In this document: piece by piece, positions 1 through 64,000 of the stretch
How the letters are laid out: each line of letters opens with the position of its first letter
How positions within the stretch are numbered: position 1 is the first letter of the stretch
Assembly (NCBI RefSeq): GCF_045037415.1
Contig: NZ_CP173438.1
Strand: one strand, 5' to 3'
Source: Escherichia coli
GTDB taxonomy: Bacteria; Pseudomonadota; Gammaproteobacteria; Enterobacterales; Enterobacteriaceae
Length of the DNA: 64,000 bases
Translations under genes and position numbers: made by a program
The notes under the pieces: generated by a model
The model's database searches: none
Told to the model about the DNA's origin: nothing
Seen by the model: only the letters and a program-made list of their open reading frames with translations

Positions 1-1551
1 GTTGAACGCGTACTCTTTAGCGCGCTTGGCGTCTCTGACCGCGAGATGAACTGGAAGCAGTATCTCTCAGCCATTCTTGGCCTGAATATACTGGGGCTGG
101 CGGTGCTGTTTTTTATGTTGCTCGGTCAGCACTATCTGCCGCTTAATCCACAGCAGTTGCCAGGGCTGTCGTGGGATCTGGCGCTCAATACCGCCGTCAG
201 CTTTGTCACCAATACCAACTGGCAATCTTATAGCGGTGAAACCACGTTGAGCTATTTCAGCCAGATGGCGGGCTTAACGGTACAAAACTTTCTTTCTGCC
301 GCCAGCGGGATTGCGGTGATTTTTGCCCTCATTCGTGCATTTACCCGCCAGAGCATGAGCACACTCGGGAATGCCTGGGTCGATCTGCTACGCATCACGT
401 TATGGGTGCTAGTCCCTGTGGCGTTGTTGATCGCACTGTTTTTTATTCAACAAGGTGCGCTGCAAAACTTTCTGCCCTATCAGGCGGTGAATACCGTTGA
501 AGGAGCACAACAGCTGTTACCCATGGGGCCAGTAGCTTCTCAGGAAGCGATCAAAATGCTCGGAACTAACGGCGGTGGCTTTTTTAATGCCAACTCGTCG
601 CATCCGTTTGAAAACCCAACCGCACTGACCAACTTCGTGCAAATGCTGGCGATTTTCTTGATCCCAACAGCGCTGTGCTTTGCCTTTGGTGAAGTGGCGG
701 GCGATCGTCGCCAGGGGCGCATGTTGCTGTGGGCGATGTCGGTGATTTTTGTCATCTGCGTAGGCGTAGTGATGTGGGCAGAAGTTCAGGGTAATCCTCA
801 TCTGCTGGCGCTCGGCGCGGACAGCAGCATCAATATGGAAGGTAAAGAGAGCCGTTTCGGCGTGCTGGTCAGTAGCCTGTTTGCGGTCGTGACTACGGCG
901 GCTTCCTGCGGCGCGGTGATTGCGATGCATGATTCGTTTACCGCTCTTGGTGGCATGGTGCCGATGTGGTTGATGCAAATTGGTGAAGTGGTATTCGGCG
1001 GCGTCGGTTCCGGCCTTTACGGCATGATGCTGTTTGTCCTGCTGGCGGTGTTTATTGCCGGGCTGATGATTGGTCGTACACCGGAATATCTGGGTAAAAA
1101 AATCGACGTACGCGAGATGAAACTGACTGCACTGGCGATTCTGGTCACCCCGACGCTGGTGCTGATGGGCGCGGCGCTGGCAATGATGACCGACGCCGGA
1201 CGTAGCGCCATGCTCAACCCTGGCCCGCATGGTTTTAGCGAAGTGCTGTACGCCGTGTCATCCGCCGCTAACAACAACGGCAGCGCCTTTGCCGGATTAA
1301 GCGCCAACTCTCCATTCTGGAACTGTTTACTGGCGTTGTGCATGTTTGTCGGGCGCTTCGGGGTGATTATCCCGGTGATGGCAATTGCCGGTTCGCTGGT
1401 GAGTAAAAAGAGCCAACCCGCCAGCTCCGGCACATTGCCAACGCACGGCCCGCTGTTTGTTGGCCTGTTAATCGGCACCGTGTTGCTGGTTGGCGCACTG
1501 ACCTTTATCCCTGCCCTGGCGCTTGGTCCGGTGGCGGAATATCTCTCCTGA
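1..1551 (+). CDS. kdpA: Potassium-transporting ATPase subunit A, 5' truncated by window edge
   Basis: Open frame from position 1 with no stop; ORF 46..1551 translation matches KdpA; followed by kdpB and kdpC. Confidence 0.9.
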
Positions 1552-1573
1552 TGATATTGAGTGAGCACTGAAT

Positions 1574-3622
1574 ATGAGTCGTAAACAACTGGCGCTATTC
1601 GAACCAACACTTGTCGTTCAGGCGCTGAAAGAAGCGGTGAAAAAATTAAACCCGCAGGCGCAATGGCGCAATCCGGTGATGTTTATCGTCTGGATCGGCA
1701 GTCTGCTGACCACCTGTATTAGCATCGCGATGGCAAGCGGTGTGATGCCTGGTAATGCGCTGTTTAGCGCGGCAATTAGCGGCTGGCTGTGGGTCACCGT
1801 ACTGTTCGCTAATTTCGCCGAGGCGTTGGCAGAAGGCCGCAGTAAAGCGCAGGCCAACAGTCTGAAAGGGGTGAAAAAAACCGCTTTTGCTCGCAAGCTG
1901 CGCGAACCGAAATATGGCGCTGTGGCAGACAAAGTTCCTGCCGATCAACTGCGTAAAGGCGATATCGTACTGGTAGAAGCTGGCGATATTATCCCCTGCG
2001 ATGGTGAAGTCATTGAAGGCGGCGCATCGGTCGATGAAAGCGCCATCACCGGGGAATCGGCTCCGGTGATCCGTGAATCCGGCGGTGATTTTGCCTCCGT
2101 CACTGGCGGCACGCGTATTCTTTCTGACTGGCTGGTGATTGAGTGCAGCGTTAACCCCGGCGAGACATTTCTGGATCGGATGATCGCGATGGTGGAAGGT
2201 GCGCAGCGACGTAAAACGCCGAACGAGATTGCCCTGACCATTCTCCTGATTGCCCTGACTATCGTCTTTTTACTGGCAACCGCCACGCTGTGGCCGTTTT
2301 CCGCGTGGGGCGGTAATGCAGTCAGCGTAACGGTACTGGTGGCACTGCTGGTCTGTCTGATCCCAACCACTATTGGCGGCCTGTTGTCAGCGATTGGCGT
2401 CGCCGGGATGAGTCGGATGCTGGGCGCGAATGTTATTGCCACCAGCGGGCGTGCAGTTGAAGCGGCGGGCGACGTGGACGTCCTGCTGCTGGATAAAACC
2501 GGCACCATCACACTCGGTAACCGTCAGGCGTCGGAGTTTATCCCTGCGCAGGGCGTGGATGAAAAAACGCTGGCTGACGCCGCACAACTGGCTTCGCTGG
2601 CTGATGAAACGCCGGAAGGCCGCAGTATTGTGATCCTCGCCAAGCAGCGTTTTAACCTGCGCGAGCGCGATGTGCAGTCGCTCCATGCCACCTTTGTACC
2701 GTTTACTGCGCAAAGCCGGATGAGCGGGATCAACATCGACAACCGCATGATCCGTAAAGGTTCTGTCGATGCCATTCGCCGCCATGTTGAGGCTAACGGC
2801 GGTCACTTCCCTGCCGATGTTGATCAAAAAGTCGATCAAGTTGCGCGTCAGGGAGCCACGCCGCTGGTGGTGGTGGAAGGTTCTCGTGTGCTGGGCGTTA
2901 TTGCGCTGAAAGATATCGTCAAAGGCGGTATTAAAGAGCGCTTCGCCCAGCTGCGTAAAATGGGCATTAAAACGGTGATGATTACCGGCGATAACCGTCT
3001 GACTGCCGCCGCGATTGCCGCGGAAGCGGGCGTCGATGATTTTCTCGCCGAAGCAACACCGGAGGCCAAGCTGGCGTTGATTCGTCAGTATCAGGCAGAA
3101 GGCCGTTTAGTGGCGATGACCGGCGATGGCACCAACGATGCTCCGGCGCTGGCGCAGGCGGATGTCGCGGTGGCGATGAACTCCGGCACCCAGGCGGCGA
3201 AAGAAGCAGGCAATATGGTGGATCTCGACTCCAACCCGACCAAGTTGATCGAGGTGGTGCACATTGGCAAACAGATGCTGATGACCCGTGGCTCGTTGAC
3301 CACCTTCAGCATTGCCAACGATGTGGCGAAATACTTCGCCATTATTCCAGCGGCGTTCGCGGCAACGTATCCGCAGTTAAATGCGCTGAACATCATGCGC
3401 CTGCATTCGCCCGACTCCGCCATTCTCAGTGCGGTCATTTTCAACGCCTTGATTATCGTCTTTTTGATTCCCCTGGCGTTAAAAGGCGTGAGTTATAAAC
3501 CGCTTACCGCTTCTGCCATGTTGCGCCGTAACTTATGGATTTACGGTCTGGGTGGGCTGCTGGTGCCGTTTATTGGTATCAAAGTCATTGATTTACTGCT
3601 AACCGTTTGCGGTCTGGTGTGA
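1574..3622 (+). CDS. kdpB: Potassium-transporting P-type ATPase subunit B
   Basis: 682 aa; P-type ATPase motifs DKTGT and GDGTNDAP present; operon context. Confidence 0.95.
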
Positions 3623-3630
3623 GGTTTACC

Positions 3631-4203
3631 ATGAGTGGATTACGTCCGGCATTATCGACATTTCTCTTTCTGTTATTGATTACTGGCGGCGTTTACCCGC
3701 TGCTGACCACCGCACTGGGGCAATGGTGGTTTCCCTGGCAGGCCAACGGTTCATTGATTCGTGAAGGTGATACGGTGCGCGGTTCGGCATTAATCGGGCA
3801 AAATTTTACCGGCAACGGCTATTTTCATGGTCGCCCGTCGGCAACAGCAGAAATGCCCTATAATCCACAGGCTTCTGGCGGGAGCAATCTGGCAGTCAGT
3901 AACCCGGTGCTGGATAAACAGATAGCCGCACGCGTTGCCGCATTACGGGCCGCTAACCCGGACGCCAGCACGAGCGTTCCGGTTGAACTGGTGACAGCGT
4001 CAGCAAGCGGGCTGGACAATAATATTACCCCGCAAGCGGCGGCCTGGCAGATCCCACGCGTGGCGAAAGCGCGTAATCTCAGCGTTGAACAGCTCACGCA
4101 ACTGATCGCAAAATACAGCCAACAACCGCTGGTGAACTATATCGGCCAGCCGGTCGTCAACGTTGTAGAACTCAATCTGGCGCTGGATAAGCTTGATGAA
4201 TAA
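3631..4203 (+). CDS. kdpC: Potassium-transporting ATPase subunit C
   Basis: ORF 3607..4203 trimmed to internal ATG ([11 protein letters not shown]...); RBS gagg upstream; 190 aa. Confidence 0.9.
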
Positions 4204-6880
4204 CGAACCCTTACGTCCCGACCCCGATCGTCTGCTGGAACAAACTGCCGCGCCGCATCGGGGGAAGCTGAAAGTTTTCTTCGGTGCCTGCGCAGGCGTC
4301 GGAAAGACCTGGGCGATGCTGGCAGAAGCCCAGCGACTGCGGGCGCAAGGGCTGGATATTGTGGTTGGCGTGGTAGAAACCCACGGGCGGAAAGATACCG
4401 CCGCAATGCTGGAAGGTCTGGCTGTTCTGCCGCTGAAACGCCAGGCGTACCGTGGGCGGCATATCAGCGAGTTTGATCTCGATGCCGCCCTCGCCCGCCG
4501 TCCGGCACTGATCTTAATGGACGAACTGGCGCACAGTAATGCGCCAGGTTCTCGTCATCCTAAACGCTGGCAGGACATCGAAGAGCTGCTGGAAGCAGGC
4601 ATTGATGTTTTCACTACCGTCAACGTTCAGCATCTGGAAAGCCTGAACGATGTGGTCAGTGGCGTAACCGGAATTCAGGTTCGGGAAACCGTGCCCGATC
4701 CTTTTTTCGATGCCGCCGACGACGTAGTACTGGTGGACTTGCCCCCGGACGATCTGCGCCAACGACTGAAAGAAGGCAAAGTCTATATTGCCGGGCAGGC
4801 AGAACGCGCCATTGAGCATTTTTTCCGCAAAGGCAATCTGATCGCCCTGCGCGAGCTGGCGCTACGCCGTACTGCCGATCGCGTAGATGAGCAAATGCGC
4901 GCGTGGCGGGGGCATCCTGGCGAAGAGAAAGTCTGGCACACGCGCGACGCGATCCTTTTATGCATCGGGCATAACACCGGCAGTGAGAAACTGGTCCGCG
5001 CGGCGGCGCGGCTGGCGTCGCGCCTGGGCAGTGTCTGGCACGCGGTGTATGTTGAAACCCCTGCCCTGCATCGCTTACCGGAGAAAAAACGTCGGGCAAT
5101 TCTCAGCGCCTTACGTCTGGCGCAGGAGTTGGGCGCGGAGACGGCAACACTTTCTGATCCAGCGGAAGAAAAAGCAGTAGTGCGTTATGCCCGTGAACAT
5201 AATCTCGGCAAGATTATTCTCGGTCGCCCGGCCTCGCGCCGCTGGTGGCGTCGGGAAACGTTTGCTGACCGGCTGGCGCGCATCGCCCCCGATCTCGATC
5301 AGGTACTGGTCGCGCTTGATGAACCACCCGCCCGCACGATTAATAACGCGCCGGATAGCCGCTCTTTTAAAGACAAGTGGCGGGTACAGATTCAGGGATG
5401 CGTGGTTGCCGCCGCGTTATGCGCCGTTATCACCTTAATTGCCATGCAGTGGCTGATGGCGTTTGATGCCGCCAACCTGGTGATGCTGTATCTGCTTGGC
5501 GTGGTTGTGGTGGCACTATTTTACGGACGCTGGCCTTCGGTGGTTGCGACCGTCATTAATGTGGTGAGTTTCGATCTCTTTTTTATCGCCCCACGCGGCA
5601 CGCTCGCCGTCTCTGATGTGCAATATCTGCTGACCTTCGCGGTGATGTTAACCGTCGGGCTGGTGATCGGGAACCTTACTGCTGGCGTGCGTTATCAGGC
5701 GCGGGTAGCCCGTTACCGCGAACAACGCACACGGCACTTATATGAAATGTCCAAAGCTCTGGCTGTGGGCCGTAGTTCGCAGGATATCGCCGCCACCAGC
5801 GAACAGTTTATTGCCTCCACGTTTCATGCCCGTAGCCAGGTGTTGCTGCCTGATGACAACGGTAAATTGCAGCCTTTAACACATCCGCAAGGAATGACGC
5901 CGTGGGACGATGCCATCGCGCAGTGGAGTTTTGATAAAGGCCTGCCTGCGGGCGCGGGCACCGACACGTTACCCGGTGTACCGTACCAGATTTTGCCGCT
6001 AAAAAGCGGCGAGAAAACCTACGGACTGGTGGTGGTGGAACCGGGGAATCTGCGCCAGTTGATGATCCCGGAACAGCAGCGCCTGCTGGAGACGTTTACG
6101 CTGTTAGTCGCCAATGCCCTTGAGCGACTGACACTGACCGCCAGCGAAGAACAGGCGCGGATGGCAAGCGAACGTGAACAGATCCGCAACGCCCTGCTGG
6201 CGGCGCTTTCGCATGATTTACGCACGCCGCTTACGGTGCTGTTCGGTCAGGCAGAAATCTTAACGCTCGATCTGGCAAGCGAAGGATCGCCCCACGCCCG
6301 CCAGGCCAGCGAGATTCGTCAGCATGTGCTGAACACCACCCGACTGGTGAATAATCTACTGGATATGGCGCGAATTCAGTCCGGCGGCTTTAATTTGAAG
6401 AAAGAGTGGTTAACGCTGGAAGAAGTGGTCGGCAGCGCGCTGCAAATGCTGGAACCGGGTTTATCGTCGCCCATCAATCTTTCTCTGCCAGAGCCGCTGA
6501 CCTTAATCCACGTTGACGGGCCACTCTTTGAACGGGTGCTGATTAACCTGCTGGAGAACGCGGTGAAATATGCGGGGGCGCAGGCCGAAATTGGTATCAA
6601 TGCCCACATCGAGGGCGAAAATCTACAACTGGATGTCTGGGATAACGGCCCCGGTCTTCCACCAGGCCAGGAGCAGACGATATTTGATAAGTTTGCTCGC
6701 GGGAATAAAGAGTCGGCGGTACCGGGTGTAGGGCTTGGGTTGGCAATTTGTCGGGCGATAGTGGATGTACACGGCGGCACCATTACCGCATTCAACCGAC
6801 CGGAAGGTGGTGCCTGTTTTCGTGTTACACTTCCCCAGCAAACAGCCCCTGAACTTGAAGAATTTCATGAGGATATGTGA
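4196..6880 (+). CDS. kdpD: Sensor histidine kinase KdpD
   Basis: 894 aa from ATG at 4196 (ORF begins at TTG 4193); N-terminal Walker-type KdpD domain, C-terminal HisKA/HATPase; start overlaps kdpC stop. Confidence 0.9.
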
Positions 6881-7554
6881 CAAACGTTCTGATTGTTGAA
6901 GATGAACAGGCTATTCGTCGCTTTCTGCGCACGGCGCTGGAGGGCGATGGGATGCGCGTCTTTGAGGCCGAAACGCTGCAACGCGGCTTGCTGGAAGCGG
7001 CTACCCGTAAGCCAGATTTGATTATTCTCGATCTCGGCCTGCCCGATGGTGATGGGATTGAGTTTATCCGCGACCTGCGCCAGTGGAGCGCGGTGCCGGT
7101 GATTGTGCTTTCCGCACGTAGCGAAGAGAGCGACAAAATCGCCGCGCTGGATGCCGGAGCGGATGATTATCTGAGTAAGCCGTTTGGCATTGGCGAATTG
7201 CAGGCCCGTCTGCGCGTCGCTTTACGTCGCCACTCCGCCACCGCCGCGCCCGATCCGCTGGTGAAATTTTCCGATGTTACCGTCGATTTAGCCGCCCGCG
7301 TTATCCATCGGGGCGAGGAAGAGGTGCATCTCACCCCGATTGAGTTCCGCCTGCTGGCAGTGTTGCTCAACAACGCCGGAAAAGTGCTCACCCAGCGCCA
7401 GTTACTCAATCAGGTGTGGGGACCAAACGCGGTCGAACACAGCCACTATTTGCGTATTTATATGGGGCATCTGCGACAAAAACTGGAGCAAGATCCCGCC
7501 CGCCCCCGCCATTTTATTACTGAAACCGGTATTGGGTATCGGTTTATGCCATGA
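6877..7554 (+). CDS. kdpE: Response regulator KdpE (OmpR family)
   Basis: 225 aa; receiver domain plus winged helix; GTG start overlapping kdpD stop. Confidence 0.95.
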   Translation: MTNVLIVEDEQAIRRFLRTALEGDGMRVFEAETLQRGLLEAATRKPDLIILDLGLPDGDGIEFIRDLRQWSAVPVIVLSARSEESDKIAALDAGADDYLSKPFGIGELQARLRVALRRHSATAAPDPLVKFSDVTVDLAARVIHRGEEEVHLTPIEFRLLAVLLNNAGKVLTQRQLLNQVWGPNAVEHSHYLRIYMGHLRQKLEQDPARPRHFITETGIGYRFMP

Positions 7555-7828
7555 ATTATTATTCAATAAATACGCTTAAATAATTATTAATTTATTATTA
7601 AACCTGCCCCGAAAATTATTATTTGGCAGGTTTAATTTCTTAATGAAAATACAACCCACAAAATTGCAACATTTAAACAACAAAACAGCATCTAATATGG
7701 CGCTATTCATCATTAATGATTTATTATTTGGGATATGATCGTTTTTTGTTGATCTTCTTCACAGATTATAGCCATTTCATGGATAGAATAACCCTACCTT
7801 CAACTGACACAGAAAAAGGTAAAGGTAA

Positions 7829-7933
7829 ATGGAAAATAATAACCGCTTAATGCCTCATATAAGGCGGACAACCCATATCATGAAGTTTGCCCATCGTAAT
7901 AGTTTTGACTTTCATTTTTTTAATGCCCGCTAG
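7829..7933 (+). CDS. speFL: speF leader peptide (ornithine-sensing arrest peptide), 34 codons
   Basis: atg at 7829 translates to MENNNRLMPHIRRTTHIMKFAHRNSFDFHFFNAR then TAG; below the ORF-track size cutoff; sits ~300 nt upstream of speF. Confidence 0.8.
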   Translation: MENNNRLMPHIRRTTHIMKFAHRNSFDFHFFNAR

Positions 7934-8242
7934 TCTTCTGACTAAAGGGCACCCCAGCGTACAGGTCTCCCTGACTTTAAGCATTACAGGTTAATACCTG
8001 TATCCCTCGGTGCTCATATACTGCTAACCCTTTTAAACTCTAAATAATTCGAGTCGCAGCACATGCAACTTGAAGTATGACGAGTATAGCCAGTTACCGG
8101 GCTGGTCTGGGTTATTGCATCTGCAAAAAGCAAACTACTGATTTATTTATCAGCGGTGGGGTTTTGCTTTTTTCCGGCGTGATCAATTTCTCCTTTGAGA
8201 AATTGAGGACCTGCTATTACCTGAAATAAAGAGATGAACAAA

Positions 8243-10441
8243 ATGTCAGAATTAAAAATTGCCGTTAGCCGTTCTTGCCCGGATTGTTTTTCCACTCATC
8301 GTGAATGCGTGAATATTGACAAAAGTAATTATATTGACGTTGCCGCCATTATTTTATCAGTCAATGATGTTGAACATGGAAAACTCGATGAAATAGACGC
8401 TACTGGCTATGGCATTCCTGTTTTTATTGCAACGGAAAATGAAGAACGTGTACCAGCAGAATATCTGCCACGTATTTCTGGTGTCTTCGAGCATTGCGAA
8501 TCACGGAAAGAGTTTTATGGACGTCAGTTAGAAACCGCTGCCAGCCATTATGAAACGCAACTGCGCCCGCCCTTCTTCCGCGCACTGGTCGATTATGTCA
8601 ATCAGGGCAATAGCGCTTTTGACTGCCCGGGTCATCAGGGAGGTGAGTTTTTCCGTCGCCATCCGGCAGGCAATCAGTTCGTGGAATATTTTGGCGAAAT
8701 GCTCTTCCGCTCCGACTTGTGTAATGCCGACGTTGCAATGGGCGATCTACTGATTCATGAAGGTGCGCCATGCATTGCACAGCAACATGCGGCTAAAGTG
8801 TTTAATGCCGATAAAACGTACTTTGTTTTAAACGGCACATCCTCCTCCAACAAAGTGGTTTTAAACGCCCTGCTGACACCGGGTGATCTGGTGCTGTTTG
8901 ACCGTAATAACCATAAGTCTAACCACCACGGAGCGTTGCTACAGGCTGGTGCAACACCGGTTTATCTGGAAACAGCACGTAACCCGTATGGTTTTATCGG
9001 TGGCATTGATGCGCACTGCTTCGAAGAAAGTTATCTGCGTGAACTGATTACAGAAGTTGCACCGCAACGGGCAAAAGAGGCGCGTCCGTTCCGCCTCGCT
9101 GTGATTCAGTTAGGCACCTACGACGGTACTATTTATAACGCCCGCCAGGTGGTGGATAAAATCGGCCATCTGTGTGACTACATCCTGTTTGACTCCGCAT
9201 GGGTCGGCTATGAACAGTTTATTCCGATGATGGCGGACTGTTCGCCGCTGCTACTGGAGCTTAATGAGAACGATCCGGGTATTCTGGTTACGCAATCTGT
9301 GCATAAACAACAGGCTGGTTTTTCTCAGACTTCACAAATTCATAAAAAAGACAGCCATATCAAAGGGCAACAGCGTTATGTACCGCACAAACGCATGAAC
9401 AACGCCTTTATGATGCACGCCTCCACCAGCCCGTTCTATCCGCTGTTTGCCGCACTGGATATCAACGCCAAAATGCATGAAGGTGTCAGCGGTCGTAATA
9501 TGTGGATGGATTGTGTGGTTAACGGTATTAATGCCCGCAAATTGATCCTCGATAACTGCCAGCACATTCGCCCGTTCGTTCCTGAACTGGTGGATGGTAA
9601 ACCCTGGCAGTCGTATGAAACAGCGCAAATTGCGGTTGATCTGCGCTTCTTTAAATTTGTACCCGGTGAGCACTGGCATTCTTTTGAAGGCTACGCAGAG
9701 AACCAATACTTTGTCGATCCGTGCAAACTGTTGCTGACAACTCCAGGTATTGATGCACGTAACGGCGAATATGAAGCGTTCGGTGTACCCGCAACGATTC
9801 TTGCTAACTTCCTGCGCGAAAATGGCGTAGTGCCGGAAAAATGCGATCTTAACTCCATCCTCTTCCTGCTGACTCCGGCAGAAGATATGGCCAAACTGCA
9901 GCAACTTGTTGCCCTGCTGGTACGCTTCGAAAAACTACTGGAAGCTGATGCGCCTCTGGCGGAAGTACTGCCTTCCATCTACAAACAGCATGAAGAGCGC
10001 TACGCCGGTTATACCCTGCGTCAGTTGTGCCAGGAAATGCATGATTTGTATGCCCGTCACAACGTGAAACAACTGCAAAAAGAGATGTTCCGTAAGGAAC
10101 ACTTCCCTCGCGTCAGCATGAATCCGCAAGAAGCCAACTACGCCTACTTACGCGGTGAAGTGGAGCTGGTTCGTCTGCCGGATGCAGAAGGCCGTATCGC
10201 TGCCGAAGGTGCGCTTCCTTATCCTCCGGGTGTGCTGTGTGTTGTTCCTGGTGAAATCTGGGGTGGTGCTGTTCTGCGTTACTTCAGCGCTCTGGAAGAA
10301 GGCATCAACCTGCTGCCAGGTTTTGCACCGGAGCTGCAGGGTGTCTATATCGAAGAACATGATGGTCGTAAGCAAGTTTGGTGCTATGTCATCAAGCCTC
10401 GTGATGCGCAAAGCGCCCTGTTGAAAGGGGAAAAATTATGA
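8243..10441 (+). CDS. speF: Inducible ornithine decarboxylase
   Basis: ORF 8234..10441; second in-frame ATG at 8243 gives 732 aa, the length I recall for SpeF; PLP-dependent fold I decarboxylase; followed by potE. Confidence 0.9.
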   Translation: MSELKIAVSRSCPDCFSTHRECVNIDKSNYIDVAAIILSVNDVEHGKLDEIDATGYGIPVFIATENEERVPAEYLPRISGVFEHCESRKEFYGRQLETAASHYETQLRPPFFRALVDYVNQGNSAFDCPGHQGGEFFRRHPAGNQFVEYFGEMLFRSDLCNADVAMGDLLIHEGAPCIAQQHAAKVFNADKTYFVLNGTSSSNKVVLNALLTPGDLVLFDRNNHKSNHHGALLQAGATPVYLETARNPYGFIGGIDAHCFEESYLRELITEVAPQRAKEARPFRLAVIQLGTYDGTIYNARQVVDKIGHLCDYILFDSAWVGYEQFIPMMADCSPLLLELNENDPGILVTQSVHKQQAGFSQTSQIHKKDSHIKGQQRYVPHKRMNNAFMMHASTSPFYPLFAALDINAKMHEGVSGRNMWMDCVVNGINARKLILDNCQHIRPFVPELVDGKPWQSYETAQIAVDLRFFKFVPGEHWHSFEGYAENQYFVDPCKLLLTTPGIDARNGEYEAFGVPATILANFLRENGVVPEKCDLNSILFLLTPAEDMAKLQQLVALLVRFEKLLEADAPLAEVLPSIYKQHEERYAGYTLRQLCQEMHDLYARHNVKQLQKEMFRKEHFPRVSMNPQEANYAYLRGEVELVRLPDAEGRIAAEGALPYPPGVLCVVPGEIWGGAVLRYFSALEEGINLLPGFAPELQGVYIEEHDGRKQVWCYVIKPRDAQSALLKGEKL

Positions 10442-11757
10442 GTCAGGCGAAATCGAACAAAATGGGTGTCGTTCAGTTAACCATACTGACGATGGTCAAC
10501 ATGATGGGCTCCGGTATCATCATGCTGCCGACAAAGCTTGCCGAAGTCGGGACAATCTCAATTATCTCCTGGCTGGTGACAGCCGTAGGCTCAATGGCAC
10601 TGGCATGGGCATTCGCAAAATGCGGTATGTTCAGCCGTAAATCAGGAGGTATGGGCGGTTATGCCGAGTATGCTTTCGGTAAATCCGGTAACTTTATGGC
10701 GAACTATACCTACGGCGTCTCGCTGCTGATTGCTAACGTCGCGATTGCTATTTCGGCGGTTGGTTACGGCACCGAACTGCTCGGCGCGAGTTTGTCGCCA
10801 GTGCAGATTGGTCTTGCGACCATCGGGGTGCTGTGGATTTGTACCGTGGCTAACTTTGGTGGTGCGCGCATTACCGGGCAAATCAGTAGCATTACCGTGT
10901 GGGGGGTCATTATTCCGGTGGTAGGCCTGTGCATTATCGGCTGGTTCTGGTTTAGCCCGACGCTTTACGTTGATTCCTGGAATCCGCATCATGCACCCTT
11001 CTTCAGTGCGGTAGGTTCTTCCATCGCTATGACGCTGTGGGCTTTTCTTGGTCTGGAGTCTGCGTGTGCGAATACTGATGTAGTGGAAAACCCGGAACGT
11101 AATGTGCCAATCGCGGTACTCGGCGGTACGTTAGGTGCGGCGGTGATTTATATCGTCTCCACCAACGTGATTGCCGGGATTGTGCCAAATATGGAGCTGG
11201 CAAATTCAACGGCACCATTTGGTCTGGCCTTCGCGCAGATGTTCACGCCGGAAGTGGGTAAAGTCATTATGGCGCTGATGGTGATGTCCTGCTGCGGTTC
11301 GCTGCTTGGCTGGCAGTTCACCATTGCCCAGGTGTTTAAATCTTCATCTGATGAAGGCTACTTCCCTAAAATTTTCTCCCGTGTAACCAAAGTGGATGCA
11401 CCGGTGCAGGGAATGTTGACCATTGTGATTATCCAGAGCGGGTTGGCGCTGATGACGATTAGCCCGTCGCTAAACAGTCAGTTCAACGTGCTGGTTAACC
11501 TGGCCGTGGTGACTAATATCATTCCGTATATTCTGTCAATGGCGGCATTAGTCATTATTCAGAAGGTCGCTAATGTGCCCCCCTCAAAAGCGAAAGTTGC
11601 AAACTTTGTTGCTTTTGTTGGCGCGATGTACAGCTTTTATGCGCTGTACTCATCCGGGGAAGAAGCCATGCTATACGGTTCCATCGTGACCTTCCTCGGT
11701 TGGACACTGTATGGTCTGGTCTCACCACGCTTTGAACTGAAAAATAAACACGGTTAA
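10438..11757 (+). CDS. potE: Putrescine-ornithine antiporter
   Basis: 439 aa APC-family permease; start overlaps speF stop (ATGA). Confidence 0.95.
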   Translation: MSQAKSNKMGVVQLTILTMVNMMGSGIIMLPTKLAEVGTISIISWLVTAVGSMALAWAFAKCGMFSRKSGGMGGYAEYAFGKSGNFMANYTYGVSLLIANVAIAISAVGYGTELLGASLSPVQIGLATIGVLWICTVANFGGARITGQISSITVWGVIIPVVGLCIIGWFWFSPTLYVDSWNPHHAPFFSAVGSSIAMTLWAFLGLESACANTDVVENPERNVPIAVLGGTLGAAVIYIVSTNVIAGIVPNMELANSTAPFGLAFAQMFTPEVGKVIMALMVMSCCGSLLGWQFTIAQVFKSSSDEGYFPKIFSRVTKVDAPVQGMLTIVIIQSGLALMTISPSLNSQFNVLVNLAVVTNIIPYILSMAALVIIQKVANVPPSKAKVANFVAFVGAMYSFYALYSSGEEAMLYGSIVTFLGWTLYGLVSPRFELKNKHG

Positions 11758-11770
11758 TTAAGCAAAGCAA

Positions 11771-11800
11771 AAAAGGGCGATCTTCCGACCGCCCTTTTTC
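11771..11800. terminator. Bidirectional intrinsic terminator between potE and pgm
   Basis: A-run, stem gggcg...cgccc, then T-run (aaaagggcgatcttccgaccgcccttttt). Confidence 0.6.
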
Positions 11801-11813
11801 TTATTTGATATGT

Positions 11814-13454
11814 TTACGCGTTTTTCAGAACTTCGCTAACAATTTCAACCGCTTCTTTCTCAATCTGCTTGCGATGTTCTTCACCAAGGAAGCTTTCGCA
11901 GTAGATCTTATATGCGTCTTCCGTGCCTGACGGACGCGCGGCGAACCAGCCGTTGTCAGTCATCACTTTCAGACCGCCGATAGAAGCGCCATTACCCGGT
12001 GCCGCCGTCAGACGCGCGGTGATCGGGTCACCTGCCAGGGTGCTGGCGCTCACCATTTCCGGAGACAGCTTAGACAACGCCGCTTTTTGTGCGGAAGTCG
12101 CTGCTGCCTGCAAACGGTTATAGCTCGGCGCACCAAAGCGTTTTGCCAGTTCGTTATAGTGTTCCTGCGGGTTCTTACCGGTGACAGCGGTGATTTCCGC
12201 CGCCAGCAGACACATAATGATGCCGTCTTTATCGGTGGACCACGGCGTGCCGTCGAAACGCAGGAAGGAAGCCCCTGCGCTCTCTTCGCCGCCAAAGCCG
12301 AAGCTGCCGTCGAACAGACCATCAACAAACCATTTGAAACCTACCGGGACTTCTACCAGCTTACGGCCCAAGTCATTGACCACACGGTCGATCATCGCAG
12401 ATGAAACCAGCGTTTTACCGACAGCAACATCTTTGCCCCACTGCGGACGATGCTGGAACAGGTAATTGATCGCCACCGCCAGGTAGTGGTTCGGATTCAT
12501 CAAACCTGCCGGAGTGACGATACCGTGACGGTCATAATCCGGGTCGTTAGCAAACGCCAGATCGAACTTATCACGCAGTGCCAGCAGGCCCGCCATCGCA
12601 CACTCGGAGGAGCAGTCCATACGGATCGCGCCGTCTTTATCAAGGTGCATAAAGCGGAAGGTTTGATCGACCTGATCGTTAACAATAGTCAGGTTGAGGT
12701 TGTAATACTCGCCAATACGCTTCCAGTATTCGATACCGGAACCGCCCAGCGGATCAACGCCAAGCGTCAGGCCCGCTTTCTGAATCGCCGCCATATCAAC
12801 GATATCGGCCAGCCCTTCCACAAACGGCTGCACCAGATCCTGCTCTTTCACATGACCGGATGCCATCGCTTCGTCGAGGGAGATACGCTTCACGCCTTTC
12901 AGGCCATCAGCCAGCAGTGCGTTTGCTCTGTCTTCCACCACTTTAGTGACGTTGGTATCAGCCGGGCCACCATTTGGCGGATTGTACTTGATACCACCAT
13001 CTTCCGGCGGGTTATGGGACGGTGTAATCACGATACCGTCTGCCAGCGGGCCACCTTTTTTATTGTGAACCAGAATGGCATTGGAAATGGCAGGTGTCGG
13101 AGTGAAGCCATTGTTTTCCTGCACAATGACATCAACGCCGTTCGCTGCCAGCACTTCCAGTACGGAAATGAACGCAGGCTCGGACAGGGCGTGAGTATCT
13201 TTACCCACATAGCAAGGGCCAGTGATGCCGTTTTTCGCACGTTCTTCAGCAATTGCCTGAGCGATCGCCAGAATGTGCGGCTCGTTAAAGCTGTGGCGCG
13301 CTGCACTGCCACGGTGACCGGAAGTACCGAATTTCACCGCGTGCTCCGCATTCCCTGCTTCTGGTTTCAGTACATAATATTGCGCCGTCAGTTGGGCGAC
13401 GTTAATCAAATCACTCTGTTGTGCAGGTTGGCCTGCACGATTGTGGATTGCCAT
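11814..13454 (-). CDS. pgm: Phosphoglucomutase
   Basis: ORF 11814..13505 trimmed to internal ATG giving [10 protein letters not shown]..., 546 aa; phosphohexomutase motifs (TSGHRG). Confidence 0.9.
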
Positions 13455-13479
13455 TGCTTTGTCCTTTGTCTGCAACGTT

Positions 13480-14025
13480 TTAGATAGTTCCGCAAACCTT
13501 CTCAATCAATTCCGCCGGGAATTGCATCGACTGCATGATGTGTTCGATCATGCTGCATTTACGGCCGGTGTTGGTGTTGGTGATCACCCAATACGGCGTA
13601 CCAGGCACATGTTTCGGCTTGGTCTGATTACCATTTTTCAGCAGCGTTTGTTCATCTGCCGCAAAGTAAACGCGTGTACGACCGTGCAACGATTCCGTTG
13701 CTTCGGCAAACGCCTGGGCGTCAAGAGAATATAGTGTAGACAACAGCAGCATAAAGCGATTGACCGCTCGCTTTTGCTCTGCGTATTCGTCCGAAAGCAG
13801 AAGTTCACGCATTGCGCGAACCTTGTCTTTAATCGTTTTGACCGGCTTCGCTTCGACGATAGCAGGTGACGCAACGCGAACCTCTTTCGTCACCGGAGCA
13901 GCAGGCTGTGATGCGGCGGTAAATTTCAACATACGCCGTAAAATGTCGGATGCGCTCTCGCCGATATGCTTAGTGTGGCTGGCAATATAGCTGTAGAGTT
14001 CATCATCAACTTCAATCGTTTTCAT
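13480..14025 (-). CDS. seqA: Replication initiation negative regulator SeqA
   Basis: ORF 13480..14160 trimmed to [13 protein letters not shown]..., 181 aa. Confidence 0.9.
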
Positions 14026-14209
14026 CTTAATCCAGTGCAGTGTCTTAGCTGAATACAAGTCGCCAGGAGTATATGAATAAATCCCGGCAGCGGATAGCGT
14101 CAAGCCTGGCTTGCAGAAAAACTCGGAATAAACCTTATTTGTTGCAGCCCTGTGGCACAATGGTCAACATAATACCCTAACCCGACAACGCGAAAAAAAG
14201 AACTTTGCC

Positions 14210-14974
14210 ATGAAATTGAATATCCGCGCGCAAACTGCACAAAACCAGCACAATAATTCTCCCATCGTTCTTGTCCATGGTCTGTTTGGCAGCCTCGACA
14301 ACCTTGGCGTACTGGCTCGCGATCTGGTAAACGATCACAATATCATCCAGGTTGATATGCGTAACCACGGTCTTTCACCGAGAGATCCGGTAATGAATTA
14401 CCCGGCGATGGCGCAGGATCTTGTTGATACCCTGGATGCACAGCAGATCGACAAAGCAACATTTATCGGTCACTCCATGGGCGGTAAAGCGGTAATGGCT
14501 CTTACTGCACTAGCCCCTGATCGCATTGACAAGCTGGTGGCGATTGATATTGCGCCGGTCGATTATCACGTTCGCCGTCATGATGAGATTTTCGCGGCCA
14601 TCAACGCAGTCAGTGAATCAGACGCACAAACACGCCAGCAAGCAGCGGCAATAATGCGCCAGCATCTTAATGAAGAAGGGGTGATTCAGTTTCTGTTGAA
14701 ATCTTTTGTTGACGGGGAGTGGCGCTTTAACGTGCCAGTATTGTGGGATCAGTATCCGCATATTGTGGGTTGGGAGAAAATCCCGGCATGGGATCATCCT
14801 ACCCTGTTTATCCCTGGCGGCAATTCTCCGTATGTTAGCGAGCAGTACCGTGATGATTTACTGGCACAATTTCCACAGGCTCGGGCGCATGTGATTGCAG
14901 GCGCGGGTCACTGGGTCCATGCTGAAAAACCGGATGCGGTATTACGCGCTATCCGTCGCTATCTCAATGATTAA
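14210..14974 (+). CDS. ybfF: Alpha/beta-hydrolase esterase YbfF
   Basis: 254 aa; GHSMGG nucleophile elbow. Confidence 0.9.
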   Translation: MKLNIRAQTAQNQHNNSPIVLVHGLFGSLDNLGVLARDLVNDHNIIQVDMRNHGLSPRDPVMNYPAMAQDLVDTLDAQQIDKATFIGHSMGGKAVMALTALAPDRIDKLVAIDIAPVDYHVRRHDEIFAAINAVSESDAQTRQQAAAIMRQHLNEEGVIQFLLKSFVDGEWRFNVPVLWDQYPHIVGWEKIPAWDHPTLFIPGGNSPYVSEQYRDDLLAQFPQARAHVIAGAGHWVHAEKPDAVLRAIRRYLND

Positions 14975-15113
14975 CGCAACTGATTAAAAACCCAGCGTCC
15001 GCGTCGCTTTCCGCGCGTGGACGTTGGCGTGACTCATCGCGCTGATGTATTATGGCGCGCTATCCATCCGGGCAGAGGCCTGGCTGATTGTTTCCCCCGA
15101 AGTCACCAAGATC

Positions 15114-15407
15114 ATGGCCAAAGAACAAACGGACCGTACGACATTAGATCTGTTCGCGCACGAGCGTCGACCGGGACGACCGAAAACTAATCCGCTTTCG
15201 CGCGATGAACAGCTGCGTATTAATAAACGCAACCAACTAAAACGCGACAAAGTACGTGGCCTTAAGCGTGTCGAACTGAAGCTGAACGCGGAAGCTGTCG
15301 AGGCGCTGAACGAGCTGGCGGAATCGCGTAATATGAGCCGTAGCGAACTGATCGAAGAGATGTTAATGCAGCAACTGGCGGCGCTGCGTAGTCAGGGCAT
15401 CGTTTAA
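15114..15407 (+). CDS. ybfE: CopG/RHH-like small protein YbfE
   Basis: 97 aa from [10 protein letters not shown]...; an upstream in-frame ATG at 15045 would give 120 aa. Confidence 0.75.
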
Positions 15408-15546
15408 ATTTCCACTTTCATGTAGCACAGTGTGCAGTCCTGCTCGTTTGCTGATTCCGCAAGACTGCCTGTTCTGCTATGATTGCCTTTATCCGTGGGC
15501 AATTTTCCACCCCCATTTCAATAAGTTTCAAGAGGTTATTTCACTC

Positions 15547-16077
15547 ATGGCTATCACTGGCATCTTTTTCGGCAGCGACACCGGTAATACCGAAAATATC
15601 GCAAAAATGATTCAAAAACAGCTTGGTAAAGACGTTGCCGATGTCCATGACATTGCAAAAAGCAGCAAAGAAGATCTGGAAGCATATGACATTCTGCTGC
15701 TGGGCATCCCAACCTGGTATTACGGCGAAGCGCAGTGTGACTGGGATGACTTCTTCCCGACTCTCGAAGAGATTGATTTTAATGGTAAACTGGTTGCGCT
15801 GTTTGGTTGTGGCGACCAGGAAGATTACGCAGAATACTTCTGCGATGCATTGGGCACCATCCGCGACATCATTGAACCGCGCGGCGCAACTATCGTTGGT
15901 CACTGGCCAACCGCGGGCTACCACTTCGAAGCGTCAAAAGGTCTGGCTGATGATGACCACTTTGTCGGTCTGGCTATCGACGAAGATCGTCAGCCGGAAC
16001 TGACCGCTGAACGTGTAGAAAAATGGGTTAAACAAATTTCTGAAGAGCTGCATCTCGACGAAATTCTCAATGCCTGA
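15547..16077 (+). CDS. fldA: Flavodoxin 1
   Basis: ORF 15430..16077 trimmed to [16 protein letters not shown]..., 176 aa flavodoxin signature. Confidence 0.9.
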
Positions 16078-16083
16078 TGTGAT

Positions 16084-16110
16084 GCGGCGTAGACTCATGT
16101 CTACGCCGTA
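16084..16110 (+). terminator. Hairpin downstream of fldA
   Basis: Inverted repeat gcggcgtagac...gtctacgccg; weak T-tract. Confidence 0.35.
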
Positions 16111-16282
16111 TTAATAGATAATGCCAATCAAAATAATTGCTACAAATTTGTAACTTTTGCTGTTGTACCTGTACAATGTCCCGGTGTTCAAGTGGCCTTG
16201 CCGTTGTAAATGTAAGCTGTGCCACGTTTTTATTAACAATATTTGCCAGGGACTTGTAGTTTTCATTTAGGCGTGGCAATTC

Positions 16283-16301
16283 TATAATGATACGCATTAT
16301 C
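16283..16301 (+). promoter_or_regulatory. Fur box in the uof-fur promoter
   Basis: tataatgatacgcattatc resembles the Fur consensus GATAATGATAATCATTATC; overlaps the uof start. Confidence 0.6.
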
Positions 16302-16373
16302 TCAAGAGCAAATTCTGTCACTTCTTCTAATGAAGTGAACCGCTTAGTAACAGGACAGATTCCGCATGACTGA
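16287..16373 (+). CDS. uof: Upstream-of-fur leader ORF, 28 codons
   Basis: atg at 16287 gives MIRIISRANSVTSSNEVNRLVTGQIPHD; its stop overlaps the fur ATG (atgactga). Confidence 0.75.
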   Translation: MIRIISRANSVTSSNEVNRLVTGQIPHD

Positions 16374-16812
16374 TAACAATACCGCCCTAAAGAAAGCTGG
16401 CCTGAAAGTAACGCTTCCTCGTTTAAAAATCCTGGAAGTTCTTCAGGAGCCGGACAACCATCACGTCAGTGCGGAAGATTTATACAAACGTCTGATCGAT
16501 ATGGGTGAAGAAATTGGTCTGGCTACGGTATATCGCGTACTGAACCAGTTTGACGACGCTGGTATCGTCACCCGCCACAATTTTGAAGGCGGTAAATCCG
16601 TATTTGAACTGACACAGCAACATCACCACGATCACCTGATCTGCCTCGACTGCGGTAAGGTTATCGAATTTAGTGATGATTCCATCGAAGCGCGTCAGCG
16701 TGAAATCGCCGCAAAACATGGCATTCGCCTGACTAACCACAGTCTCTATCTTTACGGTCACTGTGCCGAAGGCGATTGCCGCGAAGATGAGCACGCGCAC
16801 GAAGGCAAATAA
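16366..16812 (+). CDS. fur: Ferric uptake regulator
   Basis: 148 aa; HHDH and CxxC metal-binding motifs. Confidence 0.95.
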   Translation: MTDNNTALKKAGLKVTLPRLKILEVLQEPDNHHVSAEDLYKRLIDMGEEIGLATVYRVLNQFDDAGIVTRHNFEGGKSVFELTQQHHHDHLICLDCGKVIEFSDDSIEARQREIAAKHGIRLTNHSLYLYGHCAEGDCREDEHAHEGK

Positions 16813-16827
16813 GCCAGCCTGAACGAG

Positions 16828-16856
16828 AAAAGCCAACCTGCAGGTTGGCTTTTTTA
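16828..16856. terminator. Bidirectional terminator between fur and chiQ
   Basis: agccaacc-tgca-ggttggct followed by tttttt, A-run upstream. Confidence 0.6.
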
Positions 16857-16895
16857 TACAAGGGAAATAAGAAAAGCGAGAGTTACAGCTCTCAC

Positions 16896-17222
16896 TTATT
16901 TGTTATTACTGCGAATTTCCTGCCAGACCTTATCACAATCGGCTTTCACCGCCTGATCATTTCCGGTTTGCGTTGCCTGAATGCACTGCTGATAATCCAG
17001 TACGCGGACACTTTCCTGCTCGGCAAACTGCTGATGTTGTTTCTCTTTCTTCAGCACGTTTAACACGCTCTGGCAGGCTTCAATTTTTTCCGGCGAACCT
17101 TGCGCGGTGTTGATACAGGCGCTGTAAGCCTCTTTCAGACGACTGTCTTCCTGTGGCGCGGTTGATTGCGCACAAGCCACCAGCCCCGATGCCATCATGG
17201 CGATGAGAATCAGTTTTTTCAT
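16896..17222 (-). CDS. chiQ: Lipoprotein ChiQ (YbfN)
   Basis: 108 aa; signal peptide with lipobox LVAC; directly downstream of chiP. Confidence 0.85.
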   Translation of the reverse strand: MKKLILIAMMASGLVACAQSTAPQEDSRLKEAYSACINTAQGSPEKIEACQSVLNVLKKEKQHQQFAEQESVRVLDYQQCIQATQTGNDQAVKADCDKVWQEIRSNNK

Positions 17223-17271
17223 AGCAAATTCCTCAAACGTGCGGCAGGCACAAAACCTGCCGCATCGGGCA

Positions 17272-18678
17272 TCAGAAGATGGTGAATGGTGCGATTACCA
17301 TAAATTTCACGTCACGCTCATCCTGGAAGATGTTGCCATAACCACCGCCCCAGCTTGGGATGTCGGAGTGGTTGTCGTATTCGGTGAAGTGCAGTTTGAA
17401 CATCGTGCCTTTGGCGCGGCCGTCCTGAATGGTGTAGACCGCATCCAGGCTGTAGGCAGACTCTTCAATAGTCCGGTTTTTGTCGTAGTACGCATCCGGA
17501 TTGCTCTGCCAGGTAGCGGGTTTAGCATCCCATGCGTAAACGTAGGAGGCGCCGATGGCAAAACCTGGAAGATTCCAGTTTTTCAGGTCATACATCGCGC
17601 CGAAGAAGACCGCTTTTTCGCCGTTGGCGTTGAAGTCAGAACGGTTATCCCACCAGATATCCAGGCGACCGTTCGAGGAAGCGTAGGTTGGTGTCATACG
17701 TTGCAGGAAGTATCCCTGCTGACCGTCGGCTTTAACCCAGGTGCCTTCCAGACGCAAATCCACTACGTCAGCCGCCCGGTAACCAAAGGTCAACGCCTGC
17801 AGCCAGGCGGTGCCGTCATAAAGATCGTTGGCGCTGCGATCGTCAACTTTATCGCGCGTGCCATAGAACTGGTAGCTGGTGGTTAACGGGCTACCGGCGA
17901 TATCAAATTTGTAGCTGGCTTTGGCAAAATATTGATCGATATACCCTTCGGCCTGACCAAACGCCGCTTCCAGTACGAAGTTATTTTTGAAGTCGTACTT
18001 CGCCCCAAGGGAGTGTAGATAATCAACTTTGGTGGTTTTATCGTTCTGATAAAACTCATCCATTTCCAGATGCCACGGTGCTTTGTATTCGTTGGTCCAC
18101 ATGTAGGAGAAACTCAACGCACCAGCATCGCCGTAATCAAAATTCGCCCCGGCCTCCGCCCCCTGATAAGTACCCGGCATAAAGCTCCAGTGTGGCGCTA
18201 ACAGCGTCTGACCGGTTGGCTGAATATAACCTGCCCTCGCCCAAACCGGACCGTATTTAAATTTGGCCGCTGCTTTATACAGGCTTATACCGCTTTTATC
18301 GCCGGACCAGTCTTCGTCATAGGCTTTATTACTTTTTGAAAACGCGATTTCGTTCGGGTGAGAGCTGTCGCCGTTTTCCGCCATTTCAATCGCCGTAAAC
18401 GCGGCAATATCAAGGCCGAACATATCAGCAGCATAACCAGACTGAAAATCGAGGTTGGCGTTCCAGGTGGAGTGAGAAAGGTTGGTTTTGTATTTATCGC
18501 CGTCGGTAACATCTTTACGGTCGCGTTCACGCTGCCAGTAATAGATACCGCCGGTTAAGGTTGAATCGTCGATGAATCCTTCGGCGCGAGCCTCCGGAAT
18601 TGCCATAAAGCCCGACATAGCTGTAACACCGGCGATAGCCAGCGCCAGCGTACTACGTTTGCCACTAAACGCACGCAT
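17272..18678 (-). CDS. chiP: Chitoporin (OprD-family outer-membrane porin)
   Basis: 468 aa; signal peptide; C-terminal aromatic residue (ends ...PFTIF). Confidence 0.9.
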
Positions 18679-19030
18679 GGGTTAATCCTCTTTGACGTAT
18701 AAATTGCTGCACCAAAGGTGAACAGCGAAAAAAATAAAAATTAAAAAAGTAGCGTTGAGAAAAGTCTCGCTGACTACAGGAACAGACTATTTTTCGCGAC
18801 GCGAATTATCAATCTCTTTCTGTAACCAGAATGTAAGAACATGAGCAACCGCACATATTTTGATGATTTTTGTTACAAGGCTTAAGTTTGCAGTTGAAAG
18901 GCTTGCAGAAGAATAAAAACGTGAAATTCCAGCAAGATGAAAGCGGTTACATTTTATTTAATTATGTTTTGTGATTTTAAATTTATTTTATGGATAAATT
19001 GCGAAGCGGAATTAATTCGCGAAGAAAAGC
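18679..19030 (-). promoter_or_regulatory. chiP promoter and long 5' leader
   Basis: AT-rich 350 bp upstream of chiP; individual sites not mapped. Confidence 0.4.
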
Positions 19031-19060
19031 AGAAAAAAACGCCGCAGAGCGCGGCGTTTG
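19031..19060 (-). terminator. glnS intrinsic terminator
   Basis: Stem acgccgc...gcggcgt with T-run on the minus strand. Confidence 0.5.
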
Positions 19061-19080
19061 GGATAATTTGCATATTTCTT

Positions 19081-19110
19081 GCCGGATGCGGCGTAAACGC
19101 TCTATCCGAC
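19081..19110. repeat. REP (palindromic unit) element
   Basis: gccggatgcggcgtaaacgctctatccgac matches the REP consensus family. Confidence 0.5.
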
Positions 19111-19119
19111 AACGTAAAC

Positions 19120-20784
19120 TTACTCGCCTACTTTCGCCCAGGTATCACGCAGCCCAACGGTGCGGTTAAATACCGGTTTTTCCGCCGTAGAATGGCGGCT
19201 GTCGAGGCAGAAGTAACCTTCACGCTCAAACTGGAATGCTTTACCCGCAACCGCATCTTTCAGCGACGGTTCAGCAAAGCCCTGTTTGATCACCAGCGAT
19301 TCCGGGTTAATCACCGACAGGAAATCATCCGCAGCACCAGGGTTCGGCACGCTGAACAGACGGTCATACAAACGGATTTCAACCGGCAGCGCATGTGCCG
19401 CGCTCACCCAGTGAATAACACCTTTGACTTTACGACCATCTGCCGGATCTTTGCTTAAGGTGTCGGCGTCATAAGTACAGAAGATGGTGGTGATATTGCC
19501 TTCGGCATCTTTCTCCACGCGTTCTGCCTTAATGACGTAAGCATTACGCAGACGCACTTCTTTACCCAGCACCAGACGTTTGTACTGCTTGTTAGCTTCT
19601 TCGCGGAAATCGGCGCGATCGATCCAAATCTCACCGCTAAATGGCACCTGACGGCTGCCCATTTCCGGTTTATTCGGATGGTTCGGCATGGTAACCATTT
19701 CGCCTTCGCCCTGGTAGTTTTCGATAACCAGTTTCACCGGATCGATAACCGCCATTGCGCGCGGCGCATTTTCGTTGAGATCTTCACGGATGCAGGATTC
19801 CAGTGACGCCATCTCAATGGTGTTGTCCTGCTTGGTCACACCAATGCGTTTGCAGAACTCACGAATAGAAGCCGCAGTGTAACCACGACGACGCAGACCA
19901 GAAATGGTCGGCATACGCGGGTCATCCCAGCCTTCAACGTGCTTGTCGGTCACCAGCAGGTTCAGCTTACGCTTGGACATCACAGTGTATTCCAGATTCA
20001 GGCGCGAGAATTCGTACTGGCGCGGGTGAACAGGAATGGTGATGTTGTCCAGTACCCAGTCGTACAGACGACGGTTGTCCTGGAACTCAAGCGTACACAG
20101 AGAGTGCGTAATACCTTCCAGCGCATCGCTGATGCAGTGGGTGAAGTCGTACATCGGGTAGATGCACCACTTGTTGCCAGTCTGGTGGTGTTCAGCAAAC
20201 TTAATGCGGTACAGCACCGGATCGCGCATCACGATAAACGGCGAAGCCATGTCGATTTTCGCACGCAGGCAGGCTTTACCTTCTTCAAAACCGCCGGTAC
20301 GCATTTTCTCGAACAGCGCCAGGTTCTCTTCAACGCTGCGATCGCGGTACGGGCTGTTTTTACCCGGCTGCGTCAAGGTGCCGCGGTATTCGCGGATCTG
20401 TTCCGGCGTCAGTTCATCAACGTACGCCAGGCCTTTATTGATCAGTTCGATCGCATAGGCGTGGAGCTGATCAAAATAATCGGAGGAGTAACGGACGTTA
20501 CCAGACCAGTGAAAACCTAACCACTCTACGTCGTTTTTGATCGAATCGACATACTCGATATCTTCTTTTACCGGGTTAGTGTCGTCGAAACGCAGGTTGC
20601 ACTGGCCTTTATAGTCCTGGGCGATCCCGAAGTTCAGGCAGATAGATTTCGCATGGCCAATATGCAGATAGCCATTCGGCTCCGGCGGGAAACGGGTGTG
20701 TACTGTGGTGTGCTTACCACTGGCCAGATCTTCATCGATGATCTGACGGATAAAGTTAGTCGGGCGGGCTTCTGCCTCACTCAT
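19120..20784 (-). CDS. glnS: Glutaminyl-tRNA synthetase
   Basis: 554 aa; class I HIGH motif ([11 protein letters not shown]) and VMSKR (KMSKS-type). Confidence 0.95.
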
Positions 20785-21003
20785 CGTGGATTCCTCAAAG
20801 CGTAAACAACGTATAACGGCGTATGATCTTATAAGCGGGACAGGCTGACAACTGTTAGTTAGCGAAAAAATGGTTTTGCGTAAGATATTGGGGCGTTTTC
20901 TGCGCTACTGCCAGCAGATCCTCGCGCTGGAAACGTAAGGCCAAACGTCGCCAGCCTGACGCATTTATTAAATTTCCGGATGAGCTGGCCGCAGAGTCGT
21001 AGA

Positions 21004-21765
21004 TTAGTCGGCTATGATTAAACGCGTCGACAAGGACGCAAGCGTTCTACGCGTCTGCCCATCAAGCTGACTATCCGTAATAATCTCTGTCAGTTCATTA
21101 AGATGCGCGATATTAAACAGCGACCATGAACCGTATTTTGAGCTGTCAGCCAGGAGAATTTTGCGCGAAGCATGCGCGATAAGATCGCGTTTTAGTGCGG
21201 CTTTCTCTTCCGTGGGTGCTGTAATACCCTTTTCAAGATCCCAGCTGTTACAGCTTAAAAATGCCACGTCCGGCCAGGTATTTTGCAGCAATTTACGACC
21301 ATGTTCGCCAATGCAGGACTGGCTGGAGTCGTCAATACGTCCGCCGATAATCGTCACTTCAATTTGCTTGAATTCAGCCAAAAAAAGCGCGATATGCAGG
21401 TCGCTTGTGATCACGCGAAGCGGTAAATGTGTAATCTGCCGCGCAAGTTCAATCATTGTCGTACCGGCATCAAGGACGACGGAATCCCCCGCTTTGACCA
21501 TTGACGCCGCTGCGCTGGCGATGGCATGTTTTTCCGCCAGGCTGCGCTGCATTTTCTCATGGGTAGTCGGTTGGGTAGGAATAAACCGGTTGAGAGTCAC
21601 ACCGCCGTGTGTACGGCTGATAACACCCTGCTCATCGAGTTTTATCAGGTCTCGACGAATCGTAGCCGGCGACGCATTGGTTACCGCCACCAGCTCATCT
21701 ACGGTGACCAGATTATGGCTTTTCAGGTAATCCATGATCTGCTCTAACCGGTTATATCCCTTCAT
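21004..21765 (-). CDS. DeoR-family transcriptional regulator
   Basis: 253 aa; N-terminal HTH ([20 protein letters not shown]), DeoR-type C-terminal sensor domain; start 1 nt after upstream stop. Confidence 0.85.
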
Positions 21766-21766
21766 T

Positions 21767-22753
21767 TTATTCTCGCGAAATCTGCATTGCTAACTGGATG
21801 GAAACTGCCATGCTCTCAGACTTGGCTTTTCCTGTCCAGGCAATATCAAACGCGGTGCCGTGGTCGGCAGAAGTGCGAATAAATGGCAACCCGGCGGTGA
21901 TATTCACCCCATCATAAAATCCAAGCAGTTTTAAAGGGATATGCCCCTGATCGTGGTACATAGCCACTACCATATCGAATAGCCCTTCATGGCATTGCAT
22001 AAACACGGTATCTGGCGGGCACGGGCCAGTAACATCAATATCTTCGGCCTGCATTGCTTCAATCGCAGGCGCGATAATCTCGATTTCCTCAGTGCCGAAT
22101 AAACCATGTTCCCCTGCATGTGGATTTACACCCGCCACGGCAATACGCGGACGCTCAATACCAACACGTTTCAGGAAGTGGTTCGCAACTCGAATAACCG
22201 TTTTGACCCTTTCACCATTCAAAGTATCCAGGAATTTACGCAGTGAGATGTGAGTCGAAATATGGATAACCTTGAGCTTCTCGGTATAGAGCACCATCGC
22301 GTACTCTTTGCTGCCGGTAAGATGGGCCAGCAATTCCGTATGCCCCGGATAGTTATGCCCGCCAAGATGCAGCGCTTCTTTATTCAGCGGCGCAGTGGCT
22401 ATGGCTTTCACCTCGCCTGATAAGGCCAGAGCCGTTGCACGTTTGATACAGCGATACGCTAAATCGCCTGCCACAGCCTGTACCACTCCGGGTGTCAGCG
22501 CATCGGGGTTAGCCAGCGGCTCATCCATCACGTTAATCACGCCGGGAGCAAAATGGGCGTCGCACACCTTTTGAATGACGCGTAACTCTGCCTGCGGCGT
22601 GATATTCATCGCCATAATACGTCGCAGCGTGCGCACACAGCCCACCACCACCACCGGGGCACCAGCAAGCCCGGCTTCGCTCAGGGATTTAATAATGATC
22701 TCCGGGCCAATACCCGCCGGATCGCCCATCGTTACCGCAATAATATTATTCAC
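21767..22753 (-). CDS. PdxA-family NAD-dependent dehydrogenase (PdxA2-like)
   Basis: 328 aa; [15 protein letters not shown] and [17 protein letters not shown] motifs; GTG start with gaggag RBS inside the kinase 3' end. Confidence 0.85.
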
Positions 22754-23981
22754 TACGCTTCTCCTCGATAAAATTCAGAACCTGATGCAACGTGGTCTCA
22801 TCGCCAAACCCACCGGCTTTCGTCATCACCGAACGGGACCAGACGCCGCCCAGAAAGTGACCGTATGGAACGCATTGCGCCACCTTCCCCGTAATACGAA
22901 ATCCGGTCGCGCCTAACGCACTGGCTGTTGCCATTGCGACATCACCACCAGAGAGATAAAGCGCATCGGGCATTGCGCAAAGCAGAACTTGCCGGGTAAG
23001 TTCGCCAAGAAACCGGCAAATTTTTTCCCCAAGTGCAGCGCGACTCATCTGCCAACGCTGGCAAAGGGTGTCGATCTGATGCCTTGCTACAGAATCGTTA
23101 CAGGTGTGGACAATACAGTGGTCGCCTTTCTGCAAGGCCTGCACAATACGCGCGTCATAGTCACTGGCATTGCCTGCCAGAATGTGTTCAACATCGACGT
23201 ATATCTGTGTGATACGTGGGTGTGAATGAAGTGTGGCGATCTGCCGTTGAGCGATTTCGCTCATTGAACCAATAATGGCCAGCACGGTGGGTGGCGGCAT
23301 AATCGCGGAGCGCCGGGCAACGGCATCACAAATACCAGCGGAGCCGACCAGCAGCAGCGGTTGTTTAGCCTGCATCACAGCGGCAGCGATGCGATCCAGG
23401 TCGCTGTCCGTCTGCGCATCTATCACGCCAATCCACGGTTGCTCATAAGACAAATGGCTGAGCTGAGAAACCGTAACGGGCTGGCATGGAATGGCCGTCT
23501 GCAACCGGATGATGTCCGCAATTCGGGCGCTCAATACCGGGGTTTTCGGATCGCTAGCAAACTCGGTTTCCGTTATCCGCACACCGTTTACCCAACACTC
23601 ACCGGCCACTGTGGTCCTTCCCGCCTGAGGAAATGCGGGGGCAACCACTGCGCCCGTTATACCGCATGCCTTCATCAGGGCTTCAATTTCTGCGCCGATA
23701 TTGCCTCGCAGCGTGGAATCTATCTTTTTAATCACGAGCGGCGGGTTATTCGCCAGAGGGAGATGACTCATCAGCGAGGTTATTTTCATCGCCGCCAGCT
23801 TAGGATCCATCGCCCGACTGTCGCTGTTAATCACCCATACGCTGGCATCACCGCGATAAGGCATTTCAAAGGCCACATCAACTGTATGCCCCACCTGCGC
23901 CAGGCTTACCCCCGCGTCGTTGGCTCCCGTGAAATCATCGGCAACGATGAGAATGCTCGGCTTAGTGATTCCCTTTTCCAT
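22746..23981 (-). CDS. DUF1537 four-carbon acid-sugar kinase family protein (OtnK/DtnK-like)
   Basis: ORF starts at TTG 24023; best start is ATG 23981 (ggag RBS 5 nt upstream); ILIVADDFTGANDAG N-terminal motif. Confidence 0.8.
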   Translation of the reverse strand: MEKGITKPSILIVADDFTGANDAGVSLAQVGHTVDVAFEMPYRGDASVWVINSDSRAMDPKLAAMKITSLMSHLPLANNPPLVIKKIDSTLRGNIGAEIEALMKACGITGAVVAPAFPQAGRTTVAGECWVNGVRITETEFASDPKTPVLSARIADIIRLQTAIPCQPVTVSQLSHLSYEQPWIGVIDAQTDSDLDRIAAAVMQAKQPLLLVGSAGICDAVARRSAIMPPPTVLAIIGSMSEIAQRQIATLHSHPRITQIYVDVEHILAGNASDYDARIVQALQKGDHCIVHTCNDSVARHQIDTLCQRWQMSRAALGEKICRFLGELTRQVLLCAMPDALYLSGGDVAMATASALGATGFRITGKVAQCVPYGHFLGGVWSRSVMTKAGGFGDETTLHQVLNFIEEKRSE

Positions 23982-24019
23982 CATCACTCCAGGTTGTTTT
24001 ATGATAACAATGATTATAT

Positions 24020-24033
24020 TCAATCATGATTGA
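24020..24033. promoter_or_regulatory. Candidate operator palindrome 1 in divergent promoter
   Basis: Perfect 14-bp palindrome tcaatcatgattga upstream of the kinase operon. Confidence 0.4.
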
Positions 24034-24116
24034 TTAAATGTGAGCAAGCTCAAGTTATTAATCACTCGAATAAATTATAAAATTAGACCATGTTACGTAG
24101 GCTACGGCATTTTGAA

Positions 24117-24132
24117 TGATTGAATTCAATCA
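24117..24132. promoter_or_regulatory. Candidate operator palindrome 2 in divergent promoter
   Basis: Perfect 16-bp palindrome tgattgaattcaatca ending 19 bp before the ADH GTG start; shares the TGATTGA half-site with palindrome 1. Confidence 0.4.
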
Positions 24133-24150
24133 CCAGAAGAGAGGTTATTT

Positions 24151-25308
24151 GTGGTAATTATCAATAGCACGATACTGAGCGGCGCAGGCGCTATCCCTTC
24201 CCTGACGTCGCTCTTACCCGACATCAGAAAAATGCTGCTGGTCACTGACCGTAATATTGCGCAGCTCGACGGTGTGCAGCAGATTCGCGCCTTACTGGAA
24301 AAGCACTGCCCGCAGGTTAACGTTATCGATAATGTGCCCGCAGAGCCCACGCATCATGATGTGCGCCAGCTAATGGATGCCCTTGGCGATGCCTCTTTTG
24401 ATGTGGTGGTCGGGATCGGCGGTGGCAGCGTGTTGGATGTGGCGAAGCTGCTATCGGTGCTTTGCCATCCACAATCACCGGGGCTGGATGCGCTGCTTGC
24501 GGGTGAAAAACCGACTCAGCGGGTGCAATCATGGTTGATTCCTACAACCGCCGGAACCGGCTCAGAAGCCACGCCGAATGCGATTCTGGCAATCCCTGAG
24601 CAAAGCACGAAGGTGGGTATTATTTCCCAGGTGCTGTTACCAGACTATGTGGCGCTTTTCCCGGAACTGACCACCAGTATGCCCGCGCATATTGCGGCGT
24701 CCACGGGCATTGATGCTCTTTGCCACTTACTGGAGTGTTTTACCGCGACCGTGGCAAATCCGGTCAGCGATAACGCGGCGCTGACTGGGTTAAGTAAACT
24801 TTTCCGGCACATTCAACCCGCCGTGAACGATCCTCAGGATCTGCGCGCAAAACTGGAAATGCTGTGGGCGTCTTACTATGGCGGCGTAGCGATAACCCAT
24901 GCGGGCACGCATCTCGTTCATGCGCTCTCCTACCCGTTAGGTGGCAAATATCATCTGCCGCATGGCGTCGCGAATGCCATCTTGCTGGCGCCGTGCATGG
25001 CGTTTGTTCGCCCCTGGGCGGTCGAGAAATTTGCCCAGGTCTGGGATTGCATTCCCGATGCGGAAACCGCCCTGAGCGCGGAAGAAAAATCTCATGCCCT
25101 GGTGACCTGGTTACAGGCATTAGTCAATCAACTCAAGCTACCCAACAATCTCGCGGATCTCGGCGTACCGCCAGAGGATATTGCCTCTCTGAGCGAGGCG
25201 GCACTGAACGTGAAGCGCCTTATGAACAATGTGCCGTGCCAGCTTGATCTACAGGACGTACAGGCCATTTACCAAACACTGTTTCCGCAACATCAATTTA
25301 AGGAATAA
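24151..25308 (+). CDS. Iron-containing (group III) alcohol dehydrogenase family oxidoreductase
   Basis: 385 aa; GIGGGSVLDVAK and TTAGTGSE motifs; GTG start with RBS agagagg. Confidence 0.85.
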   Translation: MVIINSTILSGAGAIPSLTSLLPDIRKMLLVTDRNIAQLDGVQQIRALLEKHCPQVNVIDNVPAEPTHHDVRQLMDALGDASFDVVVGIGGGSVLDVAKLLSVLCHPQSPGLDALLAGEKPTQRVQSWLIPTTAGTGSEATPNAILAIPEQSTKVGIISQVLLPDYVALFPELTTSMPAHIAASTGIDALCHLLECFTATVANPVSDNAALTGLSKLFRHIQPAVNDPQDLRAKLEMLWASYYGGVAITHAGTHLVHALSYPLGGKYHLPHGVANAILLAPCMAFVRPWAVEKFAQVWDCIPDAETALSAEEKSHALVTWLQALVNQLKLPNNLADLGVPPEDIASLSEAALNVKRLMNNVPCQLDLQDVQAIYQTLFPQHQFKE

Positions 25309-25311
25309 ATC

Positions 25312-26199
25312 ATGCCGAAAACCATTGAAGGTGTATTAACCGCTATCGTCACCCCGTTTACCGCGACCGGCAGTCTGAATATCCCGGCGTTAAAAGTGCA
25401 GGTGAATCGTCAACTGGAAGCGGGTAACGCGATTTTTTGCGGCGGCACCAACGGCGAGTTTTTTGTGTTGAATGAACAGGAGAAGCTCAGCGTTACGCAA
25501 ACCTGCGTGGATGAAGTGGCTGGTCGTGCGCCAGTCGTGGCACACATTGGCGAGATCTCTACGCGCGAAACGATTCGTCTGGGTCAGCAGATTGAAAAAC
25601 TTGGCGTAGATGCCGTGTCGGTCATTGCCCCTTACTTCGTACCGCTGAAACAGGAAGAGTTGATTGCGCATTACAGCGCAATTGCCGACACACTGAGCAT
25701 TCCGATGTTTCTCTATAACATCCCGGCCCGCACTGGCAATACGATCCAGCCAGAAACCGCGCGTGCTCTGGCGTCGCACCCCAATATCATTGGGATTAAA
25801 GACAGCGACGGAAGCGACGAAAGCCTGAAGGGTTTTCTCGATGCGGTGCGCGACATTGACGGCTTTAATGTGCTCAACGGCCCGGATTCGCTGATCCATA
25901 AAGGGTTTGTCGAGGGATGTTCAGCCTGTATCTCTGGGCTCGCCAACGTCGCGCCGCGAGAAATCAATGCCATCTGGTCTCGCTTCCATGCCGGTGATAT
26001 TGAAGGGTCTTATGAAGCACAGGAGAGTGTAACGGGCCTGCGTACCGATCTTTATAAAGTAGCATTCTCCCCGGCTGCGGTGAAAAAAGCGTTGCAGCTT
26101 ATGGGGCATGATGTTGGTGATAGCCGCTACGCGGTTAATTTCACGCCTGAACAGATCAGCGAGATTCAACAAATTATTCGTCATTATAACATTAATTAA
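25312..26199 (+). CDS. DapA/NAL-family class I (Schiff-base) aldolase
   Basis: 295 aa; TPF...GTNGE and GIKDS (Schiff-base lysine) motifs; 3 nt after ADH stop. Confidence 0.85.
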   Translation: MPKTIEGVLTAIVTPFTATGSLNIPALKVQVNRQLEAGNAIFCGGTNGEFFVLNEQEKLSVTQTCVDEVAGRAPVVAHIGEISTRETIRLGQQIEKLGVDAVSVIAPYFVPLKQEELIAHYSAIADTLSIPMFLYNIPARTGNTIQPETARALASHPNIIGIKDSDGSDESLKGFLDAVRDIDGFNVLNGPDSLIHKGFVEGCSACISGLANVAPREINAIWSRFHAGDIEGSYEAQESVTGLRTDLYKVAFSPAAVKKALQLMGHDVGDSRYAVNFTPEQISEIQQIIRHYNIN

Positions 26200-26258
26200 A
26201 TTAACTCTATTATCCAGCCCGCTATAAAGTTTAGATAAAGAGAATAAAGGATTACCCC

Positions 26259-27017
26259 ATGTTTTTGTGGTTTATGCAGCCAGATATCTGGCTCACTTTA
26301 ATTACCCTCACCTTTCTGGAAATTATTCTTGGGGTGGATAATATTATTTTTCTTTCACTGGTGGTGGCAAAACTTCCGTTATCACAACAAAATATGGCGC
26401 GTAAACTGGGTTTAAGCTGCGCGATGATTATGCGGATATTATTGCTGATATCCATTGCGTGGCTTTCACATATTACCCAGCCGCTTTTTACCGTGCTGAC
26501 GCTGGAGATTTCGTTCCGCACGTTGATTCTGCTCGGGGGCGGGCTGTTCCTGATTTATAAAGCGATACAGGAGATACGCGAAGAGCTGTCGCCCGCGCAG
26601 GAAGACGAACATGGCAGCGGATCGCGGCAACTGTCGTTGTGCGGTGCCATTGTACAGATAATGCTGCTCGATATCGTGTTTAGCCTGGATTCGGTGATCA
26701 CCGCCGTCGGCCTTTCTCAGCATATATTTATCATGATTGCCGCCGTAATGATTGCCGTCGGTGTCATGATGTTTGCGGCGAAAACAATTGGTGATTTCGT
26801 TAACGCCACGCCGTCAATAAAAATACTGGCGTTAACCTTTTTATTGTTTGTCGGTGTATTGCTGGTTGCCGATAGTCTCAACATTCATATTGCCAAAGAG
26901 TATCTCTACTTCGCGATATTTTTCTCATTAAGTGTTGAGACACTCAATATTATCCGTGAAAGAAAAAATAAAAAAGTTTCGACATTGATCGAAACGCATG
27001 AATCGCACTCGCATTAA
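26259..27017 (+). CDS. TerC-family integral membrane protein
   Basis: 252 aa; paired TerC motifs ILGVDNIIF and DIVFSLDSV; visibly more AT-rich than neighbours. Confidence 0.8.
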   Translation: MFLWFMQPDIWLTLITLTFLEIILGVDNIIFLSLVVAKLPLSQQNMARKLGLSCAMIMRILLLISIAWLSHITQPLFTVLTLEISFRTLILLGGGLFLIYKAIQEIREELSPAQEDEHGSGSRQLSLCGAIVQIMLLDIVFSLDSVITAVGLSQHIFIMIAAVMIAVGVMMFAAKTIGDFVNATPSIKILALTFLLFVGVLLVADSLNIHIAKEYLYFAIFFSLSVETLNIIRERKNKKVSTLIETHESHSH

Positions 27018-27052
27018 TAAATCTATTACCAACTTTAAGATGGAGTCTAACT

Positions 27053-28222
27053 ATGTCTGTAGCCCTTATTCGTGACGGCGTCATCCGTCCATCCGAAAAC
27101 GATTCGCATGTGCTTACCGCCATGCTGCCCTCGTCCTGCCCGCAAAACCACGCGGCGAATATTCTGCCTTTGCCGGATGGCGCGTTAATGTGCGTCTGGT
27201 TTGCGGGAACGCAGGAAGGTATTGCCGATATTTCTGTCTGGGGATCGCGATTGCCCGCTGGCGGAATGCAGTGGAGCGATGCGGCCAAACTTTCCCACGA
27301 TGACACGCGTTCAGAGCAAAACCCGGTGCTGTTTCTCGCGCCGGATAACGTGCTGTGGCTCCTATGGACCGCACAAATATCCGGTAATCAGGACACCGCC
27401 ATCGTCCGCTACCGTAAGTCAGACGACCTCGGACAAACCTGGGGCGAGATTGCCACCCTGCTTGATAAACCCGGTACGTTCATTCGACAGCCAATCACGG
27501 TGCTTGATAACGGCAACTGGCTGCTGCCCGTCTTTTATTGCCGTACCCAACCCGGCGAAAAATGGGTCGGCAATGATGATATCAGCGCAGTGAAAATTTC
27601 CGCTGACGGTGGTCACTCCTGGCGCGATGTCGAGGTGCCGCAAAGTCTCGGCTGTGTTCATATGAATATCACAATGTTGCACGACGGTACGTTGGTTGCT
27701 CTCTTTCGCAGCCGTTGGGCAGACAACATCTATATCAGCCATTCAGTGGACAACGGCGAGAGTTGGTCGGTGCCGCAAGCAACCGAATTGCCCAACAACA
27801 ATTCGTCTATTCAGGTAACGACGCTTGCCAGCGGCGAACTGGCGCTGGTGTACAACGCGATGAGTGCGGCAGGCGCAGTAGAACGTCGCGCGTCGCTTTA
27901 TGACGAAATCGACGATGGCGACGACAGCCGCAAAGAACCGACAGCCGTCGGACGCTCCGCTTTCTGGGGTGCCCCACGCGCGCCGATGACGGTAGCGATT
28001 TCTGCCGATGGTGGGAAAAGCTGGTCGTGGCGGCGCAATCTCGATGAAGGCGACGGCTACTGCATGACCAACAATTCCCTGGAAAAGCTAAATCGTGAGT
28101 TCTCCTACCCCAGCATCAAACAAAGCCCGGACGGTACGCTACATATCGCTTACACCTGGTGGCGTCAGGCCATCAAGTACGTACGCATCTCCCCCGAGTG
28201 GGTTAAGGGGCAGGCATCATGA
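27053..28222 (+). CDS. BNR/Asp-box repeat protein, sialidase-fold beta-propeller, no signal peptide
   Basis: 389 aa; four Asp-boxes (SDDLGQTW, SADGGHSW, SVDNGESW, SADGGKSW); N-terminus lacks a signal peptide. Confidence 0.8.
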   Translation: MSVALIRDGVIRPSENDSHVLTAMLPSSCPQNHAANILPLPDGALMCVWFAGTQEGIADISVWGSRLPAGGMQWSDAAKLSHDDTRSEQNPVLFLAPDNVLWLLWTAQISGNQDTAIVRYRKSDDLGQTWGEIATLLDKPGTFIRQPITVLDNGNWLLPVFYCRTQPGEKWVGNDDISAVKISADGGHSWRDVEVPQSLGCVHMNITMLHDGTLVALFRSRWADNIYISHSVDNGESWSVPQATELPNNNSSIQVTTLASGELALVYNAMSAAGAVERRASLYDEIDDGDDSRKEPTAVGRSAFWGAPRAPMTVAISADGGKSWSWRRNLDEGDGYCMTNNSLEKLNREFSYPSIKQSPDGTLHIAYTWWRQAIKYVRISPEWVKGQAS

Positions 28223-28689
28223 TTATCGGTAATCTCAACCATTTGTCGCTGGCGGGGCTTCCTGCCTGGGTGAGAAATATTCTGCTGCGCCCGGAGTGTT
28301 CGTTATCGGCGTTATCCACCAGAGAGGACGGTCGCTGGCAACCTGAAGGATGTCGGTGGTTCTGCTCGCTGGGAACTTCAGACACGCAACCCGCCGAACT
28401 TCGCCATACGGAGTATCACCATCTATGGGCCGATATACAGGTGGTGATTACTGGTTGTGAGGGCATTAATGCGGGAACGCGGCCCATCGCTCGCGAAAAC
28501 GATGAAGAACGTAAGCCCGATCTGTTTATCGCCCCATCCCCTGAAAACAGTGTCGCCATCACCCTACACGCCGGTGATTTCGCCGTCTTTATGCCTGAGG
28601 AACCTCACCAGGCACTGTGCGCAATTGGCACGGCTACTTCAATACGCAAAGCGGTCTTTAAAGTACCGCGCGACATGCTGGAAGCCTAA
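28219..28689 (+). CDS. YhcH/YjgK/YiaL (DUF386) family protein, NanQ-like
   Basis: 156 aa; GDFAVFMPEEPH and KVPRDMLEA resemble the YhcH family as I recall it; ATGA overlap with the upstream stop. Confidence 0.8.
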   Translation: MIIGNLNHLSLAGLPAWVRNILLRPECSLSALSTREDGRWQPEGCRWFCSLGTSDTQPAELRHTEYHHLWADIQVVITGCEGINAGTRPIARENDEERKPDLFIAPSPENSVAITLHAGDFAVFMPEEPHQALCAIGTATSIRKAVFKVPRDMLEA

Positions 28690-28702
28690 AAGGAGAGAAA
28701 AA

Positions 28703-29983
28703 ATGACAATGGAAATGATCCTGGCATTAGGAATACTGGTCCTGATGATCGTGCTGATCATGTCGGACAAAATGCCTTTTGGCGCACCGCCACTGCTTGC
28801 GTGTTTATTGCTGGTTGTATCGGGACTTTCGACCGTTCAACAGGCTTTTGCCGGATTCGTCAATCCAAGCGTGGTGATGATTGCAGGGTTTATGGTGGTC
28901 ATGGCGGCGCTACAAAAAACCCGGCTTATCAGCAACGTTAAATCTGCGATGATAAGCCTGGTCAATAAAGGCAGTTACCGCAGCTATGGGCTGTTATTAG
29001 TCATTGTTATGCTGGGTGCCAGTCTTGCCGGCACCGGAGCGACCGGTTATTACGTGCTAATTCTGTCGCTGGTATCCACCATTCCGTACAGTAAAAAGCT
29101 ACCAACATCGAAATTAATGATGCCCCTGGGATTTGCCACCAACCACCCGCTTCTTCCTATCAATCTCGCGCTTCTCTTTGGCGTTACGGCGACCGTACTC
29201 GAAACCGCGGGGTTTCATCAGGCGATTTCGATGGGGCGCTTTGCGCTGGTGAATCTCATCATGTCAGCGGCTTTCCTCGCATGGAGTCTTATTGCCTACC
29301 GTTTTCTTCCGGATCATCCCATTGCGGATGCTTCCGAGGATGCGCTGGCGGCACGCGAGGAAACGTTTAACGCCCTTCCTGCCTGGAAAGAATATTGCAC
29401 TATTGCCGCATTCGCTGTCAGCGTTATCGGCATGATGCTAATGAACATTCTGGGAAATATCGCCTTCGTTATTCCGGGTCTTGCGGGTGCGTTTGTTCTG
29501 ATGATCGATGTACTGGACTTCAAAGAAGTTCGCGATCATATGGGGGCTCCGGTCATTTTAATGATGGCGGGGGTGATCGGTGTAGCTGATGCACTGGCGG
29601 GCACCGGCTTTACGGCGATGGTTGGCGATGCCGTTGCAGGTGTGCTCGGTTCTGGCGTCTCACCGTTTGTATTTATTGTCGCCTTTGCTTTGCTTACCAG
29701 TACCTGCGCCACCTTCACGGGTTCGAATATGGGGTCAGTATATATTTTTGCCCCCATCGCCATTGCCGCCTGTACTAGCCTTGGGCTTAACCCGACCGCT
29801 GCCGCGATTGCGGTGGTGATTTCTGGCTGGAATGGCGGCTATATGCCTATTGACGGAATGCCAGCCATGATCCTCGGAATGGGGAAATACAAACTTCCCG
29901 AATTCTGGGTGTTCTCTGTACCAATGTATCTCATCCGCATTCTGGCGCTTTGTGCAGGCGCTGTTTTTATCTTCCCAATGTAA
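28703..29983 (+). CDS. Polytopic permease, ion-transporter-superfamily-like (family unresolved)
   Basis: ORF 28457..29983 trimmed to ATG 28703 (aaggagag RBS); about 12 hydrophobic segments, 426 aa. Confidence 0.75.
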   Translation: MTMEMILALGILVLMIVLIMSDKMPFGAPPLLACLLLVVSGLSTVQQAFAGFVNPSVVMIAGFMVVMAALQKTRLISNVKSAMISLVNKGSYRSYGLLLVIVMLGASLAGTGATGYYVLILSLVSTIPYSKKLPTSKLMMPLGFATNHPLLPINLALLFGVTATVLETAGFHQAISMGRFALVNLIMSAAFLAWSLIAYRFLPDHPIADASEDALAAREETFNALPAWKEYCTIAAFAVSVIGMMLMNILGNIAFVIPGLAGAFVLMIDVLDFKEVRDHMGAPVILMMAGVIGVADALAGTGFTAMVGDAVAGVLGSGVSPFVFIVAFALLTSTCATFTGSNMGSVYIFAPIAIAACTSLGLNPTAAAIAVVISGWNGGYMPIDGMPAMILGMGKYKLPEFWVFSVPMYLIRILALCAGAVFIFPM

Positions 29984-29991
29984 TCTCAGAC

Positions 29992-30026
29992 AAAAAAAGC
30001 GGCAGAGAAGATCCCTGCCGCTTTTT
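29992..30026. terminator. Bidirectional terminator between island permease and nagE
   Basis: aaaaaaa-gcggcag-agaagatcc-ctgccgc-ttttt. Confidence 0.55.
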
Positions 30027-30033
30027 ATTGTTG

Positions 30034-30060
30034 GATGCGACGCTGCCGCGTCGCATCAGA
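30034..30060. repeat. REP-like palindrome
   Basis: gatgcgacgc-tgcc-gcgtcgcatc perfect inverted repeat resembling REP units. Confidence 0.4.
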
Positions 30061-30071
30061 CATAAAGCAGA

Positions 30072-32018
30072 TTACTTTTTGATTTCATACAGCGGTGTTT
30101 GACCCGCCACAACATGGCCCTGAGCTTTAATGATAAGGCCGCTGAAATCATCGATATTGCTGCAAACCACCGGGCTAATCATCGAACGGGCGTTAGCGTT
30201 CAGGTAATCCAGATCCATTTCCAGAATCGGTTGCCCTGCGCTTACCTGCGCGCCCTCTTCCACCAGACGTTTAAAGCCTTTACCTTCCAGCGCTACGGTG
30301 TCGATACCCATATGGACGACGATCTCCGCGCCTTTTTCGGTTTCCAGACAGAACGCGTGGTTGGTGTTGAAGATTTTCACGATTGTTCCTGCGGCTGGTG
30401 ATACGACGATTTTATCTGTCGGTTTCACCGCCACACCGTCACCCACCGCTTTGCTGGCGAATGCTTCGTCAGGAATCTGATCCAGTGCCACAACATCCCC
30501 GGTAATCGGCGATACCAGCTCCGCGATAGATACCGCGTTTGGTACAGCCTGCGGTTTTGCTACAGGAGCGGCAGTTGCCGGAGTTGCTTCAGCTGACGCA
30601 GCGGCTACCGGACCACGGGCAACGACTTTCTTCATCGCATCGCCGATGGATTCTGCTTTCGCGCCAACAATCACCTGAATAGTCTGTTTGTTCAGTTTTA
30701 CTACCCCAGAAGCACCCAGACGTTTACACATCGCATCGTTGACGCGAGCTGAGTCAACCACGGTAAGGCGCAGACGAGTAATACAGGCGTCAATGGCTTT
30801 CAGGTTGTCAGTACCGCCAACCGCAGCAATATAGTTGGTTGCCAGTTGATTGAGACCTTCTTCAGTATTGCTGTTAGCCTCTTCAGTAACGATCTCGTCT
30901 TCTTTATCTTCACGACCCGGCGTTTTCAGGTTGAACATGCGGATAACCAAACTGAACACCACGAAGTAGATAGCGAAGAAGACAACCCCCATCACCAGCA
31001 GCATCCAGACGTTCTGGCTGGCGGCCGGCAGGTTATACATCAACGCGTAGTCGATAGCCCCCGCAGAGAAAGAGAAGCCGGCATGGATACCCAGCAACGT
31101 TGCCACAAACAGGCTGATACCGGTCAGCAGTGCGTGCAGGAGGTACAGCAGCGGTGCAAGGAACATGAACAGGAATTCCAGCGGCTCAGTCACACCGGTC
31201 AGGAACGCAGTAACAGCAACAGAAAGCAGCATCCCGCCAACCATCGGACGACGCTCTTTCGGTGCTGCGAAGTACATCGCCAGCGCCGCACCCGGCAGGC
31301 CGAACATCATAATCGGGAAGAAGCCGGACATGAACATCCCCGCGGTGCCGTCACCGGCATAGAAGCGGTTGATATCACCGTGGAAAACCGTTCCCGCCGC
31401 GTTGGTGAATTCACCAATCTGGAACCAGGCGATGGTGTTCAGCACCTGATGCAGACCGGTTGGGATCAGCAGACGGTTGATGAAACCAAAGATACCGGAA
31501 CCCAGCGCGCCCGCAGAAACGATCCACTCGCCGCCTGCATGGATAGCGTGCTGTACCGGTGGCCAGACGTAACCAAAAATGGCCGCCAGCACCAGACAGA
31601 AGAAGCCGGTGGCTATCGGCACAAAGCGTTTGCCGCCGAAGAAGCTCAGGAAGTCCGGCAGTTTAATATCGGACCAACGGTTATAGGCTGCGCCACCAAC
31701 CAGACCGGTAATGATACCCGCCAGTACACCCATGTTAATTTCTGGGTTGATGGTCACCATCGCTTTGGTTAACACAAAGTAACCTACCGCACCCGCCAGT
31801 GCCGCCGCACCTGCGCTGTCTTTCGACCAGCTGGATGCCACGCCGATGGCGAATATTAATGCGAGGTTATCAAAAATCGCACCGCCCGCCTGGGCAATAA
31901 ACGCAACGTTAAGTAAATCTGGCTGACCGAATCGCAGCAACAGCGCCGCCACCGGCAGCACCGCGATAGGGAGCTGTAACGCCCTACCGAGTCGCTGGAA
32001 AAAACCTAAAATATTCAT
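30072..32018 (-). CDS. nagE: PTS N-acetylglucosamine-specific EIICBA
   Basis: 648 aa; EIIC membrane domain followed by EIIB and EIIA domains. Confidence 0.95.
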   Translation of the reverse strand: MNILGFFQRLGRALQLPIAVLPVAALLLRFGQPDLLNVAFIAQAGGAIFDNLALIFAIGVASSWSKDSAGAAALAGAVGYFVLTKAMVTINPEINMGVLAGIITGLVGGAAYNRWSDIKLPDFLSFFGGKRFVPIATGFFCLVLAAIFGYVWPPVQHAIHAGGEWIVSAGALGSGIFGFINRLLIPTGLHQVLNTIAWFQIGEFTNAAGTVFHGDINRFYAGDGTAGMFMSGFFPIMMFGLPGAALAMYFAAPKERRPMVGGMLLSVAVTAFLTGVTEPLEFLFMFLAPLLYLLHALLTGISLFVATLLGIHAGFSFSAGAIDYALMYNLPAASQNVWMLLVMGVVFFAIYFVVFSLVIRMFNLKTPGREDKEDEIVTEEANSNTEEGLNQLATNYIAAVGGTDNLKAIDACITRLRLTVVDSARVNDAMCKRLGASGVVKLNKQTIQVIVGAKAESIGDAMKKVVARGPVAAASAEATPATAAPVAKPQAVPNAVSIAELVSPITGDVVALDQIPDEAFASKAVGDGVAVKPTDKIVVSPAAGTIVKIFNTNHAFCLETEKGAEIVVHMGIDTVALEGKGFKRLVEEGAQVSAGQPILEMDLDYLNANARSMISPVVCSNIDDFSGLIIKAQGHVVAGQTPLYEIKK

Positions 32019-32350
32019 CTTATTCCCCCTACGAGAACCCTATTTGGCTCGTTTAAAGCCGTATTTTTATTTTGCTGCAAATTGTACTGCCGATGTTCTG
32101 TAATCAGATTGTTAGATCATCTGCTACAGAGTGTGTGAAAATTTAATTCGTATCGCAAATTAAACGCGTGTCTTTTGTGAGTTTTGTCACCAAATATCGT
32201 TATCATCACTCCCTTTTACTGGCTAAACCAGAAAACTTATTTTATCATTCAAAAAATCAGGTCGGATTGACGCCTGTCTGCGCAAATCCAGGTTACGCTT
32301 AAAGATGCCTAATCCGCCAACGGCTTACATTTTACTTATTGAGGTGAATA
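32019..32350. promoter_or_regulatory. nagE-nagB divergent control region
   Basis: Contains a CRP-type site tgtga-gttttg-tcac at 32176..32191 and an imperfect palindrome tttaattcg..cgcaaattaaa near 32140..32165. Confidence 0.55.
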
Positions 32351-34359
<2,009 letters not shown>

Positions 34360-34367
34360 GAGAAAGT

Positions 34368-35588
34368 ATGACACCAGGCGGACAAGCTCAGATAGGTAAT
34401 GTTGATCTCGTAAAACAGCTTAACAGCGCGGCGGTTTATCGCCTGATTGACCAGTACGGGCCAATCTCGCGGATTCAGATTGCCGAGCAAAGTCAGCTTG
34501 CCCCCGCCAGCGTAACCAAAATTACGCGTCAGCTTATCGAACGCGGGCTGATCAAAGAAGTTGATCAGCAGGCCTCCACCGGGGGCCGCCGCGCTATCTC
34601 CATCGTCACCGAAACCCGCAATTTCCACGCAATCGGCGTACGGCTTGGTCGTCACGACGCCACCATCACCTTGTTTGATCTCAGCAGCAAAGTGCTGGCA
34701 GAAGAACATTACCCGCTGCCGGAACGTACCCAGCAGACGCTGGAACATGCCCTGCTGAATGCCATTGCTCAGTTTATTGATAGCTACCAGCGCAAGCTAC
34801 GCGAGCTGATCGCGATTTCGGTGATCCTGCCAGGGCTTGTAGACCCGGACAGCGGCAAAATTCATTACATGCCGCATATTCAGGTAGAAAACTGGGGGCT
34901 GGTTGAAGCACTGGAAGAGCGTTTTAAAGTGACCTGTTTTGTCGGCCACGATATCCGCAGTCTGGCGCTGGCAGAGCACTACTTCGGTGCAAGTCAGGAT
35001 TGCGAAGACTCCATTCTGGTGCGTGTCCATCGCGGAACCGGGGCCGGGATTATCTCTAACGGGCGAATTTTTATCGGGCGCAACGGCAACGTCGGTGAAA
35101 TTGGCCATATTCAGGTCGAACCGCTGGGTGAACGCTGCCACTGCGGCAACTTTGGCTGCCTGGAAACTATCGCCGCCAATGCTGCCATTGAACAACGGGT
35201 GTTGAATCTGTTAAAGCAGGGCTACCAGAGCCGTGTGCCACTGGACGACTGCACCATCAAAACTATCTGCAAAGCCGCGAACAAAGGCGATAGCCTGGCC
35301 TCGGAAGTGATTGAATATGTCGGTCGTCATCTGGGTAAAACCATCGCCATTGCTATCAACTTATTTAATCCGCAAAAAATTGTTATTGCTGGAGAAATCA
35401 CCGAAGCCGATAAAGTGCTGCTCCCTGCTATTGAAAGCTGCATTAATACCCAGGCGCTGAAGGCGTTTCGTACTAATCTACCGGTGGTACGTTCTGAGTT
35501 GGATCACCGCTCGGCAATCGGCGCTTTTGCGCTGGTAAAACGCGCCATGCTCAACGGTATTTTGCTCCAGCATTTGCTGGAAAATTAA
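34368..35588 (+). CDS. nagC: ROK-family repressor NagC
   Basis: 406 aa; N-terminal HTH plus ROK domain with CxCGxxGC. Confidence 0.95.
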   Translation: MTPGGQAQIGNVDLVKQLNSAAVYRLIDQYGPISRIQIAEQSQLAPASVTKITRQLIERGLIKEVDQQASTGGRRAISIVTETRNFHAIGVRLGRHDATITLFDLSSKVLAEEHYPLPERTQQTLEHALLNAIAQFIDSYQRKLRELIAISVILPGLVDPDSGKIHYMPHIQVENWGLVEALEERFKVTCFVGHDIRSLALAEHYFGASQDCEDSILVRVHRGTGAGIISNGRIFIGRNGNVGEIGHIQVEPLGERCHCGNFGCLETIAANAAIEQRVLNLLKQGYQSRVPLDDCTIKTICKAANKGDSLASEVIEYVGRHLGKTIAIAINLFNPQKIVIAGEITEADKVLLPAIESCINTQALKAFRTNLPVVRSELDHRSAIGAFALVKRAMLNGILLQHLLEN

Positions 35589-35635
35589 TGTGCTTTTATA
35601 GTGGCGCTTATTGTTGTCAATATTCTGGGTAGTCC

Positions 35636-36388
35636 ATGACCATTAAAAATGTAATTTGCGATATCGACGGCGTGCTGATGCACGATAACGTCGCCGTACC
35701 GGGTGCAGCGGAATTTTTGCACGGGATTATGGATAAAGGCCTGCCGCTGGTGTTGCTGACCAACTATCCTTCGCAGACCGGGCAAGATCTGGCGAATCGC
35801 TTTGCCACTGCCGGTGTCGATGTACCGGATAGCGTGTTTTATACCTCCGCAATGGCGACCGCCGATTTTCTGCGTCGCCAGGAAGGCAAGAAAGCGTATG
35901 TGGTGGGCGAAGGCGCACTGATTCATGAACTGTACAAAGCCGGTTTCACTATTACCGATGTGAACCCTGATTTTGTGATTGTTGGCGAAACGCGTTCCTA
36001 CAACTGGGACATGATGCATAAAGCAGCCTATTTCGTCGCTAACGGTGCACGCTTTATCGCCACCAACCCGGACACCCACGGGCGCGGTTTTTATCCCGCC
36101 TGTGGCGCGTTGTGTGCAGGGATCGAGAAAATCTCCGGGCGCAAACCGTTCTATGTTGGAAAGCCGAGTCCGTGGATCATCCGCGCGGCATTAAACAAAA
36201 TGCAGGCGCATTCGGAAGAAACGGTGATTGTCGGCGATAACTTGCGTACCGATATTCTGGCGGGCTTCCAGGCCGGTCTGGAGACGATTCTGGTGCTTTC
36301 TGGTGTTTCGTCGCTCGACGATATCGACAGTATGCCGTTCCGCCCAAGTTGGATTTACCCATCGGTCGCTGAAATCGACGTTATCTGA
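35636..36388 (+). CDS. nagD: HAD-family UMP phosphatase NagD/UmpH
   Basis: 250 aa; DIDGVL HAD motif. Confidence 0.95.
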   Translation: MTIKNVICDIDGVLMHDNVAVPGAAEFLHGIMDKGLPLVLLTNYPSQTGQDLANRFATAGVDVPDSVFYTSAMATADFLRRQEGKKAYVVGEGALIHELYKAGFTITDVNPDFVIVGETRSYNWDMMHKAAYFVANGARFIATNPDTHGRGFYPACGALCAGIEKISGRKPFYVGKPSPWIIRAALNKMQAHSEETVIVGDNLRTDILAGFQAGLETILVLSGVSSLDDIDSMPFRPSWIYPSVAEIDVI

Positions 36389-36393
36389 ATAGC

Positions 36394-36425
36394 AACCACG
36401 CCTCAGGGCGTGGTTTCTTATTTTT
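36394..36425 (+). terminator. nag operon terminator
   Basis: aaccacgcc-tcag-ggcgtggtt followed by T-rich tract. Confidence 0.6.
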
Positions 36426-36643
36426 ACCCATCATTAAAATCACCCCATTCAATAAAACCCGTCAAAAACTATCGATCCATCAATAAATATACCCAAAAGC
36501 CCTCCCCTTTTTCATCAATCAGCAATCGCCATTACGTTTTTTATTTTTCCACTGCCAAATCGCTTGCGCACCGTGCTGCTTTGCGGCATTTTTTTAACAA
36601 GTAAACACAACACGCAGTAAACACCAGGTTAATGGAGAAGGTT

Positions 36644-38308
36644 ATGTGTTCAATTTTTGGCGTATTCGATATCAAAACAGACGCAGTTGAGCTGCGTAAG
36701 AAAGCACTCGAGCTGTCACGCCTGATGCGTCATCGTGGCCCGGACTGGTCCGGTATTTATGCCAGCGATAACGCCATTCTCGCCCACGAACGTCTGTCAA
36801 TTGTTGACGTTAACGCGGGGGCGCAACCTCTCTACAACCAACAAAAAACTCATGTGCTGGCAGTAAACGGTGAAATCTACAACCACCAGGCATTGCGCGC
36901 TGAATATGGCGATCGTTACCAGTTCCAGACCGGGTCTGACTGTGAAGTGATCCTCGCGCTGTATCAGGAAAAAGGGCCGGAATTTCTCGACGACTTGCAG
37001 GGCATGTTTGCCTTTGCCCTGTACGACAGCGAAAAAGATGCATATCTGATTGGTCGCGACCATCTGGGGATCATCCCACTGTATATGGGCTATGACGAAC
37101 ACGGTCAGCTGTATGTGGCCTCAGAAATGAAAGCCCTCGTGCCAGTTTGCCGCACGATTAAAGAGTTTCCGGCGGGGAGCTATTTGTGGAGTCAGGACGG
37201 CGAAATCCGTTCTTATTATCATCGCGACTGGTTCGACTACGATGCGGTGAAAGATAACGTGACCGACAAAAACGAGCTGCGTCAGGCACTGGAAGATTCC
37301 GTTAAAAGCCATCTGATGTCTGATGTGCCTTACGGTGTGCTGCTTTCTGGTGGTCTGGATTCCTCAATTATTTCCGCTATCACCAAGAAATACGCCGCCC
37401 GTCGCGTGGAAGATCAGGAACGCTCTGAAGCCTGGTGGCCGCAGTTGCACTCCTTTGCTGTAGGTCTGCCGGGTTCACCGGATCTGAAAGCAGCCCAGGA
37501 AGTGGCAAACCATCTGGGCACGGTGCATCACGAAATTCACTTCACTGTACAGGAAGGTCTGGATGCCATCCGCGACGTGATTTACCACATCGAAACTTAT
37601 GATGTGACCACTATTCGCGCTTCAACACCGATGTATTTAATGTCGCGTAAGATCAAGGCGATGGGCATTAAAATGGTGCTGTCCGGTGAAGGTTCTGACG
37701 AAGTGTTTGGCGGTTATCTCTACTTCCACAAAGCGCCGAACGCTAAAGAGTTGCATGAAGAGACGGTGCGTAAACTGCTGGCCCTGCATATGTATGACTG
37801 CGCGCGTGCCAACAAAGCGATGTCAGCCTGGGGCGTGGAAGCACGCGTTCCGTTCCTCGACAAAAAATTCCTTGATGTGGCGATGCGCATTAACCCACAG
37901 GATAAAATGTGCGGTAACGGCAAAATGGAAAAACACATCCTGCGTGAATGTTTTGAAGCGTATCTGCCTGCAAGCGTGGCCTGGCGGCAAAAAGAGCAGT
38001 TCTCCGATGGCGTCGGTTACAGTTGGATCGACACCCTGAAAGAAGTGGCAGCGCAGCAGGTTTCTGATCAACAGCTGGAAACTGCCCGCTTCCGCTTCCC
38101 GTACAACACGCCGACCTCAAAAGAAGCGTATCTGTACCGGGAGATCTTTGAAGAATTGTTCCCGCTTCCGAGCGCCGCTGAGTGCGTGCCGGGCGGTCCT
38201 TCCGTCGCTTGTTCTTCCGCTAAAGCGATTGAGTGGGATGAAGCGTTCAAGAAAATGGACGATCCGTCTGGTCGCGCGGTTGGCGTTCACCAGTCGGCAT
38301 ATAAATAA
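36644..38308 (+). CDS. asnB: Asparagine synthetase B (glutamine-hydrolysing)
   Basis: ORF 36632..38308 trimmed to MCSIFGV (N-terminal Cys nucleophile); 554 aa; SGGLDSS PP-loop. Confidence 0.95.
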   Translation: MCSIFGVFDIKTDAVELRKKALELSRLMRHRGPDWSGIYASDNAILAHERLSIVDVNAGAQPLYNQQKTHVLAVNGEIYNHQALRAEYGDRYQFQTGSDCEVILALYQEKGPEFLDDLQGMFAFALYDSEKDAYLIGRDHLGIIPLYMGYDEHGQLYVASEMKALVPVCRTIKEFPAGSYLWSQDGEIRSYYHRDWFDYDAVKDNVTDKNELRQALEDSVKSHLMSDVPYGVLLSGGLDSSIISAITKKYAARRVEDQERSEAWWPQLHSFAVGLPGSPDLKAAQEVANHLGTVHHEIHFTVQEGLDAIRDVIYHIETYDVTTIRASTPMYLMSRKIKAMGIKMVLSGEGSDEVFGGYLYFHKAPNAKELHEETVRKLLALHMYDCARANKAMSAWGVEARVPFLDKKFLDVAMRINPQDKMCGNGKMEKHILRECFEAYLPASVAWRQKEQFSDGVGYSWIDTLKEVAAQQVSDQQLETARFRFPYNTPTSKEAYLYREIFEELFPLPSAAECVPGGPSVACSSAKAIEWDEAFKKMDDPSGRAVGVHQSAYK

Positions 38309-38318
38309 GACGTGTAAT

Positions 38319-38350
38319 ATTGCCCCGGAGAAATCCGGGGCAATTTCAGT
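38319..38350. terminator. Hairpin between asnB and the convergent 145-aa ORF
   Basis: attgccccgga-gaaa-tccggggcaat. Confidence 0.55.
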
Positions 38351-38787
38351 TACTGGGGCGCTTGTTGATTCTGATATGCAGTAAGGAAATGTTCCGGGTT
38401 TGCCACATCGCTATTTGACAACTCATCACTGTAGGCCACCAACCAGGTCGCCTGCTCATCCGGAATATGCAGTCTGCCATTTCCCTCTTTCAGGCGTAAT
38501 AACTCAAAAGATTTGCCCTTAATTACGGCGGTATAGGATTTCTCACCTTCCTGTAATGCTTTCACTTTACAGCGAAATATCTGACCATCGATGTCATTAT
38601 CAACATGCGATACCTGAATGAGGGCTTCATTAGAAGCTTTCGGGCCTATCCGCATCATCCACACCACAGCGCCTTCCTGCCCACGATAGCCAAAAACATA
38701 TTTACCGATTTCCGGTTTAACCGTATCGGCGAACGCAGATTGCATAAGTAATAACGCACCCATCAACGCCGTCATAAAACGCAGCAT
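38350..38787 (-). CDS. Small secreted protein of unknown function
   Basis: 145 aa; ATG with RBS gaggg 6 nt upstream; signal peptide MLRFMTALMGALLLMQSAFA; I recall no gene here in K-12. Confidence 0.6.
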   Translation of the reverse strand: MLRFMTALMGALLLMQSAFADTVKPEIGKYVFGYRGQEGAVVWMMRIGPKASNEALIQVSHVDNDIDGQIFRCKVKALQEGEKSYTAVIKGKSFELLRLKEGNGRLHIPDEQATWLVAYSDELSNSDVANPEHFLTAYQNQQAPQ

Positions 38788-39050
38788 AGTATTCCCTCAA
38801 TAAATCGCCTGAAGTGGTAGCAGAGATGCAGGCGTAGCGATCCCTGCCCTGTCCTGTTGCAACGGGCCAGTATTTCATAGATTAATTTCCCACCACTATT
38901 GTTGAATTCCGAATTTCATCCTGTATGACAAAAGAATGGCTGTAGGGTGGGGAAAAAACACAAAGTAAACAATAATTGACGAATATAGCGCCATGCTGTT
39001 CGCAACCTAACCAAACAGTCACTTTCGAGCAATTTTCCTTGAAAAAGAGG

Positions 39051-39079
39051 TTGACGCTGCAAGGCTCTATACGCATAAT
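39051..39079 (+). promoter_or_regulatory. tRNA operon promoter (sigma70, stringent type)
   Basis: -35 ttgacg, 17-bp spacer, -10 cataat, GC-rich discriminator gcgcccc, AT-rich UP region upstream. Confidence 0.6.
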
Positions 39080-39120
39080 GCGCCCCGCAACGCCGATAAG
39101 GTATCGCGAAAAAAAAAGAT

Positions 39121-39197
39121 GGCTACGTAGCTCAGTTGGTTAGAGCACATCACTCATAATGATGGGGTCACAGGTTCGAATCCCGTCGTAGCCACCA
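39121..39197 (+). tRNA. metT: tRNA-Met (elongator, anticodon CAU)
   Basis: 77-nt cloverleaf ggctacgtagctcag...gtagccacca; anticodon loop ctCATaa; identical to the copy at 39515. Confidence 0.9.
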
Positions 39198-39207
39198 TCT
39201 TTTTTTT

Positions 39208-39292
39208 GCGGGAGTGGCGAAATTGGTAGACGCACCAGATTTAGGTTCTGGCGCCGCAAGGTGTGCGAGTTCAAGTCTCGCCTCCCGCACCA
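39208..39292 (+). tRNA. leuW: tRNA-Leu (anticodon UAG)
   Basis: 85 nt with long variable arm; gcgggag acceptor pairs with ctcccgc; ends CCA. Confidence 0.85.
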
Positions 39293-39315
39293 TTCACCAG
39301 AAAGCGTTGTACGGA

Positions 39316-39390
39316 TGGGGTATCGCCAAGCGGTAAGGCACCGGTTTTTGATACCGGCATTCCCTGGTTCGAATCCAGGTACCCCAGCCA
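39316..39390 (+). tRNA. glnU: tRNA-Gln (anticodon UUG)
   Basis: 75 nt tggggtatcgccaagcggtaagg...; anticodon loop contains ttTTGat; ends gCCA. Confidence 0.9.
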
Positions 39391-39424
39391 TATTCTTCGA
39401 GTAAGCGGTTCACCGCCCGGTTAT

Positions 39425-39499
39425 TGGGGTATCGCCAAGCGGTAAGGCACCGGTTTTTGATACCGGCATTCCCTGGTTCGAATCCAGGTACCCCAGCCA
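39425..39499 (+). tRNA. glnW: tRNA-Gln (anticodon UUG)
   Basis: Identical repeat of the tRNA at 39316. Confidence 0.9.
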
Positions 39500-39514
39500 T
39501 CGAAGAAACAATCT

Positions 39515-39591
39515 GGCTACGTAGCTCAGTTGGTTAGAGCACATCACTCATAATGATGGGGTCACAGGTTCGAATCCCGTCGTAGCCACCA
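39515..39591 (+). tRNA. metU: tRNA-Met (elongator, anticodon CAU)
   Basis: Identical to the tRNA at 39121. Confidence 0.9.
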
Positions 39592-39639
39592 AATTCTGAA
39601 TGTGTCGAATATGTTCGGCAAATTCAAAAACCAATTTGT

Positions 39640-39714
39640 TGGGGTATCGCCAAGCGGTAAGGCACCGGATTCTGATTCCGGCATTCCGAGGTTCGAATCC
39701 TCGTACCCCAGCCA
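39640..39714 (+). tRNA. glnV: tRNA-Gln (anticodon CUG)
   Basis: 75 nt; anticodon loop attCTGatt. Confidence 0.9.
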
Positions 39715-39751
39715 ATTTATTCAAGACGCTTACCTTGTAAGTGCACCCAGT

Positions 39752-39826
39752 TGGGGTATCGCCAAGCGGTAAGGCACCGGATTCTGATTCCGGCATTCCG
39801 AGGTTCGAATCCTCGTACCCCAGCCA
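39752..39826 (+). tRNA. glnX: tRNA-Gln (anticodon CUG)
   Basis: Identical to the tRNA at 39640. Confidence 0.9.
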
Positions 39827-39830
39827 CATT

Positions 39831-39863
39831 AAAAAAGCTCGCTTCGGCGAGCTTTTTGCTTTT
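39831..39863 (+). terminator. tRNA operon terminator
   Basis: agctcgc-ttcg-gcgagct followed by tttttgctttt. Confidence 0.65.
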
Positions 39864-39914
39864 CTGCGTATATTCAATGCCGAATACGATGTTGACTCGT
39901 CTTATCCTTACAAA

Positions 39915-39950
39915 GTCGGATGCGACGCTGCCGCGTCTTATCCGACCTAC
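39915..39950. repeat. REP element
   Basis: gtcggatgcgacgctgccgcgtcttatccgacctac. Confidence 0.5.
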
Positions 39951-39980
39951 GGTTGGCATGCATCCAGCAATGTTGTGAGG

Positions 39981-41156
39981 CTACAACCCTAACGCATATT
40001 TCAGCGCCTTACGTTTCAACACGCCAGCACGCTCCGCCGCCATCAAACCAAGATTACGCACAAAACGCAGCGGTGGCAGATTATTGCTGAATCCGGCATA
40101 AAACAGATCCATACCACTTTGCATCATGAAGTTATCCGCCATACGCCGCATCTGGTAACGCTTGAGCACAGGATAACTGGCCCACGCTTCGCCGTAGCTG
40201 CGGGCGTTCACCAGAACGTCAATCAGGGCATCGACATCACGATAACCAAGATTCACTCCCTGCCCCGCCAGCGGATGGATGGTATGCGCGGCATCGCCCA
40301 CCAGAGCAAGCCCTGGTTGCACATACTGCAACGCATGGCGACGTATAAGCGGAAACGCACCAGCGGCAAGCGGTGTCACGTAACCCAGACGCGACGGGAA
40401 ATGCTTCGCGATTTCCGCCTGTAGCTGCGCCATATTCATATTCTGCAACTGGCGAATGCGCGCCGGAGAGTCATACCACACCAGCGATGCCCAGTTATCA
40501 AACAACGGCAGAAACGCACGCGGTCCGTCCGGGGTAAATTGCTGCCAGGTGCTGTCGCCGGGATCGTTCTCACACTGTACGCTAATCAACATACACGACT
40601 GCGCATACTGCCAGGCATGAACGCCAATTCCCGCCATCTGTCGCACCTGCGAATTTGCGCCGTCGGCACCAATCACCAGCTTCGCGAGGATCGTTTCACC
40701 GCCCTTCAGTTCCAGCTCCTGAAGATCATTATGGCGATGCAGTGCAGTCAGCGAGGTTGGCACACGTAACGTTACTTTCGGATGCGCTTCCAGCGCCTGC
40801 CACAAAGCCTGTTGCAGGACAGTGTTTTCCACCATGTAGCCAAGCAACGGTAGCTTAAGTTCAGCGGCGTCAAACACGACATGCGCCGTTTCCCACTCCC
40901 ACGTTTCCAGTCTGCGGTAAGGATGGCAACGCATAGCCTGTACTGCATCCCAGACCCCTAACCCTTTAAGCAATGATACCGAAGCCGCGCTGATCGCCGA
41001 GATCCGCACATCCGGTTGGCTGTCAGCGACAAACGGCGCAGGTTCTGCGTGCTCGATCACCGTTACCGTAAACCCGTGCTGTGCCAGCCCCAGCGCCAGT
41101 GCGCCGCCGACCATTCCTCCGCCGACAATGGCAATTTCCGTTGGTTGATTTGTCAT
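39981..41156 (-). CDS. ubiF: FAD-dependent ubiquinone biosynthesis hydroxylase
   Basis: ORF begins at TTG 41162; ATG at 41156 gives MTNQPTEIAIVGGGMVG (Rossmann GxGxxG), 391 aa. Confidence 0.9.
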   Translation of the reverse strand: MTNQPTEIAIVGGGMVGGALALGLAQHGFTVTVIEHAEPAPFVADSQPDVRISAISAASVSLLKGLGVWDAVQAMRCHPYRRLETWEWETAHVVFDAAELKLPLLGYMVENTVLQQALWQALEAHPKVTLRVPTSLTALHRHNDLQELELKGGETILAKLVIGADGANSQVRQMAGIGVHAWQYAQSCMLISVQCENDPGDSTWQQFTPDGPRAFLPLFDNWASLVWYDSPARIRQLQNMNMAQLQAEIAKHFPSRLGYVTPLAAGAFPLIRRHALQYVQPGLALVGDAAHTIHPLAGQGVNLGYRDVDALIDVLVNARSYGEAWASYPVLKRYQMRRMADNFMMQSGMDLFYAGFSNNLPPLRFVRNLGLMAAERAGVLKRKALKYALGL

Positions 41157-41301
41157 GGTCAATCATCCTGTTAGCAATATGCTTTAAGTTTACAGGATTT
41201 TTACCCCCAAGGGCTGATAACGCTCATACTGGTCACAACGGCAGCAAAGCATTACACTATGCGCCCTGCATTCCTGGCTACTATTTCGCAAGAGCAAGTC
41301 G

Positions 41302-42726
41302 ATGACCAAAAAACTCCATATTAAAACCTGGGGCTGTCAGATGAACGAGTACGATTCATCGAAGATGGCCGATCTGCTGGATGCCACCCACGGCTATCAA
41401 CTGACCGACGTGGCGGAAGAAGCGGATGTGCTGCTGCTGAACACCTGCTCAATCCGCGAGAAGGCTCAGGAAAAAGTCTTCCATCAGTTGGGTCGCTGGA
41501 AACTGTTAAAAGAGAAGAATCCAGACCTGATTATCGGCGTCGGCGGCTGCGTGGCATCGCAAGAAGGCGAGCACATTCGCCAGCGCGCCCACTATGTCGA
41601 TATTATTTTTGGGCCGCAAACGCTGCATCGTCTACCGGAGATGATCAACTCCGTGCGCGGCGACCGCAGCCCGGTTGTAGATATCAGCTTCCCGGAAATC
41701 GAGAAGTTTGACCGTCTGCCGGAACCGCGCGCCGAAGGGCCGACCGCGTTTGTCTCCATCATGGAAGGCTGCAATAAATATTGCACCTACTGCGTGGTGC
41801 CTTACACCCGTGGTGAAGAGGTAAGCCGTCCGTCCGACGATATTCTGTTTGAGATCGCCCAGCTTGCGGCTCAGGGCGTGCGTGAAGTCAACCTGCTCGG
41901 TCAGAATGTGAATGCCTGGCGTGGTGAGAACTACGACGGCACCACCGGAACGTTTGCCGATCTGCTGCGTCTGGTTGCGGCGATTGACGGGATCGATCGT
42001 ATTCGCTTTACCACCAGCCATCCGATCGAATTCACCGACGATATCATCGAAGTGTATCGCGACACGCCGGAGCTGGTGAGCTTCCTGCACTTGCCGGTAC
42101 AGAGCGGTTCCGATCGCATTCTGAACCTGATGGGCCGTACTCACACGGCGCTGGAGTACAAAGCGATCATCCGTAAACTGCGTGCGGCGCGTCCGGATAT
42201 TCAGATCAGTTCTGACTTCATCGTTGGCTTCCCTGGCGAAACCACCGACGACTTCGAGAAAACGATGAAGCTGATTGCCGACGTCAATTTCGACATGAGC
42301 TACAGCTTTATCTTCTCCGCTCGTCCAGGAACGCCTGCCGCCGATATGGTTGATGATGTTCCGGAAGAAGAGAAGAAGCAGCGTCTGTATATTCTGCAAG
42401 AGCGCATTAATCAGCAAGCGATGGCATGGAGCCGCCGTATGCTCGGCACCACCCAGCGTATTCTGGTAGAAGGTACATCGCGTAAGAGCATCATGGAGCT
42501 TTCCGGTCGTACTGAAAATAACCGCGTGGTTAACTTCGAAGGCACGCCGGATATGATCGGTAAATTCGTCGATGTAGAAATTACCGACGTCTATCCAAAC
42601 TCCCTGCGCGGAAAAGTGGTGCGTACTGAAGATGAAATGGGTCTGCGCGTCGCAGAAACACCGGAATCGGTGATTGCCCGTACCCGCAAAGAAAACGACC
42701 TTGGCGTGGGTTATTATCAGCCGTAA
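41302..42726 (+). CDS. miaB: tRNA-i6A37 methylthiotransferase
   Basis: 474 aa; radical-SAM CxxxCxxC (CNKYCTYC) plus N-terminal MTTase cysteines. Confidence 0.95.
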
Positions 42727-42731
42727 TTCTC

Positions 42732-42762
42732 AGGCCCGCCGTTCCGGTGGGCCTTGTTTTTT
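42732..42762 (+). terminator. Hairpin with T-tract after miaB
   Basis: aggcccgcc-gttc-cggtgggcct then ttgttttttc. Confidence 0.45.
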
Positions 42763-42878
42763 CTCTCTTTATCCCCATCTTTATCGCAATGCTTGCGCCT
42801 TTTTCCTGTGGCGTGAATAATTTCCTTATAGGCCGGTGAATGTTCAGCTTCCGGCGGCATACAGATAAGAGGAACGGT

Positions 42879-43919
42879 TTGAACATAGACACTCGCGAAA
42901 TCACCCTGGAGCCAGCAGACAATGCGCGTCTGTTGAGCCTGTGCGGCCCGTTTGATGACAACATCAAACAACTCGAACGCCGTCTCGGCATCGAAATCAA
43001 TCGCCGTGATAACCACTTTAAACTGACCGGCCGTCCGATTTGCGTCACCGCTGCGGCAGACATTCTGCGTAGCCTGTATGTCGATACTGCCCCGATGCGC
43101 GGTCAGATTCAGGATATCGAACCGGAACAGATCCACCTTGCGATTAAAGAAGCGCGGGTACTGGAGCAAAGCGCGGAGAGCGTGCCGGAGTACGGCAAAG
43201 CAGTCAATATCAAAACCAAACGCGGCGTAATTAAGCCGCGCACGCCAAACCAGGCGCAGTACATCGCCAATATTCTCGACCATGACATTACCTTCGGCGT
43301 TGGCCCGGCGGGTACGGGTAAAACCTACCTGGCAGTGGCTGCGGCAGTTGATGCCCTGGAGCGTCAGGAAATTCGCCGTATTCTGCTGACTCGTCCGGCG
43401 GTCGAAGCCGGTGAGAAACTGGGCTTCCTGCCTGGCGATTTAAGCCAGAAAGTAGACCCGTATCTGCGCCCGCTGTACGACGCGCTGTTTGAAATGCTGG
43501 GCTTTGAGAAAGTCGAGAAACTGATTGAGCGCAACGTTATTGAAGTCGCACCGCTGGCCTATATGCGTGGTCGTACGCTGAACGACGCGTTTATCATTCT
43601 TGATGAGAGCCAGAACACCACCATCGAACAGATGAAGATGTTCCTGACCCGTATCGGTTTTAACTCAAAAGCGGTTATCACCGGCGACGTCACACAGATC
43701 GACCTGCCGCGTAATACCAAGTCTGGTTTGCGTCATGCCATCGAAGTGCTGGCTGATGTCGAAGAGATCAGCTTTAACTTCTTCCACAGCGAAGACGTGG
43801 TTCGTCACCCGGTGGTGGCGCGTATCGTTAACGCTTATGAAGCCTGGGAAGAAGCCGAACAAAAACGTAAAGCGGCGCTGGCGGCAGAACGCAAGCGCGA
43901 AGAACAGGAACAAAAATGA
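42879..43919 (+). CDS. ybeZ: PhoH-like ATPase YbeZ
   Basis: ORF 42840..43919; TTG at 42879 with aagagga RBS gives 346 aa ([11 protein letters not shown]...); Walker A GPAGTGKT. Confidence 0.85.
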
Positions 43920-44383
43920 GTCAGGTGATCCTCGATTTACAACTGGCATGTGAAGATAATTCCGGGTTACCGGAAGAGAGCCAGTTTCAGACATGGCTGA
44001 ATGCGGTGATCCCGCAGTTTCAGGAAGAATCGGAAGTGACTATTCGCGTGGTCGATACCGCCGAAAGCCACAGTCTGAATCTGACCTATCGCGGTAAGGA
44101 TAAGCCGACCAACGTGCTCTCCTTCCCGTTTGAAGTGCCGCCTGGCATGGAAATGTCGCTACTGGGCGATCTGGTTATCTGCCGTCAGGTGGTTGAGAAG
44201 GAAGCTCAGGAGCAAGGCAAACCACTGGAGGCGCACTGGGCGCATATGGTGGTGCACGGCAGTCTGCATTTGTTAGGTTACGATCACATCGAAGATGACG
44301 AAGCAGAAGAAATGGAAGCCATCGAAACAGAGATTATGCTTGCTCTGGGCTATGAGGATCCGTACATTGCCGAGAAAGAATAA
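43916..44383 (+). CDS. ybeY: Endoribonuclease YbeY
   Basis: 155 aa; [11 protein letters not shown] metal-binding motif. Confidence 0.95.
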
Positions 44384-44472
44384 TTTGCCAGGCATTTGAC
44401 TGGCAGACGTCCCCGCCGTTGGTGATTAACGACGGCGTTTTGATTAACTAACATGAGAACCCATACGACGCC

Positions 44473-45352
44473 ATGAGCGACGACAATTCACACAGTAGTG
44501 ACACGATAAGCAACAAGAAGGGATTTTTCTCCCTGTTACTCAGCCAACTTTTCCACGGTGAACCGAAAAACCGTGACGAACTGCTGGCGCTGATCCGTGA
44601 TTCCGGGCAGAACGACCTTATCGACGAAGATACGCGCGATATGCTCGAAGGGGTGATGGACATCGCAGACCAACGCGTTCGCGACATCATGATCCCCCGC
44701 TCCCAGATGATTACCCTGAAACGCAACCAGACGCTGGACGAATGCCTTGATGTCATCATCGAGTCCGCCCACTCACGTTTCCCGGTGATTAGCGAAGACA
44801 AAGATCACATTGAAGGGATTCTGATGGCGAAAGACTTGCTGCCGTTTATGCGCAGCGATGCTGAAGCCTTCAGCATGGACAAAGTGTTACGTCAGGCGGT
44901 TGTCGTTCCTGAAAGTAAGCGCGTAGACCGGATGCTGAAAGAGTTTCGCTCTCAGCGTTACCACATGGCGATCGTCATTGACGAATTCGGTGGGGTTTCC
45001 GGTTCTCGTGACCATTGAAGACATCCTGGAACTGATTGTTGGTGAGATTGAAGACGAGTATGACGAAGAAGATGATATCGACTTCCGTCAGCTGAGTCGT
45101 CATACCTGGACCGTGCGCGCACTGGCTTCTATTGAAGACTTCAACGAAGCGTTCGGCACCCACTTTAGCGATGAAGAGGTTGACACTATCGGTGGTCTGG
45201 TGATGCAGGCATTTGGGCATCTTCCGGCGCGTGGCGAAACCATCGACATCGACGGTTACCAGTTCAAAGTGGCGATGGCCGACAGTCGGCGTATTATTCA
45301 GGTTCATGTCAAAATCCCGGATGACTCACCCCAGCCGAAGCTGGATGAATAA
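44473..45352 (+). pseudogene. corC: Magnesium/cobalt efflux protein CorC (YbeX), disrupted by +1 frameshift
   Basis: CorC is encoded by ORF 44473..45018 (frame 1) continuing in ORF 44978..45352 (frame 2); the join is at ggt-t-ctc around 45004, consistent with one extra T. Confidence 0.8.
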
Positions 45353-45376
45353 AACCGAAACTGGATAGATAACTAC

Positions 45377-46915
45377 ATGGCTTTTGCCTCATTAATTGAA
45401 CGCCAGCGCATTCGCCTGCTGCTGGCGTTATTATTCGGTGCCTGCGGAACGCTGGCCTTCTCTCCTTACGACGTCTGGCCTGCGGCGATTATTTCGCTGA
45501 TGGGACTTCAGGCGCTGACCTTTAACCGCCGTCCACTCCAGTCTACCGCTATTGGCTTTTGCTGGGGATTTGGCCTCTTTGGCAGCGGTATTAACTGGGT
45601 CTATGTCAGCATCGCGACCTTTGGCGGAATGCCTGGCCCGGTTAACATCTTCCTGGTGGTACTGCTGGCGGCGTATTTGTCGCTGTATACCGGACTGTTT
45701 GCTGGCGTGCTGTCGCGTCTGTGGCCGAAAACCACCTGGCTGCGCGTGGCGATTGCCGCCCCTGCTCTCTGGCAAGTGACCGAGTTTCTGCGCGGTTGGG
45801 TACTTACAGGCTTCCCGTGGTTACAGTTCGGCTATAGCCAGATTGATGGCCCGTTAAAAGGGCTGGCACCGATAATGGGCGTGGAAGCCATTAACTTCCT
45901 GCTGATGATGGTTAGTGGCCTGCTGGCACTGGCGTTGGTCAAACGCAACTGGCGTCCGCTGGTGGTGGCCGTCGTGCTGTTTGCCCTTCCCTTCCCGCTG
46001 CGTTACGTCCAGTGGTTTACCCCGCAACCGGAGAAAACCATTCAGGTTTCGATGGTTCAGGGCAATATTCCGCAATCGCTGAAATGGGACGAAGGCCAGC
46101 TTCTTAATACGCTGAAGATTTACTACAACGCAACGGCACCGCTGATGGGCAAATCATCGCTGATTATCTGGCCGGAGTCGGCGATAACCGATCTGGAAAT
46201 TAATCAGCAACCGTTCCTCAAAGCTCTGGACGGTGAGTTGCGCGATAAAGGTAGCTCGCTGATCACCGGGATTGTCGACGCGCGTCTCAATAAACAGAAC
46301 CGCTACGATACCTACAACACCATCATCACACTGGGTAAAGGCGCACCGTACAGCTATGAATCAGCCGATCGCTATAACAAAAACCATCTGGTGCCGTTTG
46401 GCGAGTTTGTCCCACTGGAGTCGATTCTGCGTCCATTAGCACCGTTCTTTGATTTGCCGATGTCGTCATTCAGCCGCGGACCATATATTCAGCCACCGCT
46501 GTCGTTGAATGGCATTCAACTTACTGCGGCCATTTGCTACGAAATCATTCTCGGCGAGCAAGTGCGCGATAACTTCCGCCCGGATACCGACTATCTGCTG
46601 ACTATCTCCAACGATGCGTGGTTTGGTAAGTCTATTGGTCCATGGCAGCACTTCCAGATGGCGCGAATGCGTGCGCTGGAGCTGGCGCGCCCACTGTTGC
46701 GCAGCACCAACAACGGCATTACGGCGGTGATTGGCCCGCAGGGTGAGATTCAGGCGATGATCCCGCAGTTCACCCGCGAGGTGTTAACCACTAACGTAAC
46801 GCCGACCACCGGACTCACCCCGTACTCACGTACCGGCAACTGGCCACTGTGGGTGCTGACGGCACTGTTTGGCTTTGCCGCTGTACTGATGAGTCTGCGT
46901 GCTCGCAAACGTTAA
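45377..46915 (+). CDS. lnt: Apolipoprotein N-acyltransferase
   Basis: 512 aa; N-terminal polytopic domain plus C-terminal nitrilase-like domain. Confidence 0.95.
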
Positions 46916-46918
46916 TGT

Positions 46919-46947
46919 GCCTGATGCGCGACGCTTATCAGGCCTAC
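46919..46947. repeat. REP element
   Basis: gcctgatgcgcgacgcttatcaggcctac. Confidence 0.45.
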
Positions 46948-47013
46948 GCGATTTTTGCAATATGTTGAATTTTCGCGATTTTGTAGGATAAAGCGTACTT
47001 TTTCAACACGCTC

Positions 47014-47040
47014 TGGGGCATGATTATCATGCCCTTTTTT
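47014..47040 (+). terminator. Hairpin with T-tract after lnt
   Basis: gggcatgat-t-atcatgccc then tttttt. Confidence 0.5.
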
Positions 47041-47041
47041 C

Positions 47042-48919
47042 TTACGGTTCAGGGATACAAGCCACATCGCCATATTGGGGATGCCGAATAATTGCCTGCG
47101 GATCAAGTGAACTTTCTCTGTCCAGTTGTATTAGCCCGTTCTTCGCCATAACAAATATCTTTCTACCATCCGCTGAAAAACGAAGATGATTCACGTAGCT
47201 GGCAGGATAAACGCCAATAATCTGCCCGGCATTAATATTGAGCAGGATGACATAACCTTGCAGGCCATATGACACCAACGCTAAATATTGACCGTCCGGG
47301 CTAATACCCTCAACGGAATAAACGCTCCTGCTACACCATTGCGTCATAATGCTGGCTTGTTGATCCTCAGCTCTTATACGTGAAATCCCCTGGCTATCGG
47401 CAAAAATAATCTCACCATTTTTTGGTCGGAATCCCATCGCAGAAACGACACCACGCGCATCACCTGCGGGAAAGTCTTCTTTCTGATGCGTGATGGTATT
47501 GATCCGCACGATGTTACCTCTGCCTGCTCCCGGAACCAGTAATGTTTTTTCATCCGGGGAAAGTGCCATAACCCAGGCGCCTGGTTTACCGCTCATCCCC
47601 GTCCCGTCGTATTTCTCCAGCGGGATATCCGCCACATGCTGATAAGCCACCAGATCAATCGCTGACACACTATTACTGGTGCGATTCATCACCCAGGCTT
47701 TTGTGCCATCACGCGAGAGGATAAGGCTGTCAGGATGTGCGCCGGTGGTAATCGACTGAATAATCTCCCCCGTTGCCACGTTAATGACCGATAATGCATT
47801 CGCTTCAAATGAAGTCGCATACAGCAACGTTTCATCCGGGCTTAGCGCCAGCGACCTGACGCCCTGATCTTTACAGCCACCACAATGTTTGACTGACTTT
47901 TCTTTCGCTATGGGGGCTGTAAAGGTATGCAGGATTTTCTTTTGTCCGAGGTCGAAAACAACAATGCTGTTCGTGTTTTCAATTGCGGCATACAACGTAT
48001 TAGCATCCCGACTGATCGCCATATCATGGATATCGGCAATCTCAGCGAGTAAATCACCACTGGCCTGCTCACGACTTACCGGAGCGGATAATGTTTCCCT
48101 GAGGGCGTTGCGCTCCTCCACTAACTGCTGCTTTTTTTGTCGTCGCTCTTGTTCAATCTCCTGCGGATAAAACGCTTCACGCAGGCTTTGCCTGACCTGT
48201 AAAACTGATTCATCAATCTGCTGCTGCACAAGCCAGATAGTCCCGGTCAGAAGAAGAGTGACCGCAACAATAATCCCGCCTTCCGTAACGAGCCGATTTT
48301 GCCCAACTAAACGCGCACTCAGCCAACCCAACGCGCCCCCCGCAATCAGGCCGCCAATGTGGCAAGCGTTATCTATTCCTGTTTGCCGGGTACCATACAA
48401 CAGTGTCAGCGCCACCATACCCAACAGAGGAAATACTCGCCGCTGGTTTTTATGGTGTGTGCCCGCACCTGAAGCAAGCTGTGTTGCTATCGCAGCGCCC
48501 GCTATTCCCATAATTGCCCCGGATGCCCCAACGCTGATGACTATCTGCTCACTTTCGCGTAACGCATAACAGGCGCTGATCAGCCCACCAAAGATGCCGG
48601 AGAATAACCAGATAATCAGGAGTCGCCATTTCCCCAGTATCCGTTCCGCCACTGTCCCCACCACCAGGAGTGCAAACATATTCATCAGCAAATGGGAAAA
48701 ACTACTGTGCAGAAAAACACTGCTCAATAAGCGCCAGGATTCATCCGACAACGTGAGAGAAGCAACGTTAGCGCCGAGATGGATGAGTGCGGATTGATCG
48801 ACTTCTTCGTAACTCATCCATTGTGCGAGGTAACAAAATATCCCAACACAGAGCGCAAAAAGGATCAGGGTTATTGCGGGTAATTGAACATTTAACGGCT
48901 TAACCGAAGATGCAGACAT
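47042..48919 (-). CDS. Rhomboid-family intramembrane serine protease fused to a C-terminal YVTN-type beta-propeller
   Basis: 625 aa; rhomboid signatures WR...F.H..F.H, catalytic GASG and HIGGLIAG; about 7 TM segments; coiled-coil-like linker; six or more roughly 40-residue propeller repeats. Confidence 0.85.
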   Translation of the reverse strand: MSASSVKPLNVQLPAITLILFALCVGIFCYLAQWMSYEEVDQSALIHLGANVASLTLSDESWRLLSSVFLHSSFSHLLMNMFALLVVGTVAERILGKWRLLIIWLFSGIFGGLISACYALRESEQIVISVGASGAIMGIAGAAIATQLASGAGTHHKNQRRVFPLLGMVALTLLYGTRQTGIDNACHIGGLIAGGALGWLSARLVGQNRLVTEGGIIVAVTLLLTGTIWLVQQQIDESVLQVRQSLREAFYPQEIEQERRQKKQQLVEERNALRETLSAPVSREQASGDLLAEIADIHDMAISRDANTLYAAIENTNSIVVFDLGQKKILHTFTAPIAKEKSVKHCGGCKDQGVRSLALSPDETLLYATSFEANALSVINVATGEIIQSITTGAHPDSLILSRDGTKAWVMNRTSNSVSAIDLVAYQHVADIPLEKYDGTGMSGKPGAWVMALSPDEKTLLVPGAGRGNIVRINTITHQKEDFPAGDARGVVSAMGFRPKNGEIIFADSQGISRIRAEDQQASIMTQWCSRSVYSVEGISPDGQYLALVSYGLQGYVILLNINAGQIIGVYPASYVNHLRFSADGRKIFVMAKNGLIQLDRESSLDPQAIIRHPQYGDVACIPEP

Positions 48920-49372
48920 AAGGTGATTCTTCCTTGAAAAGACTAGTAAAAAGCATTTTCCCGTGTGTAGTTATCATCCCGGCAAACGTCCCACACCGAA
49001 AAGTTAACACTGTCCGAAATATGACTTTTTCAAACTGAAATTACAATCGTAATTAATTCACCCCTAAGTATTTTTTGGCATGTAAGTTGCTTTATTTACT
49101 GTGTAAGCAATGAAATCAGCCGCAACGCAACCGGGTTGCACCACCACAAATCAGCGGTAGCACCAAAAAGGTGCGGTTTAAGAATTTTGCTTCGGAATGG
49201 TGCGGCGCACCTCGCAAAAACAAACAATAAAACAGCAATATCTTTACATTTATCCAAACTAAATGTTACCTAACAAGCACAACACTGCACAATAAAGTCG
49301 CAGATGATAACAACACAAACACTCACAACGGGTATCCATGCGTTTTTAACGCAGAAGATAAAGGAGTTGGAT

Positions 49373-50281
49373 ATGCAATTACGTAAACCTGCCACAGCAA
49401 TCCTGGCCCTGGCGCTTTCCGCAGGACTGGCACAGGCAGATGACGCCGCCCCGGCAGCTGGCAATACGCTGGACAAAATCGCCAAAAACGGCGTGATTGT
49501 CGTCGGTCACCGTGAATCTTCAGTACCTTTCTCTTATTACGACAATCAGCAAAAAGTGGTGGGCTACTCGCAGGATTACTCCAACGCCATTGTTGAAGCA
49601 GTGAAAAAGAAACTCAACAAACCAGACTTACAGGTGAAATTGATTCCGATCACCTCACAAAACCGTATTCCACTGCTGCAAAACGGCACTTTCGATTTTG
49701 AATGCGGTTCTACCACCAACAATGCCGAACGCCAAAAACAGGCGGCTTTCTCTAACACTATTTTCGTGGTCGGTACGCGCCTGCTGACCAAAAAGGGCGG
49801 TGATATCAAAGATTTTGCCGACCTGAAAGGCAAAGCCGTAGTCGTCACTTCCGGCACCACCTCTGAAGTTTTGCTCAACAAACTGAATGAAGAGCAAAAA
49901 ATGAATATGCGCATCATCAGCGCCAAAGATCACGGTGACTCTTTCCGTACCCTGGAAAGCGGTCGTGCCGTTGCCTTTATGATGGATGATGCTCTGCTGG
50001 CCGGTGAACGTGCGAAAGCGAAGAAACCAGACAACTGGGAAATCGTCGGCAAGCCGCAGTCTCAGGAAGCCTATGGTTGCATGTTGCGTAAAGACGATCC
50101 GCAGTTCAAAAAGCTGATGGATGATACCATCGCTCAGGTGCAGACCTCCGGTGAAGCGGAAAAATGGTTTGATAAGTGGTTCAAAAATCCAATTCCGCCG
50201 AAAAACCTGAACATGAATTTCGAACTGTCAGACGAAATGAAAGCACTGTTCAAAGAACCGAATGACAAGGCACTGAACTAA
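49373..50281 (+). CDS. gltI: Glutamate/aspartate ABC transporter periplasmic binding protein
   Basis: ORF 49304..50281 trimmed to ATG 49373 (aaggag RBS); signal peptide MQLRKPATAILALALSAGLAQA; 302 aa. Confidence 0.9.
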   Translation: MQLRKPATAILALALSAGLAQADDAAPAAGNTLDKIAKNGVIVVGHRESSVPFSYYDNQQKVVGYSQDYSNAIVEAVKKKLNKPDLQVKLIPITSQNRIPLLQNGTFDFECGSTTNNAERQKQAAFSNTIFVVGTRLLTKKGGDIKDFADLKGKAVVVTSGTTSEVLLNKLNEEQKMNMRIISAKDHGDSFRTLESGRAVAFMMDDALLAGERAKAKKPDNWEIVGKPQSQEAYGCMLRKDDPQFKKLMDDTIAQVQTSGEAEKWFDKWFKNPIPPKNLNMNFELSDEMKALFKEPNDKALN

Positions 50282-50284
50282 TTA

Positions 50285-50437
50285 CAAGAACCAGGGGCGG
50301 AAATTCCAGCCCTCTCGATTGTTACGTAGCACGGACAGACTATACGCCTGGTGGTCGTTCCCCATCGGGCCTGAAAACCGCAATACGCTGGGTAACAATC
50401 TTCGAGGGTAGCAGTTAACGCTGCTACCCTCTTTTTT
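50285..50437 (+). ncRNA. sroC: SroC-like sRNA region (gltI-gltJ spacer) ending at an intrinsic terminator
   Basis: 169-bp structured spacer; 11-bp stem gagggtagcag / ctgctaccctc at 50404..50431 followed by tttttt; 5' end not determined. Confidence 0.4.
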
Positions 50438-50450
50438 CTGGAGTAGATTT

Positions 50451-51191
50451 ATGTCTATAGACTGGAACTGGGGTATTTTTTTACAACAAGCCCCGTTCGG
50501 CAACACCACCTATCTTGGTTGGATCTGGAGTGGCTTTCAGGTGACGATCGCTTTGTCGATCTGCGCCTGGATTATCGCTTTCCTCGTCGGTTCATTTTTC
50601 GGCATTTTACGTACCGTTCCAAACCGTTTTCTCTCCGGTCTGGGTACGTTGTATGTCGAACTGTTCCGCAACGTGCCGTTGATTGTGCAATTCTTTACCT
50701 GGTACCTAGTGATCCCGGAGCTGCTGCCAGAGAAAATCGGCATGTGGTTTAAGGCAGAGCTGGATCCCAATATTCAGTTTTTCCTTTCATCCATGCTCTG
50801 CCTGGGGCTGTTTACCGCCGCCCGTGTTTGCGAACAGGTACGCGCAGCTATTCAGTCGCTGCCGCGTGGGCAAAAAAATGCCGCGCTGGCGATGGGTCTG
50901 ACGCTACCGCAGGCTTACCGCTACGTACTGCTGCCTAATGCTTATCGCGTTATCGTCCCGCCGATGACCTCAGAGATGATGAACCTGGTGAAAAACTCCG
51001 CCATCGCCTCGACTATCGGTCTGGTGGATATGGCGGCGCAGGCGGGTAAATTGCTCGATTACTCGGCCCACGCCTGGGAGTCGTTTACCGCCATCACGCT
51101 GGCGTATGTATTGATTAACGCTTTTATCATGCTGGTGATGACGCTGGTTGAACGTAAAGTTCGCCTGCCCGGCAACATGGGGGGCAAATAA
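50451..51191 (+). CDS. gltJ: Glutamate/aspartate ABC transporter permease
   Basis: 246 aa; polytopic permease with ABC transmembrane-domain signature region. Confidence 0.95.
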
Positions 51192-51865
51192 TGTACGAGT
51201 TTGACTGGAGTTCCATTGTTCCTTCCCTGCCATATCTGCTCGACGGGCTGGTGATCACGCTGAAAATCACCGTCACGGCAGTGGTGATTGGTATTTTGTG
51301 GGGCACCATGCTGGCGGTGATGCGCTTGTCCAGCTTTGCGCCCGTAGCGTGGTTTGCCAAAGCCTACGTTAACGTATTCCGCTCGATTCCTTTAGTTATG
51401 GTTTTGCTGTGGTTTTACCTGATCGTACCGGGTTTTCTGCAAAACGTGCTGGGATTATCACCCAAAAATGATATCCGTTTAATTTCGGCGATGGTGGCGT
51501 TTTCGATGTTTGAAGCGGCCTACTATTCAGAGATTATCCGTGCTGGTATTCAAAGTATTTCTCGTGGTCAGTCGAGCGCCGCGCTGGCGTTGGGAATGAC
51601 TCACTGGCAGTCGATGAAACTGATTATTCTGCCGCAGGCGTTCCGCGCGATGGTGCCGCTGTTGCTCACTCAGGGCATCGTACTGTTTCAGGATACCTCA
51701 CTGGTGTATGTGTTATCTCTGGCCGATTTCTTCCGTACCGCCTCAACCATTGGTGAGCGTGATGGTACGCAGGTTGAGATGATCCTGTTTGCCGGATTTG
51801 TTTATTTCGTTATTAGCCTTAGCGCGTCGTTGTTGGTCAGCTACTTGAAAAGAAGGACAGCATAA
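51191..51865 (+). CDS. gltK: Glutamate/aspartate ABC transporter permease
   Basis: 224 aa; start overlaps gltJ stop. Confidence 0.95.
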
Positions 51866-52590
51866 TGATTACCCTGAAAAATGTTTCAAAATGGTATGGT
51901 CACTTTCAGGTGCTGACCGACTGCTCAACCGAAGTGAAAAAAGGCGAAGTTGTGGTGGTTTGCGGCCCGTCTGGTTCCGGCAAATCAACGCTGATTAAAA
52001 CCGTCAACGGCCTCGAACCGGTGCAGCAAGGTGAAATCACCGTCGATGGCATCGTGGTTAACGACAAGAAAACCGATCTGGCGAAACTGCGTTCCCGCGT
52101 CGGGATGGTGTTTCAGCATTTCGAGCTGTTCCCCCATCTGTCGATTATCGAAAACCTGACCCTGGCGCAGGTGAAAGTGCTTAAACGCAATAAAGCGCCG
52201 GCTCGTGAAAAAGCATTGAAATTGCTGGAGCGCGTCGGGCTTTCCGCACATGCCAATAAGTTTCCGGCGCAGCTTTCCGGCGGCCAGCAGCAGCGTGTGG
52301 CGATCGCTCGCGCATTGTGCATGGATCCTATTGCCATGCTGTTCGACGAACCAACGTCGGCGCTGGATCCGGAGATGATCAACGAAGTGCTGGACGTGAT
52401 GGTCGAACTGGCGAACGAAGGAATGACGATGATGGTGGTGACCCACGAAATGGGCTTTGCCCGTAAAGTGGCGAATCGGGTGATCTTTATGGACGAGGGT
52501 AAAATTATCGAAGACTCGCCGAAAGACGCTTTCTTCGATAATCCGAAATCGGACCGCGCAAAAGACTTCCTCGCAAAAATCCTGCATTAA
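51865..52590 (+). CDS. gltL: Glutamate/aspartate ABC transporter ATP-binding protein
   Basis: 241 aa; Walker [10 protein letters not shown], signature LSGGQQQR, Walker B. Confidence 0.95.
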
Positions 52591-52707
52591 TCACTCTGGC
52601 GCGCATACTCAATTGCGCGCCATCTCACGCTTTCTCGTTTCGTCCCTCGTATCTGTTACATCCCGGCGTTACCCTTGTCGCAAAGAAACACACAACAAGG
52701 AGCAACA

Positions 52708-64000: not shown

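Follow-up and report, generated by a model that had tools for sequence, protein, structure and literature searches.

The leader peptide gene speFL upstream of speF-potE in Escherichia coli: an already annotated gene in the more frequent of two diverged leader haplotypes

In the 64,000-nucleotide stretch of Escherichia coli DNA that was analyzed here (hereafter, the window), the genes kdpD (4193-6880), kdpE (6877-7554), speFL, speF and potE follow one another, all on the + strand. The speFL coding sequence, which was assigned by homology, a Pfam match, the RefSeq annotation of identical DNA and codon entropy, occupies positions 7829-7933 (+) and consists of 34 codons that start with ATG and are followed by a TAG stop codon. 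The sequence and the ORF listing give the same translation, MENNNRLMPHIRRTTHIMKFAHRNSFDFHFFNAR, and the ORF is exactly the one that had been quoted in the first-pass annotation of this DNA. The regulated genes are speF, encoding the inducible ornithine decarboxylase (8243-10441, +; RefSeq on identical DNA and the ORF), and potE, encoding the putrescine-ornithine antiporter (10438-11757, +; the ORF and RefSeq annotation). The speFL stop codon is separated from the conserved speF ATG at 8243 by 309 nt, in agreement with the distance of about 300 nt given earlier. The ATG at 8234 was considered as the speF start and rejected because it is out of frame in K-12 and differs from the start in RefSeq.

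Given that 90 ORFs of at least 20 aa overlap the region 6500-13000, the length of 34 codons alone is uninformative, and the case for this gene rests on homology and conservation. Comparison of the peptide with all PDB chains using phmmer yielded a single match at E <= 1, namely, the SpeFL chain of 6TBV/6TC3, with an E-value of 1.7e-18 and 32 of the 34 residues identical. The search of Pfam-A with the same peptide retrieved PF10940, "Leader peptide SpeFL" (E 2.2e-6, score 27.8). The region 7600-8300 is 100% identical to the DNA of E. coli strain 4/1-1, in which this ORF bears the RefSeq annotation speFL (WP_001312672.1). The K-12 gene, b4803, and its product (6TBV/6TC3; PF10940; Herrero del Valle et al., 10.1101/604074) represent the same gene in the same locus, with 34 codons and a TAG stop, and share with the window the HIRRXXH motif, the Phe-rich effector domain, the AGG-CGG pair at codons 12-13, the hairpin at the stop codon, the pause motif and the downstream speF-potE genes. 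The difference is that the window encodes N5 instead of S5 and L7 instead of T7, so that the previously claimed match to the published peptide is borne out by the alignment, at 32 of 34 positions, but does not amount to identity with the K-12 sequence.

Judged by its sequence, the ORF at 7829-7933 is speFL itself, a gene that has already been characterized and annotated; the identification is correct but is not a discovery. The further suggestion that automated gene calling would miss this ORF does not hold: speFL is present in RefSeq/PGAP annotation, in K-12 as b4803, on at least 1000 contigs in public gene calls (where the exact peptide is named either 'leader peptide SpeFL' or 'DUF2618 domain-containing protein'), in Pfam as a family, and in EcoCyc, which includes speFL among its leader peptides (PMC7815308). 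The gene escapes only length-filtered ORF lists, such as those with a 60-aa cut-off. Scanning the peptide against NCBIfam matched no family, so PGAP must name speFL by another route, and we did not count this result against the identification. Thus, speFL is a real regulatory gene that falls below common ORF-length cut-offs but is already included in RefSeq/PGAP, Pfam and EcoCyc, and the finding as originally stated adds nothing new to biology; its modest value lies in the by-products of the analysis.

The peptide encoded in the window retains all residues that have been found to be important experimentally, namely, H10, I11, R12, R13, H16, F20, F26, F28, F30 and F31. Codons 10-16 (7856-7876, +) encode HIRRTTH, a version of the ornithine-recognition (sensor) motif HIRRXXH; mutations of the residues of this motif abolish the ornithine-dependent arrest (bioRxiv 10.1101/604074). 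Within this motif, R12 and R13 are encoded by the rare Arg codons AGG-CGG (7862-7867, +), to which two effects have been attributed, that is, slowing of the trailing ribosomes resulting in exposure of rut (10.1101/604074) and an arginine-responsive pause (PMC6386406). Codons 20-31 (7886-7921, +) comprise the C-terminal effector domain, the roles of which are known from cryo-EM and mutagenesis (10.1101/604074); all five effector Phe residues (F20, F26, F28, F30 and F31) are present in the window peptide, and Arg34 directly precedes the TAG.

We compared, codon by codon, the speFL genes of 52 species with the canonical 34-codon form (the window, K-12 and L004-L081). The residues M1, E2, N3, N4, H10, I11, R12, R13, H16, M18, R23, F26 and F28 are invariant in all 52 species. 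Conservation of the C-terminal motif, proposed in the first-pass annotation as a check, is thereby apparent for F26 and F28, and extends to F31 (50 of 52 species) and, less completely, to F30 (35 of 52). The commonest codons for R12 and R13 are those found in the window, AGG in 40 species and CGG in 32. Position 7 accommodates 11 different residues across the 52 species, and position 5 alternates between N and S; hence, the N5 and L7 substitutions fall at freely varying sites. The entropies at codon positions 1, 2 and 3 are 0.40, 0.30 and 0.97, respectively, compared with ~1.6 in the flanks (40 nt before and 60 nt after the ORF), so that the third positions are 2.4-3.2 times as variable as the first two, and the register of the start and stop codons and the length of 34 codons are fixed in all 52 species. 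Between the window and K-12, there are 12 synonymous and 2 non-synonymous codon differences. Clearly, speFL evolves as a coding sequence under purifying selection. The stop codon of the 52 canonical genes is TAG in 32 and TAA in 20, with no TGA; all three stop codons are stated to occur across species (10.1101/604074), and the stop codon of Salmonella Typhimurium is given as UGA in a figure legend (PMC6386406).

The DNA upstream of 80 loci encoding relatives of SpeF, with one genome per species, was scanned without the use of annotation. A SpeFL-like frame was found upstream of 68 of the 69 speF loci that are linked to potE vs none of the 5 speF-like genes without potE; the observed scores were 43-183, and the maximum for the null set, consisting of reverse-complemented and shuffled upstream DNA, was 37. 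Lack of conservation in related genomes, which had been named as the observation that would speak against the ORF, is thus not what we found. In the sole potE-linked exception (L072), the C-terminal half of a Shewanella-type peptide remains. Searching the proteins of the representative genomes with phmmer gave 14 matches only, because short ORFs are thinly represented there. Speaking of the genes that lack the leader, the speF-like genes of L034, L067, L076, L082 and L083 (70-81% identity) lack both a downstream potE and an upstream SpeFL-like ORF, and in L034 (Pseudocitrobacter faecalis), kdpE directly adjoins the speF-like gene.

The preprint on SpeFL describes this leader in gammaproteobacteria only (10.1101/604074). 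We find that SpeFL-like leaders reach betaproteobacterial speF-potE operons: such ORFs are present in L065, L066, L070, L071, L074, L079 and L080, which represent Sutterella and Burkholderiaceae MAG sequences, ~165-225 nt upstream of the speF-like gene, with the core ..V[IT]RR[IV]RHI[MT]CF.CRSCFS..RF, no His10 and a different N-terminus. Several divergent leaders were detected as well. In L044:2277-2402 (Yersinia proxima) and in P0013, HIQR replaces the strictly conserved HIRR, and the L044 leader is only 98 nt away from speF; given that R12 substitutions abolish arrest in E. coli (10.1101/604074), this variant, as judged by its sequence, may be inactive or retuned. Four rare SpeFL variants in public protein calls (P0001, P0002, P0007 and P0014) have frameshifted or deleted C-termini and are 45-54 aa long (e.g., ...FHFFNAASLLTKGHPNVQ...); these are either natural loss-of-arrest mutants or sequencing errors.

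The leader RNA contains a series of elements that correspond to those described for K-12 and Salmonella. Upstream of speFL, the purine-rich region AAAGGTAAAGG (7815-7825, +), with AGG located 3 and 9 nt before the ATG, is the putative Shine-Dalgarno region of this gene. The transcription start can be placed ~31 nt upstream of 7829 by analogy with Salmonella, whose mRNA has the orf34 AUG at +32 (PMC6386406); the putative promoter deduced from the Salmonella one would comprise the -10 element TAGAAT (7784-7789) and the start at ~7796-7798 (promoter region 7784-7798, +). The block TGGATAGAAT is retained between the window and K-12, with the rest of the intergenic region being ~53% identical. A scan with the sigma-70 consensus detected no promoter at the position expected for speFL, suggesting that the -35 element is poor or that the promoter depends on an activator.

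The last speFL codons and the TAG are covered by a hairpin (7924-7951, +; -15.8 kcal/mol) that is the predicted counterpart of the RNA polymerase pause hairpin described at the speFL stop codon (10.1101/604074). In a pair count on 29 Enterobacteriaceae (28 distinct sequences), 88% of the cells of this hairpin are paired, vs 20-38% when the partners are slid. Double changes are found in 2 pairs; covariation is limited because one of the arms is constrained by the coding function. RNAalifold returned no structure for a 24-genus alignment of the stop-codon region because the sequence past the stop is not alignable outside Enterobacteriaceae. The hairpin is followed by GGCACCCCAGCG (7948-7959, +), which fits the pattern of the consensus pause element, G-11 G-10 ... 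Y-1 G+1, or GGN8YG (10.1101/604074). A premature 3' end is predicted at C7958; the Rho-terminated transcript of Salmonella ends 21 nt past the stop codon (PMC6386406). Between 7836 and 8036, C accounts for 25-35% of the bases vs 12-25% for G, a modest C excess, and the base composition delineates no rut site. Scanning of the + strand between 7500 and 8300 revealed no terminator-like site, and Ben-Zvi et al. likewise found no intrinsic terminator in Salmonella (PMC6386406), so the speFL leader is not a classical terminator/antiterminator attenuator of the trpL/hisL type.

When the entire leader is folded, the predicted minimum free energy structure contains a long-range helix between the 3' part of speFL (7900-7922, +) and the segment 8227-8254 (+), which covers the Shine-Dalgarno sequence AAAGAG (8228-8233) and the AUG (8243-8245) of speF. 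The same helix is predicted in the K-12, E. albertii, Raoultella, Citrobacter, Salmonella and Enterobacter leaders; validation by compensatory mutations comes from Salmonella only (PMC6386406). The 3' module of the leader also contains the hairpin CAAUUUCUC-CUUU-GAGAAAUUG (8183-8206, +), which was identified by folding and is conserved across genera, with changes on both arms in the spacer alignment (e.g., in L030 and L013). No Rfam family matched 7400-8400 at the gathering score, and the sub-threshold matches in this region are at chance level.

Taken together, the sequence, the motifs, the rare codons, the synteny, the coding-type evolution and the RNA elements support the proposal that this ORF is speFL, encoding the ornithine-sensing arrest peptide that would control speF-potE. 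We consider it highly probable (about 0.95) that, by homology to the published K-12 and Salmonella mechanism, speFL is a cis-acting leader peptide gene that couples the transcription and translation of speF-potE to ornithine. Sequence analysis established the identity of the gene, its conservation and its selection as a coding sequence, as well as, in the form of computational predictions and pattern matches, the stop-codon hairpin, the pause motif and the long-range helix, whereas ribosome stalling, Rho termination and induction in this allele are inferred from the better-studied alleles; ornithine-dependent arrest and Rho-dependent attenuation have been shown for the K-12 and Salmonella alleles only (10.1101/604074, PMC6386406).

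Applied to the window, the published models of ornithine capture, arrest and Rho masking (10.1101/604074) and of orf34 translation, helix opening and the arginine/RNase G layer (PMC6386406) predict the following course of events. RNA polymerase would transcribe speFL and pause at the stop-codon hairpin (7924-7951), which the lead ribosome would then melt. At low ornithine, this ribosome would terminate at the TAG and depart, Rho would load on the exposed leader RNA, and transcription would end at ~7954-7958; the freed 3' part of speFL (7900-7922) would pair with the region of the speF Shine-Dalgarno sequence and AUG (8227-8254). At high ornithine, one ornithine molecule would be trapped by the HIRRTTH loop and the rRNA of the exit tunnel, and the Phe-rich C-terminal domain would compact and block the action of the release factor with Arg34 in the P site; the stalled and queued ribosomes would mask the Rho entry site and hold the inhibitory helix open, such that speF and potE would be produced. 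The rare AGG-CGG codons at positions 12-13 would tune the spacing of the ribosomes and add an arginine-responsive layer.

Two other systems are relevant for comparison. In Salmonella Typhimurium, the ortholog of this leader ORF is orf34 (Ben-Zvi et al. 2019, PMC6386406), the AUG of which lies ~32 nt past the transcription start. Rho-dependent termination takes place just past orf34, and the helix between the 3' part of the ORF and the speF RBS is predicted in the window, too. The Salmonella leader differs from the window in the length of the spacer, ~379 nt (378 nt in S. enterica arizonae, L011), with a larger variable portion, or ring, of the leader, and in residue 19, which is M in Salmonella and K in the window. 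The tryptophan-responsive TnaC leader of tnaCAB is analogous in that a small molecule blocks release at the leader stop codon, which masks the Rho entry site and allows transcription of the downstream operon (10.1101/604074), but the sequence and the ligand are unrelated, and the PDB search at E <= 1 matched SpeFL alone.

An explanation that dispenses with ornithine sensing, in line with the original orf34 model taken as the sole mechanism, is that only translation matters, with ribosome transit paced by the rare Arg codons and arginine, rather than ornithine, being the signal. There are experimental grounds for this interpretation: prevention of Rho termination and opening of the helix that sequesters the RBS both require translation of orf34, and the Arg codons mediate the effect of arginine through RNase G (PMC6386406). 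The AGG-CGG pair is also kept in the window and in most species. We nevertheless regard transit alone as an improbable account because the amino acid conservation extends well beyond codons 12-13 and synonymous changes dominate, which would be unexpected if only transit counted, and because cryo-EM and point mutants demonstrate peptide-specific ornithine capture and arrest (10.1101/604074). The transit/arginine and ornithine-arrest models do not truly compete but describe layers of a single system.

The ornithine-responsive leader, which remains the preferred reading, is represented in E. coli by two strongly diverged haplotypes. The window and K-12 are 97-99% identical in kdpD, kdpE and potE vs 53-87% over ~7400-9000 (~1.6 kb), a block that spans the 3' end of kdpE, the promoter region, speFL, the leader and the first ~600-800 nt of speF; the leader itself is only ~85% identical. 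The window-type leader is present in 3317 of 5426 complete E. coli genomes (~61%, at no less than 80% coverage), and the K-12 type in 1700 (~31%). About 400 of the 5426 genomes have neither leader type, and other peptide variants exist as well (e.g., MENNNRKMPHIRRVTH..., on 593 contigs). In the E. coli strain ET82 (H51; NZ_CP101005.1, 3217436-3218833), an IS1 element between kdpE and speF breaks a K-12-type leader, and speFL is unannotated. Structural and genetic studies of SpeFL have used the minority leader allele of E. coli.

Over the first 600 nt of speF, identity to E. albertii is higher for the window type (88%) than for the K-12 type (83%). The K-12 type lies at about the same distance from each of the 12 species that were compared, and no donor of the K-12-type block was seen among them. 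These distances suggest that the allele resident in Escherichia is the window type, and that the K-12 type was imported long ago or is one side of an ancient polymorphism. It is conceivable, although in our view rather unlikely, that the two haplotypes constitute a maintained regulatory polymorphism, with different ornithine, arginine or acid set-points for the production of putrescine. Should this be the case, all the knowledge obtained with K-12 would describe a minority variant.

The two haplotypes also differ in the length of the spacer between speFL and speF, which is 309 nt in the window vs 257 nt in K-12 because of a 51-nt insert (8032-8082, +; delineated as an alignment gap relative to K-12) that lies in the variable ring of the leader and forms its own hairpin (fold z = -2.9). 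The insert resembles ERIC/IRU repeats in being palindromic, intergenic, transcribed and multi-copy; in an E. coli genome, the median number of sites occupied by its family is 7. The two termini of the insert match those of a full ERIC copy in the K-12 dxs-yajO spacer (22/23 and 36/36), a copy of ~126 nt with the ERIC2 primer site at the center (21/22). The central ~76-77 nt, including the ERIC1R/ERIC2 primer core, are lacking in the window. Because the ends match and the core is absent, the insert is an internally deleted ERIC remnant and not a full ERIC. A sub-threshold Rfam match to isrH (24 bits vs a gathering score of 45) overlaps this remnant. A full-text literature search for ERIC together with speF returned no relevant paper.

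A diverged insert is present at the same site in E. albertii and in the species representative 'E. coli E69'. In the leaders of Citrobacter and Kluyvera (L006:2121-2500, L007:2120-2500 and L018:2133-2500), a full-length ERIC-like element of ~125 nt occupies a different site in the ring, indicating independent ERIC insertions into the same leader; in Citrobacter (L006 and L007), this element sits in the loop of a CAGGC...GCCTG hairpin. The Salmonella ring is ~120 nt longer. The ring of the leader has thus repeatedly taken ERIC insertions that left the conserved modules undisturbed, and because it evidently tolerates insertions, the remnant in the window can be expected, from these sequence comparisons, to be neutral or nearly so.

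The divergence from K-12 (53-87% identity over ~7400-9000) and the 51-nt insert could be taken to mean that the window allele, with its N5 and L7 residues, divergent leader and ERIC remnant, is functionally altered or dead, such that speF-potE would be regulated differently from K-12. ERIC hairpins in transcripts reportedly affect mRNA stability, according to work on Yersinia. Several observations render such an alteration even less probable than transit alone. The window type is the majority allele (3317 of 5426 genomes vs 1700), and an insert is found in E. albertii at the same site. Among species, positions 5 and 7 are free to vary, and all the functional residues and RNA elements that were tested are retained. 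Furthermore, removing 8032-8082 in silico leaves the predicted long-range helix unchanged. Other genera accommodate a full ERIC or ~120 additional nt in the ring; one of them is Salmonella, in which the system has been shown to work (PMC6386406).

Finally, the possibility that speFL is a chance ORF in a conserved non-coding leader, with the conservation reflecting RNA structure or a Rho site, draws on the abundance of ORFs (the 90 of at least 20 aa in 6.5 kb) and on the pairing of part of speFL with the speF RBS region, but is effectively refuted by the excess of third-position variability and the fixed register and length in 52 species, by the homology to a peptide seen within the ribosome tunnel (6TBV/6TC3), and by the published double-frameshift control, which abolishes arrest (10.1101/604074).

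The DNA between kdpE and speFL contains additional features. An ORF of 44 aa (7716-7850, +) extends over the speFL promoter and start. RefSeq labels it 'hypothetical protein' (WP_001295874.1), many public records call it 'TonB-dependent receptor', and NCBIfam has no match for it. We considered this ORF as a second upstream peptide and rejected it given that stop codons interrupt it in the homologous K-12 DNA and that the cross-genus similarity is in a different frame relative to speFL, which points to conservation of the promoter DNA. These comparisons make the 44-aa ORF a probable false gene call in conserved promoter DNA. Just past kdpE, at 7568-7641, there is a sub-threshold Rfam match to STnc370 (26.9 bits vs a gathering score of 54, E 0.39). 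AAACCTGCC...GGCAGGTTT and the run of T's behind it resemble a terminator, putatively that of the kdp operon.

Follow-up and report, generated by a model that had tools for sequence, protein, structure and literature searches.

A compact potE-pgm junction with a predicted shared terminator is a common structural allele of Escherichia coli

The convergent potE-pgm junction and its hairpin

The window analyzed here is one whole 64-kb stretch of Escherichia coli DNA. Within it, the speFL-speF-potE operon and pgm run toward each other, and their last genes are separated by a short gap that holds a single hairpin. Throughout, hp1 denotes the hairpin directly after pgm and hp2 the hairpin directly after potE. 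The features of the locus, in window positions, are as follows.

6877-7554, + strand: kdpE, a context gene whose 3' end (7411-7549) resembles ybfI of K-12
7829-7933, + strand: speFL leader peptide, translation MENNNRLMPHIRRTTHIMKFAHRNSFDFHFFNAR, annotated speFL in strain SK1144
8243-10441, + strand: speF, inducible ornithine decarboxylase, a context gene
10438-11757, + strand: potE, putrescine-ornithine antiporter, a 439-aa open reading frame (ORF) and the last gene of the speFL-speF-potE operon
11755-11757, + strand: potE stop codon, TAA
11758-11813, no strand: convergent potE/pgm intergenic junction, uninterrupted in about 3,194 of the complete E. coli genomes (5,426 in all)
11769-11781, - strand: 13-nt arm ATCGCCCTTTTTT, found twice in K-12, at each end of a 1,692-bp extra segment
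11769-11800, no strand: hairpin of the hp1 type, predicted bidirectional intrinsic terminator, with its G+C core at 11775-11794
11814-11816, - strand: pgm stop codon (TTA on the + strand, the reverse complement of TAA)
11814-13454, - strand: pgm, phosphoglucomutase, TIGR01132 equivalog at 1074 bits versus a cutoff of 778

PotE matched the NCBIfam equivalogs PRK10655 and TIGR04299 at 857 and 851 bits (857 versus a cutoff of 409), and amino acid identity to K-12 is 100% for PotE and 99.8% for Pgm. Strain SK1144, in which the genes are annotated potE and pgm, is 100% identical to the window over the 1,056 bp tested. The positions of the two stop codons confirm the gap of exactly 56 bp (11758-11813) described in the first-pass annotation. 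This gap contains no REP/BIME repeats, and ybfP and ybfG sequence is absent from the entire 64-kb window. Upstream in the operon, a 44-codon ORF at about 7716-7850 of the window (SK1144 locus 2459-2593) overlaps the start of speFL; it is named "hypothetical protein" in SK1144 and "TonB-dependent receptor" in R32_14_1F and N96 (locus L090, 10732-10863) and is probably an annotation artifact.

Bidirectional intrinsic terminators between convergent bacterial genes have been described for E. coli. Like these known terminators, the window has a G+C-rich hairpin bordered by A and T runs where two convergent genes lie close together, and the stem-loop, the U-run on both strands, and the location between convergent genes that characterize a bidirectional intrinsic (Rho-independent) terminator are all present. 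The hairpin lies 11 nt past the potE stop codon and 13 nt past the pgm stop codon, and its G+C core is bordered by A6 at one end and by T5-6 at the opposite end. On the - strand (pgm sense) it has 14 pairs and was called as a terminator by a terminator scan, and folds of 76 nt were more stable than shuffled sequences on both strands (z = -3.2 for the + strand and z = -4.0 for the - strand). Read in the pgm sense, the hairpin by itself has an energy of -21.4 kcal/mol and is followed by the U-run UUUUUUGCUUUGCUU. Read in the potE sense, its energy is -15.3 kcal/mol; here a G.U pair turns into an A.C mismatch and the U-run after the stem (UUUUUCUUAUUU) is interrupted. In the region 11300-12300, Rfam families gave no more than sub-threshold, terminator-like matches. 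The earlier proposal that potE and pgm share one bidirectional terminator fits the single predicted hairpin and its U-runs on both strands, and a two-way terminator at 11769-11800 is a well-founded prediction, in which the convergent pgm and potE transcripts would end at one shared hairpin. The usual experimental strain, K-12, lacks the compact junction. The center of the hairpin, GGTCGGAAGATC in the pgm sense, recurs in the pgm-side hairpin of every other E. coli allele that was compared.

Anatomy of the K-12 interval

The first-pass annotation had placed ybfP and ybfG/ybfH material between pgm and potE in K-12, and the MG1655 annotation, where these genes now appear as ybfG and ybfI, agrees. 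In K-12 MG1655 (NC_000913.3, 715,199-716,945), the same two stop codons are separated by 1,747 bp that contain ybfP, a ybfG pseudogene (the old ybfG plus ybfH), and a ybfI pseudogene. Comparison with K-12, the check put forward in the first-pass annotation, thus gave 1,747 bp and not the same 56-bp junction that would have refuted the observation. The flanking genes, their orientation, and the hairpin just after pgm are alike in the window and in MG1655, with nucleotide identities of 98.4% for potE, 97.6% for pgm, and 92.4% for speF; unlike the window, K-12 adds BIME repeats, ybfP, ybfG, ybfI, and a second hairpin, hp2, at potE.

The window junction gave one blastn alignment with each end of the K-12 interval, with an overlap of 13 nt between them. 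Relative to the window, K-12 carries 1,692 bp of extra DNA, and the difference is as clean as had been supposed, being nucleotide-exact in the blastn alignment. A repeat search of the K-12 interval returned hp1 (AAAGGGCGGTCGCAAGATCGCCCTTTTTTAC) and hp2 (AAAGGGCGATCATTCAATCGCCCTTTTTTAC) as a 31-nt direct repeat with 81% identity, a spacing of 1692 bp, and an identical 13-nt arm, together with a second direct repeat of 43 nt (a REP end plus a short sequence, X) at a spacing of 1514 bp. The order in K-12 is pgm, hp1, BIME, X1, ybfP, ybfG, ybfI, REP fragment, X2, hp2, potE. Positions 49 to 202 of the block match at least 40 places per genome, which identifies that part as REP/BIME. The hairpin of the window consists of the hp1 center and left flank followed by the sequence that in K-12 is found beyond hp2, and it differs from the pgm-side hairpin of K-12 by 1 loop difference.

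This arrangement, with repeats at both ends of the long allele and one copy kept in the window, is what a deletion between direct repeats would leave. It resembles known cases in which enterobacterial DNA was deleted or duplicated between REP/BIME elements or other short direct repeats, in which repeats stand at the ends and the short allele keeps one, and BIME copies lie inside the variable segment of the long allele. Unlike in REP-mediated events of enterobacterial intergenic regions, however, the repeats here are two diverged copies of a terminator hairpin and not REP units. One reading of the junction is that the lineage of this strain recently lost exactly the 1,692 bp of a K-12-type block through recombination or replication slippage between the two hairpins. 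The 31-nt repeats of K-12, with their identical 13-nt arm and the one copy left in the window, speak for it; the census and haplotype data that bear on it are given below.

The block itself is composite. ybfP is an orphan gene for a lipoprotein, and ybfG is a DUF2625/PRK11408 gene that is intact in some strains. By tblastn, ybfI of K-12 (locus coordinates 6722-6871) corresponds to KdpE residues 177 to 225 including the stop codon, i.e., the last 49 codons. It has about 91% nucleotide identity to kdpE, and in blastn the insert matches window positions 7411-7549 at 91.4% over 139 nt; this kdpE 3' end is the sole part of the window that resembles the extra block of K-12. In K-12, ybfI sits 4 kb from the intact kdpE on the opposite side of speF-potE, so that kdpE 3'-end repeats bracket speF-potE. 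Since ybfI is a kdpE 3' fragment, the K-12 block is a mosaic. Judged from its anatomy, the block would most simply be an allele with the order pgm, ybfP, ybfG, kdpE joined to an allele with the order REP, X, hp2, potE, speF, speFL, kdpE, the join lying inside kdpE.

The repeats that flank the block are the terminator hairpins and the REP-X sequence, and no transposase or integrase is annotated in it, so the block does not have the makeup of a mobile element or genomic island. A mobile-element origin was ruled out on these grounds, there being no mobility gene and IS copies in individual strains only. The IS copies seen in the K-12-type block or BIME region are IS1 (one MG1655 stock and HS), IS1414 (LR-29-1), and IS1397 (strain B1).

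Distribution of the alleles in E. coli and related species

The census covered 5,426 complete E. coli genomes, which fell into the following classes.

Compact, with pgm and potE ends contiguous: 3,196 of 5,426, including 2 intermediates; 3,163 by a shorter query
Two-hairpin intermediate (pgm, hp1, BIME, X, hp2, potE): 2 genomes, R32_14_1F and N96, with a gap of 223-225 bp
K-12-type block: 1,851 of 5,426 (34%), of which 1,656 match K-12 at 99% identity or more
ybfP directly next to kdpE, without speF-potE: 246 genomes, e.g., eco-241
pgm-kdpE junction, with or without ybfP: 348 genomes (about 6%), speFL-speF-potE being absent altogether
Unclassified alleles: about 31 of 5,426

Without the intermediates, in which the two hairpins are set apart by REP/BIME repeats, the compact junction accounts for about 3,194 genomes (59%) and is thus the majority allele. 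Going by strain name, the compact form is found in SE15, E2348/69, ST131 isolates, and O157:H7 and the K-12 form in K-12, B/BL21, and C. The 348 pgm-kdpE junctions, set against the 246 with ybfP, leave about 102 genomes that lack both ybfP and speF-potE (e.g., TB06051). HS has the same pieces as eco-241 plus an IS1 copy.

An assembly or annotation artifact was rejected, as identical or near-identical 56-bp junctions are present in thousands of independently finished genomes. In particular, a collapsed repeat that merely made the gap look short was considered because REP/BIME sequence sits at this site in other strains; given that the 56-bp junction recurs across those thousands of assemblies, its probability is close to nil.

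The same numbers weigh on a recent deletion. The compact form is not peculiar to this strain but occurs in 59% of the genomes, including the strains named above, and in many other genera. Moreover, 1,656 genomes share the block that would have been lost at 99% identity or more, as if it had expanded recently. In a pan-genome study, ybfP was among the genes enriched in phylogroup A (PMC5422975), which likewise argues against such a loss. A second study lists ybfP as an accessory gene whose frequency differs between mastitis and commensal strains (PMC11390585). From a few strain names and the one paper (PMC5422975), the K-12-type block appears to belong mainly to phylogroup A.

For comparison outside E. 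coli, a Pgm scan provided one genome per species from 80 other Enterobacteriaceae species, and reference proteins were placed on each locus; E. fergusonii, E. marmotae, E. ruysiae, and E. whittamii are not among these outgroup loci. The next gene after pgm is as follows.

potE, convergent: 36 of 80 species
A potE 3' remnant: 1 of 80 (Klebsiella indica)
kdpE: 26 of 80
A speF-like gene without potE: 3 of 80
Something else or the contig end: 14 of 80

Neither ybfP nor ybfG was found at this locus in any of the 80 species. The pgm-potE gap is about 110 bp or less in 19 species, usually with one evident hairpin followed by T-runs. With 36 of the 80 outgroups convergent, often with a single hairpin in 40-110 bp, and none with ybfP or ybfG, the compact architecture appears to be ancestral and the K-12 block an E. 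coli-specific gain. The first-pass annotation had left open whether the strain was ancestral-compact or had undergone a clean deletion; the evidence favors a compact form that is both ancestral and the E. coli majority, with the K-12 block gained within E. coli.

The closest parallel is Escherichia albertii NBRC 107761. As in the window, pgm and potE converge there on a compact gap, of about 57 bp in this case, in which a symmetric A6-stem-T6 hairpin is the sole one; the potE-side flank is homologous to that of the window. Its hairpin folds equally well on both strands (-22.5 and -24.1 kcal/mol). The center, however, is of the hp2 type, GATCATTCGATC, versus the hp1 type, GGTCGGAAGATC, in the window.

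Several outgroup loci show further variation. In Salmonella enterica subsp. diarizonae, the pgm-potE gap holds a Pyridox_ox_2 (PNPOx-like) gene (locus 10771-11274), and in Kluyvera it holds a Pyridox_ox_2 gene and a DUF1294 membrane protein gene (locus 10817-11149 and 11182-11658). With other small genes at the same spot in these two genera, the site evidently tolerates insertions. Klebsiella indica, which lacks speF-potE, retains a potE 3' remnant between pgm and kdpE (locus 10736-10849; residues 402 to 439, 68% identity), so absence of the operon can come from deletion. In Pseudocitrobacter spp. and "Escherichia sp. ESNIH1," a speF-like decarboxylase gene follows pgm directly, with no potE between them; its product has about 81% amino acid identity, aligned to residue 718 of 732.

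A search for the source of ybfP beyond E. coli led back to E. coli. No Pfam or NCBIfam family was found for YbfP. Its homologs form 27 clusters in a collection of 5.8 billion proteins; all clusters with a named source are from E. coli, and none of the others falls below 63% identity. A donor in another species was therefore rejected, the protein search having given E. coli sequences only. The most divergent match (P0017, 63% identity) turned out to owe its distance to a frameshifted allele, the surrounding DNA being ordinary E. coli in the order pgm-ybfP-kdpE, and another match (P0021) comes from a low-quality metagenome contig of the K-12 type.

Origin of the compact hairpin and of the K-12 allele

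The distribution of the two hairpin types bears on how the compact junction of E. coli arose. All 9 of the compact alleles sampled have the hp1 center, and they fall into two haplotypes, one with loop GGAA and flank GCTTTGCTTAATT, as in the window, and one with loop GCAA and flank ACTTTGCTTTTTT. At potE, hp2 is found in every noncompact potE allele (K-12, 500111, strain B1, R32_14_1F, N96, E69, and E. albertii), and at pgm, hp1 is found in every E. coli or E69 allele, including those without speF-potE. E69 is labeled E. coli but is a divergent representative of a separate species, with a pgm that has 95-96% identity to those E. coli alleles with which it was compared. A compact allele with the hp2 center was sought in the 5,426 E. 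coli genomes and was found in none, the best match, at 97.3%, showing all 6 engineered mismatches and no others; JGI metagenomes gave 0 matches as well.

Over the last 400 nt of potE, 8 of the 9 compact alleles are 97.8-100% identical to one another, and the ninth, Z1323HEC0355, is a mosaic at 94-96%. Over the same 400 nt, alleles that bear hp2 differ among themselves by up to 14%. Comparison of these sequences suggests that hp2 is probably the older hairpin on the potE side and that the compact hp1 junction arose when hp1 recombined with hp2 by way of the arm that they have in common. The presence of hp2 at potE in all noncompact alleles and in two outgroup lineages favors such a fusion, yet at the family level the compact form is ancestral, and the K-12 allele nests among the compact ones. 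The DNA between the hairpins at the time of fusion could have been BIME plus X only (about 168 bp) or the whole K-12-type block (1,692 bp).

A different account would make the hairpin of the window the never-interrupted descendant of the ancestral terminator, with the hp2 of the K-12, two-hairpin, and E69 alleles having arrived on speF-potE DNA whose source was an E. albertii-like lineage. A single hairpin in a short gap is indeed what E. albertii has, as do at least 19 other species, and the E. albertii pgm-hairpin spacer resembles, by eye, the left flank of hp1. The speF-potE genes of E69 are about 88-89% identical to all E. coli alleles, versus 95-97% for pgm and kdpD, which suggests import. 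This account requires, however, that the compact center change at 5-6 of 12 positions into exactly the post-pgm sequence of all noncompact alleles and that hp2 move onto E. coli-type potE alleles (R32_14_1F, N96, 500111, and K-12) that are 91-98% identical to compact ones, and an E. coli compact allele with the hp2 center was not found as an intermediate. We consider such an uninterrupted descent unlikely, though worth keeping in view.

The haplotypes divide on a recent deletion. The compact haplotype of FDAARGOS_1059, A28, C012, and MS20649 shares the hp1 loop and left flank of K-12 and is 98.2% identical to K-12 over the 400 nt of the potE 3' end, as a deletion from a K-12-type allele would have it. 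The haplotype of the window, with loop GGAA and flank GCTTTGCTTAATT, is unlike that of K-12 on both sides. Taken with the census, this makes a recent loss of the block in the lineage of this strain quite improbable.

In a tree of the 400-nt potE 3' end, the long allele of K-12 nests inside the compact alleles; the tree bears on polarity but is weakened by the mosaic nature of the region, in which Z1323HEC0355, for one, is a recombinant. With the K-12 allele nested in this way, either deletions were repeated or the block was moved by homologous recombination. The operon as a whole is patchy too. Strain 500111 has a potE with 93% identity to that of the window but a speF with 96% identity to that of K-12; this differing pattern, together with the 92.4% for speF and 98.4% for potE between the window and K-12, marks the operon as a recombination mosaic. 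By sequence comparison, the speF-potE alleles are unusually deep for E. coli. A plasmid match to potE (NZ_CP182310.1, E. coli EC100) was set aside as a pseudogene fragment with no bearing on the junction. This potE 3' fragment of 360 bp (5996-6355 of the retrieved locus), 89.7% identical to the window, lies between IS26 copies on a 78-kb plasmid and adjoins a class 1 integron with dfrA14.

In the sequence of events that we favor, the compact hairpin, with an hp1 body and an hp2-side flank, would be an earlier fusion product that formed before the compact alleles diversified, and homologous recombination would later have brought the K-12-type block into the lineage of K-12, whose background was of the compact type. 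Given the identical 13-nt arm in hp1 and hp2, long and short alleles can interconvert cleanly, and they may do so by recombination or slippage between the two hairpins. We put forward, tentatively and at somewhat less than even odds, a broader model in which the compact terminator is a chimera of two diverged copies (hp1 and hp2) of an ancestral pgm/potE terminator. In this model, the pgm-kdpE interval would be an old multiallelic hot spot with five gene architectures (set by which of speF-potE, ybfP, and ybfG are present) and with speF alleles differing by up to 8%, shuffled by homologous recombination, with the duplicated terminators serving as portable crossover sites. The overall conclusion stands on firmer ground: the 56-bp junction is, with high probability, a genuine common allele with the ancestral convergent single-hairpin architecture, and the K-12 block is an E. 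coli-specific mosaic.

The junction is an ordinary strain difference, a common structural allele visible in public annotations, and the presence or absence of ybfP in E. coli is already on record in the literature (PMC5422975, PMC11390585). Mildly new are the division of the pgm-kdpE interval into five alleles, the derivation of ybfI from kdpE, and the probable chimeric nature of the shared terminator. The locus may interest work on indel mechanisms or on the design of bidirectional terminators; it has no bearing on an open question and in that sense matters little. For the biology of E. coli, it means that K-12 is not typical of the species at pgm-potE and that ybfP, ybfG, and ybfI, as accessory or decaying material, are restricted to certain lineages. 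The K-12-type allele could be recognized simply by the presence of ybfP, and two copies of a terminator hairpin permit the scar-free gain or loss of a gene block.

Follow-up and report, generated by a model that had tools for sequence, protein, structure and literature searches.

Introduction

Fur is the master iron regulator of enterobacteria, and de Lorenzo et al. reportedly found, in 1988, that its iron-loaded form bound at the operator of fur itself. The gene is moderately autoregulated, with a Fur box that overlaps the -10 element of promoter Pfur-a, and is activated by OxyR and SoxRS. It belongs to ybfE-fldA-uof-fur, a complex operon with three promoters, in which uof is listed by EcoCyc among leader peptides; Pfur is placed within the uof open reading frame (ORF) and Puof upstream of it, both published fur start sites falling inside uof and a separate uof start being found upstream. 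Translation of fur is coupled to that of the 28-amino-acid uof, and RyhB lowers Fur synthesis by blocking initiation on uof; the RyhB mutations G44C/C45G abolish repression of uof and fur, G44 and C45 thus being required. According to published work, it is through this leader that iron starvation reduces Fur synthesis post-transcriptionally. [quoted passage not shown] A wrinkle in the simple coupling model is that, in one study, RyhB lowered the short fur mRNA and not the level of the uof-fur mRNA.

Several systems resemble this one in part. In the CsrA-repressed iraD leader, and in the GcvB-targeted thrL and ivbL leaders, a short upstream ORF sets expression of the downstream gene through its translation, and a trans regulator acts on the start of that ORF rather than on the main gene, as RyhB does on uof. 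However, thrL and ivbL use transcription attenuation, whereas uof has no terminator after it, its internal hairpin lacking a following U-run. The Fur operators of other iron-regulated genes likewise lie over core promoters, comparable to the 16-of-19 match placed here over a -10 hexamer; the uof-fur operator differs in that it regulates the repressor's own gene and also holds the start codon of an upstream ORF. In Yersinia enterocolitica uof is absent; Yersinia RyhB1 still represses fur without uof, and is predicted to pair within the coding sequence of fur.

Here we examine the uof-fur leader within a 64-kb stretch of Escherichia coli DNA (hereafter, the window). An earlier note, made from the sequence, had proposed a uof ORF translationally coupled to fur with a Fur box on its start, and had suggested comparison with the published architecture. 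That comparison agrees: the peptide has 28 residues, its ORF overlaps the fur start, UCA stands at codon 6, Puof lies upstream of uof and Pfur inside it. With the E. coli K-12 leader of Vecerek, Moll and Blasi (2007) in particular, the locus, the 28-residue peptide, the overlap, the Fur box and UCA-6 are all the same, and no difference was found, the leader being 100% identical to that of the listed RefSeq E. coli genomes. The coupling and the fur autoregulation that the note invoked are both published, as is the position of the Fur box over the Pfur-a -10, and RefSeq and the NCBIfam model NF011344 identify the ORF as uof. The window itself therefore holds nothing new: it carries the known uof-fur leader with its known Fur operator. 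Our modest additions concern the lineage-restricted distribution of the uof frame, the lack of constraint on its peptide, and a conserved hairpin within it.

Results

The window carries the gene order seqA-ybfF-ybfE-fldA-uof-fur-chiQ-chiP, according to the RefSeq feature table of one identical record, and our reading of the ORFs around uof gave ybfF, ybfE, fldA, the 28-codon ORF, fur, chiQ and chiP; the fldA-uof-fur synteny is present in the feature table of the identical region. A 341-bp leader query (16080-16420) was matched in 5424 of 5426 complete E. coli genomes (at 99% identity or more in 5202), and in every record among the matches listed RefSeq places "uof: fur leader peptide" and fur beneath the match. 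These matches, together with the feature table, establish that the window is E. coli chromosome and that the feature is already annotated. All features described below lie on the plus strand, unless otherwise stated. Upstream of the leader, fldA (flavodoxin 1; 15547-16077, mapped from the RefSeq annotation) is a source of read-through transcripts carrying uof; downstream, the 148-residue product of fur (16366-16812, annotated in RefSeq) matches Pfam PF01475 (FUR) at E = 1.1e-49.

The uof ORF comprises 28 codons from ATG to TGA (16287-16373), and appears in the ORF list, in RefSeq and in NCBIfam alike. Its peptide, MIRIISRANSVTSSNEVNRLVTGQIPHD, scores 85.2 bits against the equivalog model NF011344 ("fur leader peptide"; cutoff 71, E = 1.8e-24) over the full length of 1-28/28, and a Pfam search with the peptide returned no family. 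The overlap claimed in the earlier note is borne out: the fur ATG (16366-16368) and the uof TGA (16371-16373) share the 8-base element ATGACTGA (16366-16373), which is invariant in our alignment of 25 genera. As 62 ORFs of at least 20 amino acids overlap the surrounding 4 kb, a length of 28 codons is not in itself beyond chance, and it is annotation, the family model and the experiments in the literature that vouch for uof, and not ORF length. Moreover, the fur codons ATG ACT GA themselves close both non-fur frames, with stops at +1 and +5, such that any open upstream frame automatically overlaps the fur start.

The uof ATG also occupies positions 5-7 of a 19-mer, TATAATGATACGCATTATC (16283-16301), that shares 16 of 19 bases with the 19-bp Fur-box consensus GATAATGATAATCATTATC, and covers a -10 hexamer in addition to the start codon. 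The interval given in the earlier note, from 16283, begins with this 19-mer. No other site with three or fewer mismatches occurs on either strand of the 64-kb window, and a match was obtained in 0 of 100 dinucleotide-preserving shuffles. The placement of the uof start inside a Fur-box-like sequence is confirmed. The box is identical in Salmonella-type leaders, departs from the consensus at 3-4 positions in Citrobacter and Enterobacter, and at 5-7 positions, mostly in the right arm, in remoter genera; the core TATAATGA..CGCATTA is kept in most Enterobacteriaceae and in Yersinia. For this locus the anatomy, annotation and family membership, the significance and conservation of the Fur box, and its overlap with a promoter are direct observations of the present analysis.

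The promoter concerned is Pfur (16260-16288), which was recognized by a scan at 10 of 12 positions and consists of a -35 element TTTTCA (16260-16265), a 17-nt spacer and the -10 element TATAAT (16283-16288). The Fur box has this -10 hexamer at its left end; the A and T of the uof ATG belong to the hexamer too, and mutants of the uof start codon must leave it intact. Transcription is predicted to start about 7 nt downstream of the -10, at around 16294-16296, within codons 3-4 of uof; GTTTTCA and TCTATAATGA hardly vary among the 25 genera aligned. Further upstream, a consensus scan located a promoter-like sequence corresponding to Puof (16148-16177; TTGTAA, an 18-nt spacer, and TACAAT at 16172-16177), with a predicted start near 16184, and the block CTGTACAAT is at least 90% conserved across the same genera. 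Since the Fur-repressed Pfur transcripts start inside uof, they cannot carry its AUG, and only transcripts from Puof, or those reading through from fldA, can undergo uof coupling. The notion of a Fur box on the uof start thus holds as an overlap on the DNA, and fails as a control of uof translation: the box coincides with the Pfur -10, and the box and the uof start act on different transcripts, the box on those that lack the uof AUG. Separately, an AT-rich stretch, ATTAATAGATAATGCCAATCAAAATAATTGCTACAAATTTGTAAC (16110-16154), abuts the Puof -35 and resembles an OxyR tetrad site (ATAG...CAAT...ATTG...); we take this to be where OxyR activates fur.

To follow the leader beyond E. coli, we collected 80 fur loci from GTDB species representatives across Enterobacterales, and anchored their leaders on the octamer TATAATGA upstream of fur. 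The promoter/Fur-box block is near-invariant across these 80 genomes, the octamer being exact in 72 of 81 leaders, including those of taxa whose frame extends for only 4-16 codons; the uof frame, in contrast, is restricted by lineage. A frame of the E. coli type, defined by a stop at +5 and an ATG at -79, -82 or -85 relative to fur, is found in Escherichia, most Citrobacter, Enterobacter, Kosakonia, Kluyvera and Phytobacter, as well as in Leclercia, Pluralibacter gergoviae, Pseudescherichia, Siccibacter and Superficieibacter. In Mangrovibacter, Cedecea neteri and one Buttiauxella the ORF ends at +1 in the other frame. Premature ends occur at -30, as a 16-codon ORF, in Salmonella enterica arizonae, C. 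sedlakii and two others; at -39 in K. oxytoca and Raoultella; at -37 in Atlantibacter; and after four codons (MRRK*) in Pantoea. Finally, in Buttiauxella, Dryocola and one Enterobacter, the TATAATGA-ATG frame is that of fur and continues into it. In the leaders of Enterobacter sp. R1, Buttiauxella izardii, B. agrestis and Dryocola, where the TATAATG ATG is in frame with fur and no stop intervenes, use of that ATG as a start would add an N-terminal extension of 22-23 residues to Fur.

The same pattern was met in individual contigs. The Fur variant that is presumably that of S. Typhimurium is indexed in 69,362 blocks of the collection, and six contigs carrying it were examined; in all six, an identical Fur box is followed by the 16-codon ORF MIRIILSAISVTSLMK, with its stop at -30 and no stop/start overlap with fur. 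All five of the K. oxytoca-type contigs (5/5) stop at -39. The box of Y. enterocolitica, TATAATGAGACGCAATTGA, reads M-R-R-N-stop, in agreement with the published absence of uof there. The fur leaders of Salmonella, K. oxytoca and Yersinia thus resemble that of E. coli in the promoter/Fur-box block, the position of the hairpin described below, and the fur Shine-Dalgarno (SD) sequence and start, and differ from it in that the ORF opened by TATAATG stops at -30, at -39 and after four codons, respectively, and does not overlap fur. The earlier note had held that lack of conservation of either element in related genomes would count against its reading; the Fur box is conserved, the small ORF only in some genera, and this partial lack does not overturn the identification in E. 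coli.

Whether the frame is maintained by selection can be approached from its openness and from its codons. The ATG frame stays open as far as fur in 78% of 54 unique Enterobacteriaceae leaders, compared with 27% in mononucleotide shuffles, and with 17% and 41% for the other two frames of the same leaders; the E. coli frame is present in 33 of the 54. This suggests some selection for an open frame, within a statistic that is confounded by shared ancestry. By contrast, synonymous changes make up only 28% of the codon differences in uof within the 79-nt class, as sampled by 23 unique leaders (20% and 7% in the off-frames), compared with 96% for codons 1-60 of fur from these genomes, and the central part of the peptide is hypervariable and differs in length between leaders. 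Judged by these codon comparisons, the uof peptide is not under protein-like constraint, which is expected if only the act of translation matters and not its product. Two further variants of the reading frame were observed. An in-frame GTG at uof codon 17 opens a 12-codon mini-ORF, VNRLVTGQIPHD (16335-16373), that overlaps the fur start and occurs in nearly all Enterobacteriaceae, including those without full-length uof. No obvious SD precedes this mini-ORF, whose conservation falls where the 3' arm of the hairpin and the fur SD lie. In Enterobacter asburiae, a synonymous change in fur codon 2 gives the junction ATGACAGA in place of ATGACTGA, which removes the uof stop and leaves a 49-codon leader ORF overlapping fur out of frame.

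In the 25-genus alignment, the conserved blocks are the two promoters and the fur SD and start, between which lies a variable middle that retains an inverted repeat, ACTTC...GAAGT. In E. coli this corresponds to a 7-bp hairpin, TCACTTC-ttctaat-GAAGTGA (16318-16338; uof codons 11-18), which is predicted in both leader folds. Single-sequence folds of other leaders place a hairpin at the same position with varied stems, namely ACUUCC/GGAAGU, CUUCCC/GGGAAG, GCUUCG/CGGAGC, UGCUCC/GGAGCG, GCCC/GGGC and CUCCC/GGGGG, and AGGCU/AGCCU in Dickeya and Pectobacterium. We realigned 50 leaders with a covariance model derived from 14 sequences; in this alignment, which leans towards the structure, 89.8% of hairpin cells are paired, as opposed to 33-53% after the partners have been shifted by 1-3 columns. 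Four of the eight pairs change on both sides, giving 12 such cells, a number reached by 0 of 500 shuffles, and the core CUUC/GAAG is almost invariant across the 50 leaders; as the core scarcely varies and the alignment is fitted to the structure, the support from covariation is moderate. The MAFFT alignment misregisters the 5' arm between length classes, and was left out of the pair counts. An alignment-free comparison of folding energies across 68 unique leaders gave a mean z of -1.61 for the segment from -58 to -21, with 43% of leaders below -2, against mean values of -0.57 to +0.27 and 0-1% below -2 for three control segments.

The loop of this hairpin ranges from 3 to 7 nt, and reads TTCTAAT in E. 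coli and TCTAAT in Salmonella, the one base fewer being exactly what breaks the uof frame in the latter, where the resulting TGA stop lies in the 3' arm. Together, these comparisons show a hairpin that is maintained both in leaders with an intact uof frame and in those where it is broken. It may possibly contribute to the stability of the short Pfur mRNA, or serve as a ribosome- or Hfq-related element. We found no description of this hairpin in the literature searched; the structure probing of Vecerek, Moll and Blasi (2007) may show it.

With respect to RyhB, the leader contains GAGCAA (16306-16311; uof codons 7-9), a perfect 6-nt complement of RyhB U42-C47 that includes the partners of G44 and C45. 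The RyhB query was verified, scoring 83.1 bits against Rfam RF00057, and was found at 100% identity in 5424 genomes, between yhhY and yhhX. A local 24-nt scan of RyhB nt 34-60 against the leader did not single out any part of it, the best leader window ranking at 0.115 of the 64-kb background of energies, and in an independent published benchmark the RyhB-uof-fur duplex could not be predicted by any of the methods tried; the case for pairing comes from the published mutations. A full-length RyhB-leader duplex of about -46 kcal/mol was discarded, because shuffled targets scored equally well, an artefact of unlimited internal loops. The other point of iron-linked control, codon 6 (TCA; 16302-16304), is the published position of MiaB/ms2i6A-dependent decoding, and is limited to Escherichia, the C. 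freundii group, Pseudescherichia and a few others; in Enterobacter this codon is CCA.

The fur SD has a weak core, AGGA (16352-16355), that lies 10 nt before the ATG and pairs with the anti-SD at -4.0 kcal/mol; the sequence ACAGGA is invariant across the 25 genera. The corresponding energy for uof is -3.6 kcal/mol, such that both sites are weak in relation to that of fldA (-6.5 kcal/mol). Leader folds computed from either predicted 5' end are no better in energy than shuffles (z = +0.46 and -0.09), and do not convincingly sequester the fur ribosome-binding site.

Discussion

The feature is, with very high confidence, the known uof-fur leader of E. coli, in which two layers of control are laid over the same bases. 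At the DNA level, iron-loaded Fur bound at 16283-16301 would block RNA polymerase at the proximal fur -10, and thereby effect autoregulation. At the RNA level, the longer transcripts, whether initiated at the upstream promoter or read through from fldA, carry the AUG at 16287 and would allow translation of uof, and ribosomes that reach the uof UGA, five bases beyond the AUG of fur, would deliver or enable initiation on fur. As the fur SD is weak and poorly spaced, this step would draw on ribosomes that have finished uof, and we infer that termination and reinitiation at ATGACTGA, together with ribosome-driven opening of the leader, form the physical basis of coupling. During iron starvation, RyhB would pair just downstream of the uof start, between GAGCAA (16306-16311) and U42-C47, and block initiation on uof, and UCA codon 6 would be poorly read when the Fe-S enzyme MiaB is inactive. 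For uof translation and its coupling to fur, for the effects of RyhB and MiaB, and for Fur binding, this account draws on the literature; the transcription start positions used for Puof and Pfur are predictions.

A different account of the same leader treats the ORF as a by-product. Selection would then keep the -10/Fur operator (TATAATGA..CGCATTA), the hairpin and the fur ribosome-binding site, and uof would be a lineage-specific overlay that exerts little control over fur in most enterobacteria, and perhaps modest control in E. coli. The ATG would be conserved as part of TATAATG, and the stop supplied free by the fur codons, at which both non-fur frames end automatically. This would explain why the octamer is exact in 72 of 81 leaders, even where the frame spans only 4-16 codons, and why a Salmonella-type Fur box identical to that of E. 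coli can precede a 16-codon ORF that ends at -30 for want of a single loop base. The stop at -39 in K. oxytoca and Raoultella, the sequences MRRK* in Pantoea and MRRN* in Yersinia, and the fusion to fur in Buttiauxella and Dryocola point in the same direction, as do the lack of a coding signature in uof, the conservation of the hairpin regardless of frame, and the repression of fur by Yersinia RyhB1 even without uof. Nevertheless, the published evidence from reporters and mutations that uof is translated and coupled to fur in E. coli weighs against a pure by-product, as do the enrichment of the open frame (78% versus about 27% expected) and the repeated length changes of 3 nt (79, 82, 85 nt) that preserve it, and we regard this account as rather unlikely. 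That uof encodes a small protein with an independent function is far less credible still: uof has an annotated coding sequence and a dedicated NCBIfam model, but the share of synonymous differences (28%, compared with 96% in fur and 7-20% in the off-frames), the hypervariable and length-changing middle of the peptide, the absence of a Pfam family, and the fact that the conserved C-terminal residues fall on the 3' arm of the hairpin and on the fur SD render such a function extremely improbable. The Fur box may, in addition, act as a roadblock for polymerases that come from Puof or fldA, as the operator lies in the path of these transcripts, some 100 bp downstream of the predicted Puof start; autoregulation and coupling would then be linked mechanistically, and not only positionally. 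No report of such a roadblock was found in the literature searched, however, and autoregulation of fur by Fur is described as moderate, which makes this a distinctly unlikely extension.

With the two-layer uof-fur leader as the preferred reading in E. coli, the comparative data can be accommodated, tentatively and at somewhat under even chances, by distinguishing the parts of the leader according to their breadth. The -10/Fur operator and the hairpin would be selected across the order, and the uof frame, with coupling and the MiaB circuit, would be an overlay restricted to Escherichia, most Citrobacter, Enterobacter and their allies, lost in Salmonella through a single-base change in the hairpin loop. 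If so, the control of fur in Salmonella, Klebsiella and Yersinia would fall outside the E. coli model, with the hairpin as the general post-transcriptional element. In any event, the frame is broken in these three genera, to which the E. coli circuit should not be extended.

Several minor elements were encountered around the leader. An 84-amino-acid ORF on the minus strand (16067-16321) was rejected as a gene, as it lies in a variable intergenic region and carries no annotation. At a permissive threshold no Rfam family covers the leader, and the weak matches to STnc370/STnc430 (3' of fur) and snR67 (inside fldA) fall far below gathering scores and are attributed to chance. Directly after the fldA stop, a 9-bp stem-loop, GGCGTAGAC-tcat-GTCTACGCC (16086-16107), lacks a U-run and was not called by the terminator scan, as would fit partial read-through of fldA transcripts into uof-fur. 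Directly after the fur stop, AAAAGCCAACC-tgca-GGTTGGCTTTTTT (16827-16856) resembles an intrinsic terminator of fur; the simple scan did not list it, and instead called a weaker site at 16874-16897.

Follow-up and report, generated by a model that had tools for sequence, protein, structure and literature searches.

What do the nine genes between glnS and nagE in this Escherichia coli contribute, given that the two flanking genes are adjacent, about 200 bp apart, in K-12 (strain MC1061)? The explanation set out here, held with roughly even confidence as a whole, is that the island encodes a single inducible catabolic pathway in which a variable feeder module supplies a constant lower pathway and Dha is the likeliest substrate. 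Dha (3-deoxy-D-lyxo-hept-2-ulosaric acid) is a sugar of the plant pectin rhamnogalacturonan-II.

Extent and gene content of the insert

BLAST of the K-12 locus against the window (the whole 64 kb stretch of DNA analysed) delimits a 9,128-bp insert in place of 43 bp of the spacer between glnS and nagE. By megablast, 1,047 of 5,426 complete E. coli genomes (about a fifth) carry it at no less than 99% identity.

20861-29988, unstranded: whole insert (BLAST against K-12, alignment, megablast distribution)

The open reading frames form two tight divergent operons of nine genes in total, and RefSeq annotates the same nine. No tRNA was found in the insert, an Rfam search of it returned no family, a repeat search gave no direct repeat of note at its flanks, and none of its open reading frames encodes an integrase or insertion sequence. 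GC content is 0.443 in the TerC gene, compared to 0.50-0.56 in the other eight genes. Family assignments rest on NCBIfam cut-offs and Pfam, with agreeing Pfam labels on the orthologous clusters; the Fe-ADH, DHDPS, TerC/YkoY, YhcH (DUF386) and DASS proteins each match their own family in profile searches. The preliminary description, which had reported nine genes at a site that is closed in K-12, named their families, noted the lack of mobility genes, tRNA and flanking repeats, singled out TerC for its base composition and proposed a variable rather than mobile locus, is borne out on these points, the last by the lack of mobility genes.

The D-threonate operon and its control region

The minus-strand operon encodes a regulator and two enzymes:

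21004-21765, minus strand: DeoR/GlpR-family repressor, last gene of the operon (NCBIfam, RefSeq)
21767-22753, minus strand: PdxA2, D-threonate 4-phosphate dehydrogenase (decarboxylating), product DHAP and CO2 (NF002891, PDB matches)
22746-23981, minus strand: DtnK, DUF1537 four-carbon acid-sugar kinase, D-threonate kinase (NF047819, PDB 4XFM, RefSeq name dtnK)

DtnK scores 531 bits against NF047819 (cut-off 450) and 316 bits against PDB 4XFM. PdxA2, the gene of which overlaps dtnK by 8 bp, scores 679 bits against NF002891 (cut-off 583), 581 bits against PDB 6E85 ('D-threonate 4-phosphate dehydrogenase') and 554 bits against PDB 2HI1 ('4-hydroxythreonine-4-phosphate dehydrogenase 2'). Since these scores pass the NCBI equivalog cut-offs for the characterized route from D-threonate to DHAP and CO2, this half of the cluster is already known. 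The earlier label 'uncharacterised' thus fails for the minus operon and stands for the six plus-strand genes, to which the literature searched assigns no function. Orthology shows DtnK to phosphorylate D-threonate, and PdxA2 to oxidatively decarboxylate the resulting 4-phospho-D-threonate to DHAP and CO2.

Salvage or detoxification of 4-hydroxy-L-threonine, reportedly an idea of Thiaville et al. in 2016, would give the same two enzymes another role: the kinase would form the PLP precursor 4-phosphohydroxy-L-threonine, and the other genes would make or remove related toxic intermediates. Published reports credit the DUF1537 kinase STM0162 with phosphorylation of 4-hydroxy-L-threonine and PdxA2 with the PdxA reaction (PMC10971088, PMC9997740), and one Betaproteobacterial cluster has a MocR/PdxR-like regulator nearby. 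This role is nonetheless very improbable here, as the NCBIfam equivalogs indicate D-threonate, PdxA2 is classed under organic-acid catabolism and not PLP synthesis (PMC9997740), the gene arrangement is that of a catabolic locus, with anion transporters of high capacity, a DeoR repressor and a CRP-like site, and the sialidase-fold protein and aldolase would be left without a role.

The D-threonate route is favored instead, and the region between the operons suggests how it may be controlled:

24011-24026, unstranded: operator-like palindrome 1, TGATTATATTCAATCA (TGATT-N6-AATCA, conserved across genera)
24039-24054, unstranded: CRP-like site TGTGA-GCAAGC-TCAAG between the two operators (read from sequence)
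24117-24132, unstranded: operator-like palindrome 2, TGATTGAATTCAATCA (inverted repeat, conserved across genera)

The TGATT-N6-AATCA motif occurs twice in the 64 kb (0.10 expected), both times between the operons; palindrome 2 lies 106 bp from palindrome 1 and immediately upstream of the Fe-ADH ribosome-binding site. The match of the central element to the consensus suggests a CRP site. Alignments reveal that the operator pair and CRP-like site are kept between the operons of several genera, with TGTGA and part of the second half-site of the latter invariant in Klebsiella, Yersinia, Aeromonas, Pectobacterium and Gilliamella. The DeoR protein, which matches the NCBIfam DeoR families below every equivalog cut-off, is presumed to regulate both operons; its gene accompanies the cluster in 45 of 62 genome loci that contain a homolog of the sialidase-fold propeller. 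Both operators would be occupied by the repressor until a phosphorylated intermediate, in the simplest case 4-phospho-D-threonate, lifts repression; catabolite control would come in addition from the CRP-like site.

Together, a kinase and a dehydrogenase with these two activities take D-threonate to DHAP, and suffice for growth of K-12 on D-threonate once a permease is supplied (PMC10079672). The insert could accordingly hold two independent neighbors, a D-threonate operon whose substrate is simply carried by the SLC13 permease and a second operon acting on a sialic-acid-like or other sugar, with products that do not reach D-threonate. Such a division is improbable: there is a single regulator gene, the paired operators span the divergent promoters, the four genes of the lower pathway co-occur across phyla in shuffled order, and nanK/nanE-type genes that could dispose of a hexose fragment are missing.

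Plus-strand proteins and the predicted pathway

The plus-strand operon encodes six proteins:

24151-25308, plus strand: iron-containing alcohol dehydrogenase, Fe-ADH (family and PDB matches)
25312-26199, plus strand: DHDPS/NAL-superfamily class I aldolase (family match, active-site residues in alignment)
26259-27017, plus strand: TerC/YkoY-family membrane protein (TIGR03716 match)
27053-28222, plus strand: BNR_2 cytoplasmic six-bladed sialidase-fold protein with four Asp-boxes (Pfam BNR_2, AF2 model, Foldseek)
28219-28689, plus strand: YhcH/DUF386 protein (TIGR00022; PDB 9JRR, 1JOP)
28703-29983, plus strand: SLC13/DASS-family anion permease, Na_sulph_symp/CitMHS (TIGR00785, Pfam on orthologs)

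None of the enzymes of this operon reaches an NCBIfam equivalog cut-off. The Fe-ADH matches FucO, 4-hydroxybutyrate dehydrogenase and ErcA at about 210-220 bits, all under cut-off, and FucO and methanol dehydrogenases in the PDB; 4-hydroxybutyrate dehydrogenase, of the same family, catalyzes the aldehydo-acid to hydroxy-acid chemistry proposed for the insert enzyme. The aldolase falls below both the DapA and NanA cut-offs. Its Schiff-base Lys163, Tyr135 and Arg140 (in 'YNIPARTG', the position of DapA R138) are conserved in the alignment, with one distant cluster (L090) having an aldolase that lacks the Arg; NanA, by contrast, has Leu at this position. In DapA, R138 is the residue that binds the carboxylate group of aspartate semialdehyde, which is likewise a C4 aldehydo-acid.

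The propeller protein matches Pfam BNR_2 (E 3.5e-65), is 63-86% identical across many genera, has an AF2 model of pLDDT 93.4 and resembles GH33 sialidases by Foldseek (TM about 0.72, 15% identity). Its N-terminal residues, as read from the translation, do not form a hydrophobic signal peptide. Unlike in canonical GH33, an invariant His33 appears to occupy the first-Arg position of the triad; GH143, the known Dha-hydrolase family, differs in being five-bladed and has no sequence-level relation to the propeller. A ketosidase or other feeder enzyme that frees the ulosonic acid is proposed. The DUF386 gene overlaps the BNR_2 gene by 4 bp, and its product (PDB matches 9JRR and 1JOP) scores 94.9 bits against TIGR00022, above the 45.5 cut-off, and 90.6 bits against the NanQ equivalog, below the cut-off of 160; an anomerase, ring-opening helper or subunit of the propeller enzyme is proposed.

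The sialidase fold, the NanQ-like DUF386 protein, the NanA-superfamily lyase and the SSF and SiaP-like transporters of related clusters could also suggest the breakdown of an ulosonic acid with eight or nine carbons: Kdo, KDN, or a variant of sialic acid, 2,7-anhydro-Neu5Ac for instance. This is highly improbable, as aldol cleavage converts Kdo to D-arabinose and KDN or Neu5Ac to a hexose, neither of which connects to a C4 acid kinase; NanK, NanE and pentose genes are absent from the insert, and the lyase and DUF386 proteins score far below the equivalog cut-offs for NanA and NanQ.

The permease scores 55.6 bits against TIGR00785, below cut-off, its orthologs are labeled Na_sulph_symp and CitMHS by Pfam, and it is proposed to import a di- or tricarboxylate. 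The TerC protein (85 bits against TIGR03716, under cut-off) possibly handles a divalent metal; TerC genes recur near five other clusters (L003, L006, L009, L082 and L093), and the Rfam search found no riboswitch linked to the gene.

It is considered likely that all nine genes belong to a single pathway that ends in D-threonate and DHAP. The permease would import an acidic 2-ulosonic sugar (a 2-ulosonic diacid) or a small conjugate of one, and the propeller and its translationally coupled DUF386 partner would release or open the free 2-keto-3-deoxy acid. The aldolase, as a 2-keto-3-deoxy-heptarate (Dha) aldolase, would then yield pyruvate and the C4 aldehydo-acid 2,3-dihydroxy-4-oxobutanoate, which the Fe-ADH would reduce to D-threonate for conversion by DtnK and PdxA2 to DHAP and CO2. 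The order of aldolase before reductase, given about equal weight for and against, would make the pathway a C7 homolog of glucarate/galactarate catabolism (aldolase, semialdehyde reductase, kinase). By our own Fischer-projection bookkeeping, which correctly derives D-arabinose from Kdo, retro-aldol cleavage of D-lyxo Dha (a C7 diacid) followed by C4 reduction gives exactly D-threonate. Because free Dha needs no glycosidase, the imported form is perhaps a ketoside, an Araf-Dha disaccharide, a lactone or an anhydro form.

Gene neighborhoods and the identity of the substrate

Within 10 kb of the propeller homolog in the 62 loci, the aldolase is found in 51, Fe-ADH in 51 (adjoining the aldolase gene in 51), PdxA2 in 50 and DtnK in 46. 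The Fe-ADH and aldolase genes travel with those of DtnK and PdxA2 in Gamma- and Betaproteobacteria and Bacillus, with order rearranged (Bacillus, Betaproteobacteria, Lonepinella, Lysinibacillus and an unplaced metagenome contig), and BNR_2, DHDPS and PdxA genes share one fungal contig. That PdxA2/DUF1537 genes cluster with sialidase-like, DapA-like and ADH genes is already remarked in print, with no function assigned (PMC12928451, citing Thiaville 2016). In Citrobacter freundii, DeoR-PdxA-DtnK is still divergent from FeADH-DHDPS, and a D-2-hydroxyacid dehydrogenase and a galactonate-type MFS transporter replace the propeller and DUF386 genes; the aldolase, Fe-ADH, DtnK and PdxA2 thus form the constant unit. 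A triose-phosphate isomerase gene adjoins the Formivibrio cluster and fits DHAP as product. Other genera exchange the SLC13 permease for SSF, TAXI-TRAP, DctPQM-TRAP, TctA or galactonate-type (ACS-type) MFS transporters, which, besides the one sodium-solute symporter, are mostly organic-anion/carboxylate types. Gene co-occurrence, shared operators and carboxylate-type transporters support the early suggestion of a single acidic-sugar system, in which a sialic-acid-like or ulosonic acid is taken up and cleaved by an aldolase with release of pyruvate, and a short fragment is passed through a threonate-type route to DHAP.

Dha specifically as the substrate is a tentative assignment, to which somewhat less than even weight is given. 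Somewhat unlikely is that the same lower pathway serves another imported compound or feeder chemistry, such as another 2-keto-3-deoxy C7 diacid (the D-xylo isomer), a 3-deoxy-aldarate or a non-pectin conjugate, with the propeller a hydratase, lyase or mutarotase instead of a ketosidase. The Citrobacter cluster, which feeds this pathway through a 2-hydroxyacid dehydrogenase and no propeller, and the non-canonical active-site residues of the propeller would suit such a reading, as would a more distant cluster with an SBP_bac_5 ABC importer and an esterase, suggestive of a conjugate. The Dha model, moreover, has no place for the added SDR and the SSF symporter used in the commonest variant elsewhere, and gives no account of some Pantoea clusters of SSF, propeller and SDR only, or of the TerC and Nramp-like genes that sit in clusters. 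Against another substrate, we know of no second C7 2-ulosaric acid in nature whose tail is D-threo, and a sialic-acid-shaped plant sugar is fitted by the hosts and by the DctP binding protein of the clusters, which is nearest to SiaP sialic-acid binders. The Aeromonas cluster includes a KdgM/NanC-family porin. Most hosts are associated with plants or degrade pectin (Pectobacterium, Dickeya, Erwinia, Pantoea, Kosakonia, the Bacillus pumilus group, Gilliamella, Lonepinella and the fungus Gaeumannomyces).

No paper for or against Dha catabolism was found in the literature searched. The six plus-strand genes form a widely conserved module that probably yields pyruvate and D-threonate from an acidic sugar of the plant-pectin type, and Dha could become available in the gut once other bacteria degrade pectin.

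Extent, distribution and context of the glnS-nagE island

The preliminary description placed nine genes, in two tight divergent operons, between glnS and nagE, and this layout is borne out in every detail by the ORF listing and by the RefSeq annotation of a 100%-identical genome, where the same nine genes appear. The main features are:

19120-20784, minus strand: glnS, flanking gene (ORF listing)
20861-29988: the island, 9,128 bp in place of 43 bp of the K-12 spacer (BLAST)
27053-28222, plus strand: gene of the BNR_2 sialidase-fold protein, here the propeller
30072-32018, minus strand: nagE, flanking gene (ORF listing)

RefSeq names the genes of one strand as a DeoR/GlpR regulator, D-threonate 4-phosphate dehydrogenase (PdxA2) and dtnK, and those of the other strand as iron-containing alcohol dehydrogenase (Fe-ADH), dihydrodipicolinate synthase (DHDPS) family, TerC family, sialidase family (the propeller), YhcH/YjgK/YiaL (DUF386) and SLC13 permease. 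The two flanking genes are neighbours in K-12 (MC1061), with a gap of ~200 bp. By megablast, the full island is present in 1,047 of the 5,426 complete E. coli genomes (1,044 records with at least 99% identity) and the flanks in 5,424. The island is listed for B2 ExPEC strains and AIEC LF82 as 'GR 6, nagE..glnS' in a paper that also remarks on the co-clustering of these genes (PMC12928451, citing Thiaville 2016), and a 'D-threonate metabolism region' is among the genes associated with colibactin-carrying Escherichia in a pangenome study (PMC9125672). Literature searches on the glnS-nagE island, and on heptulosaric acid together with aldolase or threonate, gave nothing beyond the BEN2908 genome and colibactin pangenome papers.

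The usual marks of a mobile element (integrase/transposase, att site, flanking direct repeats) are missing from the island. Searches of the island found no tRNA and no Rfam family, the ORF listing includes no integrase, transposase or IS, and no meaningful repeats flank the island ends. GC content is 0.50-0.56 in eight of the island genes and 0.443 in TerC. The earlier claim of a non-mobile locus, host-like in composition save for TerC, is upheld by these results. Nearby, the chiP-glnS spacer is unlike that of K-12; an 82-bp segment of the K-12 spacer matches window positions 46906-46987 (84%, opposite strand), and a weak naRNA4 (REP-like) Rfam match lies at 19070-19111 (E 0.23, far below gathering). 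The spacer segment is probably a repeat of the REP/BIME type.

The D-threonate module and its conserved partners

DtnK scores 531.3 bits against the D-threonate kinase equivalog NF047819 (cut-off 450) and is assigned to that family, the next-best family, 3-oxo-tetronate kinase, reaching just 103.9 bits (NCBIfam); it matches the DUF1537 structure PDB 4XFM with 316 bits. PdxA2 is similarly assigned to the D-threonate 4-phosphate dehydrogenase equivalog NF002891 (679.2 bits, cut-off 583), and matches PDB 6E85, 'D-threonate 4-phosphate dehydrogenase', with 581 bits and PDB 2HI1, '4-hydroxythreonine-4-phosphate dehydrogenase 2', with 554 bits. The DtnK and PdxA2 pathway reportedly goes back to Zhang et al. 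2016 (PNAS 113:E4161). In published accounts, D-threonate is converted to 4-phospho-D-threonate and then to DHAP and CO2 (PMC10971088), and the kinase and dehydrogenase activities together with a permease give growth of E. coli on D-threonate (PMC10079672). Because both proteins pass their equivalogs and the pathway of their orthologues is described, the minus operon is placed, by orthology, in the characterised D-threonate pathway. It shares with that pathway both enzymes, which are translationally coupled, a DeoR-type regulator and the end products DHAP and CO2. The island differs in that a shared control region joins these genes to six more, which would apparently make D-threonate inside the cell; the literature searched offered no explanation of a natural D-threonate source.

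The control region is the 169 bp between dtnK and the Fe-ADH gene, and contains:

24011-24026: palindrome TGATT-N6-AATCA
24039-24054: CRP-like site TGTGA-N6-TCAAG, between the palindromes
24117-24132: second palindrome TGATT-N6-AATCA

The palindrome occurs nowhere else in the 64 kb (0.10 copies expected). Klebsiella, Yersinia, Aeromonas and Pectobacterium share both palindromes and the CRP-like site, and Gilliamella retains them in part. The palindromes are putative paired operators from which the DeoR-family repressor would control both operons. DeoR-family repressors usually sense a phosphorylated intermediate; since 4-phospho-D-threonate is the sole such intermediate in the scheme proposed below, it is the predicted effector.

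Propeller homologues of 63-86% identity occur in Klebsiella, Kosakonia, Pantoea, Erwinia, Pectobacterium, Dickeya, Yersinia, Aeromonas and Vibrio, as well as Gilliamella, Lonepinella, Propionivibrio and the Bacillus pumilus group, and homologues of 47-50% identity in Amycolatopsis and the plant-pathogenic fungus Gaeumannomyces (P0124, from G. tritici/avenae). Eighty genome loci were ORF-called and searched with the island proteins, and the 62 with enough flank were counted. Within 10 kb of the propeller gene, the aldolase (the DHDPS-like protein) and Fe-ADH are each encoded at 51/62 loci, PdxA2 at 50/62, DtnK at 46/62 and the DeoR regulator at 45/62. Gene order is shuffled in Bacillus, Betaproteobacteria, Lonepinella and Lysinibacillus; an unplaced metagenome contig carries the kinase, Fe-ADH, PdxA, DHDPS, short-chain dehydrogenase (SDR), BNR_2 and DctPQM genes in a single run; and in Salmonella enterica subsp. 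salamae a complete cluster of the E. coli type lies near marRAB instead of glnS. Citrobacter freundii (locus L094, 4419-8829) keeps DeoR-PdxA-DtnK divergent from FeADH-DHDPS, while a D-2-hydroxyacid dehydrogenase and a galactonate-type MFS transporter replace the propeller, DUF386 and SLC13 genes, a sign that the lower pathway may have a second feeder route. Given the co-occurrence, the shuffled orders and this swap of feeder genes in Citrobacter, the aldolase, Fe-ADH, DtnK and PdxA2 are read from gene content as the constant unit, and the feeder module and transporter as the variable part. The preliminary description had proposed a single, uncharacterised acidic-sugar system. The single-system part is supported and sharpened by the co-occurrence of the lower-pathway genes across genera in rearranged orders, and the whole island probably encodes one pathway ending in D-threonate and DHAP. 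The label 'uncharacterised' does not hold for the minus half, which is already known, but stands for the six plus-strand proteins, for which the literature searched assigns no function.

A fungal metagenome contig (locus L092, 8024-13403) groups BNR_2, DHDPS, PdxA and MFS transporter genes beside fungal transcription factors; the cluster is conserved, or has been transferred, across kingdoms.

The E. coli arrangement, with TerC and SLC13, is a minority form (5/62 loci), the commoner form elsewhere having a sodium-solute symporter (SSF) and an added SDR. Several Betaproteobacterial clusters lack the SDR, as do E. coli, Gilliamella, Budvicia, Lonepinella and the Klebsiella oxytoca group, and it was therefore rejected as a core step; its PDB matches, like those of the TAXI binding protein, pointed to no ligand. 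Choline lyase, MetH, PbpC and helicases, which vary by genome, were set down as unrelated neighbours. In some Pantoea and one Enterobacter, SSF, propeller and SDR genes stand alone, with no aldolase, Fe-ADH, DtnK or PdxA2 gene nearby (L037 6256-11853, from Pantoea rodasii; also L038-L040, L043, L044 and L083). The P. rodasii mini-module adjoins genes for a sigma-54 activator and a tartrate dehydrogenase; the dehydrogenase was set aside as a partner since it has a LysR regulator of its own, and its substrate range presumably does not include D-tartrate. Several loci look degraded. PdxA2, DHDPS, SSF and DUF386 appear fragmented in Leclercia adecarboxylata NCTC13032 (L016), as do DtnK and BNR_2 in Kluyvera genomosp. 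3 (L075), by either pseudogenisation or frameshift errors of assembly. Two Pantoea loci (L005, 4110-6451, and L021) keep PdxA2, but the gaps where a kinase and a DeoR gene would be expected hold no such call, a sign that the minus operon may have decayed locally.

The sialidase-fold propeller and the other plus-strand proteins

All six plus-strand proteins score below the equivalog cut-offs of NCBIfam. The propeller matches the broad Pfam family BNR_2 (E 3.5e-65) and none of the NCBIfam sialidase models, and as a single sequence its best PDB match has an E of 0.087; at the level of sequence it is not assigned to GH33. A profile search of the PDB places Akkermansia-type exo-sialidases at the top (E ~1e-16). 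The AlphaFold (AF2) model, built with 30 diverse homologues as input (pLDDT 93.4), has GH33 sialidases as its best Foldseek matches (1EUS and 1WCQ, TM ~0.72, 15% identity), and the modelled protein is a six-bladed beta-propeller with Asp-boxes, as expected of the GH33 fold. Four Asp-boxes (S-x-D-x-G-x-T/S-W) were read from the sequence and alignment:

residues 123-130: Asp-box
residues 183-190: Asp-box
residues 231-238: Asp-box
residues 317-324: Asp-box

The propeller shares with the GH33/Akkermansia-type sialidases (PDB 8AXI and 9EOB) the six blades and the four Asp-boxes. Tyr352, which aligns to a Tyr of 9EOB, the closest sialidase (HMMER alignment), Arg219/221 and Arg309 are conserved and are candidate counterparts of sialidase active-site residues. 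By contrast, the protein is only ~15% identical, has no signal peptide for secretion, and is encoded within a cytoplasmic catabolic operon where its gene is coupled to that of DUF386. The (F/Y)RIP motif, which in GH33 supplies the N-terminal member of the Arg triad, appears, by position, to be replaced by NHA(A/S)N, with an invariant His33 in place of Arg. GH33 enzymes also have a nucleophilic Tyr with a Glu partner and an acid/base Asp; here Asp59 is conserved among close homologues, and the Glu position, judged by spacing alone, is apparently His/Gln203. This mapping of the active site onto GH33 is provisional.

A second glycosidase family was also considered. The GH143 hydrolase of Dha (3-deoxy-D-lyxo-hept-2-ulosaric acid), BT1020 of Bacteroides thetaiotaomicron, is a five-bladed domain of a bimodular enzyme that acts on the rhamnogalacturonan-II (RG-II) chain of plant pectin (PMC6811678, the source used here for Dha and RG-II). 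GH143 has a propeller fold and a Tyr/Glu retaining mechanism, and the island propeller would share its rare sugar substrate. The island protein has six blades instead of five, and BT1020 is missing among the best 60 of its 104 PDB profile matches (E up to 1); with its six-bladed GH33 matches and four Asp-boxes, it was rejected as a GH143 member.

Between E. coli and other Enterobacteriaceae, propeller identity is 76-86%, against just 53-60% for DtnK of the same clusters. As judged from these identities, constraint is much stronger on the feeder enzyme, for all its presumed accessory role, than on the kinase.

The DHDPS-like aldolase falls just under the DapA cut-off (188.9 against 206.15 bits) and far under those of NanA (108.6 against 382 and 142.3 against 281). 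Its Lys163 (the Schiff-base residue) and Tyr135 align with K161/Y133 of DapA and K165/Y137 of NanA, and it is predicted to have the class I catalytic Lys and Tyr of the DHDPS superfamily. The Arg of its 'YNIPxRTG' motif, at the position of DapA R138, is kept in 6/7 cluster homologues and is Leu in NanA. DapA R138 binds the carboxylate of aspartate semialdehyde, another C4 aldehydo-acid. Fe-ADH is equidistant from FucO, 4-hydroxybutyrate dehydrogenase and ErcA (~210-220 bits each). DUF386 belongs to the broad YhcH/YjgK/YiaL family (94.9 bits, cut-off 45.5) and scores below the NanQ equivalog NF040884 (90.6 against 160 bits). The SLC13 permease is a weak DASS match, with orthologues that carry Pfam Na_sulph_symp and CitMHS domains.

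Inside or next to the cluster, in various lineages and with varied substrate transporters, stand genes of two families that are unrelated to each other and both known above all for metal transport: TerC, found in five contexts, and an Nramp-like gene, found in Lysinibacillus. These genes lie at:

window 26259-27017
L006 13056-13805
L009 2645-3688
L082 686-1423
L072 8618-9970

One possibility is that the substrate may be imported as a metal chelate. TerC was rejected as a dedicated partner of SLC13, as it also occurs with ABC and TAXI-TRAP variants, and a yybP-ykoY Mn riboswitch upstream of TerC was discarded since Rfam gave no match.

A candidate route from a pectin sugar to D-threonate

The plus operon is nan-like at the top and glucarate-like at the bottom, and its proteins are not assigned to NanA, NanQ, GH33 or GH143. 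As in nan clusters for sialic acid (the lyase NanA, the anomerase NanQ (YhcH), the NanT/SiaPQM/SiaT transporters, the porin NanC and the beta-propeller mutarotase NanM), there is a pyruvate lyase of the DHDPS superfamily, a DUF386 protein and a beta-propeller protein, with SSF or SiaP-like TRAP uptake in relatives and a porin of the KdgM/NanC family in Aeromonas. Unlike in nan clusters, the scores of the lyase and DUF386 lie below the cut-offs of NanA and NanQ, and the propeller, a cytoplasmic protein, belongs to BNR_2 instead of being a Kelch-type NanM. Once pyruvate is released, the remaining fragment would pass to a reductase, then to a C4 acid kinase and a decarboxylating dehydrogenase; genes for NanK and NanE (ManNAc kinase and epimerase) are absent from the island and from every related locus annotated in detail. 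The proposed logic is the same as that of glucarate/galactarate catabolism (GarL aldolase, GarR tartronate-semialdehyde reductase and GarK glycerate kinase), in which a 2-keto-3-deoxy diacid yields pyruvate and an aldehydo-acid that is reduced to a hydroxy-acid and phosphorylated. The two differ in substrate (C7 in the island scheme, C6 in the Gar system), in an extra decarboxylating step in the island scheme, and in their unrelated enzyme families, the island having a DHDPS-type aldolase instead of an HpcH-type, Fe-ADH instead of a beta-hydroxyacid dehydrogenase, and a DUF1537 kinase.

In the proposed scheme, the aldolase would cleave a 2-keto-3-deoxy-heptarate to pyruvate and a C4 aldehydo-acid, 2,3-dihydroxy-4-oxobutanoate, which Fe-ADH, of a family that interconverts aldehydes and alcohols, would reduce to D-threonate. 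If a class I pyruvate aldolase releases 2,3-dihydroxy-4-oxobutanoate, its substrate must be a 2-keto-3-deoxy-heptarate. This sequence of aldolase then reductase could equally well prove right or wrong. Dha is a sialic-acid-like sugar known chiefly from RG-II. Bookkeeping by Fischer projection gives exactly D-threonate from the cleavage and reduction of Dha, and the same bookkeeping reproduces the known conversion of Kdo to D-arabinose and pyruvate. Dha also fits the plant-associated host range, the KdgM/NanC-family porin of the Aeromonas cluster, a triose-phosphate isomerase gene beside one cluster, and the interchangeable uptake systems, which besides the sodium-solute symporter belong to organic-anion/carboxylate families (DASS, TAXI-TRAP, DctP, TctA and ACS-type MFS); the DctP binding protein is closest to SiaP sialic-acid binders. 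Dha is a possible substrate on this evidence, if a somewhat doubtful one. In a Formivibrio MAG (locus L088, 11419-13626), the gene right after the cluster's SDR gene encodes a methyl-accepting chemotaxis protein with a fused TRAP solute-binding domain of the DctP type, which may serve as chemoreceptor for the carboxylate substrate of the cluster.

Against the simple scheme, free Dha would need no glycosidase, yet the propeller is seldom missing. Perhaps what enters the cell is a ketoside, a lactone, an anhydro form or the acid-labile disaccharide Araf-(1,5)-Dha; another possibility is that the propeller has an activity other than hydrolysis. The scheme also leaves the SDR, TerC, the Nramp-like gene of Lysinibacillus and the SSF-propeller-SDR mini-module of Pantoea without a role. 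The literature searched held no account of Dha catabolism or of a function for the plus operon.

The island is thus read as an acid-sugar catabolic pathway built from familiar superfamilies, with a sialidase-superfamily branch that is itself uncharacterised. Taken jointly, the proposals would amount to the first described Dha catabolic pathway, a cytoplasmic group new to the sialidase superfamily (His for the first Arg, and a DUF386 subunit), a natural source of D-threonate, and a lineage-restricted E. coli trait, reported in B2 and colibactin-carrying strains, for scavenging a pectin sugar freed by gut Bacteroides; plant pathogens, bee-gut symbionts and plant-pathogenic fungi would have the same pathway. 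This joint reading is tentative and, on balance, rather unlikely to hold in full. If true, it would give a function to a highly conserved family, found from E. coli to Bacillus and fungi, that is now labelled just 'sialidase family protein', a natural feedstock to the D-threonate pathway, and a fate to one of the rarest pectin sugars. No new principle is involved; the gap in metabolism is well defined and widely conserved, and bears on the gut ecology of E. coli. As a metabolic trait, the pathway would set some E. coli (reports are from B2, ExPEC and colibactin-carrying strains) apart from K-12, O157 and BL21, and would bear on gut colonisation and cross-feeding with Bacteroides.

Follow-up and report, generated by a model that had tools for sequence, protein, structure and literature searches.

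What does a gene triad consisting of a DUF1537-family kinase, a PdxA paralogue and a DeoR-type regulator do in E. coli, and where would its substrate come from? The triad lies in a 64,000-nucleotide stretch of E. coli DNA (the window) and belongs to an accessory island of nine genes and 9.2 kb that is inserted between glnS and nagE. Of 5426 complete E. coli genomes, 1048 (19%) carry identical genes to which RefSeq gives the same names. The island has been described as GR6 (nagE..glnS) in ExPEC and APEC strains, where it is placed under 'uncharacterized features' (2026, PMC12928451). No relevant experimental work on the E. coli island or its proteins in UPEC or ExPEC was found in the literature searched.

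The kinase-dehydrogenase pair itself is already known: it is named in RefSeq, its families are characterised and the island is catalogued. New are the three contexts in which the triad occurs, a palindrome that travels with the regulator gene, and an association with the same partners that recurs in distant bacteria. Taking all lines together, we consider it probable that dtnK, pdxA2 and deoR form a single translationally coupled, DeoR-repressed operon that would convert D-threonate to dihydroxyacetone phosphate (DHAP) and would make up the lower half of the island.

Anatomy and family assignment of the operon

The operon is transcribed from the minus strand and contains the following features:

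22746..23981, minus strand: dtnK, DUF1537 (four-carbon acid sugar) kinase, ATG start, 411 aa
22761..22766, minus strand: Shine-Dalgarno sequence GAGGAG of pdxA2, read from the sequence
21767..22753, minus strand: pdxA2, predicted D-threonate 4-phosphate dehydrogenase (decarboxylating), GTG start, 328 aa
21004..21765, minus strand: DeoR/GlpR-family regulator gene, ATG start, 253 aa

The kinase gene thus lies directly upstream of the PdxA paralogue, as the sequence-only reading had stated, and the tight translational coupling that it had proposed is visible in the junction. The two genes overlap by 8 nt, the kinase TAA (22746-22748) falling within the opening codons of pdxA2 (GTGAATAA), and the GAGGAG lies within the 3' end of dtnK at a spacing of 7 nt from the GTG. 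The DeoR gene, which had been placed at the 3' end, is found there; its ATG follows the pdxA2 stop by 1 nt, just beyond the span originally noted (21767-23981). A mechanical ORF list extended the kinase to 425 aa from a TTG at 24023. This longer ORF was rejected on two grounds: a conserved operator with a -10 box lies in the added stretch, and MEKG is the start in RefSeq and in all homologues. The order of the three genes is identical in all full-length loci among 80 Enterobacterales loci, with deoR always the third operon gene, which argues that the triad is not a chance pattern of ORFs.

The DUF1537 assignment of the kinase, made earlier from its ADDFTGA motif, is confirmed by the domains SBD_N (PF07005, residues 10-220, 2e-53) and NBD_C (PF17042, residues 234-398, 2.3e-30). 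The motif occupies residues 14-20, and A14, D15, D16, F17, T18 and G19 are invariant in an alignment of 14 sequences. Kinases were counted as DtnK if they reached at least 450 bits on the NCBIfam equivalog NF047819 (D-threonate kinase) and were adjacent to, and co-inherited with, a PdxA2-type dehydrogenase. The E. coli kinase scores 531.3 bits over profile positions 3-422 of 422; the pair is found in 80 of 80 loci and the two trees are congruent. In RefSeq the protein is recorded as 'D-threonate kinase' (dtnK, WP_000410734.1). It must however be regarded as a more distant member of this equivalog, since the kinase of a locus of simpler layout (the simple kdgT locus described below) scores 674 bits.

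The nearest solved structure of the kinase is 4XFM/4XGJ (316 bits), a Pectobacterium orthologue; the 4XFM protein was reportedly assayed as a D-threonate kinase by Zhang et al. in 2016. The Salmonella structure 3DQQ was considered as a DtnK orthologue and rejected, as it reaches 53 bits only and looks OtnK/YgbK-type. On the model of the 3-oxo-tetronate kinase OtnK (NF043035) the E. coli kinase scores 104 bits, under the cut-off of 350, and a search of the annotated region beside it for OtnC-, OtnI- or LtnD-type genes found none.

The PdxA paralogue matches PF04166 over residues 34-322 (8.9e-105) and contains the motifs GHTE at 137, NPHAGE at 210 and HDQGH at 267, which presumably carry metal ligands as in PdxA structures. 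It scores 679.2 bits on the D-threonate 4-phosphate dehydrogenase equivalog NF002891 (cut-off 583), and D-threonate 4-phosphate dehydrogenase is also its RefSeq label. Against the PdxA2 structures 6E85 and 2HI1 it reaches 581 and 554 bits, compared with 194 bits for E. coli PdxA (1PS6), so that by bit score it is three times nearer to PdxA2 proteins than to canonical PdxA. The generic pdxA model TIGR00557 is also passed (369 bits, cut-off 290), and therefore HMM cut-offs alone do not split PdxA2 from PdxA function. The paralogue sides with PdxA2 rather than with canonical PdxA, and the kinase falls inside DUF1537; these are the two placements on which the sequence-only reading had made itself depend.

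From these homologies, the kinase and PdxA2 likely act on D-threonate and D-threonate 4-phosphate. DtnK would phosphorylate D-threonate with ATP to D-threonate 4-phosphate. PdxA2 would then use NAD+ to oxidise C3 of this product to a beta-keto acid, which would lose CO2 and leave DHAP for glycolysis. The specificity of the kinase is the least secure part of this assignment because the kinase is the fastest-diverging gene of the module, with 41-59% identity compared with 74-84% for PdxA2.

Gene contexts and operator-like palindromes

The remaining genes of the island form an operon divergent from the kinase, with the following members:

24151..25308, plus strand: iron-containing alcohol dehydrogenase (Fe-ADH), first gene of the divergent operon; proposed aldehyde reductase making D-threonate
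25312..26199, plus strand: DHDPS/NanA-family protein; proposed pyruvate-releasing class I aldolase
26259..27017, plus strand: TerC-family membrane protein, in the position taken by an SSF symporter in most other genera
27053..28222, plus strand: sialidase-fold (BNR_2/COG4692) protein, cytoplasmic, 389 aa, assigned by fold match
28219..28689, plus strand: YhcH/YjgK/YiaL (DUF386) protein, relative of the sialate anomerase NanQ; overlaps the BNR_2 gene by 4 nt
28703..29983, plus strand: SLC13/DASS-family anion permease ('SLC13 family permease' in RefSeq), last gene of the island

Fe-ADH matched only Fe-ADH families in NCBIfam, none of which reached its cut-off, and the matches of the DHDPS-family protein to dapA, nanA and HpaI-like models were likewise all under cut-off; its relatives in the PDB are DHDPS, YagE and NanA. 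The DUF386 protein (PDB relatives 9JRR and 1JOP) scores 94.9 bits on TIGR00022 (cut-off 45.5) and 90.6 on the NanQ model (cut-off 160). The permease scores 55.6 bits on TIGR00785 (dass), under its cut-off, and 3' of its gene lies a GC hairpin with a T-run that is common to the convergent nagE.

The BNR_2 protein found no match in NCBIfam and nothing significant among PDB sequences (E about 0.09). Its AlphaFold model (pLDDT 92.9) has GH33 sialidases as best fold matches (TM 0.72, rmsd 2.6 Å, about 15% identity), a search that cannot tell sialic acid from other ulosonic acids. GH33 sialidases are six-bladed beta-propellers with an Arg triad and a Tyr nucleophile. The BNR_2 protein is 77-100% conserved across Enterobacterales and its alignment contains invariant Arg residues and a nearly invariant Tyr352, whose placement in an active site is putative.

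Three different contexts of the kinase-PdxA2-DeoR triad can be told apart among the 80 Enterobacterales loci. In the simple kdgT loci (type A) a KdgT-like permease lies directly upstream, and permease, kinase, PdxA2 and DeoR are the only genes; aldolase, reductase and sialidase-like genes are absent, and these loci form a separate clade in both the kinase and the PdxA2 tree. In about 68 of the 80 loci, genes for Fe-ADH and DHDPS are divergent from the kinase, the DHDPS gene always together with Fe-ADH. The E. coli island lacks the SDR and SSF genes of most other genera.

In distant bacteria the same partners are found with ABC or TRAP transporters and with GntR or sigma-54 regulators, and the association of a pyruvate aldolase, an aldehyde reductase and a sialidase-fold protein with the pair recurs. 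In Amycolatopsis, unrelated enzymes of like type stand in for the two, an aldo-keto reductase for Fe-ADH and an HpcH/HpaI aldolase for DHDPS, beside kinase, PdxA and DeoR. In fungal clusters, a PdxA homologue adjoins BNR_2 and DHDPS genes. All transporter types found in the loci are organic-anion carriers. The link of the pair to an aldolase, a reductase and an anion transporter across Enterobacterales, other bacteria and partly fungi argues for the earlier suggestion that a four-carbon acid-sugar phosphate belongs to the island pathway.

The regulator has the domains HTH_DeoR (PF08220, residues 6-59) and DeoRC (PF00455, residues 77-232), and it stays under every NCBIfam equivalog cut-off (AgaR, the best, 172 of 260 bits; YgbI 168 of 400). 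As no named equivalog is reached, we treat it as an unnamed member of the DeoR/GlpR family. The 170-bp region between the kinase and Fe-ADH genes contains two operator-like sites that are 106 bp apart:

24011..24026, minus strand: operator-like palindrome TGATTGAATATAATCA, 30-45 nt upstream of the kinase ATG, including a TATAAT -10 hexamer
24117..24132, plus strand: second operator-like site, a perfect 16-bp palindrome TGATTGAATTCAATCA, 19 nt upstream of the Fe-ADH start

Three of the four matches to TGATTGAAT in the 64-kb window are found inside this intergenic region. In nearly all loci of types B and C the kinase-side palindrome keeps almost every base and its place at about -45, although the kinase itself drops to 41-59% identity, and the second site recurs at about -150 in most loci. 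In type A loci, copies of TGATT-N6-AATCA are concentrated ahead of the kdgT-like gene (background 0.16 sites per kb); the motif thus accompanies deoR into loci with a different upstream gene. The palindrome is a likely operator of the DeoR protein.

A consensus scan for promoters and terminators gave matches no more numerous than in shuffled sequence, and no convincing -35/-10 pair was found by it in the intergenic region. As the scan gave no clear promoter, we relied on the conserved TATAAT inside the operator. DeoR/GlpR repressors are known for repeated operator sites and for release by a phosphorylated sugar. The DeoR-family protein would then repress both divergent promoters, most likely via the two TGATT-N6-AATCA palindromes, one of which would overlap the -10 box of the kinase promoter. 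A phosphorylated-sugar effector, as suggested earlier, is reasonable from what is known of the family and is kept here as putative; the inducer would probably be an intermediate of the pathway, D-threonate 4-phosphate for example.

A proposed route and its alternatives

An improbable alternative is that the island substrate has the erythro and not the threo configuration, in which case the pair would be a D-erythronate kinase (DenK) and a 4-phospho-D-erythronate dehydrogenase, acting on the C2/C3 epimer. A passage of PMC10971088 describes both DtnK and DenK as DUF1537 kinases of four-carbon acid sugars, both paired with PdxA2-type enzymes. Identity of the E. coli kinase to the kinases of simple D-threonate loci is only about 40-45%, with 41-44% for those of the kdgT-dtnK-pdxA2 layout, and the NCBIfam matches contained no separate DenK model for comparison. 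On the other hand, both proteins exceed the cut-offs of equivalogs built for D-threonate enzymes, and the dehydrogenase is 74-84% identical over all three context types, the simple kdgT loci included. Moreover, its scores of 554-581 bits were obtained with the Salmonella and Klebsiella proteins, the latter deposited as a D-threonate 4-phosphate dehydrogenase. D-threonate is here chosen over D-erythronate on homology only, two acids which sequence cannot separate.

Quite improbable, too, is a role in vitamin B6 metabolism, in which the kinase would phosphorylate toxic 4-hydroxy-L-threonine and PdxA2 would be a second PdxA feeding pyridoxal phosphate (PLP) synthesis. PMC12928451 assigns the island pair to PLP synthesis, and the Salmonella DUF1537 kinase STM0162 phosphorylates 4-hydroxy-L-threonine according to PMC10971088 and PMC7954711. 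The paralogue is also above the TIGR00557 cut-off, and PdxA2 is able to carry out the PdxA reaction according to PMC9997740, a source that also describes the PdxA2 family as catabolic and not for PLP synthesis. The genes are however accessory, being carried by 19% of the E. coli genomes, while E. coli has a core pdxA. They also share regulation, by a DeoR repressor of the sugar type, and inheritance with genes for an aldolase, a reductase and anion transporters. In addition, a PdxA homologue is part of the fungal BNR_2/DHDPS clusters, and fungi make PLP by another route.

Very improbable, finally, is a kinase that acts earlier, phosphorylating a C6-C7 2-keto-3-deoxy acid before aldol cleavage like a KDG kinase with PdxA2 still on a C4 phosphate: the kinase does diverge far faster than the other module genes and DUF1537 includes kinases of larger substrates, e.g. 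3-oxo-isoapionate kinase (model NF042436), but aldol cleavage of a C7 monoacid with a terminal phosphate would release a tetrose 4-phosphate, which would require oxidation of its aldehyde to become the PdxA2 substrate where Fe-ADH or the aldo-keto reductase is expected to reduce, and the type A gene set is complete only with a kinase of C4 acids.

For D-threonate as the substrate of the pair, the divergent operon would most likely be the source. In the order that we propose, the anion permease would bring in a cyclic 2-keto-3-deoxy acid sugar or a glycoside thereof, the sialidase-fold and YhcH proteins would free or open it, the DHDPS-family aldolase would cleave it to pyruvate and a four-carbon aldehyde-acid, and Fe-ADH would reduce the latter to D-threonate. 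We lean towards the view that aldolase and reductase feed the kinase-PdxA2 pair. The gene set points to an undescribed pathway from a 2-keto-3-deoxy C7 diacid via pyruvate and a C4 semialdehyde to D-threonate and DHAP.

Our tentative candidate for the island substrate is 3-deoxy-D-lyxo-heptulosaric acid (Dha), a seven-carbon diacid sugar of pectin rhamnogalacturonan-II and some algal walls. Fischer projections drawn manually show that the D-threo acid of DtnK and PdxA2 is exactly what C5 and C6 of the D-lyxo sugar yield, and the SLC13 family in E. coli consists of dicarboxylate carriers. The permease would import Dha or a Dha glycoside, the NanA-like aldolase would produce pyruvate and D-threuronate, Fe-ADH would reduce D-threuronate to D-threonate, and DtnK and PdxA2 would complete the route to DHAP and CO2. 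No paper describing Dha catabolism was found in the literature searched, and it is conceivable, with a close stereoisomer fitting equally well, that the nine-gene island is the first catabolic pathway for Dha.

Other candidates were rejected on chemistry. Kdo, KDN and sialic acid would give C5-C6 aldoses, 3-deoxy-heptulosonates would give a tetrose that the reductase would turn into a tetritol and no acid, and 5-keto-4-deoxyglucarate would give a C3 product. In the flanks of the Pectobacterium and Dickeya loci no pectin-related genes were found; a choline lyase, a zinc ABC transporter and a chemoreceptor are present there, so that these flanks add no support for a link to pectin.

On its own the pair is ordinary, and its weight lies in its context as the conserved lower end of a wider module, which is found in roughly a fifth of the complete E. 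coli genomes, in many Enterobacterales of plants and the gut and in other bacteria, and partly in plant-pathogenic fungi. The Dha route, if true, would give D-threonate a natural source, would explain the module in plant-associated bacteria and fungi, and suggests that B2-type E. coli scavenge a dietary-pectin sugar freed by other gut bacteria. Knowing the substrate would close a gap in the breakdown routes of pectin and acid sugars and account for where D-threonate comes from in nature; it would also give the widespread sialidase-fold family COG4692 a function and point to a niche nutrient of extraintestinal pathogenic E. coli lineages.

Comparison with known systems

The closest characterised counterpart is found in Salmonella Typhimurium, in which DtnK (STM0162, Q8ZRS5) and PdxA2 (STM0163, P58718; structure 2HI1) share families, gene order and a DeoR-type regulator with the E. 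coli operon. The dehydrogenases are 75.4% identical, but the kinases only 40.4%. The NCBIfam equivalogs whose cut-offs both E. coli proteins exceed were built around these Salmonella enzymes. The Salmonella LT2 locus presumably has the simple kdgT layout. The D-threonate pathway of Salmonella Typhimurium, with DtnK and PdxA2, is said to have been reported by Zhang et al. in 2016, when the enzyme families were characterised.

The Pectobacterium loci with the orthologue 4XFM/4XGJ, which is about 45% identical to the E. coli kinase and was deposited as an 'uncharacterized protein', carry the full module of Fe-ADH, DHDPS, SSF, BNR_2, DUF386 and SDR. In place of their SSF symporter and SDR, E. coli has TerC and the SLC13 permease. 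The Klebsiella loci bear the same module as the E. coli island, and the Klebsiella protein 6E85, a solved structure, matches the dehydrogenase best, at 581 bits along its whole length and with identity in every motif region.

The ygbI-ygbN locus of E. coli K-12 (YgbK/OtnK; L-threonate and D-erythronate) shares the DUF1537 kinase, a DeoR-family regulator (YgbI) and DHAP as end product. The OtnK route however uses a dehydrogenase, a decarboxylase and an isomerase rather than PdxA2, and none of those genes is in the island. Canonical PdxA belongs to the same Pfam family, has the His-containing motifs and likewise combines NAD-dependent oxidation with decarboxylation of a 4-phospho C4 acid, but it is part of the core genome, whereas pdxA2 belongs to an accessory catabolic island.

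The likeness to the sialate system (NanA, NanQ, sialidase, sialate transporters) is by analogy only: the island has members of the NanA and NanQ families and a protein of sialidase fold, but genes of the NanK, NanE and NagA/B types are absent from it, and no island protein reaches a Nan or Gar equivalog cut-off. In lower glucarate/galactarate catabolism (GarL aldolase, GarR reductase, GarK kinase) a 2-keto-3-deoxy acid is cleaved to pyruvate and an aldehyde-acid, the latter is reduced and the product is phosphorylated, an order which the island would follow by analogy, and the Amycolatopsis aldolase belongs to the GarL (HpcH/HpaI) family. The Gar product has three carbons, whereas that of the island would have four and would be handled by a DUF1537 kinase and PdxA2 instead of a glycerate kinase.

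The kinase, PdxA2 and regulator genes

The kinase/dehydrogenase pair was known before and its annotation is correct, and the point deserving attention is the substrate of the conserved upstream module rather than the pair itself. The genes concerned form a nine-gene island:

21004-21765, minus strand, DeoR regulator
21767-22753, minus strand, pdxA2, dehydrogenase
22746-23981, minus strand, dtnK, kinase
24151-25308, plus strand, Fe-ADH
25312-26199, plus strand, DHDPS-family protein
26259-27017, plus strand, TerC-family membrane protein
27053-28222, plus strand, BNR_2 protein
plus strand, DUF386/YhcH protein, between the BNR_2 and SLC13 genes
28703-29983, plus strand, SLC13 permease

The sequence-only reading had described a DUF1537 kinase tightly coupled to a PdxA-family dehydrogenase and followed by a DeoR regulator, and this observation is confirmed. 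The ADDFTGA motif occupies residues 14-20 of a 411-aa ORF with an ATG start. The TAA of this ORF lies inside the start of the 328-aa dehydrogenase ORF (GTG at 22753; GTGAATAA), giving an overlap of 8 nt, and the ribosome binding site within the kinase 3' end is a GAGGAG Shine-Dalgarno sequence 7 nt upstream of that GTG. The 253-aa regulator ORF begins 1 nt past the dehydrogenase stop; its gene is listed with 732 bp in PMC12928451 versus 762 bp in RefSeq. The Pfam domains are SBD_N and NBD_C in the kinase, PdxA in the dehydrogenase and HTH_DeoR and DeoRC in the regulator.

When compared with the NCBI curated models, the kinase scored 531 bits against the D-threonate kinase equivalog (NF047819, cut-off 450) and only 104 bits against the 3-oxo-tetronate kinase model (cut-off 350), while the dehydrogenase scored 679 bits against the D-threonate 4-phosphate dehydrogenase equivalog (NF002891, cut-off 583) and cleared the broad pdxA model (TIGR00557) as well. 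The RefSeq names for identical proteins are D-threonate kinase and D-threonate 4-phosphate dehydrogenase. Among solved structures the dehydrogenase matches 6E85, deposited as D-threonate 4-phosphate dehydrogenase, with 581 bits, Salmonella PdxA2 (2HI1) with 554 bits and E. coli PdxA with 194 bits; neither a placement with canonical PdxA nor, given the SBD_N and NBD_C domains, a kinase outside DUF1537 was found. The nearest solved structure of the kinase is 4XFM/4XGJ (316 bits), which proved to be the orthologue from Pectobacterium (847 bits with the gene of P. aroidearum). The island dehydrogenase and Salmonella PdxA2 share 75.4% identity, whereas the kinase shares only 40.4% identity with the assayed Salmonella DtnK. 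Secondary sources have four-carbon acid sugars phosphorylated by the DUF1537 kinases DtnK and DenK (PMC10971088) and describe PdxA2 as a catabolic paralogue of PdxA (PMC9997740). The proposal that the pair acts on C4 acid sugars is thus supported by equivalog scores and structure matches, threo and erythro specificity not being legible from sequence.

Distribution and gene contexts in Enterobacterales

In the window the gene order is pgm-seqA-ybfF-fldA-fur-chiQ-chiP-glnS, the island, and nagE-nagB, so that the three genes sit within a 9.2-kb block with glnS on one side and nagE on the other. Of 5426 complete E. coli genomes, 1047-1048 contain the block in full at 99-100% identity; in the remaining ones the query matches only over its initial 61-69 bases, which belong to the glnS flank, and we conclude from this that the island is an all-or-none accessory element. 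The glnS-side junction lies at about 20861-20869, the match of island-negative E. coli ending some 61-69 nt beyond position 20800. The stretch at 29984-30071, between the SLC13 gene and the convergent nagE, holds a GC-rich hairpin (about 29994-30025) that has T-runs on either strand. The 2026 genome paper of the avian pathogenic strain BEN2908 catalogued the island as 'GR 6, nagE..glnS', common to APEC O1, IMT5155, RS218, IHE3034, CFT073 and LF82, and placed it among 'uncharacterized features' (PMC12928451). The island is also found on a gut MAG contig labelled 'Citrobacter sp.' (DXKH01000039.1), where its proteins are 99-100% identical to those of E. coli; kinases of true Citrobacter loci are only 57-58% identical to the E. 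coli kinase, and the contig probably comes from E. coli and was binned wrongly.

One genome per species was scanned, yielding 80 Enterobacterales loci, and contexts were worked out from tabulated tblastn results for every island gene together with ORF calls and family searches. The order kinase-PdxA2-DeoR is identical everywhere and occurs in three contexts.

Contexts of the kinase-PdxA2-DeoR genes in 80 Enterobacterales loci
Type A: one further gene in the operon, a KdgT-like permease immediately before the kinase; Cedecea, Raoultella, Dryocola, several Serratia
Type B: divergent operon of Fe-ADH, DHDPS-family, D-2-hydroxyacid dehydrogenase and MFS acid-sugar carrier; Citrobacter youngae, Pectobacterium fontis
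Type C: divergent operon of Fe-ADH, DHDPS, SSF symporter, BNR_2 sialidase-like, DUF386/YhcH and SDR; most genera, including Klebsiella, Enterobacter, Pantoea, Erwinia, Dickeya and Pectobacterium
Type C variant: TerC instead of the SSF symporter, SLC13 permease at the end, without SDR; E. coli, Pseudocitrobacter, Kluyvera, Klebsiella oxytoca group

The TerC gene thus lies in the middle of a sugar-acid operon, at the exact slot of the SSF symporter in most other genera, and a TerC gene is also found near the module in one metagenomic locus (L088). On a Klebsiella chromosome (CP153239.1, 2767-7230) the SSF symporter gene is broken by an IS66-family and another transposase. The whole module there adjoins conjugative-transfer genes (TraG/TrbI/TrbM-like) and a CcdAB toxin-antitoxin pair, which suggests that an integrative mobile element carries it in this genome.

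Kinase and dehydrogenase gave congruent neighbour-joining trees, with type A apart from types B and C and E. coli beside Pseudocitrobacter, then Citrobacter and Intestinirhabdus, in both. Identity to E. coli (loci L006-L085) is 41-59% for the kinase, the fastest-evolving protein, 74-84% for PdxA2, 66-84% for DeoR and 69-86% for BNR. A pair specific for erythronate and a kinase acting on a longer acid are both disfavoured, given how the proteins score on the equivalogs, how well PdxA2 is conserved and that type A loci are self-sufficient. A role in vitamin B6 synthesis, with a 4-hydroxythreonine kinase and PdxA2 as PdxA substitute, is documented as a side activity and was adopted for the island in PMC12928451, but is not in keeping with the context, which is catabolic, accessory and sugar-regulated.

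A candidate operator of the DeoR regulator

Three of the four TGATTGAAT matches of the whole 64-kb window fall within the 170-bp region between the two operons, where they make two TGATT-N6-AATCA palindromes 106 bp apart:

24011-24026 (region also given as 24011-24036), TGATTGAATATAATCA, containing an exact TATAAT box 30-35 nt ahead of the kinase ATG
24117-24132, TGATTGAATTCAATCA, just ahead of the Fe-ADH start

The first, at about -45, is retained almost base for base in type B and C loci with few exceptions, and a second site recurs near -150 in most loci. In type A, two or three perfect sites lie close together upstream of the permease gene, against a background of 0.16 sites per kb with one mismatch or fewer. 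As the motif goes with the DeoR gene and not with the neighbouring genes, it is likely to be the DeoR operator, a prediction made from sequence, and the two palindromes may possibly form a DNA-looping pair. The mechanical ORF list also holds a longer kinase ORF from TTG 24023 (adding 23982-24023), which is unlikely to be used: it crosses the conserved candidate operator and the -10 box.

Distant modules and a possible substrate

The BNR_2 protein lacks a signal-peptide-like N-terminus, and neither an NCBIfam name nor a significant PDB sequence match was found for it. Its predicted model, a confident one (pLDDT 92.9), matches GH33 sialidases best (TM 0.72, about 15% identity), and this cytoplasmic COG4692 'sialidase family protein' is predicted to be a GH33-type propeller. 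In the alignment several arginines are invariant and Tyr352 nearly so. The protein is 77-100% conserved across Enterobacterales and also present in Aeromonas and Yersinia; no close relative has been characterised or crystallised.

Distant homologues (41-50% identity) retain the same partner genes.

Distant modules with BNR_2 homologues
Metagenomic contig 1: ABC transporter, BNR_2, Fe-ADH, DHDPS, GntR regulator, DUF1537 kinase, PdxA
Metagenomic contig 2: TRAP transporter, kinase, SDR, BNR_2, sigma-54 activator, PdxA, Fe-ADH, DHDPS
Amycolatopsis solani, 9001-15104: ABC transporter, BNR_2, DeoR-PdxA-kinase, then aldo-keto reductase and HpcH/HpaI aldolase
Fungal metagenome contig (L087), 8024-13403: BNR_2, DHDPS, PdxA and MFS genes within 8 kb
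Gaeumannomyces tritici (L090), 6374-17684: BNR_2, MFS gene, DHDPS

Amycolatopsis solani shows a clear non-orthologous replacement: the aldo-keto reductase takes the place of Fe-ADH as aldehyde reductase, and the HpcH/HpaI enzyme that of DHDPS as pyruvate aldolase. The fungal BNR_2 homologues, one of them from the root pathogen Gaeumannomyces, are 47-50% identical, and no DUF1537 kinase was seen in the two fungal stretches; these clusters suggest a eukaryotic version of the pathway or horizontal transfer. The recurrence of the same partners in distant genomes argues for one pathway, in which an anion transporter and a sialidase-fold enzyme would act together with a pyruvate aldolase and an aldehyde reductase as well as with the kinase and PdxA2.

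In such a pathway the aldolase would release pyruvate and the reductase would then make the C4 acid used by the kinase; the aldehyde would hence already have to bear the carboxylate, which points to a seven-carbon 2-keto-3-deoxy diacid as substrate. Among natural compounds, 3-deoxy-D-lyxo-heptulosaric acid (Dha) is the known example; it is a constituent of side chain D in the pectin rhamnogalacturonan-II (bioRxiv 10.64898/2026.03.13.711244) and is also reported from some green-algal walls. In Fischer projection Dha has C5 left and C6 right, and after cleavage, reduction of C4 and renumbering from the carboxylate, C2 is left and C3 right, which is D-threonate, the substrate of DtnK, so that the configurations match. 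The projections were worked by hand and the method was checked on the known conversion of D-glucuronate to L-gulonate. We therefore tentatively put forward Dha, split and then reduced to D-threonate, as a possible substrate of the island, although we consider this assignment somewhat less than an even chance; our literature search found no paper describing Dha breakdown. The Dha scheme agrees with a dicarboxylate-type carrier, SLC13, being present in E. coli and with the occurrence of the module in plant-associated organisms, and it would be an analogue, one carbon longer, of GarL-GarR-GarK.

Follow-up and report, generated by a model that had tools for sequence, protein, structure and literature searches.

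The DeoR repressor of Escherichia coli acts by looping between distant single operators (PMC8053113). In the K-12 sequence, deoO1 (TGTTAGAATTCTAACA) and deoO2 (TGTTAGAATACTAACA) lie 599 bp apart upstream of deoC, and the spacings among deoO1, deoO2 and OE of deoCABD are approximately 600 and 300 bp. K-12 also has YgbI, a DeoR-family local repressor of a paralogous DUF1537/four-carbon acid-sugar kinase operon; ChIP-exo and deletion data demonstrated that it occupies the promoter in the divergent ygbI-ygbJ region and represses ygbJKLMN (PMC8464067). In Brucella, VdtR, a further member of the family, represses the erythronate/L-threonate cluster and has several sites at the ltnD promoter. Free acid sugars failed to release VdtR in vitro, suggesting that an intermediate further down the pathway is its effector (PMC10580937).

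In the present study, we analysed a divergent control region in a 64-kb stretch of E. coli DNA, the whole of which is called the window here. It belongs to an accessory island in the glnS/nagE interval, carried by 1047 of 5426 complete E. coli genomes, every copy being chromosomal and single. The region named 'GR 6, nagE..glnS' in ExPEC comparisons is the same island; it was left uncharacterised there, and this is its sole earlier description (PMC12928451). The core module of the island is present in about 50 species of Enterobacterales. According to RefSeq, the leftward operon, on the minus strand, consists of dtnK for D-threonate kinase (22746-23981; NCBIfam equivalog, 531 bits against a cut-off of 450), pdxA2 for D-threonate 4-phosphate dehydrogenase (21767-22753; NCBIfam equivalog, 679 against 583 bits) and the gene of a DeoR/GlpR-family regulator, the candidate repressor (21004-21765; RefSeq and Pfam). 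Neighbouring genes of this operon abut or overlap, and since the regulator gene is the last of them, it is probably autoregulated. The rightward operon (24151-29983, plus strand) is annotated as an iron-containing alcohol dehydrogenase (Fe-ADH, adh), a DHDPS-family protein, a TerC-family protein, a sialidase-family protein, a YhcH-family protein and an SLC13/DASS permease. RefSeq places the dtnK start at the ATG at 23981, and the corresponding CAT at 23979-23981 is conserved in our alignment. With this start, the intergenic region spans 23982-24150, 169 bp with 31% GC; the 127 bp given for it in the earlier note came from the longest open reading frame, which begins with the TTG at 24023, and has to be corrected.

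The regulator carries HTH_DeoR (PF08220, residues 6-59, E 6e-19) and DeoRC (PF00455, residues 77-232, E 3e-47), the same two Pfam domains as E. coli DeoR. However, neither DeoR (24% identity, 83 bits against the 244-bit DeoR equivalog cut-off) nor YgbI (33% identity, 167.7 bits against a 400-bit cut-off) is its orthologue. None of the named NCBIfam equivalog cut-offs is reached by the regulator, the top scores being those of AgaR, GlpR and YgbI, and its helix-turn-helix differs from that of DeoR (SEMTIRRDLN) and that of YgbI (SHMTIRRDLQ). The predicted operators described below, OL and OR, are about 106 bp apart and not 600 or 300 bp as in deo; the predicted promoters are divergent, whereas those of deo are in tandem, and the pathway concerns acid sugars instead of nucleoside catabolism. 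In K-12, ygbI is divergent from its kinase operon, whereas the regulator gene here ends the kinase operon. A CRP-like box is visible in the ygbI-ygbJ region too, but the long inverted repeat of that region, TTCACATAAAATAACA/TGTTAATTTATGTGAA, is of another sequence, and the motif of OL and OR was not found there. VdtR is alphaproteobacterial and belongs to an L-threonate/D-erythronate pathway; its operator sequence is undefined, so its sites are not comparable with ours.

Palindromic sites of the intergenic region

The earlier note had drawn attention to two perfect palindromes with one shared arm, and these are indeed present: TCAATCATGATTGA at 24020-24033 and TGATTGAATTCAATCA at 24117-24132 are each their own reverse complement, and TGATTGA is the arm common to both. 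Its distances were also right, with about 40 bp from the first palindrome to the kinase start and 19 bp from the second to the GTG of adh. The further half-site-like copies which it mentioned exist as TGATTAT at 24011, TGATTAA at 24031 and TTAATCA at 24058, and the most important of these is TGATTAT at 24011. TGATTGA itself occurs 20 times in the window against 9.8 +/- 2.7 expected, and four of these copies fall within 113 bp here. Perfect palindromes of at least 14 bp number 7 in the whole window, where about 5 are expected, so a single one is near the chance rate and might be taken for a functionless product of an AT-rich spacer. To such an origin for both palindromes we give next to no weight, because two of them in one 169-bp spacer of 31% GC have a simulated probability of about 4e-4, with the shared arm not counted, and because OL and OR have been kept in genera whose DtnK proteins are only about 50% identical.

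This conservation was mapped on loci collected by a search of genome contigs with the regulator, which gave 53 loci. The arrangement dhdps<-adh / dtnK->pdxA2->deoR is kept in about 48 species, in which the intergenic region measures 157-223 bp; the genera include Enterobacter, Klebsiella, Citrobacter, Kosakonia, Leclercia, Phytobacter, Erwinia, Pantoea and Mangrovibacter, and Vibrio litoralis has it as well. We aligned 49 orthologous intergenic regions, from Enterobacterales and one Vibrio, with MAFFT. Since DtnK is only about 50% identical across these species, neutral sites are saturated. Column conservation is 30-60% in the flanks against at least 90% in sharply bounded blocks, namely 24011-24027, 24030-24036, 24038-24048, 24050-24053 and 24071-24080. 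In the right palindrome, the columns at this level are 24117-19, 24123, 24126 and 24128-32.

When the right palindrome was searched for with up to three mismatches, a second site came up, the imperfect 16-bp palindrome TGATTATATTCAATCA at 24011-24026. This site, OL, is two mismatches from OR and is the predicted primary operator. It is exact in 46 of the 49 regions, with all columns conserved at 90% or more, and in Vibrio it reads TGATTAAACTTAATCA, a nearly perfect palindrome. We examined which of the two overlapping left sites is the better description of an operator, the 14-mer of the earlier note or OL. If both perfect palindromes were operators, one TGATTGA half-site would be used in everted form at 24020-24033 and in inverted form at 24117-24132. 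The perfection of the two palindromes, their shared 7-mer arm and the small chance of finding two in 169 bp speak for this reading, but only 14 of the 49 regions have the left 14-mer in perfect form, because its central three nucleotides vary (TGA, CAT, CAA, TAA, CGT), and nowhere in the block is conservation lower than at this centre. Furthermore, in the closest relative, Escherichia sp. MOD1-EC7003, there are 11 substitutions across the 193 bp compared, and those at 24027 and 24028 break the left palindrome, while OL, OR and TTGATTA are unchanged and the CRP-like box has its sole change at 24049, a variable spacer position. A dimeric helix-turn-helix protein is also unlikely to recognise one half-site both ways round, and the overlapping OR-type 16-mer at 24011-24026 accounts better for the conservation. 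We consequently regard the everted and inverted pair as quite unlikely. The conserved TGATTA at 24031-24036 and the right arm of the left palindrome are out of register by 4 bp; this palindrome is made up of the right arm of OL, a variable spacer and the start of the next half-site. Its variation among species and its loss in the closest relative mark it as a by-product of this junction and not as a conserved unit. The left operator is thus predicted to be the inverted-type 16-mer at 24011-24026, from which the left arm of the first palindrome derives.

The right palindrome, OR (24117-24132), is the predicted second operator and lies about 18-19 nt before the GTG. An OR-type 16-mer, TGA[T/G][T/C][G/A]A..T[C/T]AATCA, was found in 47 of the 49 regions, so that both it and OL stand, as DeoR-family systems have them, as palindromic sites in the promoter region of an adjacent catabolic operon. 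Like deoO1 and deoO2, OR is a 16-bp site of the form TG-N3-GAATTC-N3-CA, and 12 of its 16 positions are identical to deoO1; three arm positions that differ between them (ATT against TTA) fit a different specificity, and it is at these that specificity would be expected to reside. As part of the predicted leader, with 18 nt between it and the GTG, OR could also fold into a 6-bp hairpin and act on the translation or stability of the adh mRNA. We give this very little credence, because the leader folds no better than its shuffles (z = 0.11), no Rfam match was obtained in 20800-30100, and in 19 of the 49 species the left arm has become TGAGCGA with the right arm still TCAATCA, by which the pairing is lost and left uncompensated.

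The distance between the two sites has been kept more strictly than the DNA around them. The offset from OL to OR, about 106 bp here, is 103-106 bp in 47 of the 49 regions, which corresponds to 9.8-10.1 helical turns, a near-integral number such as would be expected of phased operators. Meanwhile, neighbouring distances differ among the regions by more than 20 bp, that from OR to adh running from 16 to 38 bp, and the intervening sequence changes freely. In Vibrio the offset is 92 bp, and Actinobacillus porcinus is without an OR-like distal site; looping, if it is real, is not universal. A scan of the 64-kb window with a position weight matrix built from the sites gave only two strong hits, OL with 23.7 bits and OR with 27.5 bits, the next best scoring 13.9 bits. 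In about 630 kb of related loci together with the window, there was no strong copy outside the control region other than look-alikes constrained by coding. These operator-like 16-mers are in deoR, at the codons for LIKLDQ, and in dtnK, at those for SMSEIAQ (23248-23263, with perfect 7-bp arms). They recur among species, but their synonymous positions vary freely, and we therefore set them aside as coding coincidences.

The candidate binding protein

The 16-bp sites are most likely the operators of the adjacent DeoR-family repressor, as judged from comparative evidence. Orthologues of the regulator are 61-83% identical in full-length alignment, and the recognition-helix region is invariant in the aligned enterobacterial and Erwinia orthologues and near-invariant in those of Vibrio and Actinobacillus. 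The best independent test available of whether the motif follows the regulator was offered by A. porcinus, in which the regulator is 66% identical (tblastn). Its operon is rearranged into a kinase fragment, a pdxA-like gene, a KdgT-like gene, a kinase, an unknown gene and deoR; it has neither adh nor dhdps, and its divergent neighbour is a GST gene. Even so, this operon is headed by the palindrome TGATTAAAAATAATCA, followed by TTGATTA and then by TGTGACGAAGATCACG, a box close to the CRP consensus. The tandem operator-like sites are 18 bp apart there and score 21.1 and 14.5 bits.

We also weighed the reading that the conserved 16-mers are bound by a transcription factor other than the adjacent regulator. 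On a plasmid of Pantoea ananatis PA13, OL is intact, although OR is degraded, dtnK is truncated and no deoR homologue is present within 6 kb; the persistence of the site with no such gene nearby speaks for this reading. Moreover, our loci were fetched through the regulator, so its being found together with the motif is in part a product of the sampling. Against this, the layout of the sites is that of DeoR operators, the motif accompanies the regulator into the rearranged Actinobacillus operon, and the strong copies are confined to the control region across the window and the 630 kb apart from the coding look-alikes. By inspection, the sites did not fit the consensus sequences of FNR, Fur, Cra, LacI-family regulators or NanR. 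Taken together, another binding factor appears unlikely to us. A search for PdxA2 homologues, which yielded close orthologues only, gave no dtnK/pdxA2 cluster with a different regulator, and the plasmid tblastn matches examined, one from Klebsiella and one from Pantoea, contained the same module and likewise no cluster with a different regulator.

Two local resemblances were considered and rejected. Neither an FNR-like reading of OR (TTGAA-N4-ATCAC) nor a Fur-box-like stretch at 24003-24021 (13/19) is conserved in the other species.

With respect to the earlier proposal that the palindromes are operators of the adjacent DeoR-family regulator for both divergent operons, the part that stood is the presence of conserved, operator-like and suitably placed sites, which make such a role probable; the left site as it was drawn did not stand.

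CRP-like box and predicted promoters

In two systems outside the DeoR family, a local repressor is combined with CRP. In gal, the GalR operators OE and OI are about 110 bp apart and bracket a CRP-dependent promoter region, one of them being upstream and the other transcribed, and a small loop is formed; GalR is of the LacI family and needs HU. In malX-malI, one CRP site is situated about 41-43 bp upstream of two divergent starts, with a local operator over one promoter. The region analysed here resembles them by its predicted geometry. The CRP-like box AAATGTGAGCAAGCTCAAGTTA occupies 24036-24057, with TGTGA at 24039-24043, TCAAG at 24050-24054 and its centre at 24046.5. It agrees with the 22-bp CRP consensus in 16 of 22 positions with TGTGA perfect, and with the lac CRP site, taken from the K-12 sequence, in 14 of 22.

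The -10 element of dtnK-pdxA2-deoR is predicted as TATAAT at 24013-24018 on the minus strand, inside OL, with an inferred start at about 24006; read along the dtnK strand, OL is TGATTGAATATAATCA, in which this hexamer (24018 to 24013) is found. The hexamer is invariant because OL is invariant. On the plus strand, the predicted -10 of the adh operon is TATAAA at 24076-24081, in the block TAAATTATAA, which is at least 90% conserved, and its inferred start is at about 24088. From the centre of the CRP-like box to the -10 hexamers there are 28.5 bp on one side and 29.5 bp on the other, and in this geometry a single CRP dimer would lie near -41 of both divergent predicted promoters (-41.5 for adh). 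The box is invariant across Enterobacterales (for K. pneumoniae, see below), and the spacings are fixed there at 28 bp from the OL start to TGTGA and 37 bp from TGTGA to TATAA, and that from the box to TATAA is fixed in 47 of the 49 regions. With these placements, OL would extend over about -5 to -20 relative to the predicted dtnK start, and OR over about +30 to +45 relative to that of adh. A scan of 23900-24250 for consensus promoters and terminators yielded no sigma-70 promoter and no -35 element for either direction, and hence the -10 assignments stand on conservation and geometry only. The missing -35 fits activator-dependent promoters, both promoters being predicted. Unlike gal, one operator here also overlaps a predicted -10, and two divergent operons are served by the region; unlike malX-malI, where MalI is of the LacI type, the repressor family and the operators are others, and the starts are predicted ones.

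Between OL and the core of the box lies the half-site TTGATTA (24030-24036, plus strand), with columns conserved at 90% or more. Possibly it forms the left arm of OL2, a weak second operator (24031-24046, TGATTAAATGTGAGCA) placed 20 bp from OL and scoring 12.5 bits. This raises the question of whether the central block at 24031-24054 is a third operator for the repressor, instead of CRP or besides it, a reading that is compatible with the main model. The 6-bp centre of the box (GCAAG) is invariant beyond what CRP alone explains, since CRP does not need a fixed spacer. The score of OL2, the tandem second site of A. porcinus and the TATGA which K. pneumoniae has in place of TGTGA point in the same direction. 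On the other hand, the perfect TGTGA, the agreement with the CRP consensus and the closeness to the lac CRP site argue for CRP. Both predicted promoters are without a -35, and the box stands almost symmetrically between their -10 hexamers. In A. porcinus, the box is apart from the tandem operator and nearer to the CRP consensus. We hold a third operator to be possible but rather unlikely, and the block is treated below as a CRP-like site with a weaker repressor half-site at its left edge.

Proposed regulation and possible role of the island

On the basis of these comparisons, we consider it probable that a DeoR-family repressor acts at OL and OR of a compact bidirectional control region of an acid-sugar catabolic island. 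In the proposed mechanism, the adjacent repressor would bind two 16-bp operators with the consensus TGAT(T/G)RA-WW-TYAATCA. OL overlaps the predicted -10 TATAAT of dtnK-pdxA2-deoR, so that occupancy would block RNA polymerase and also autoregulate the regulator, while OR would sit in the early transcribed part of the adh operon. The weaker site or half-site TTGATTA at 24030-24036 probably provides cooperative contacts. As OL and OR are about 10 helical turns apart, an oligomeric repressor could bridge both and loop out the two promoters. The one CRP-like site at 24046.5 would give a class II activation geometry for both divergent promoters. For induction, a pathway intermediate is expected to bind the DeoRC domain, and by analogy with the family this effector may be phosphorylated, for example 4-phospho-D-threonate. 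What the analysis shows are the sequences with their conservation and spacing, the domains of the regulator and the resemblance to deoO, whereas the identity of the binding protein, the promoter positions, the looping, the role of CRP and the effector are the parts of this model that we infer.

As to the substrate, the island might degrade 3-deoxy-D-lyxo-heptulosaric acid (DHA, an ulosaric diacid from the RG-II of pectin) or one of its glycosides via D-threonate, with the looped repressor and the shared CRP site as the switch. This is a speculative reading, which we hold to be rather improbable; only gene content and stereochemistry suggest it. Uptake would be by the SLC13/DASS permease in E. 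coli and by an SSS-family transporter in K. pneumoniae and Pantoea ananatis, followed by processing by the sialidase-family and YhcH proteins. The DHDPS-family aldolase would then give pyruvate and a four-carbon aldehyde-acid, which the Fe-ADH would reduce to D-threonate, and DtnK and PdxA2 would convert this to DHAP. The repressor would sense 4-phospho-D-threonate, and the loop of about 106 bp would form around the CRP site serving both promoters. A check in Fischer projection gave a D-threo product from the lyxo configuration. Our literature search found no paper connecting DHA with D-threonate.

Searches for the three operator strings in the searchable literature returned only an unrelated chloroplast paper, and none was found on D-threonate kinase together with DeoR. 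The predicted system, a local repressor with its operators, is of an ordinary kind and had not been described before; since a local repressor with CRP is a textbook arrangement, it should not surprise a specialist. The operator consensus and the promoter map are usable for reporters, for the discovery of the inducer and the true substrate, and for regulon searches. The island concerned is carried by about one fifth of complete E. coli genomes, ExPEC lineages among them. If the DHA reading proves true, the operators would mark the switch by which a catabolic route new to description is controlled.

Operator-like sequences outside the dtnK/adh intergenic region

Two operator-like 16-mers were found in the coding sequence of the leftward operon: TGAGCGATTTCGCTCA, with perfect 7-bp arms, in dtnK at the SMSEIAQ motif (23248-23263), and a TGATTAAACTCGATCA-type sequence in deoR at LIKLDQ (21632-21647). 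Both were found again at identical codons across many species. We rejected these intragenic 16-mers as operators and regard them as probable coding coincidences because the synonymous positions vary.

Further perfect palindromes in the window were AGCCAGATATCTGGCT (26278-26293), at the start of the gene for a TerC-family membrane protein, TTGGTGAATTCACCAA (31402-31417), within nagE, and the 26-bp AAAAGCCAACCTGCAGGTTGGCTTTT (16828-16853), in the chiQ/fur intergenic region, which looks like a bidirectional terminator. The TerC-family gene (26259-27017) lies within the sugar-acid operon, 59 bp downstream of the preceding gene, and an Rfam scan by E-value found no yybP-ykoY-type riboswitch for it. 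The ygbI-ygbJ region of K-12, in the paralogous acid-sugar kinase cluster, contains a long inverted repeat of its own, TTCACATAAAATAACA/TGTTAATTTATGTGAA, which overlaps with a CRP-like TGTGAATCAGATCAC (2813-2849 and 2845-2860 of the fetched locus); this repeat is a candidate operator for YgbI, the DeoR-family repressor of that cluster.

The island in other genomes

In a metagenome-assembled genome labelled Citrobacter sp. HRGM_Genome_0066, the island proteins are 99-100% identical to those of the window and the intergenic region is identical. This near-identity points to either a contig of E. coli that was mis-binned or a very recent transfer. Pseudocitrobacter vendiensis was the next closest.

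The Pantoea ananatis PA13 plasmid (5536-6000 and 6988-7731 of the fetched locus) shares with the window the adh-dhdps-transporter-sialidase-YhcH operon. Only the final 67 codons of dtnK are left on it, and a deoR homologue was looked for there and not found; the right predicted operator (24117-24132 in the window) is degraded and the left one (24011-24026) is intact. In Actinobacillus porcinus, the first open reading frame past the operator is an 81-codon N-terminal piece of a DUF1537 kinase (1143-1388 of the fetched locus), which may be a truncated duplicate; it is followed by a pdxA-like gene, a KdgT-like gene and then a full-length kinase gene. The K. pneumoniae entry CP125156.1 (5.37 Mb), taken from a plasmid collection, is evidently a chromosome. 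Its adh gave a tblastn match split in two pieces, possibly by a frameshift, and its CRP-like box (24036-24057 in the window) carries TATGA.

Gene content and candidate pathway

Genes for an SLC13/DASS permease, a sialidase-family protein, a YhcH/NanQ-like protein, a DHDPS-family aldolase and an Fe-ADH (24151-29983) adjoin those for D-threonate kinase and PdxA2 (21767-23981). The sialidase-family protein has no sequence relative in the PDB, and in the literature no paper was found connecting this gene set with 3-deoxy-D-lyxo-heptulosaric acid. On purely stereochemical reasoning, the gene set would be compatible with the conversion of a 7-carbon ulosaric acid, 3-deoxy-D-lyxo-heptulosaric acid from pectin RG-II, to pyruvate and D-threonate, the latter leading to DHAP.
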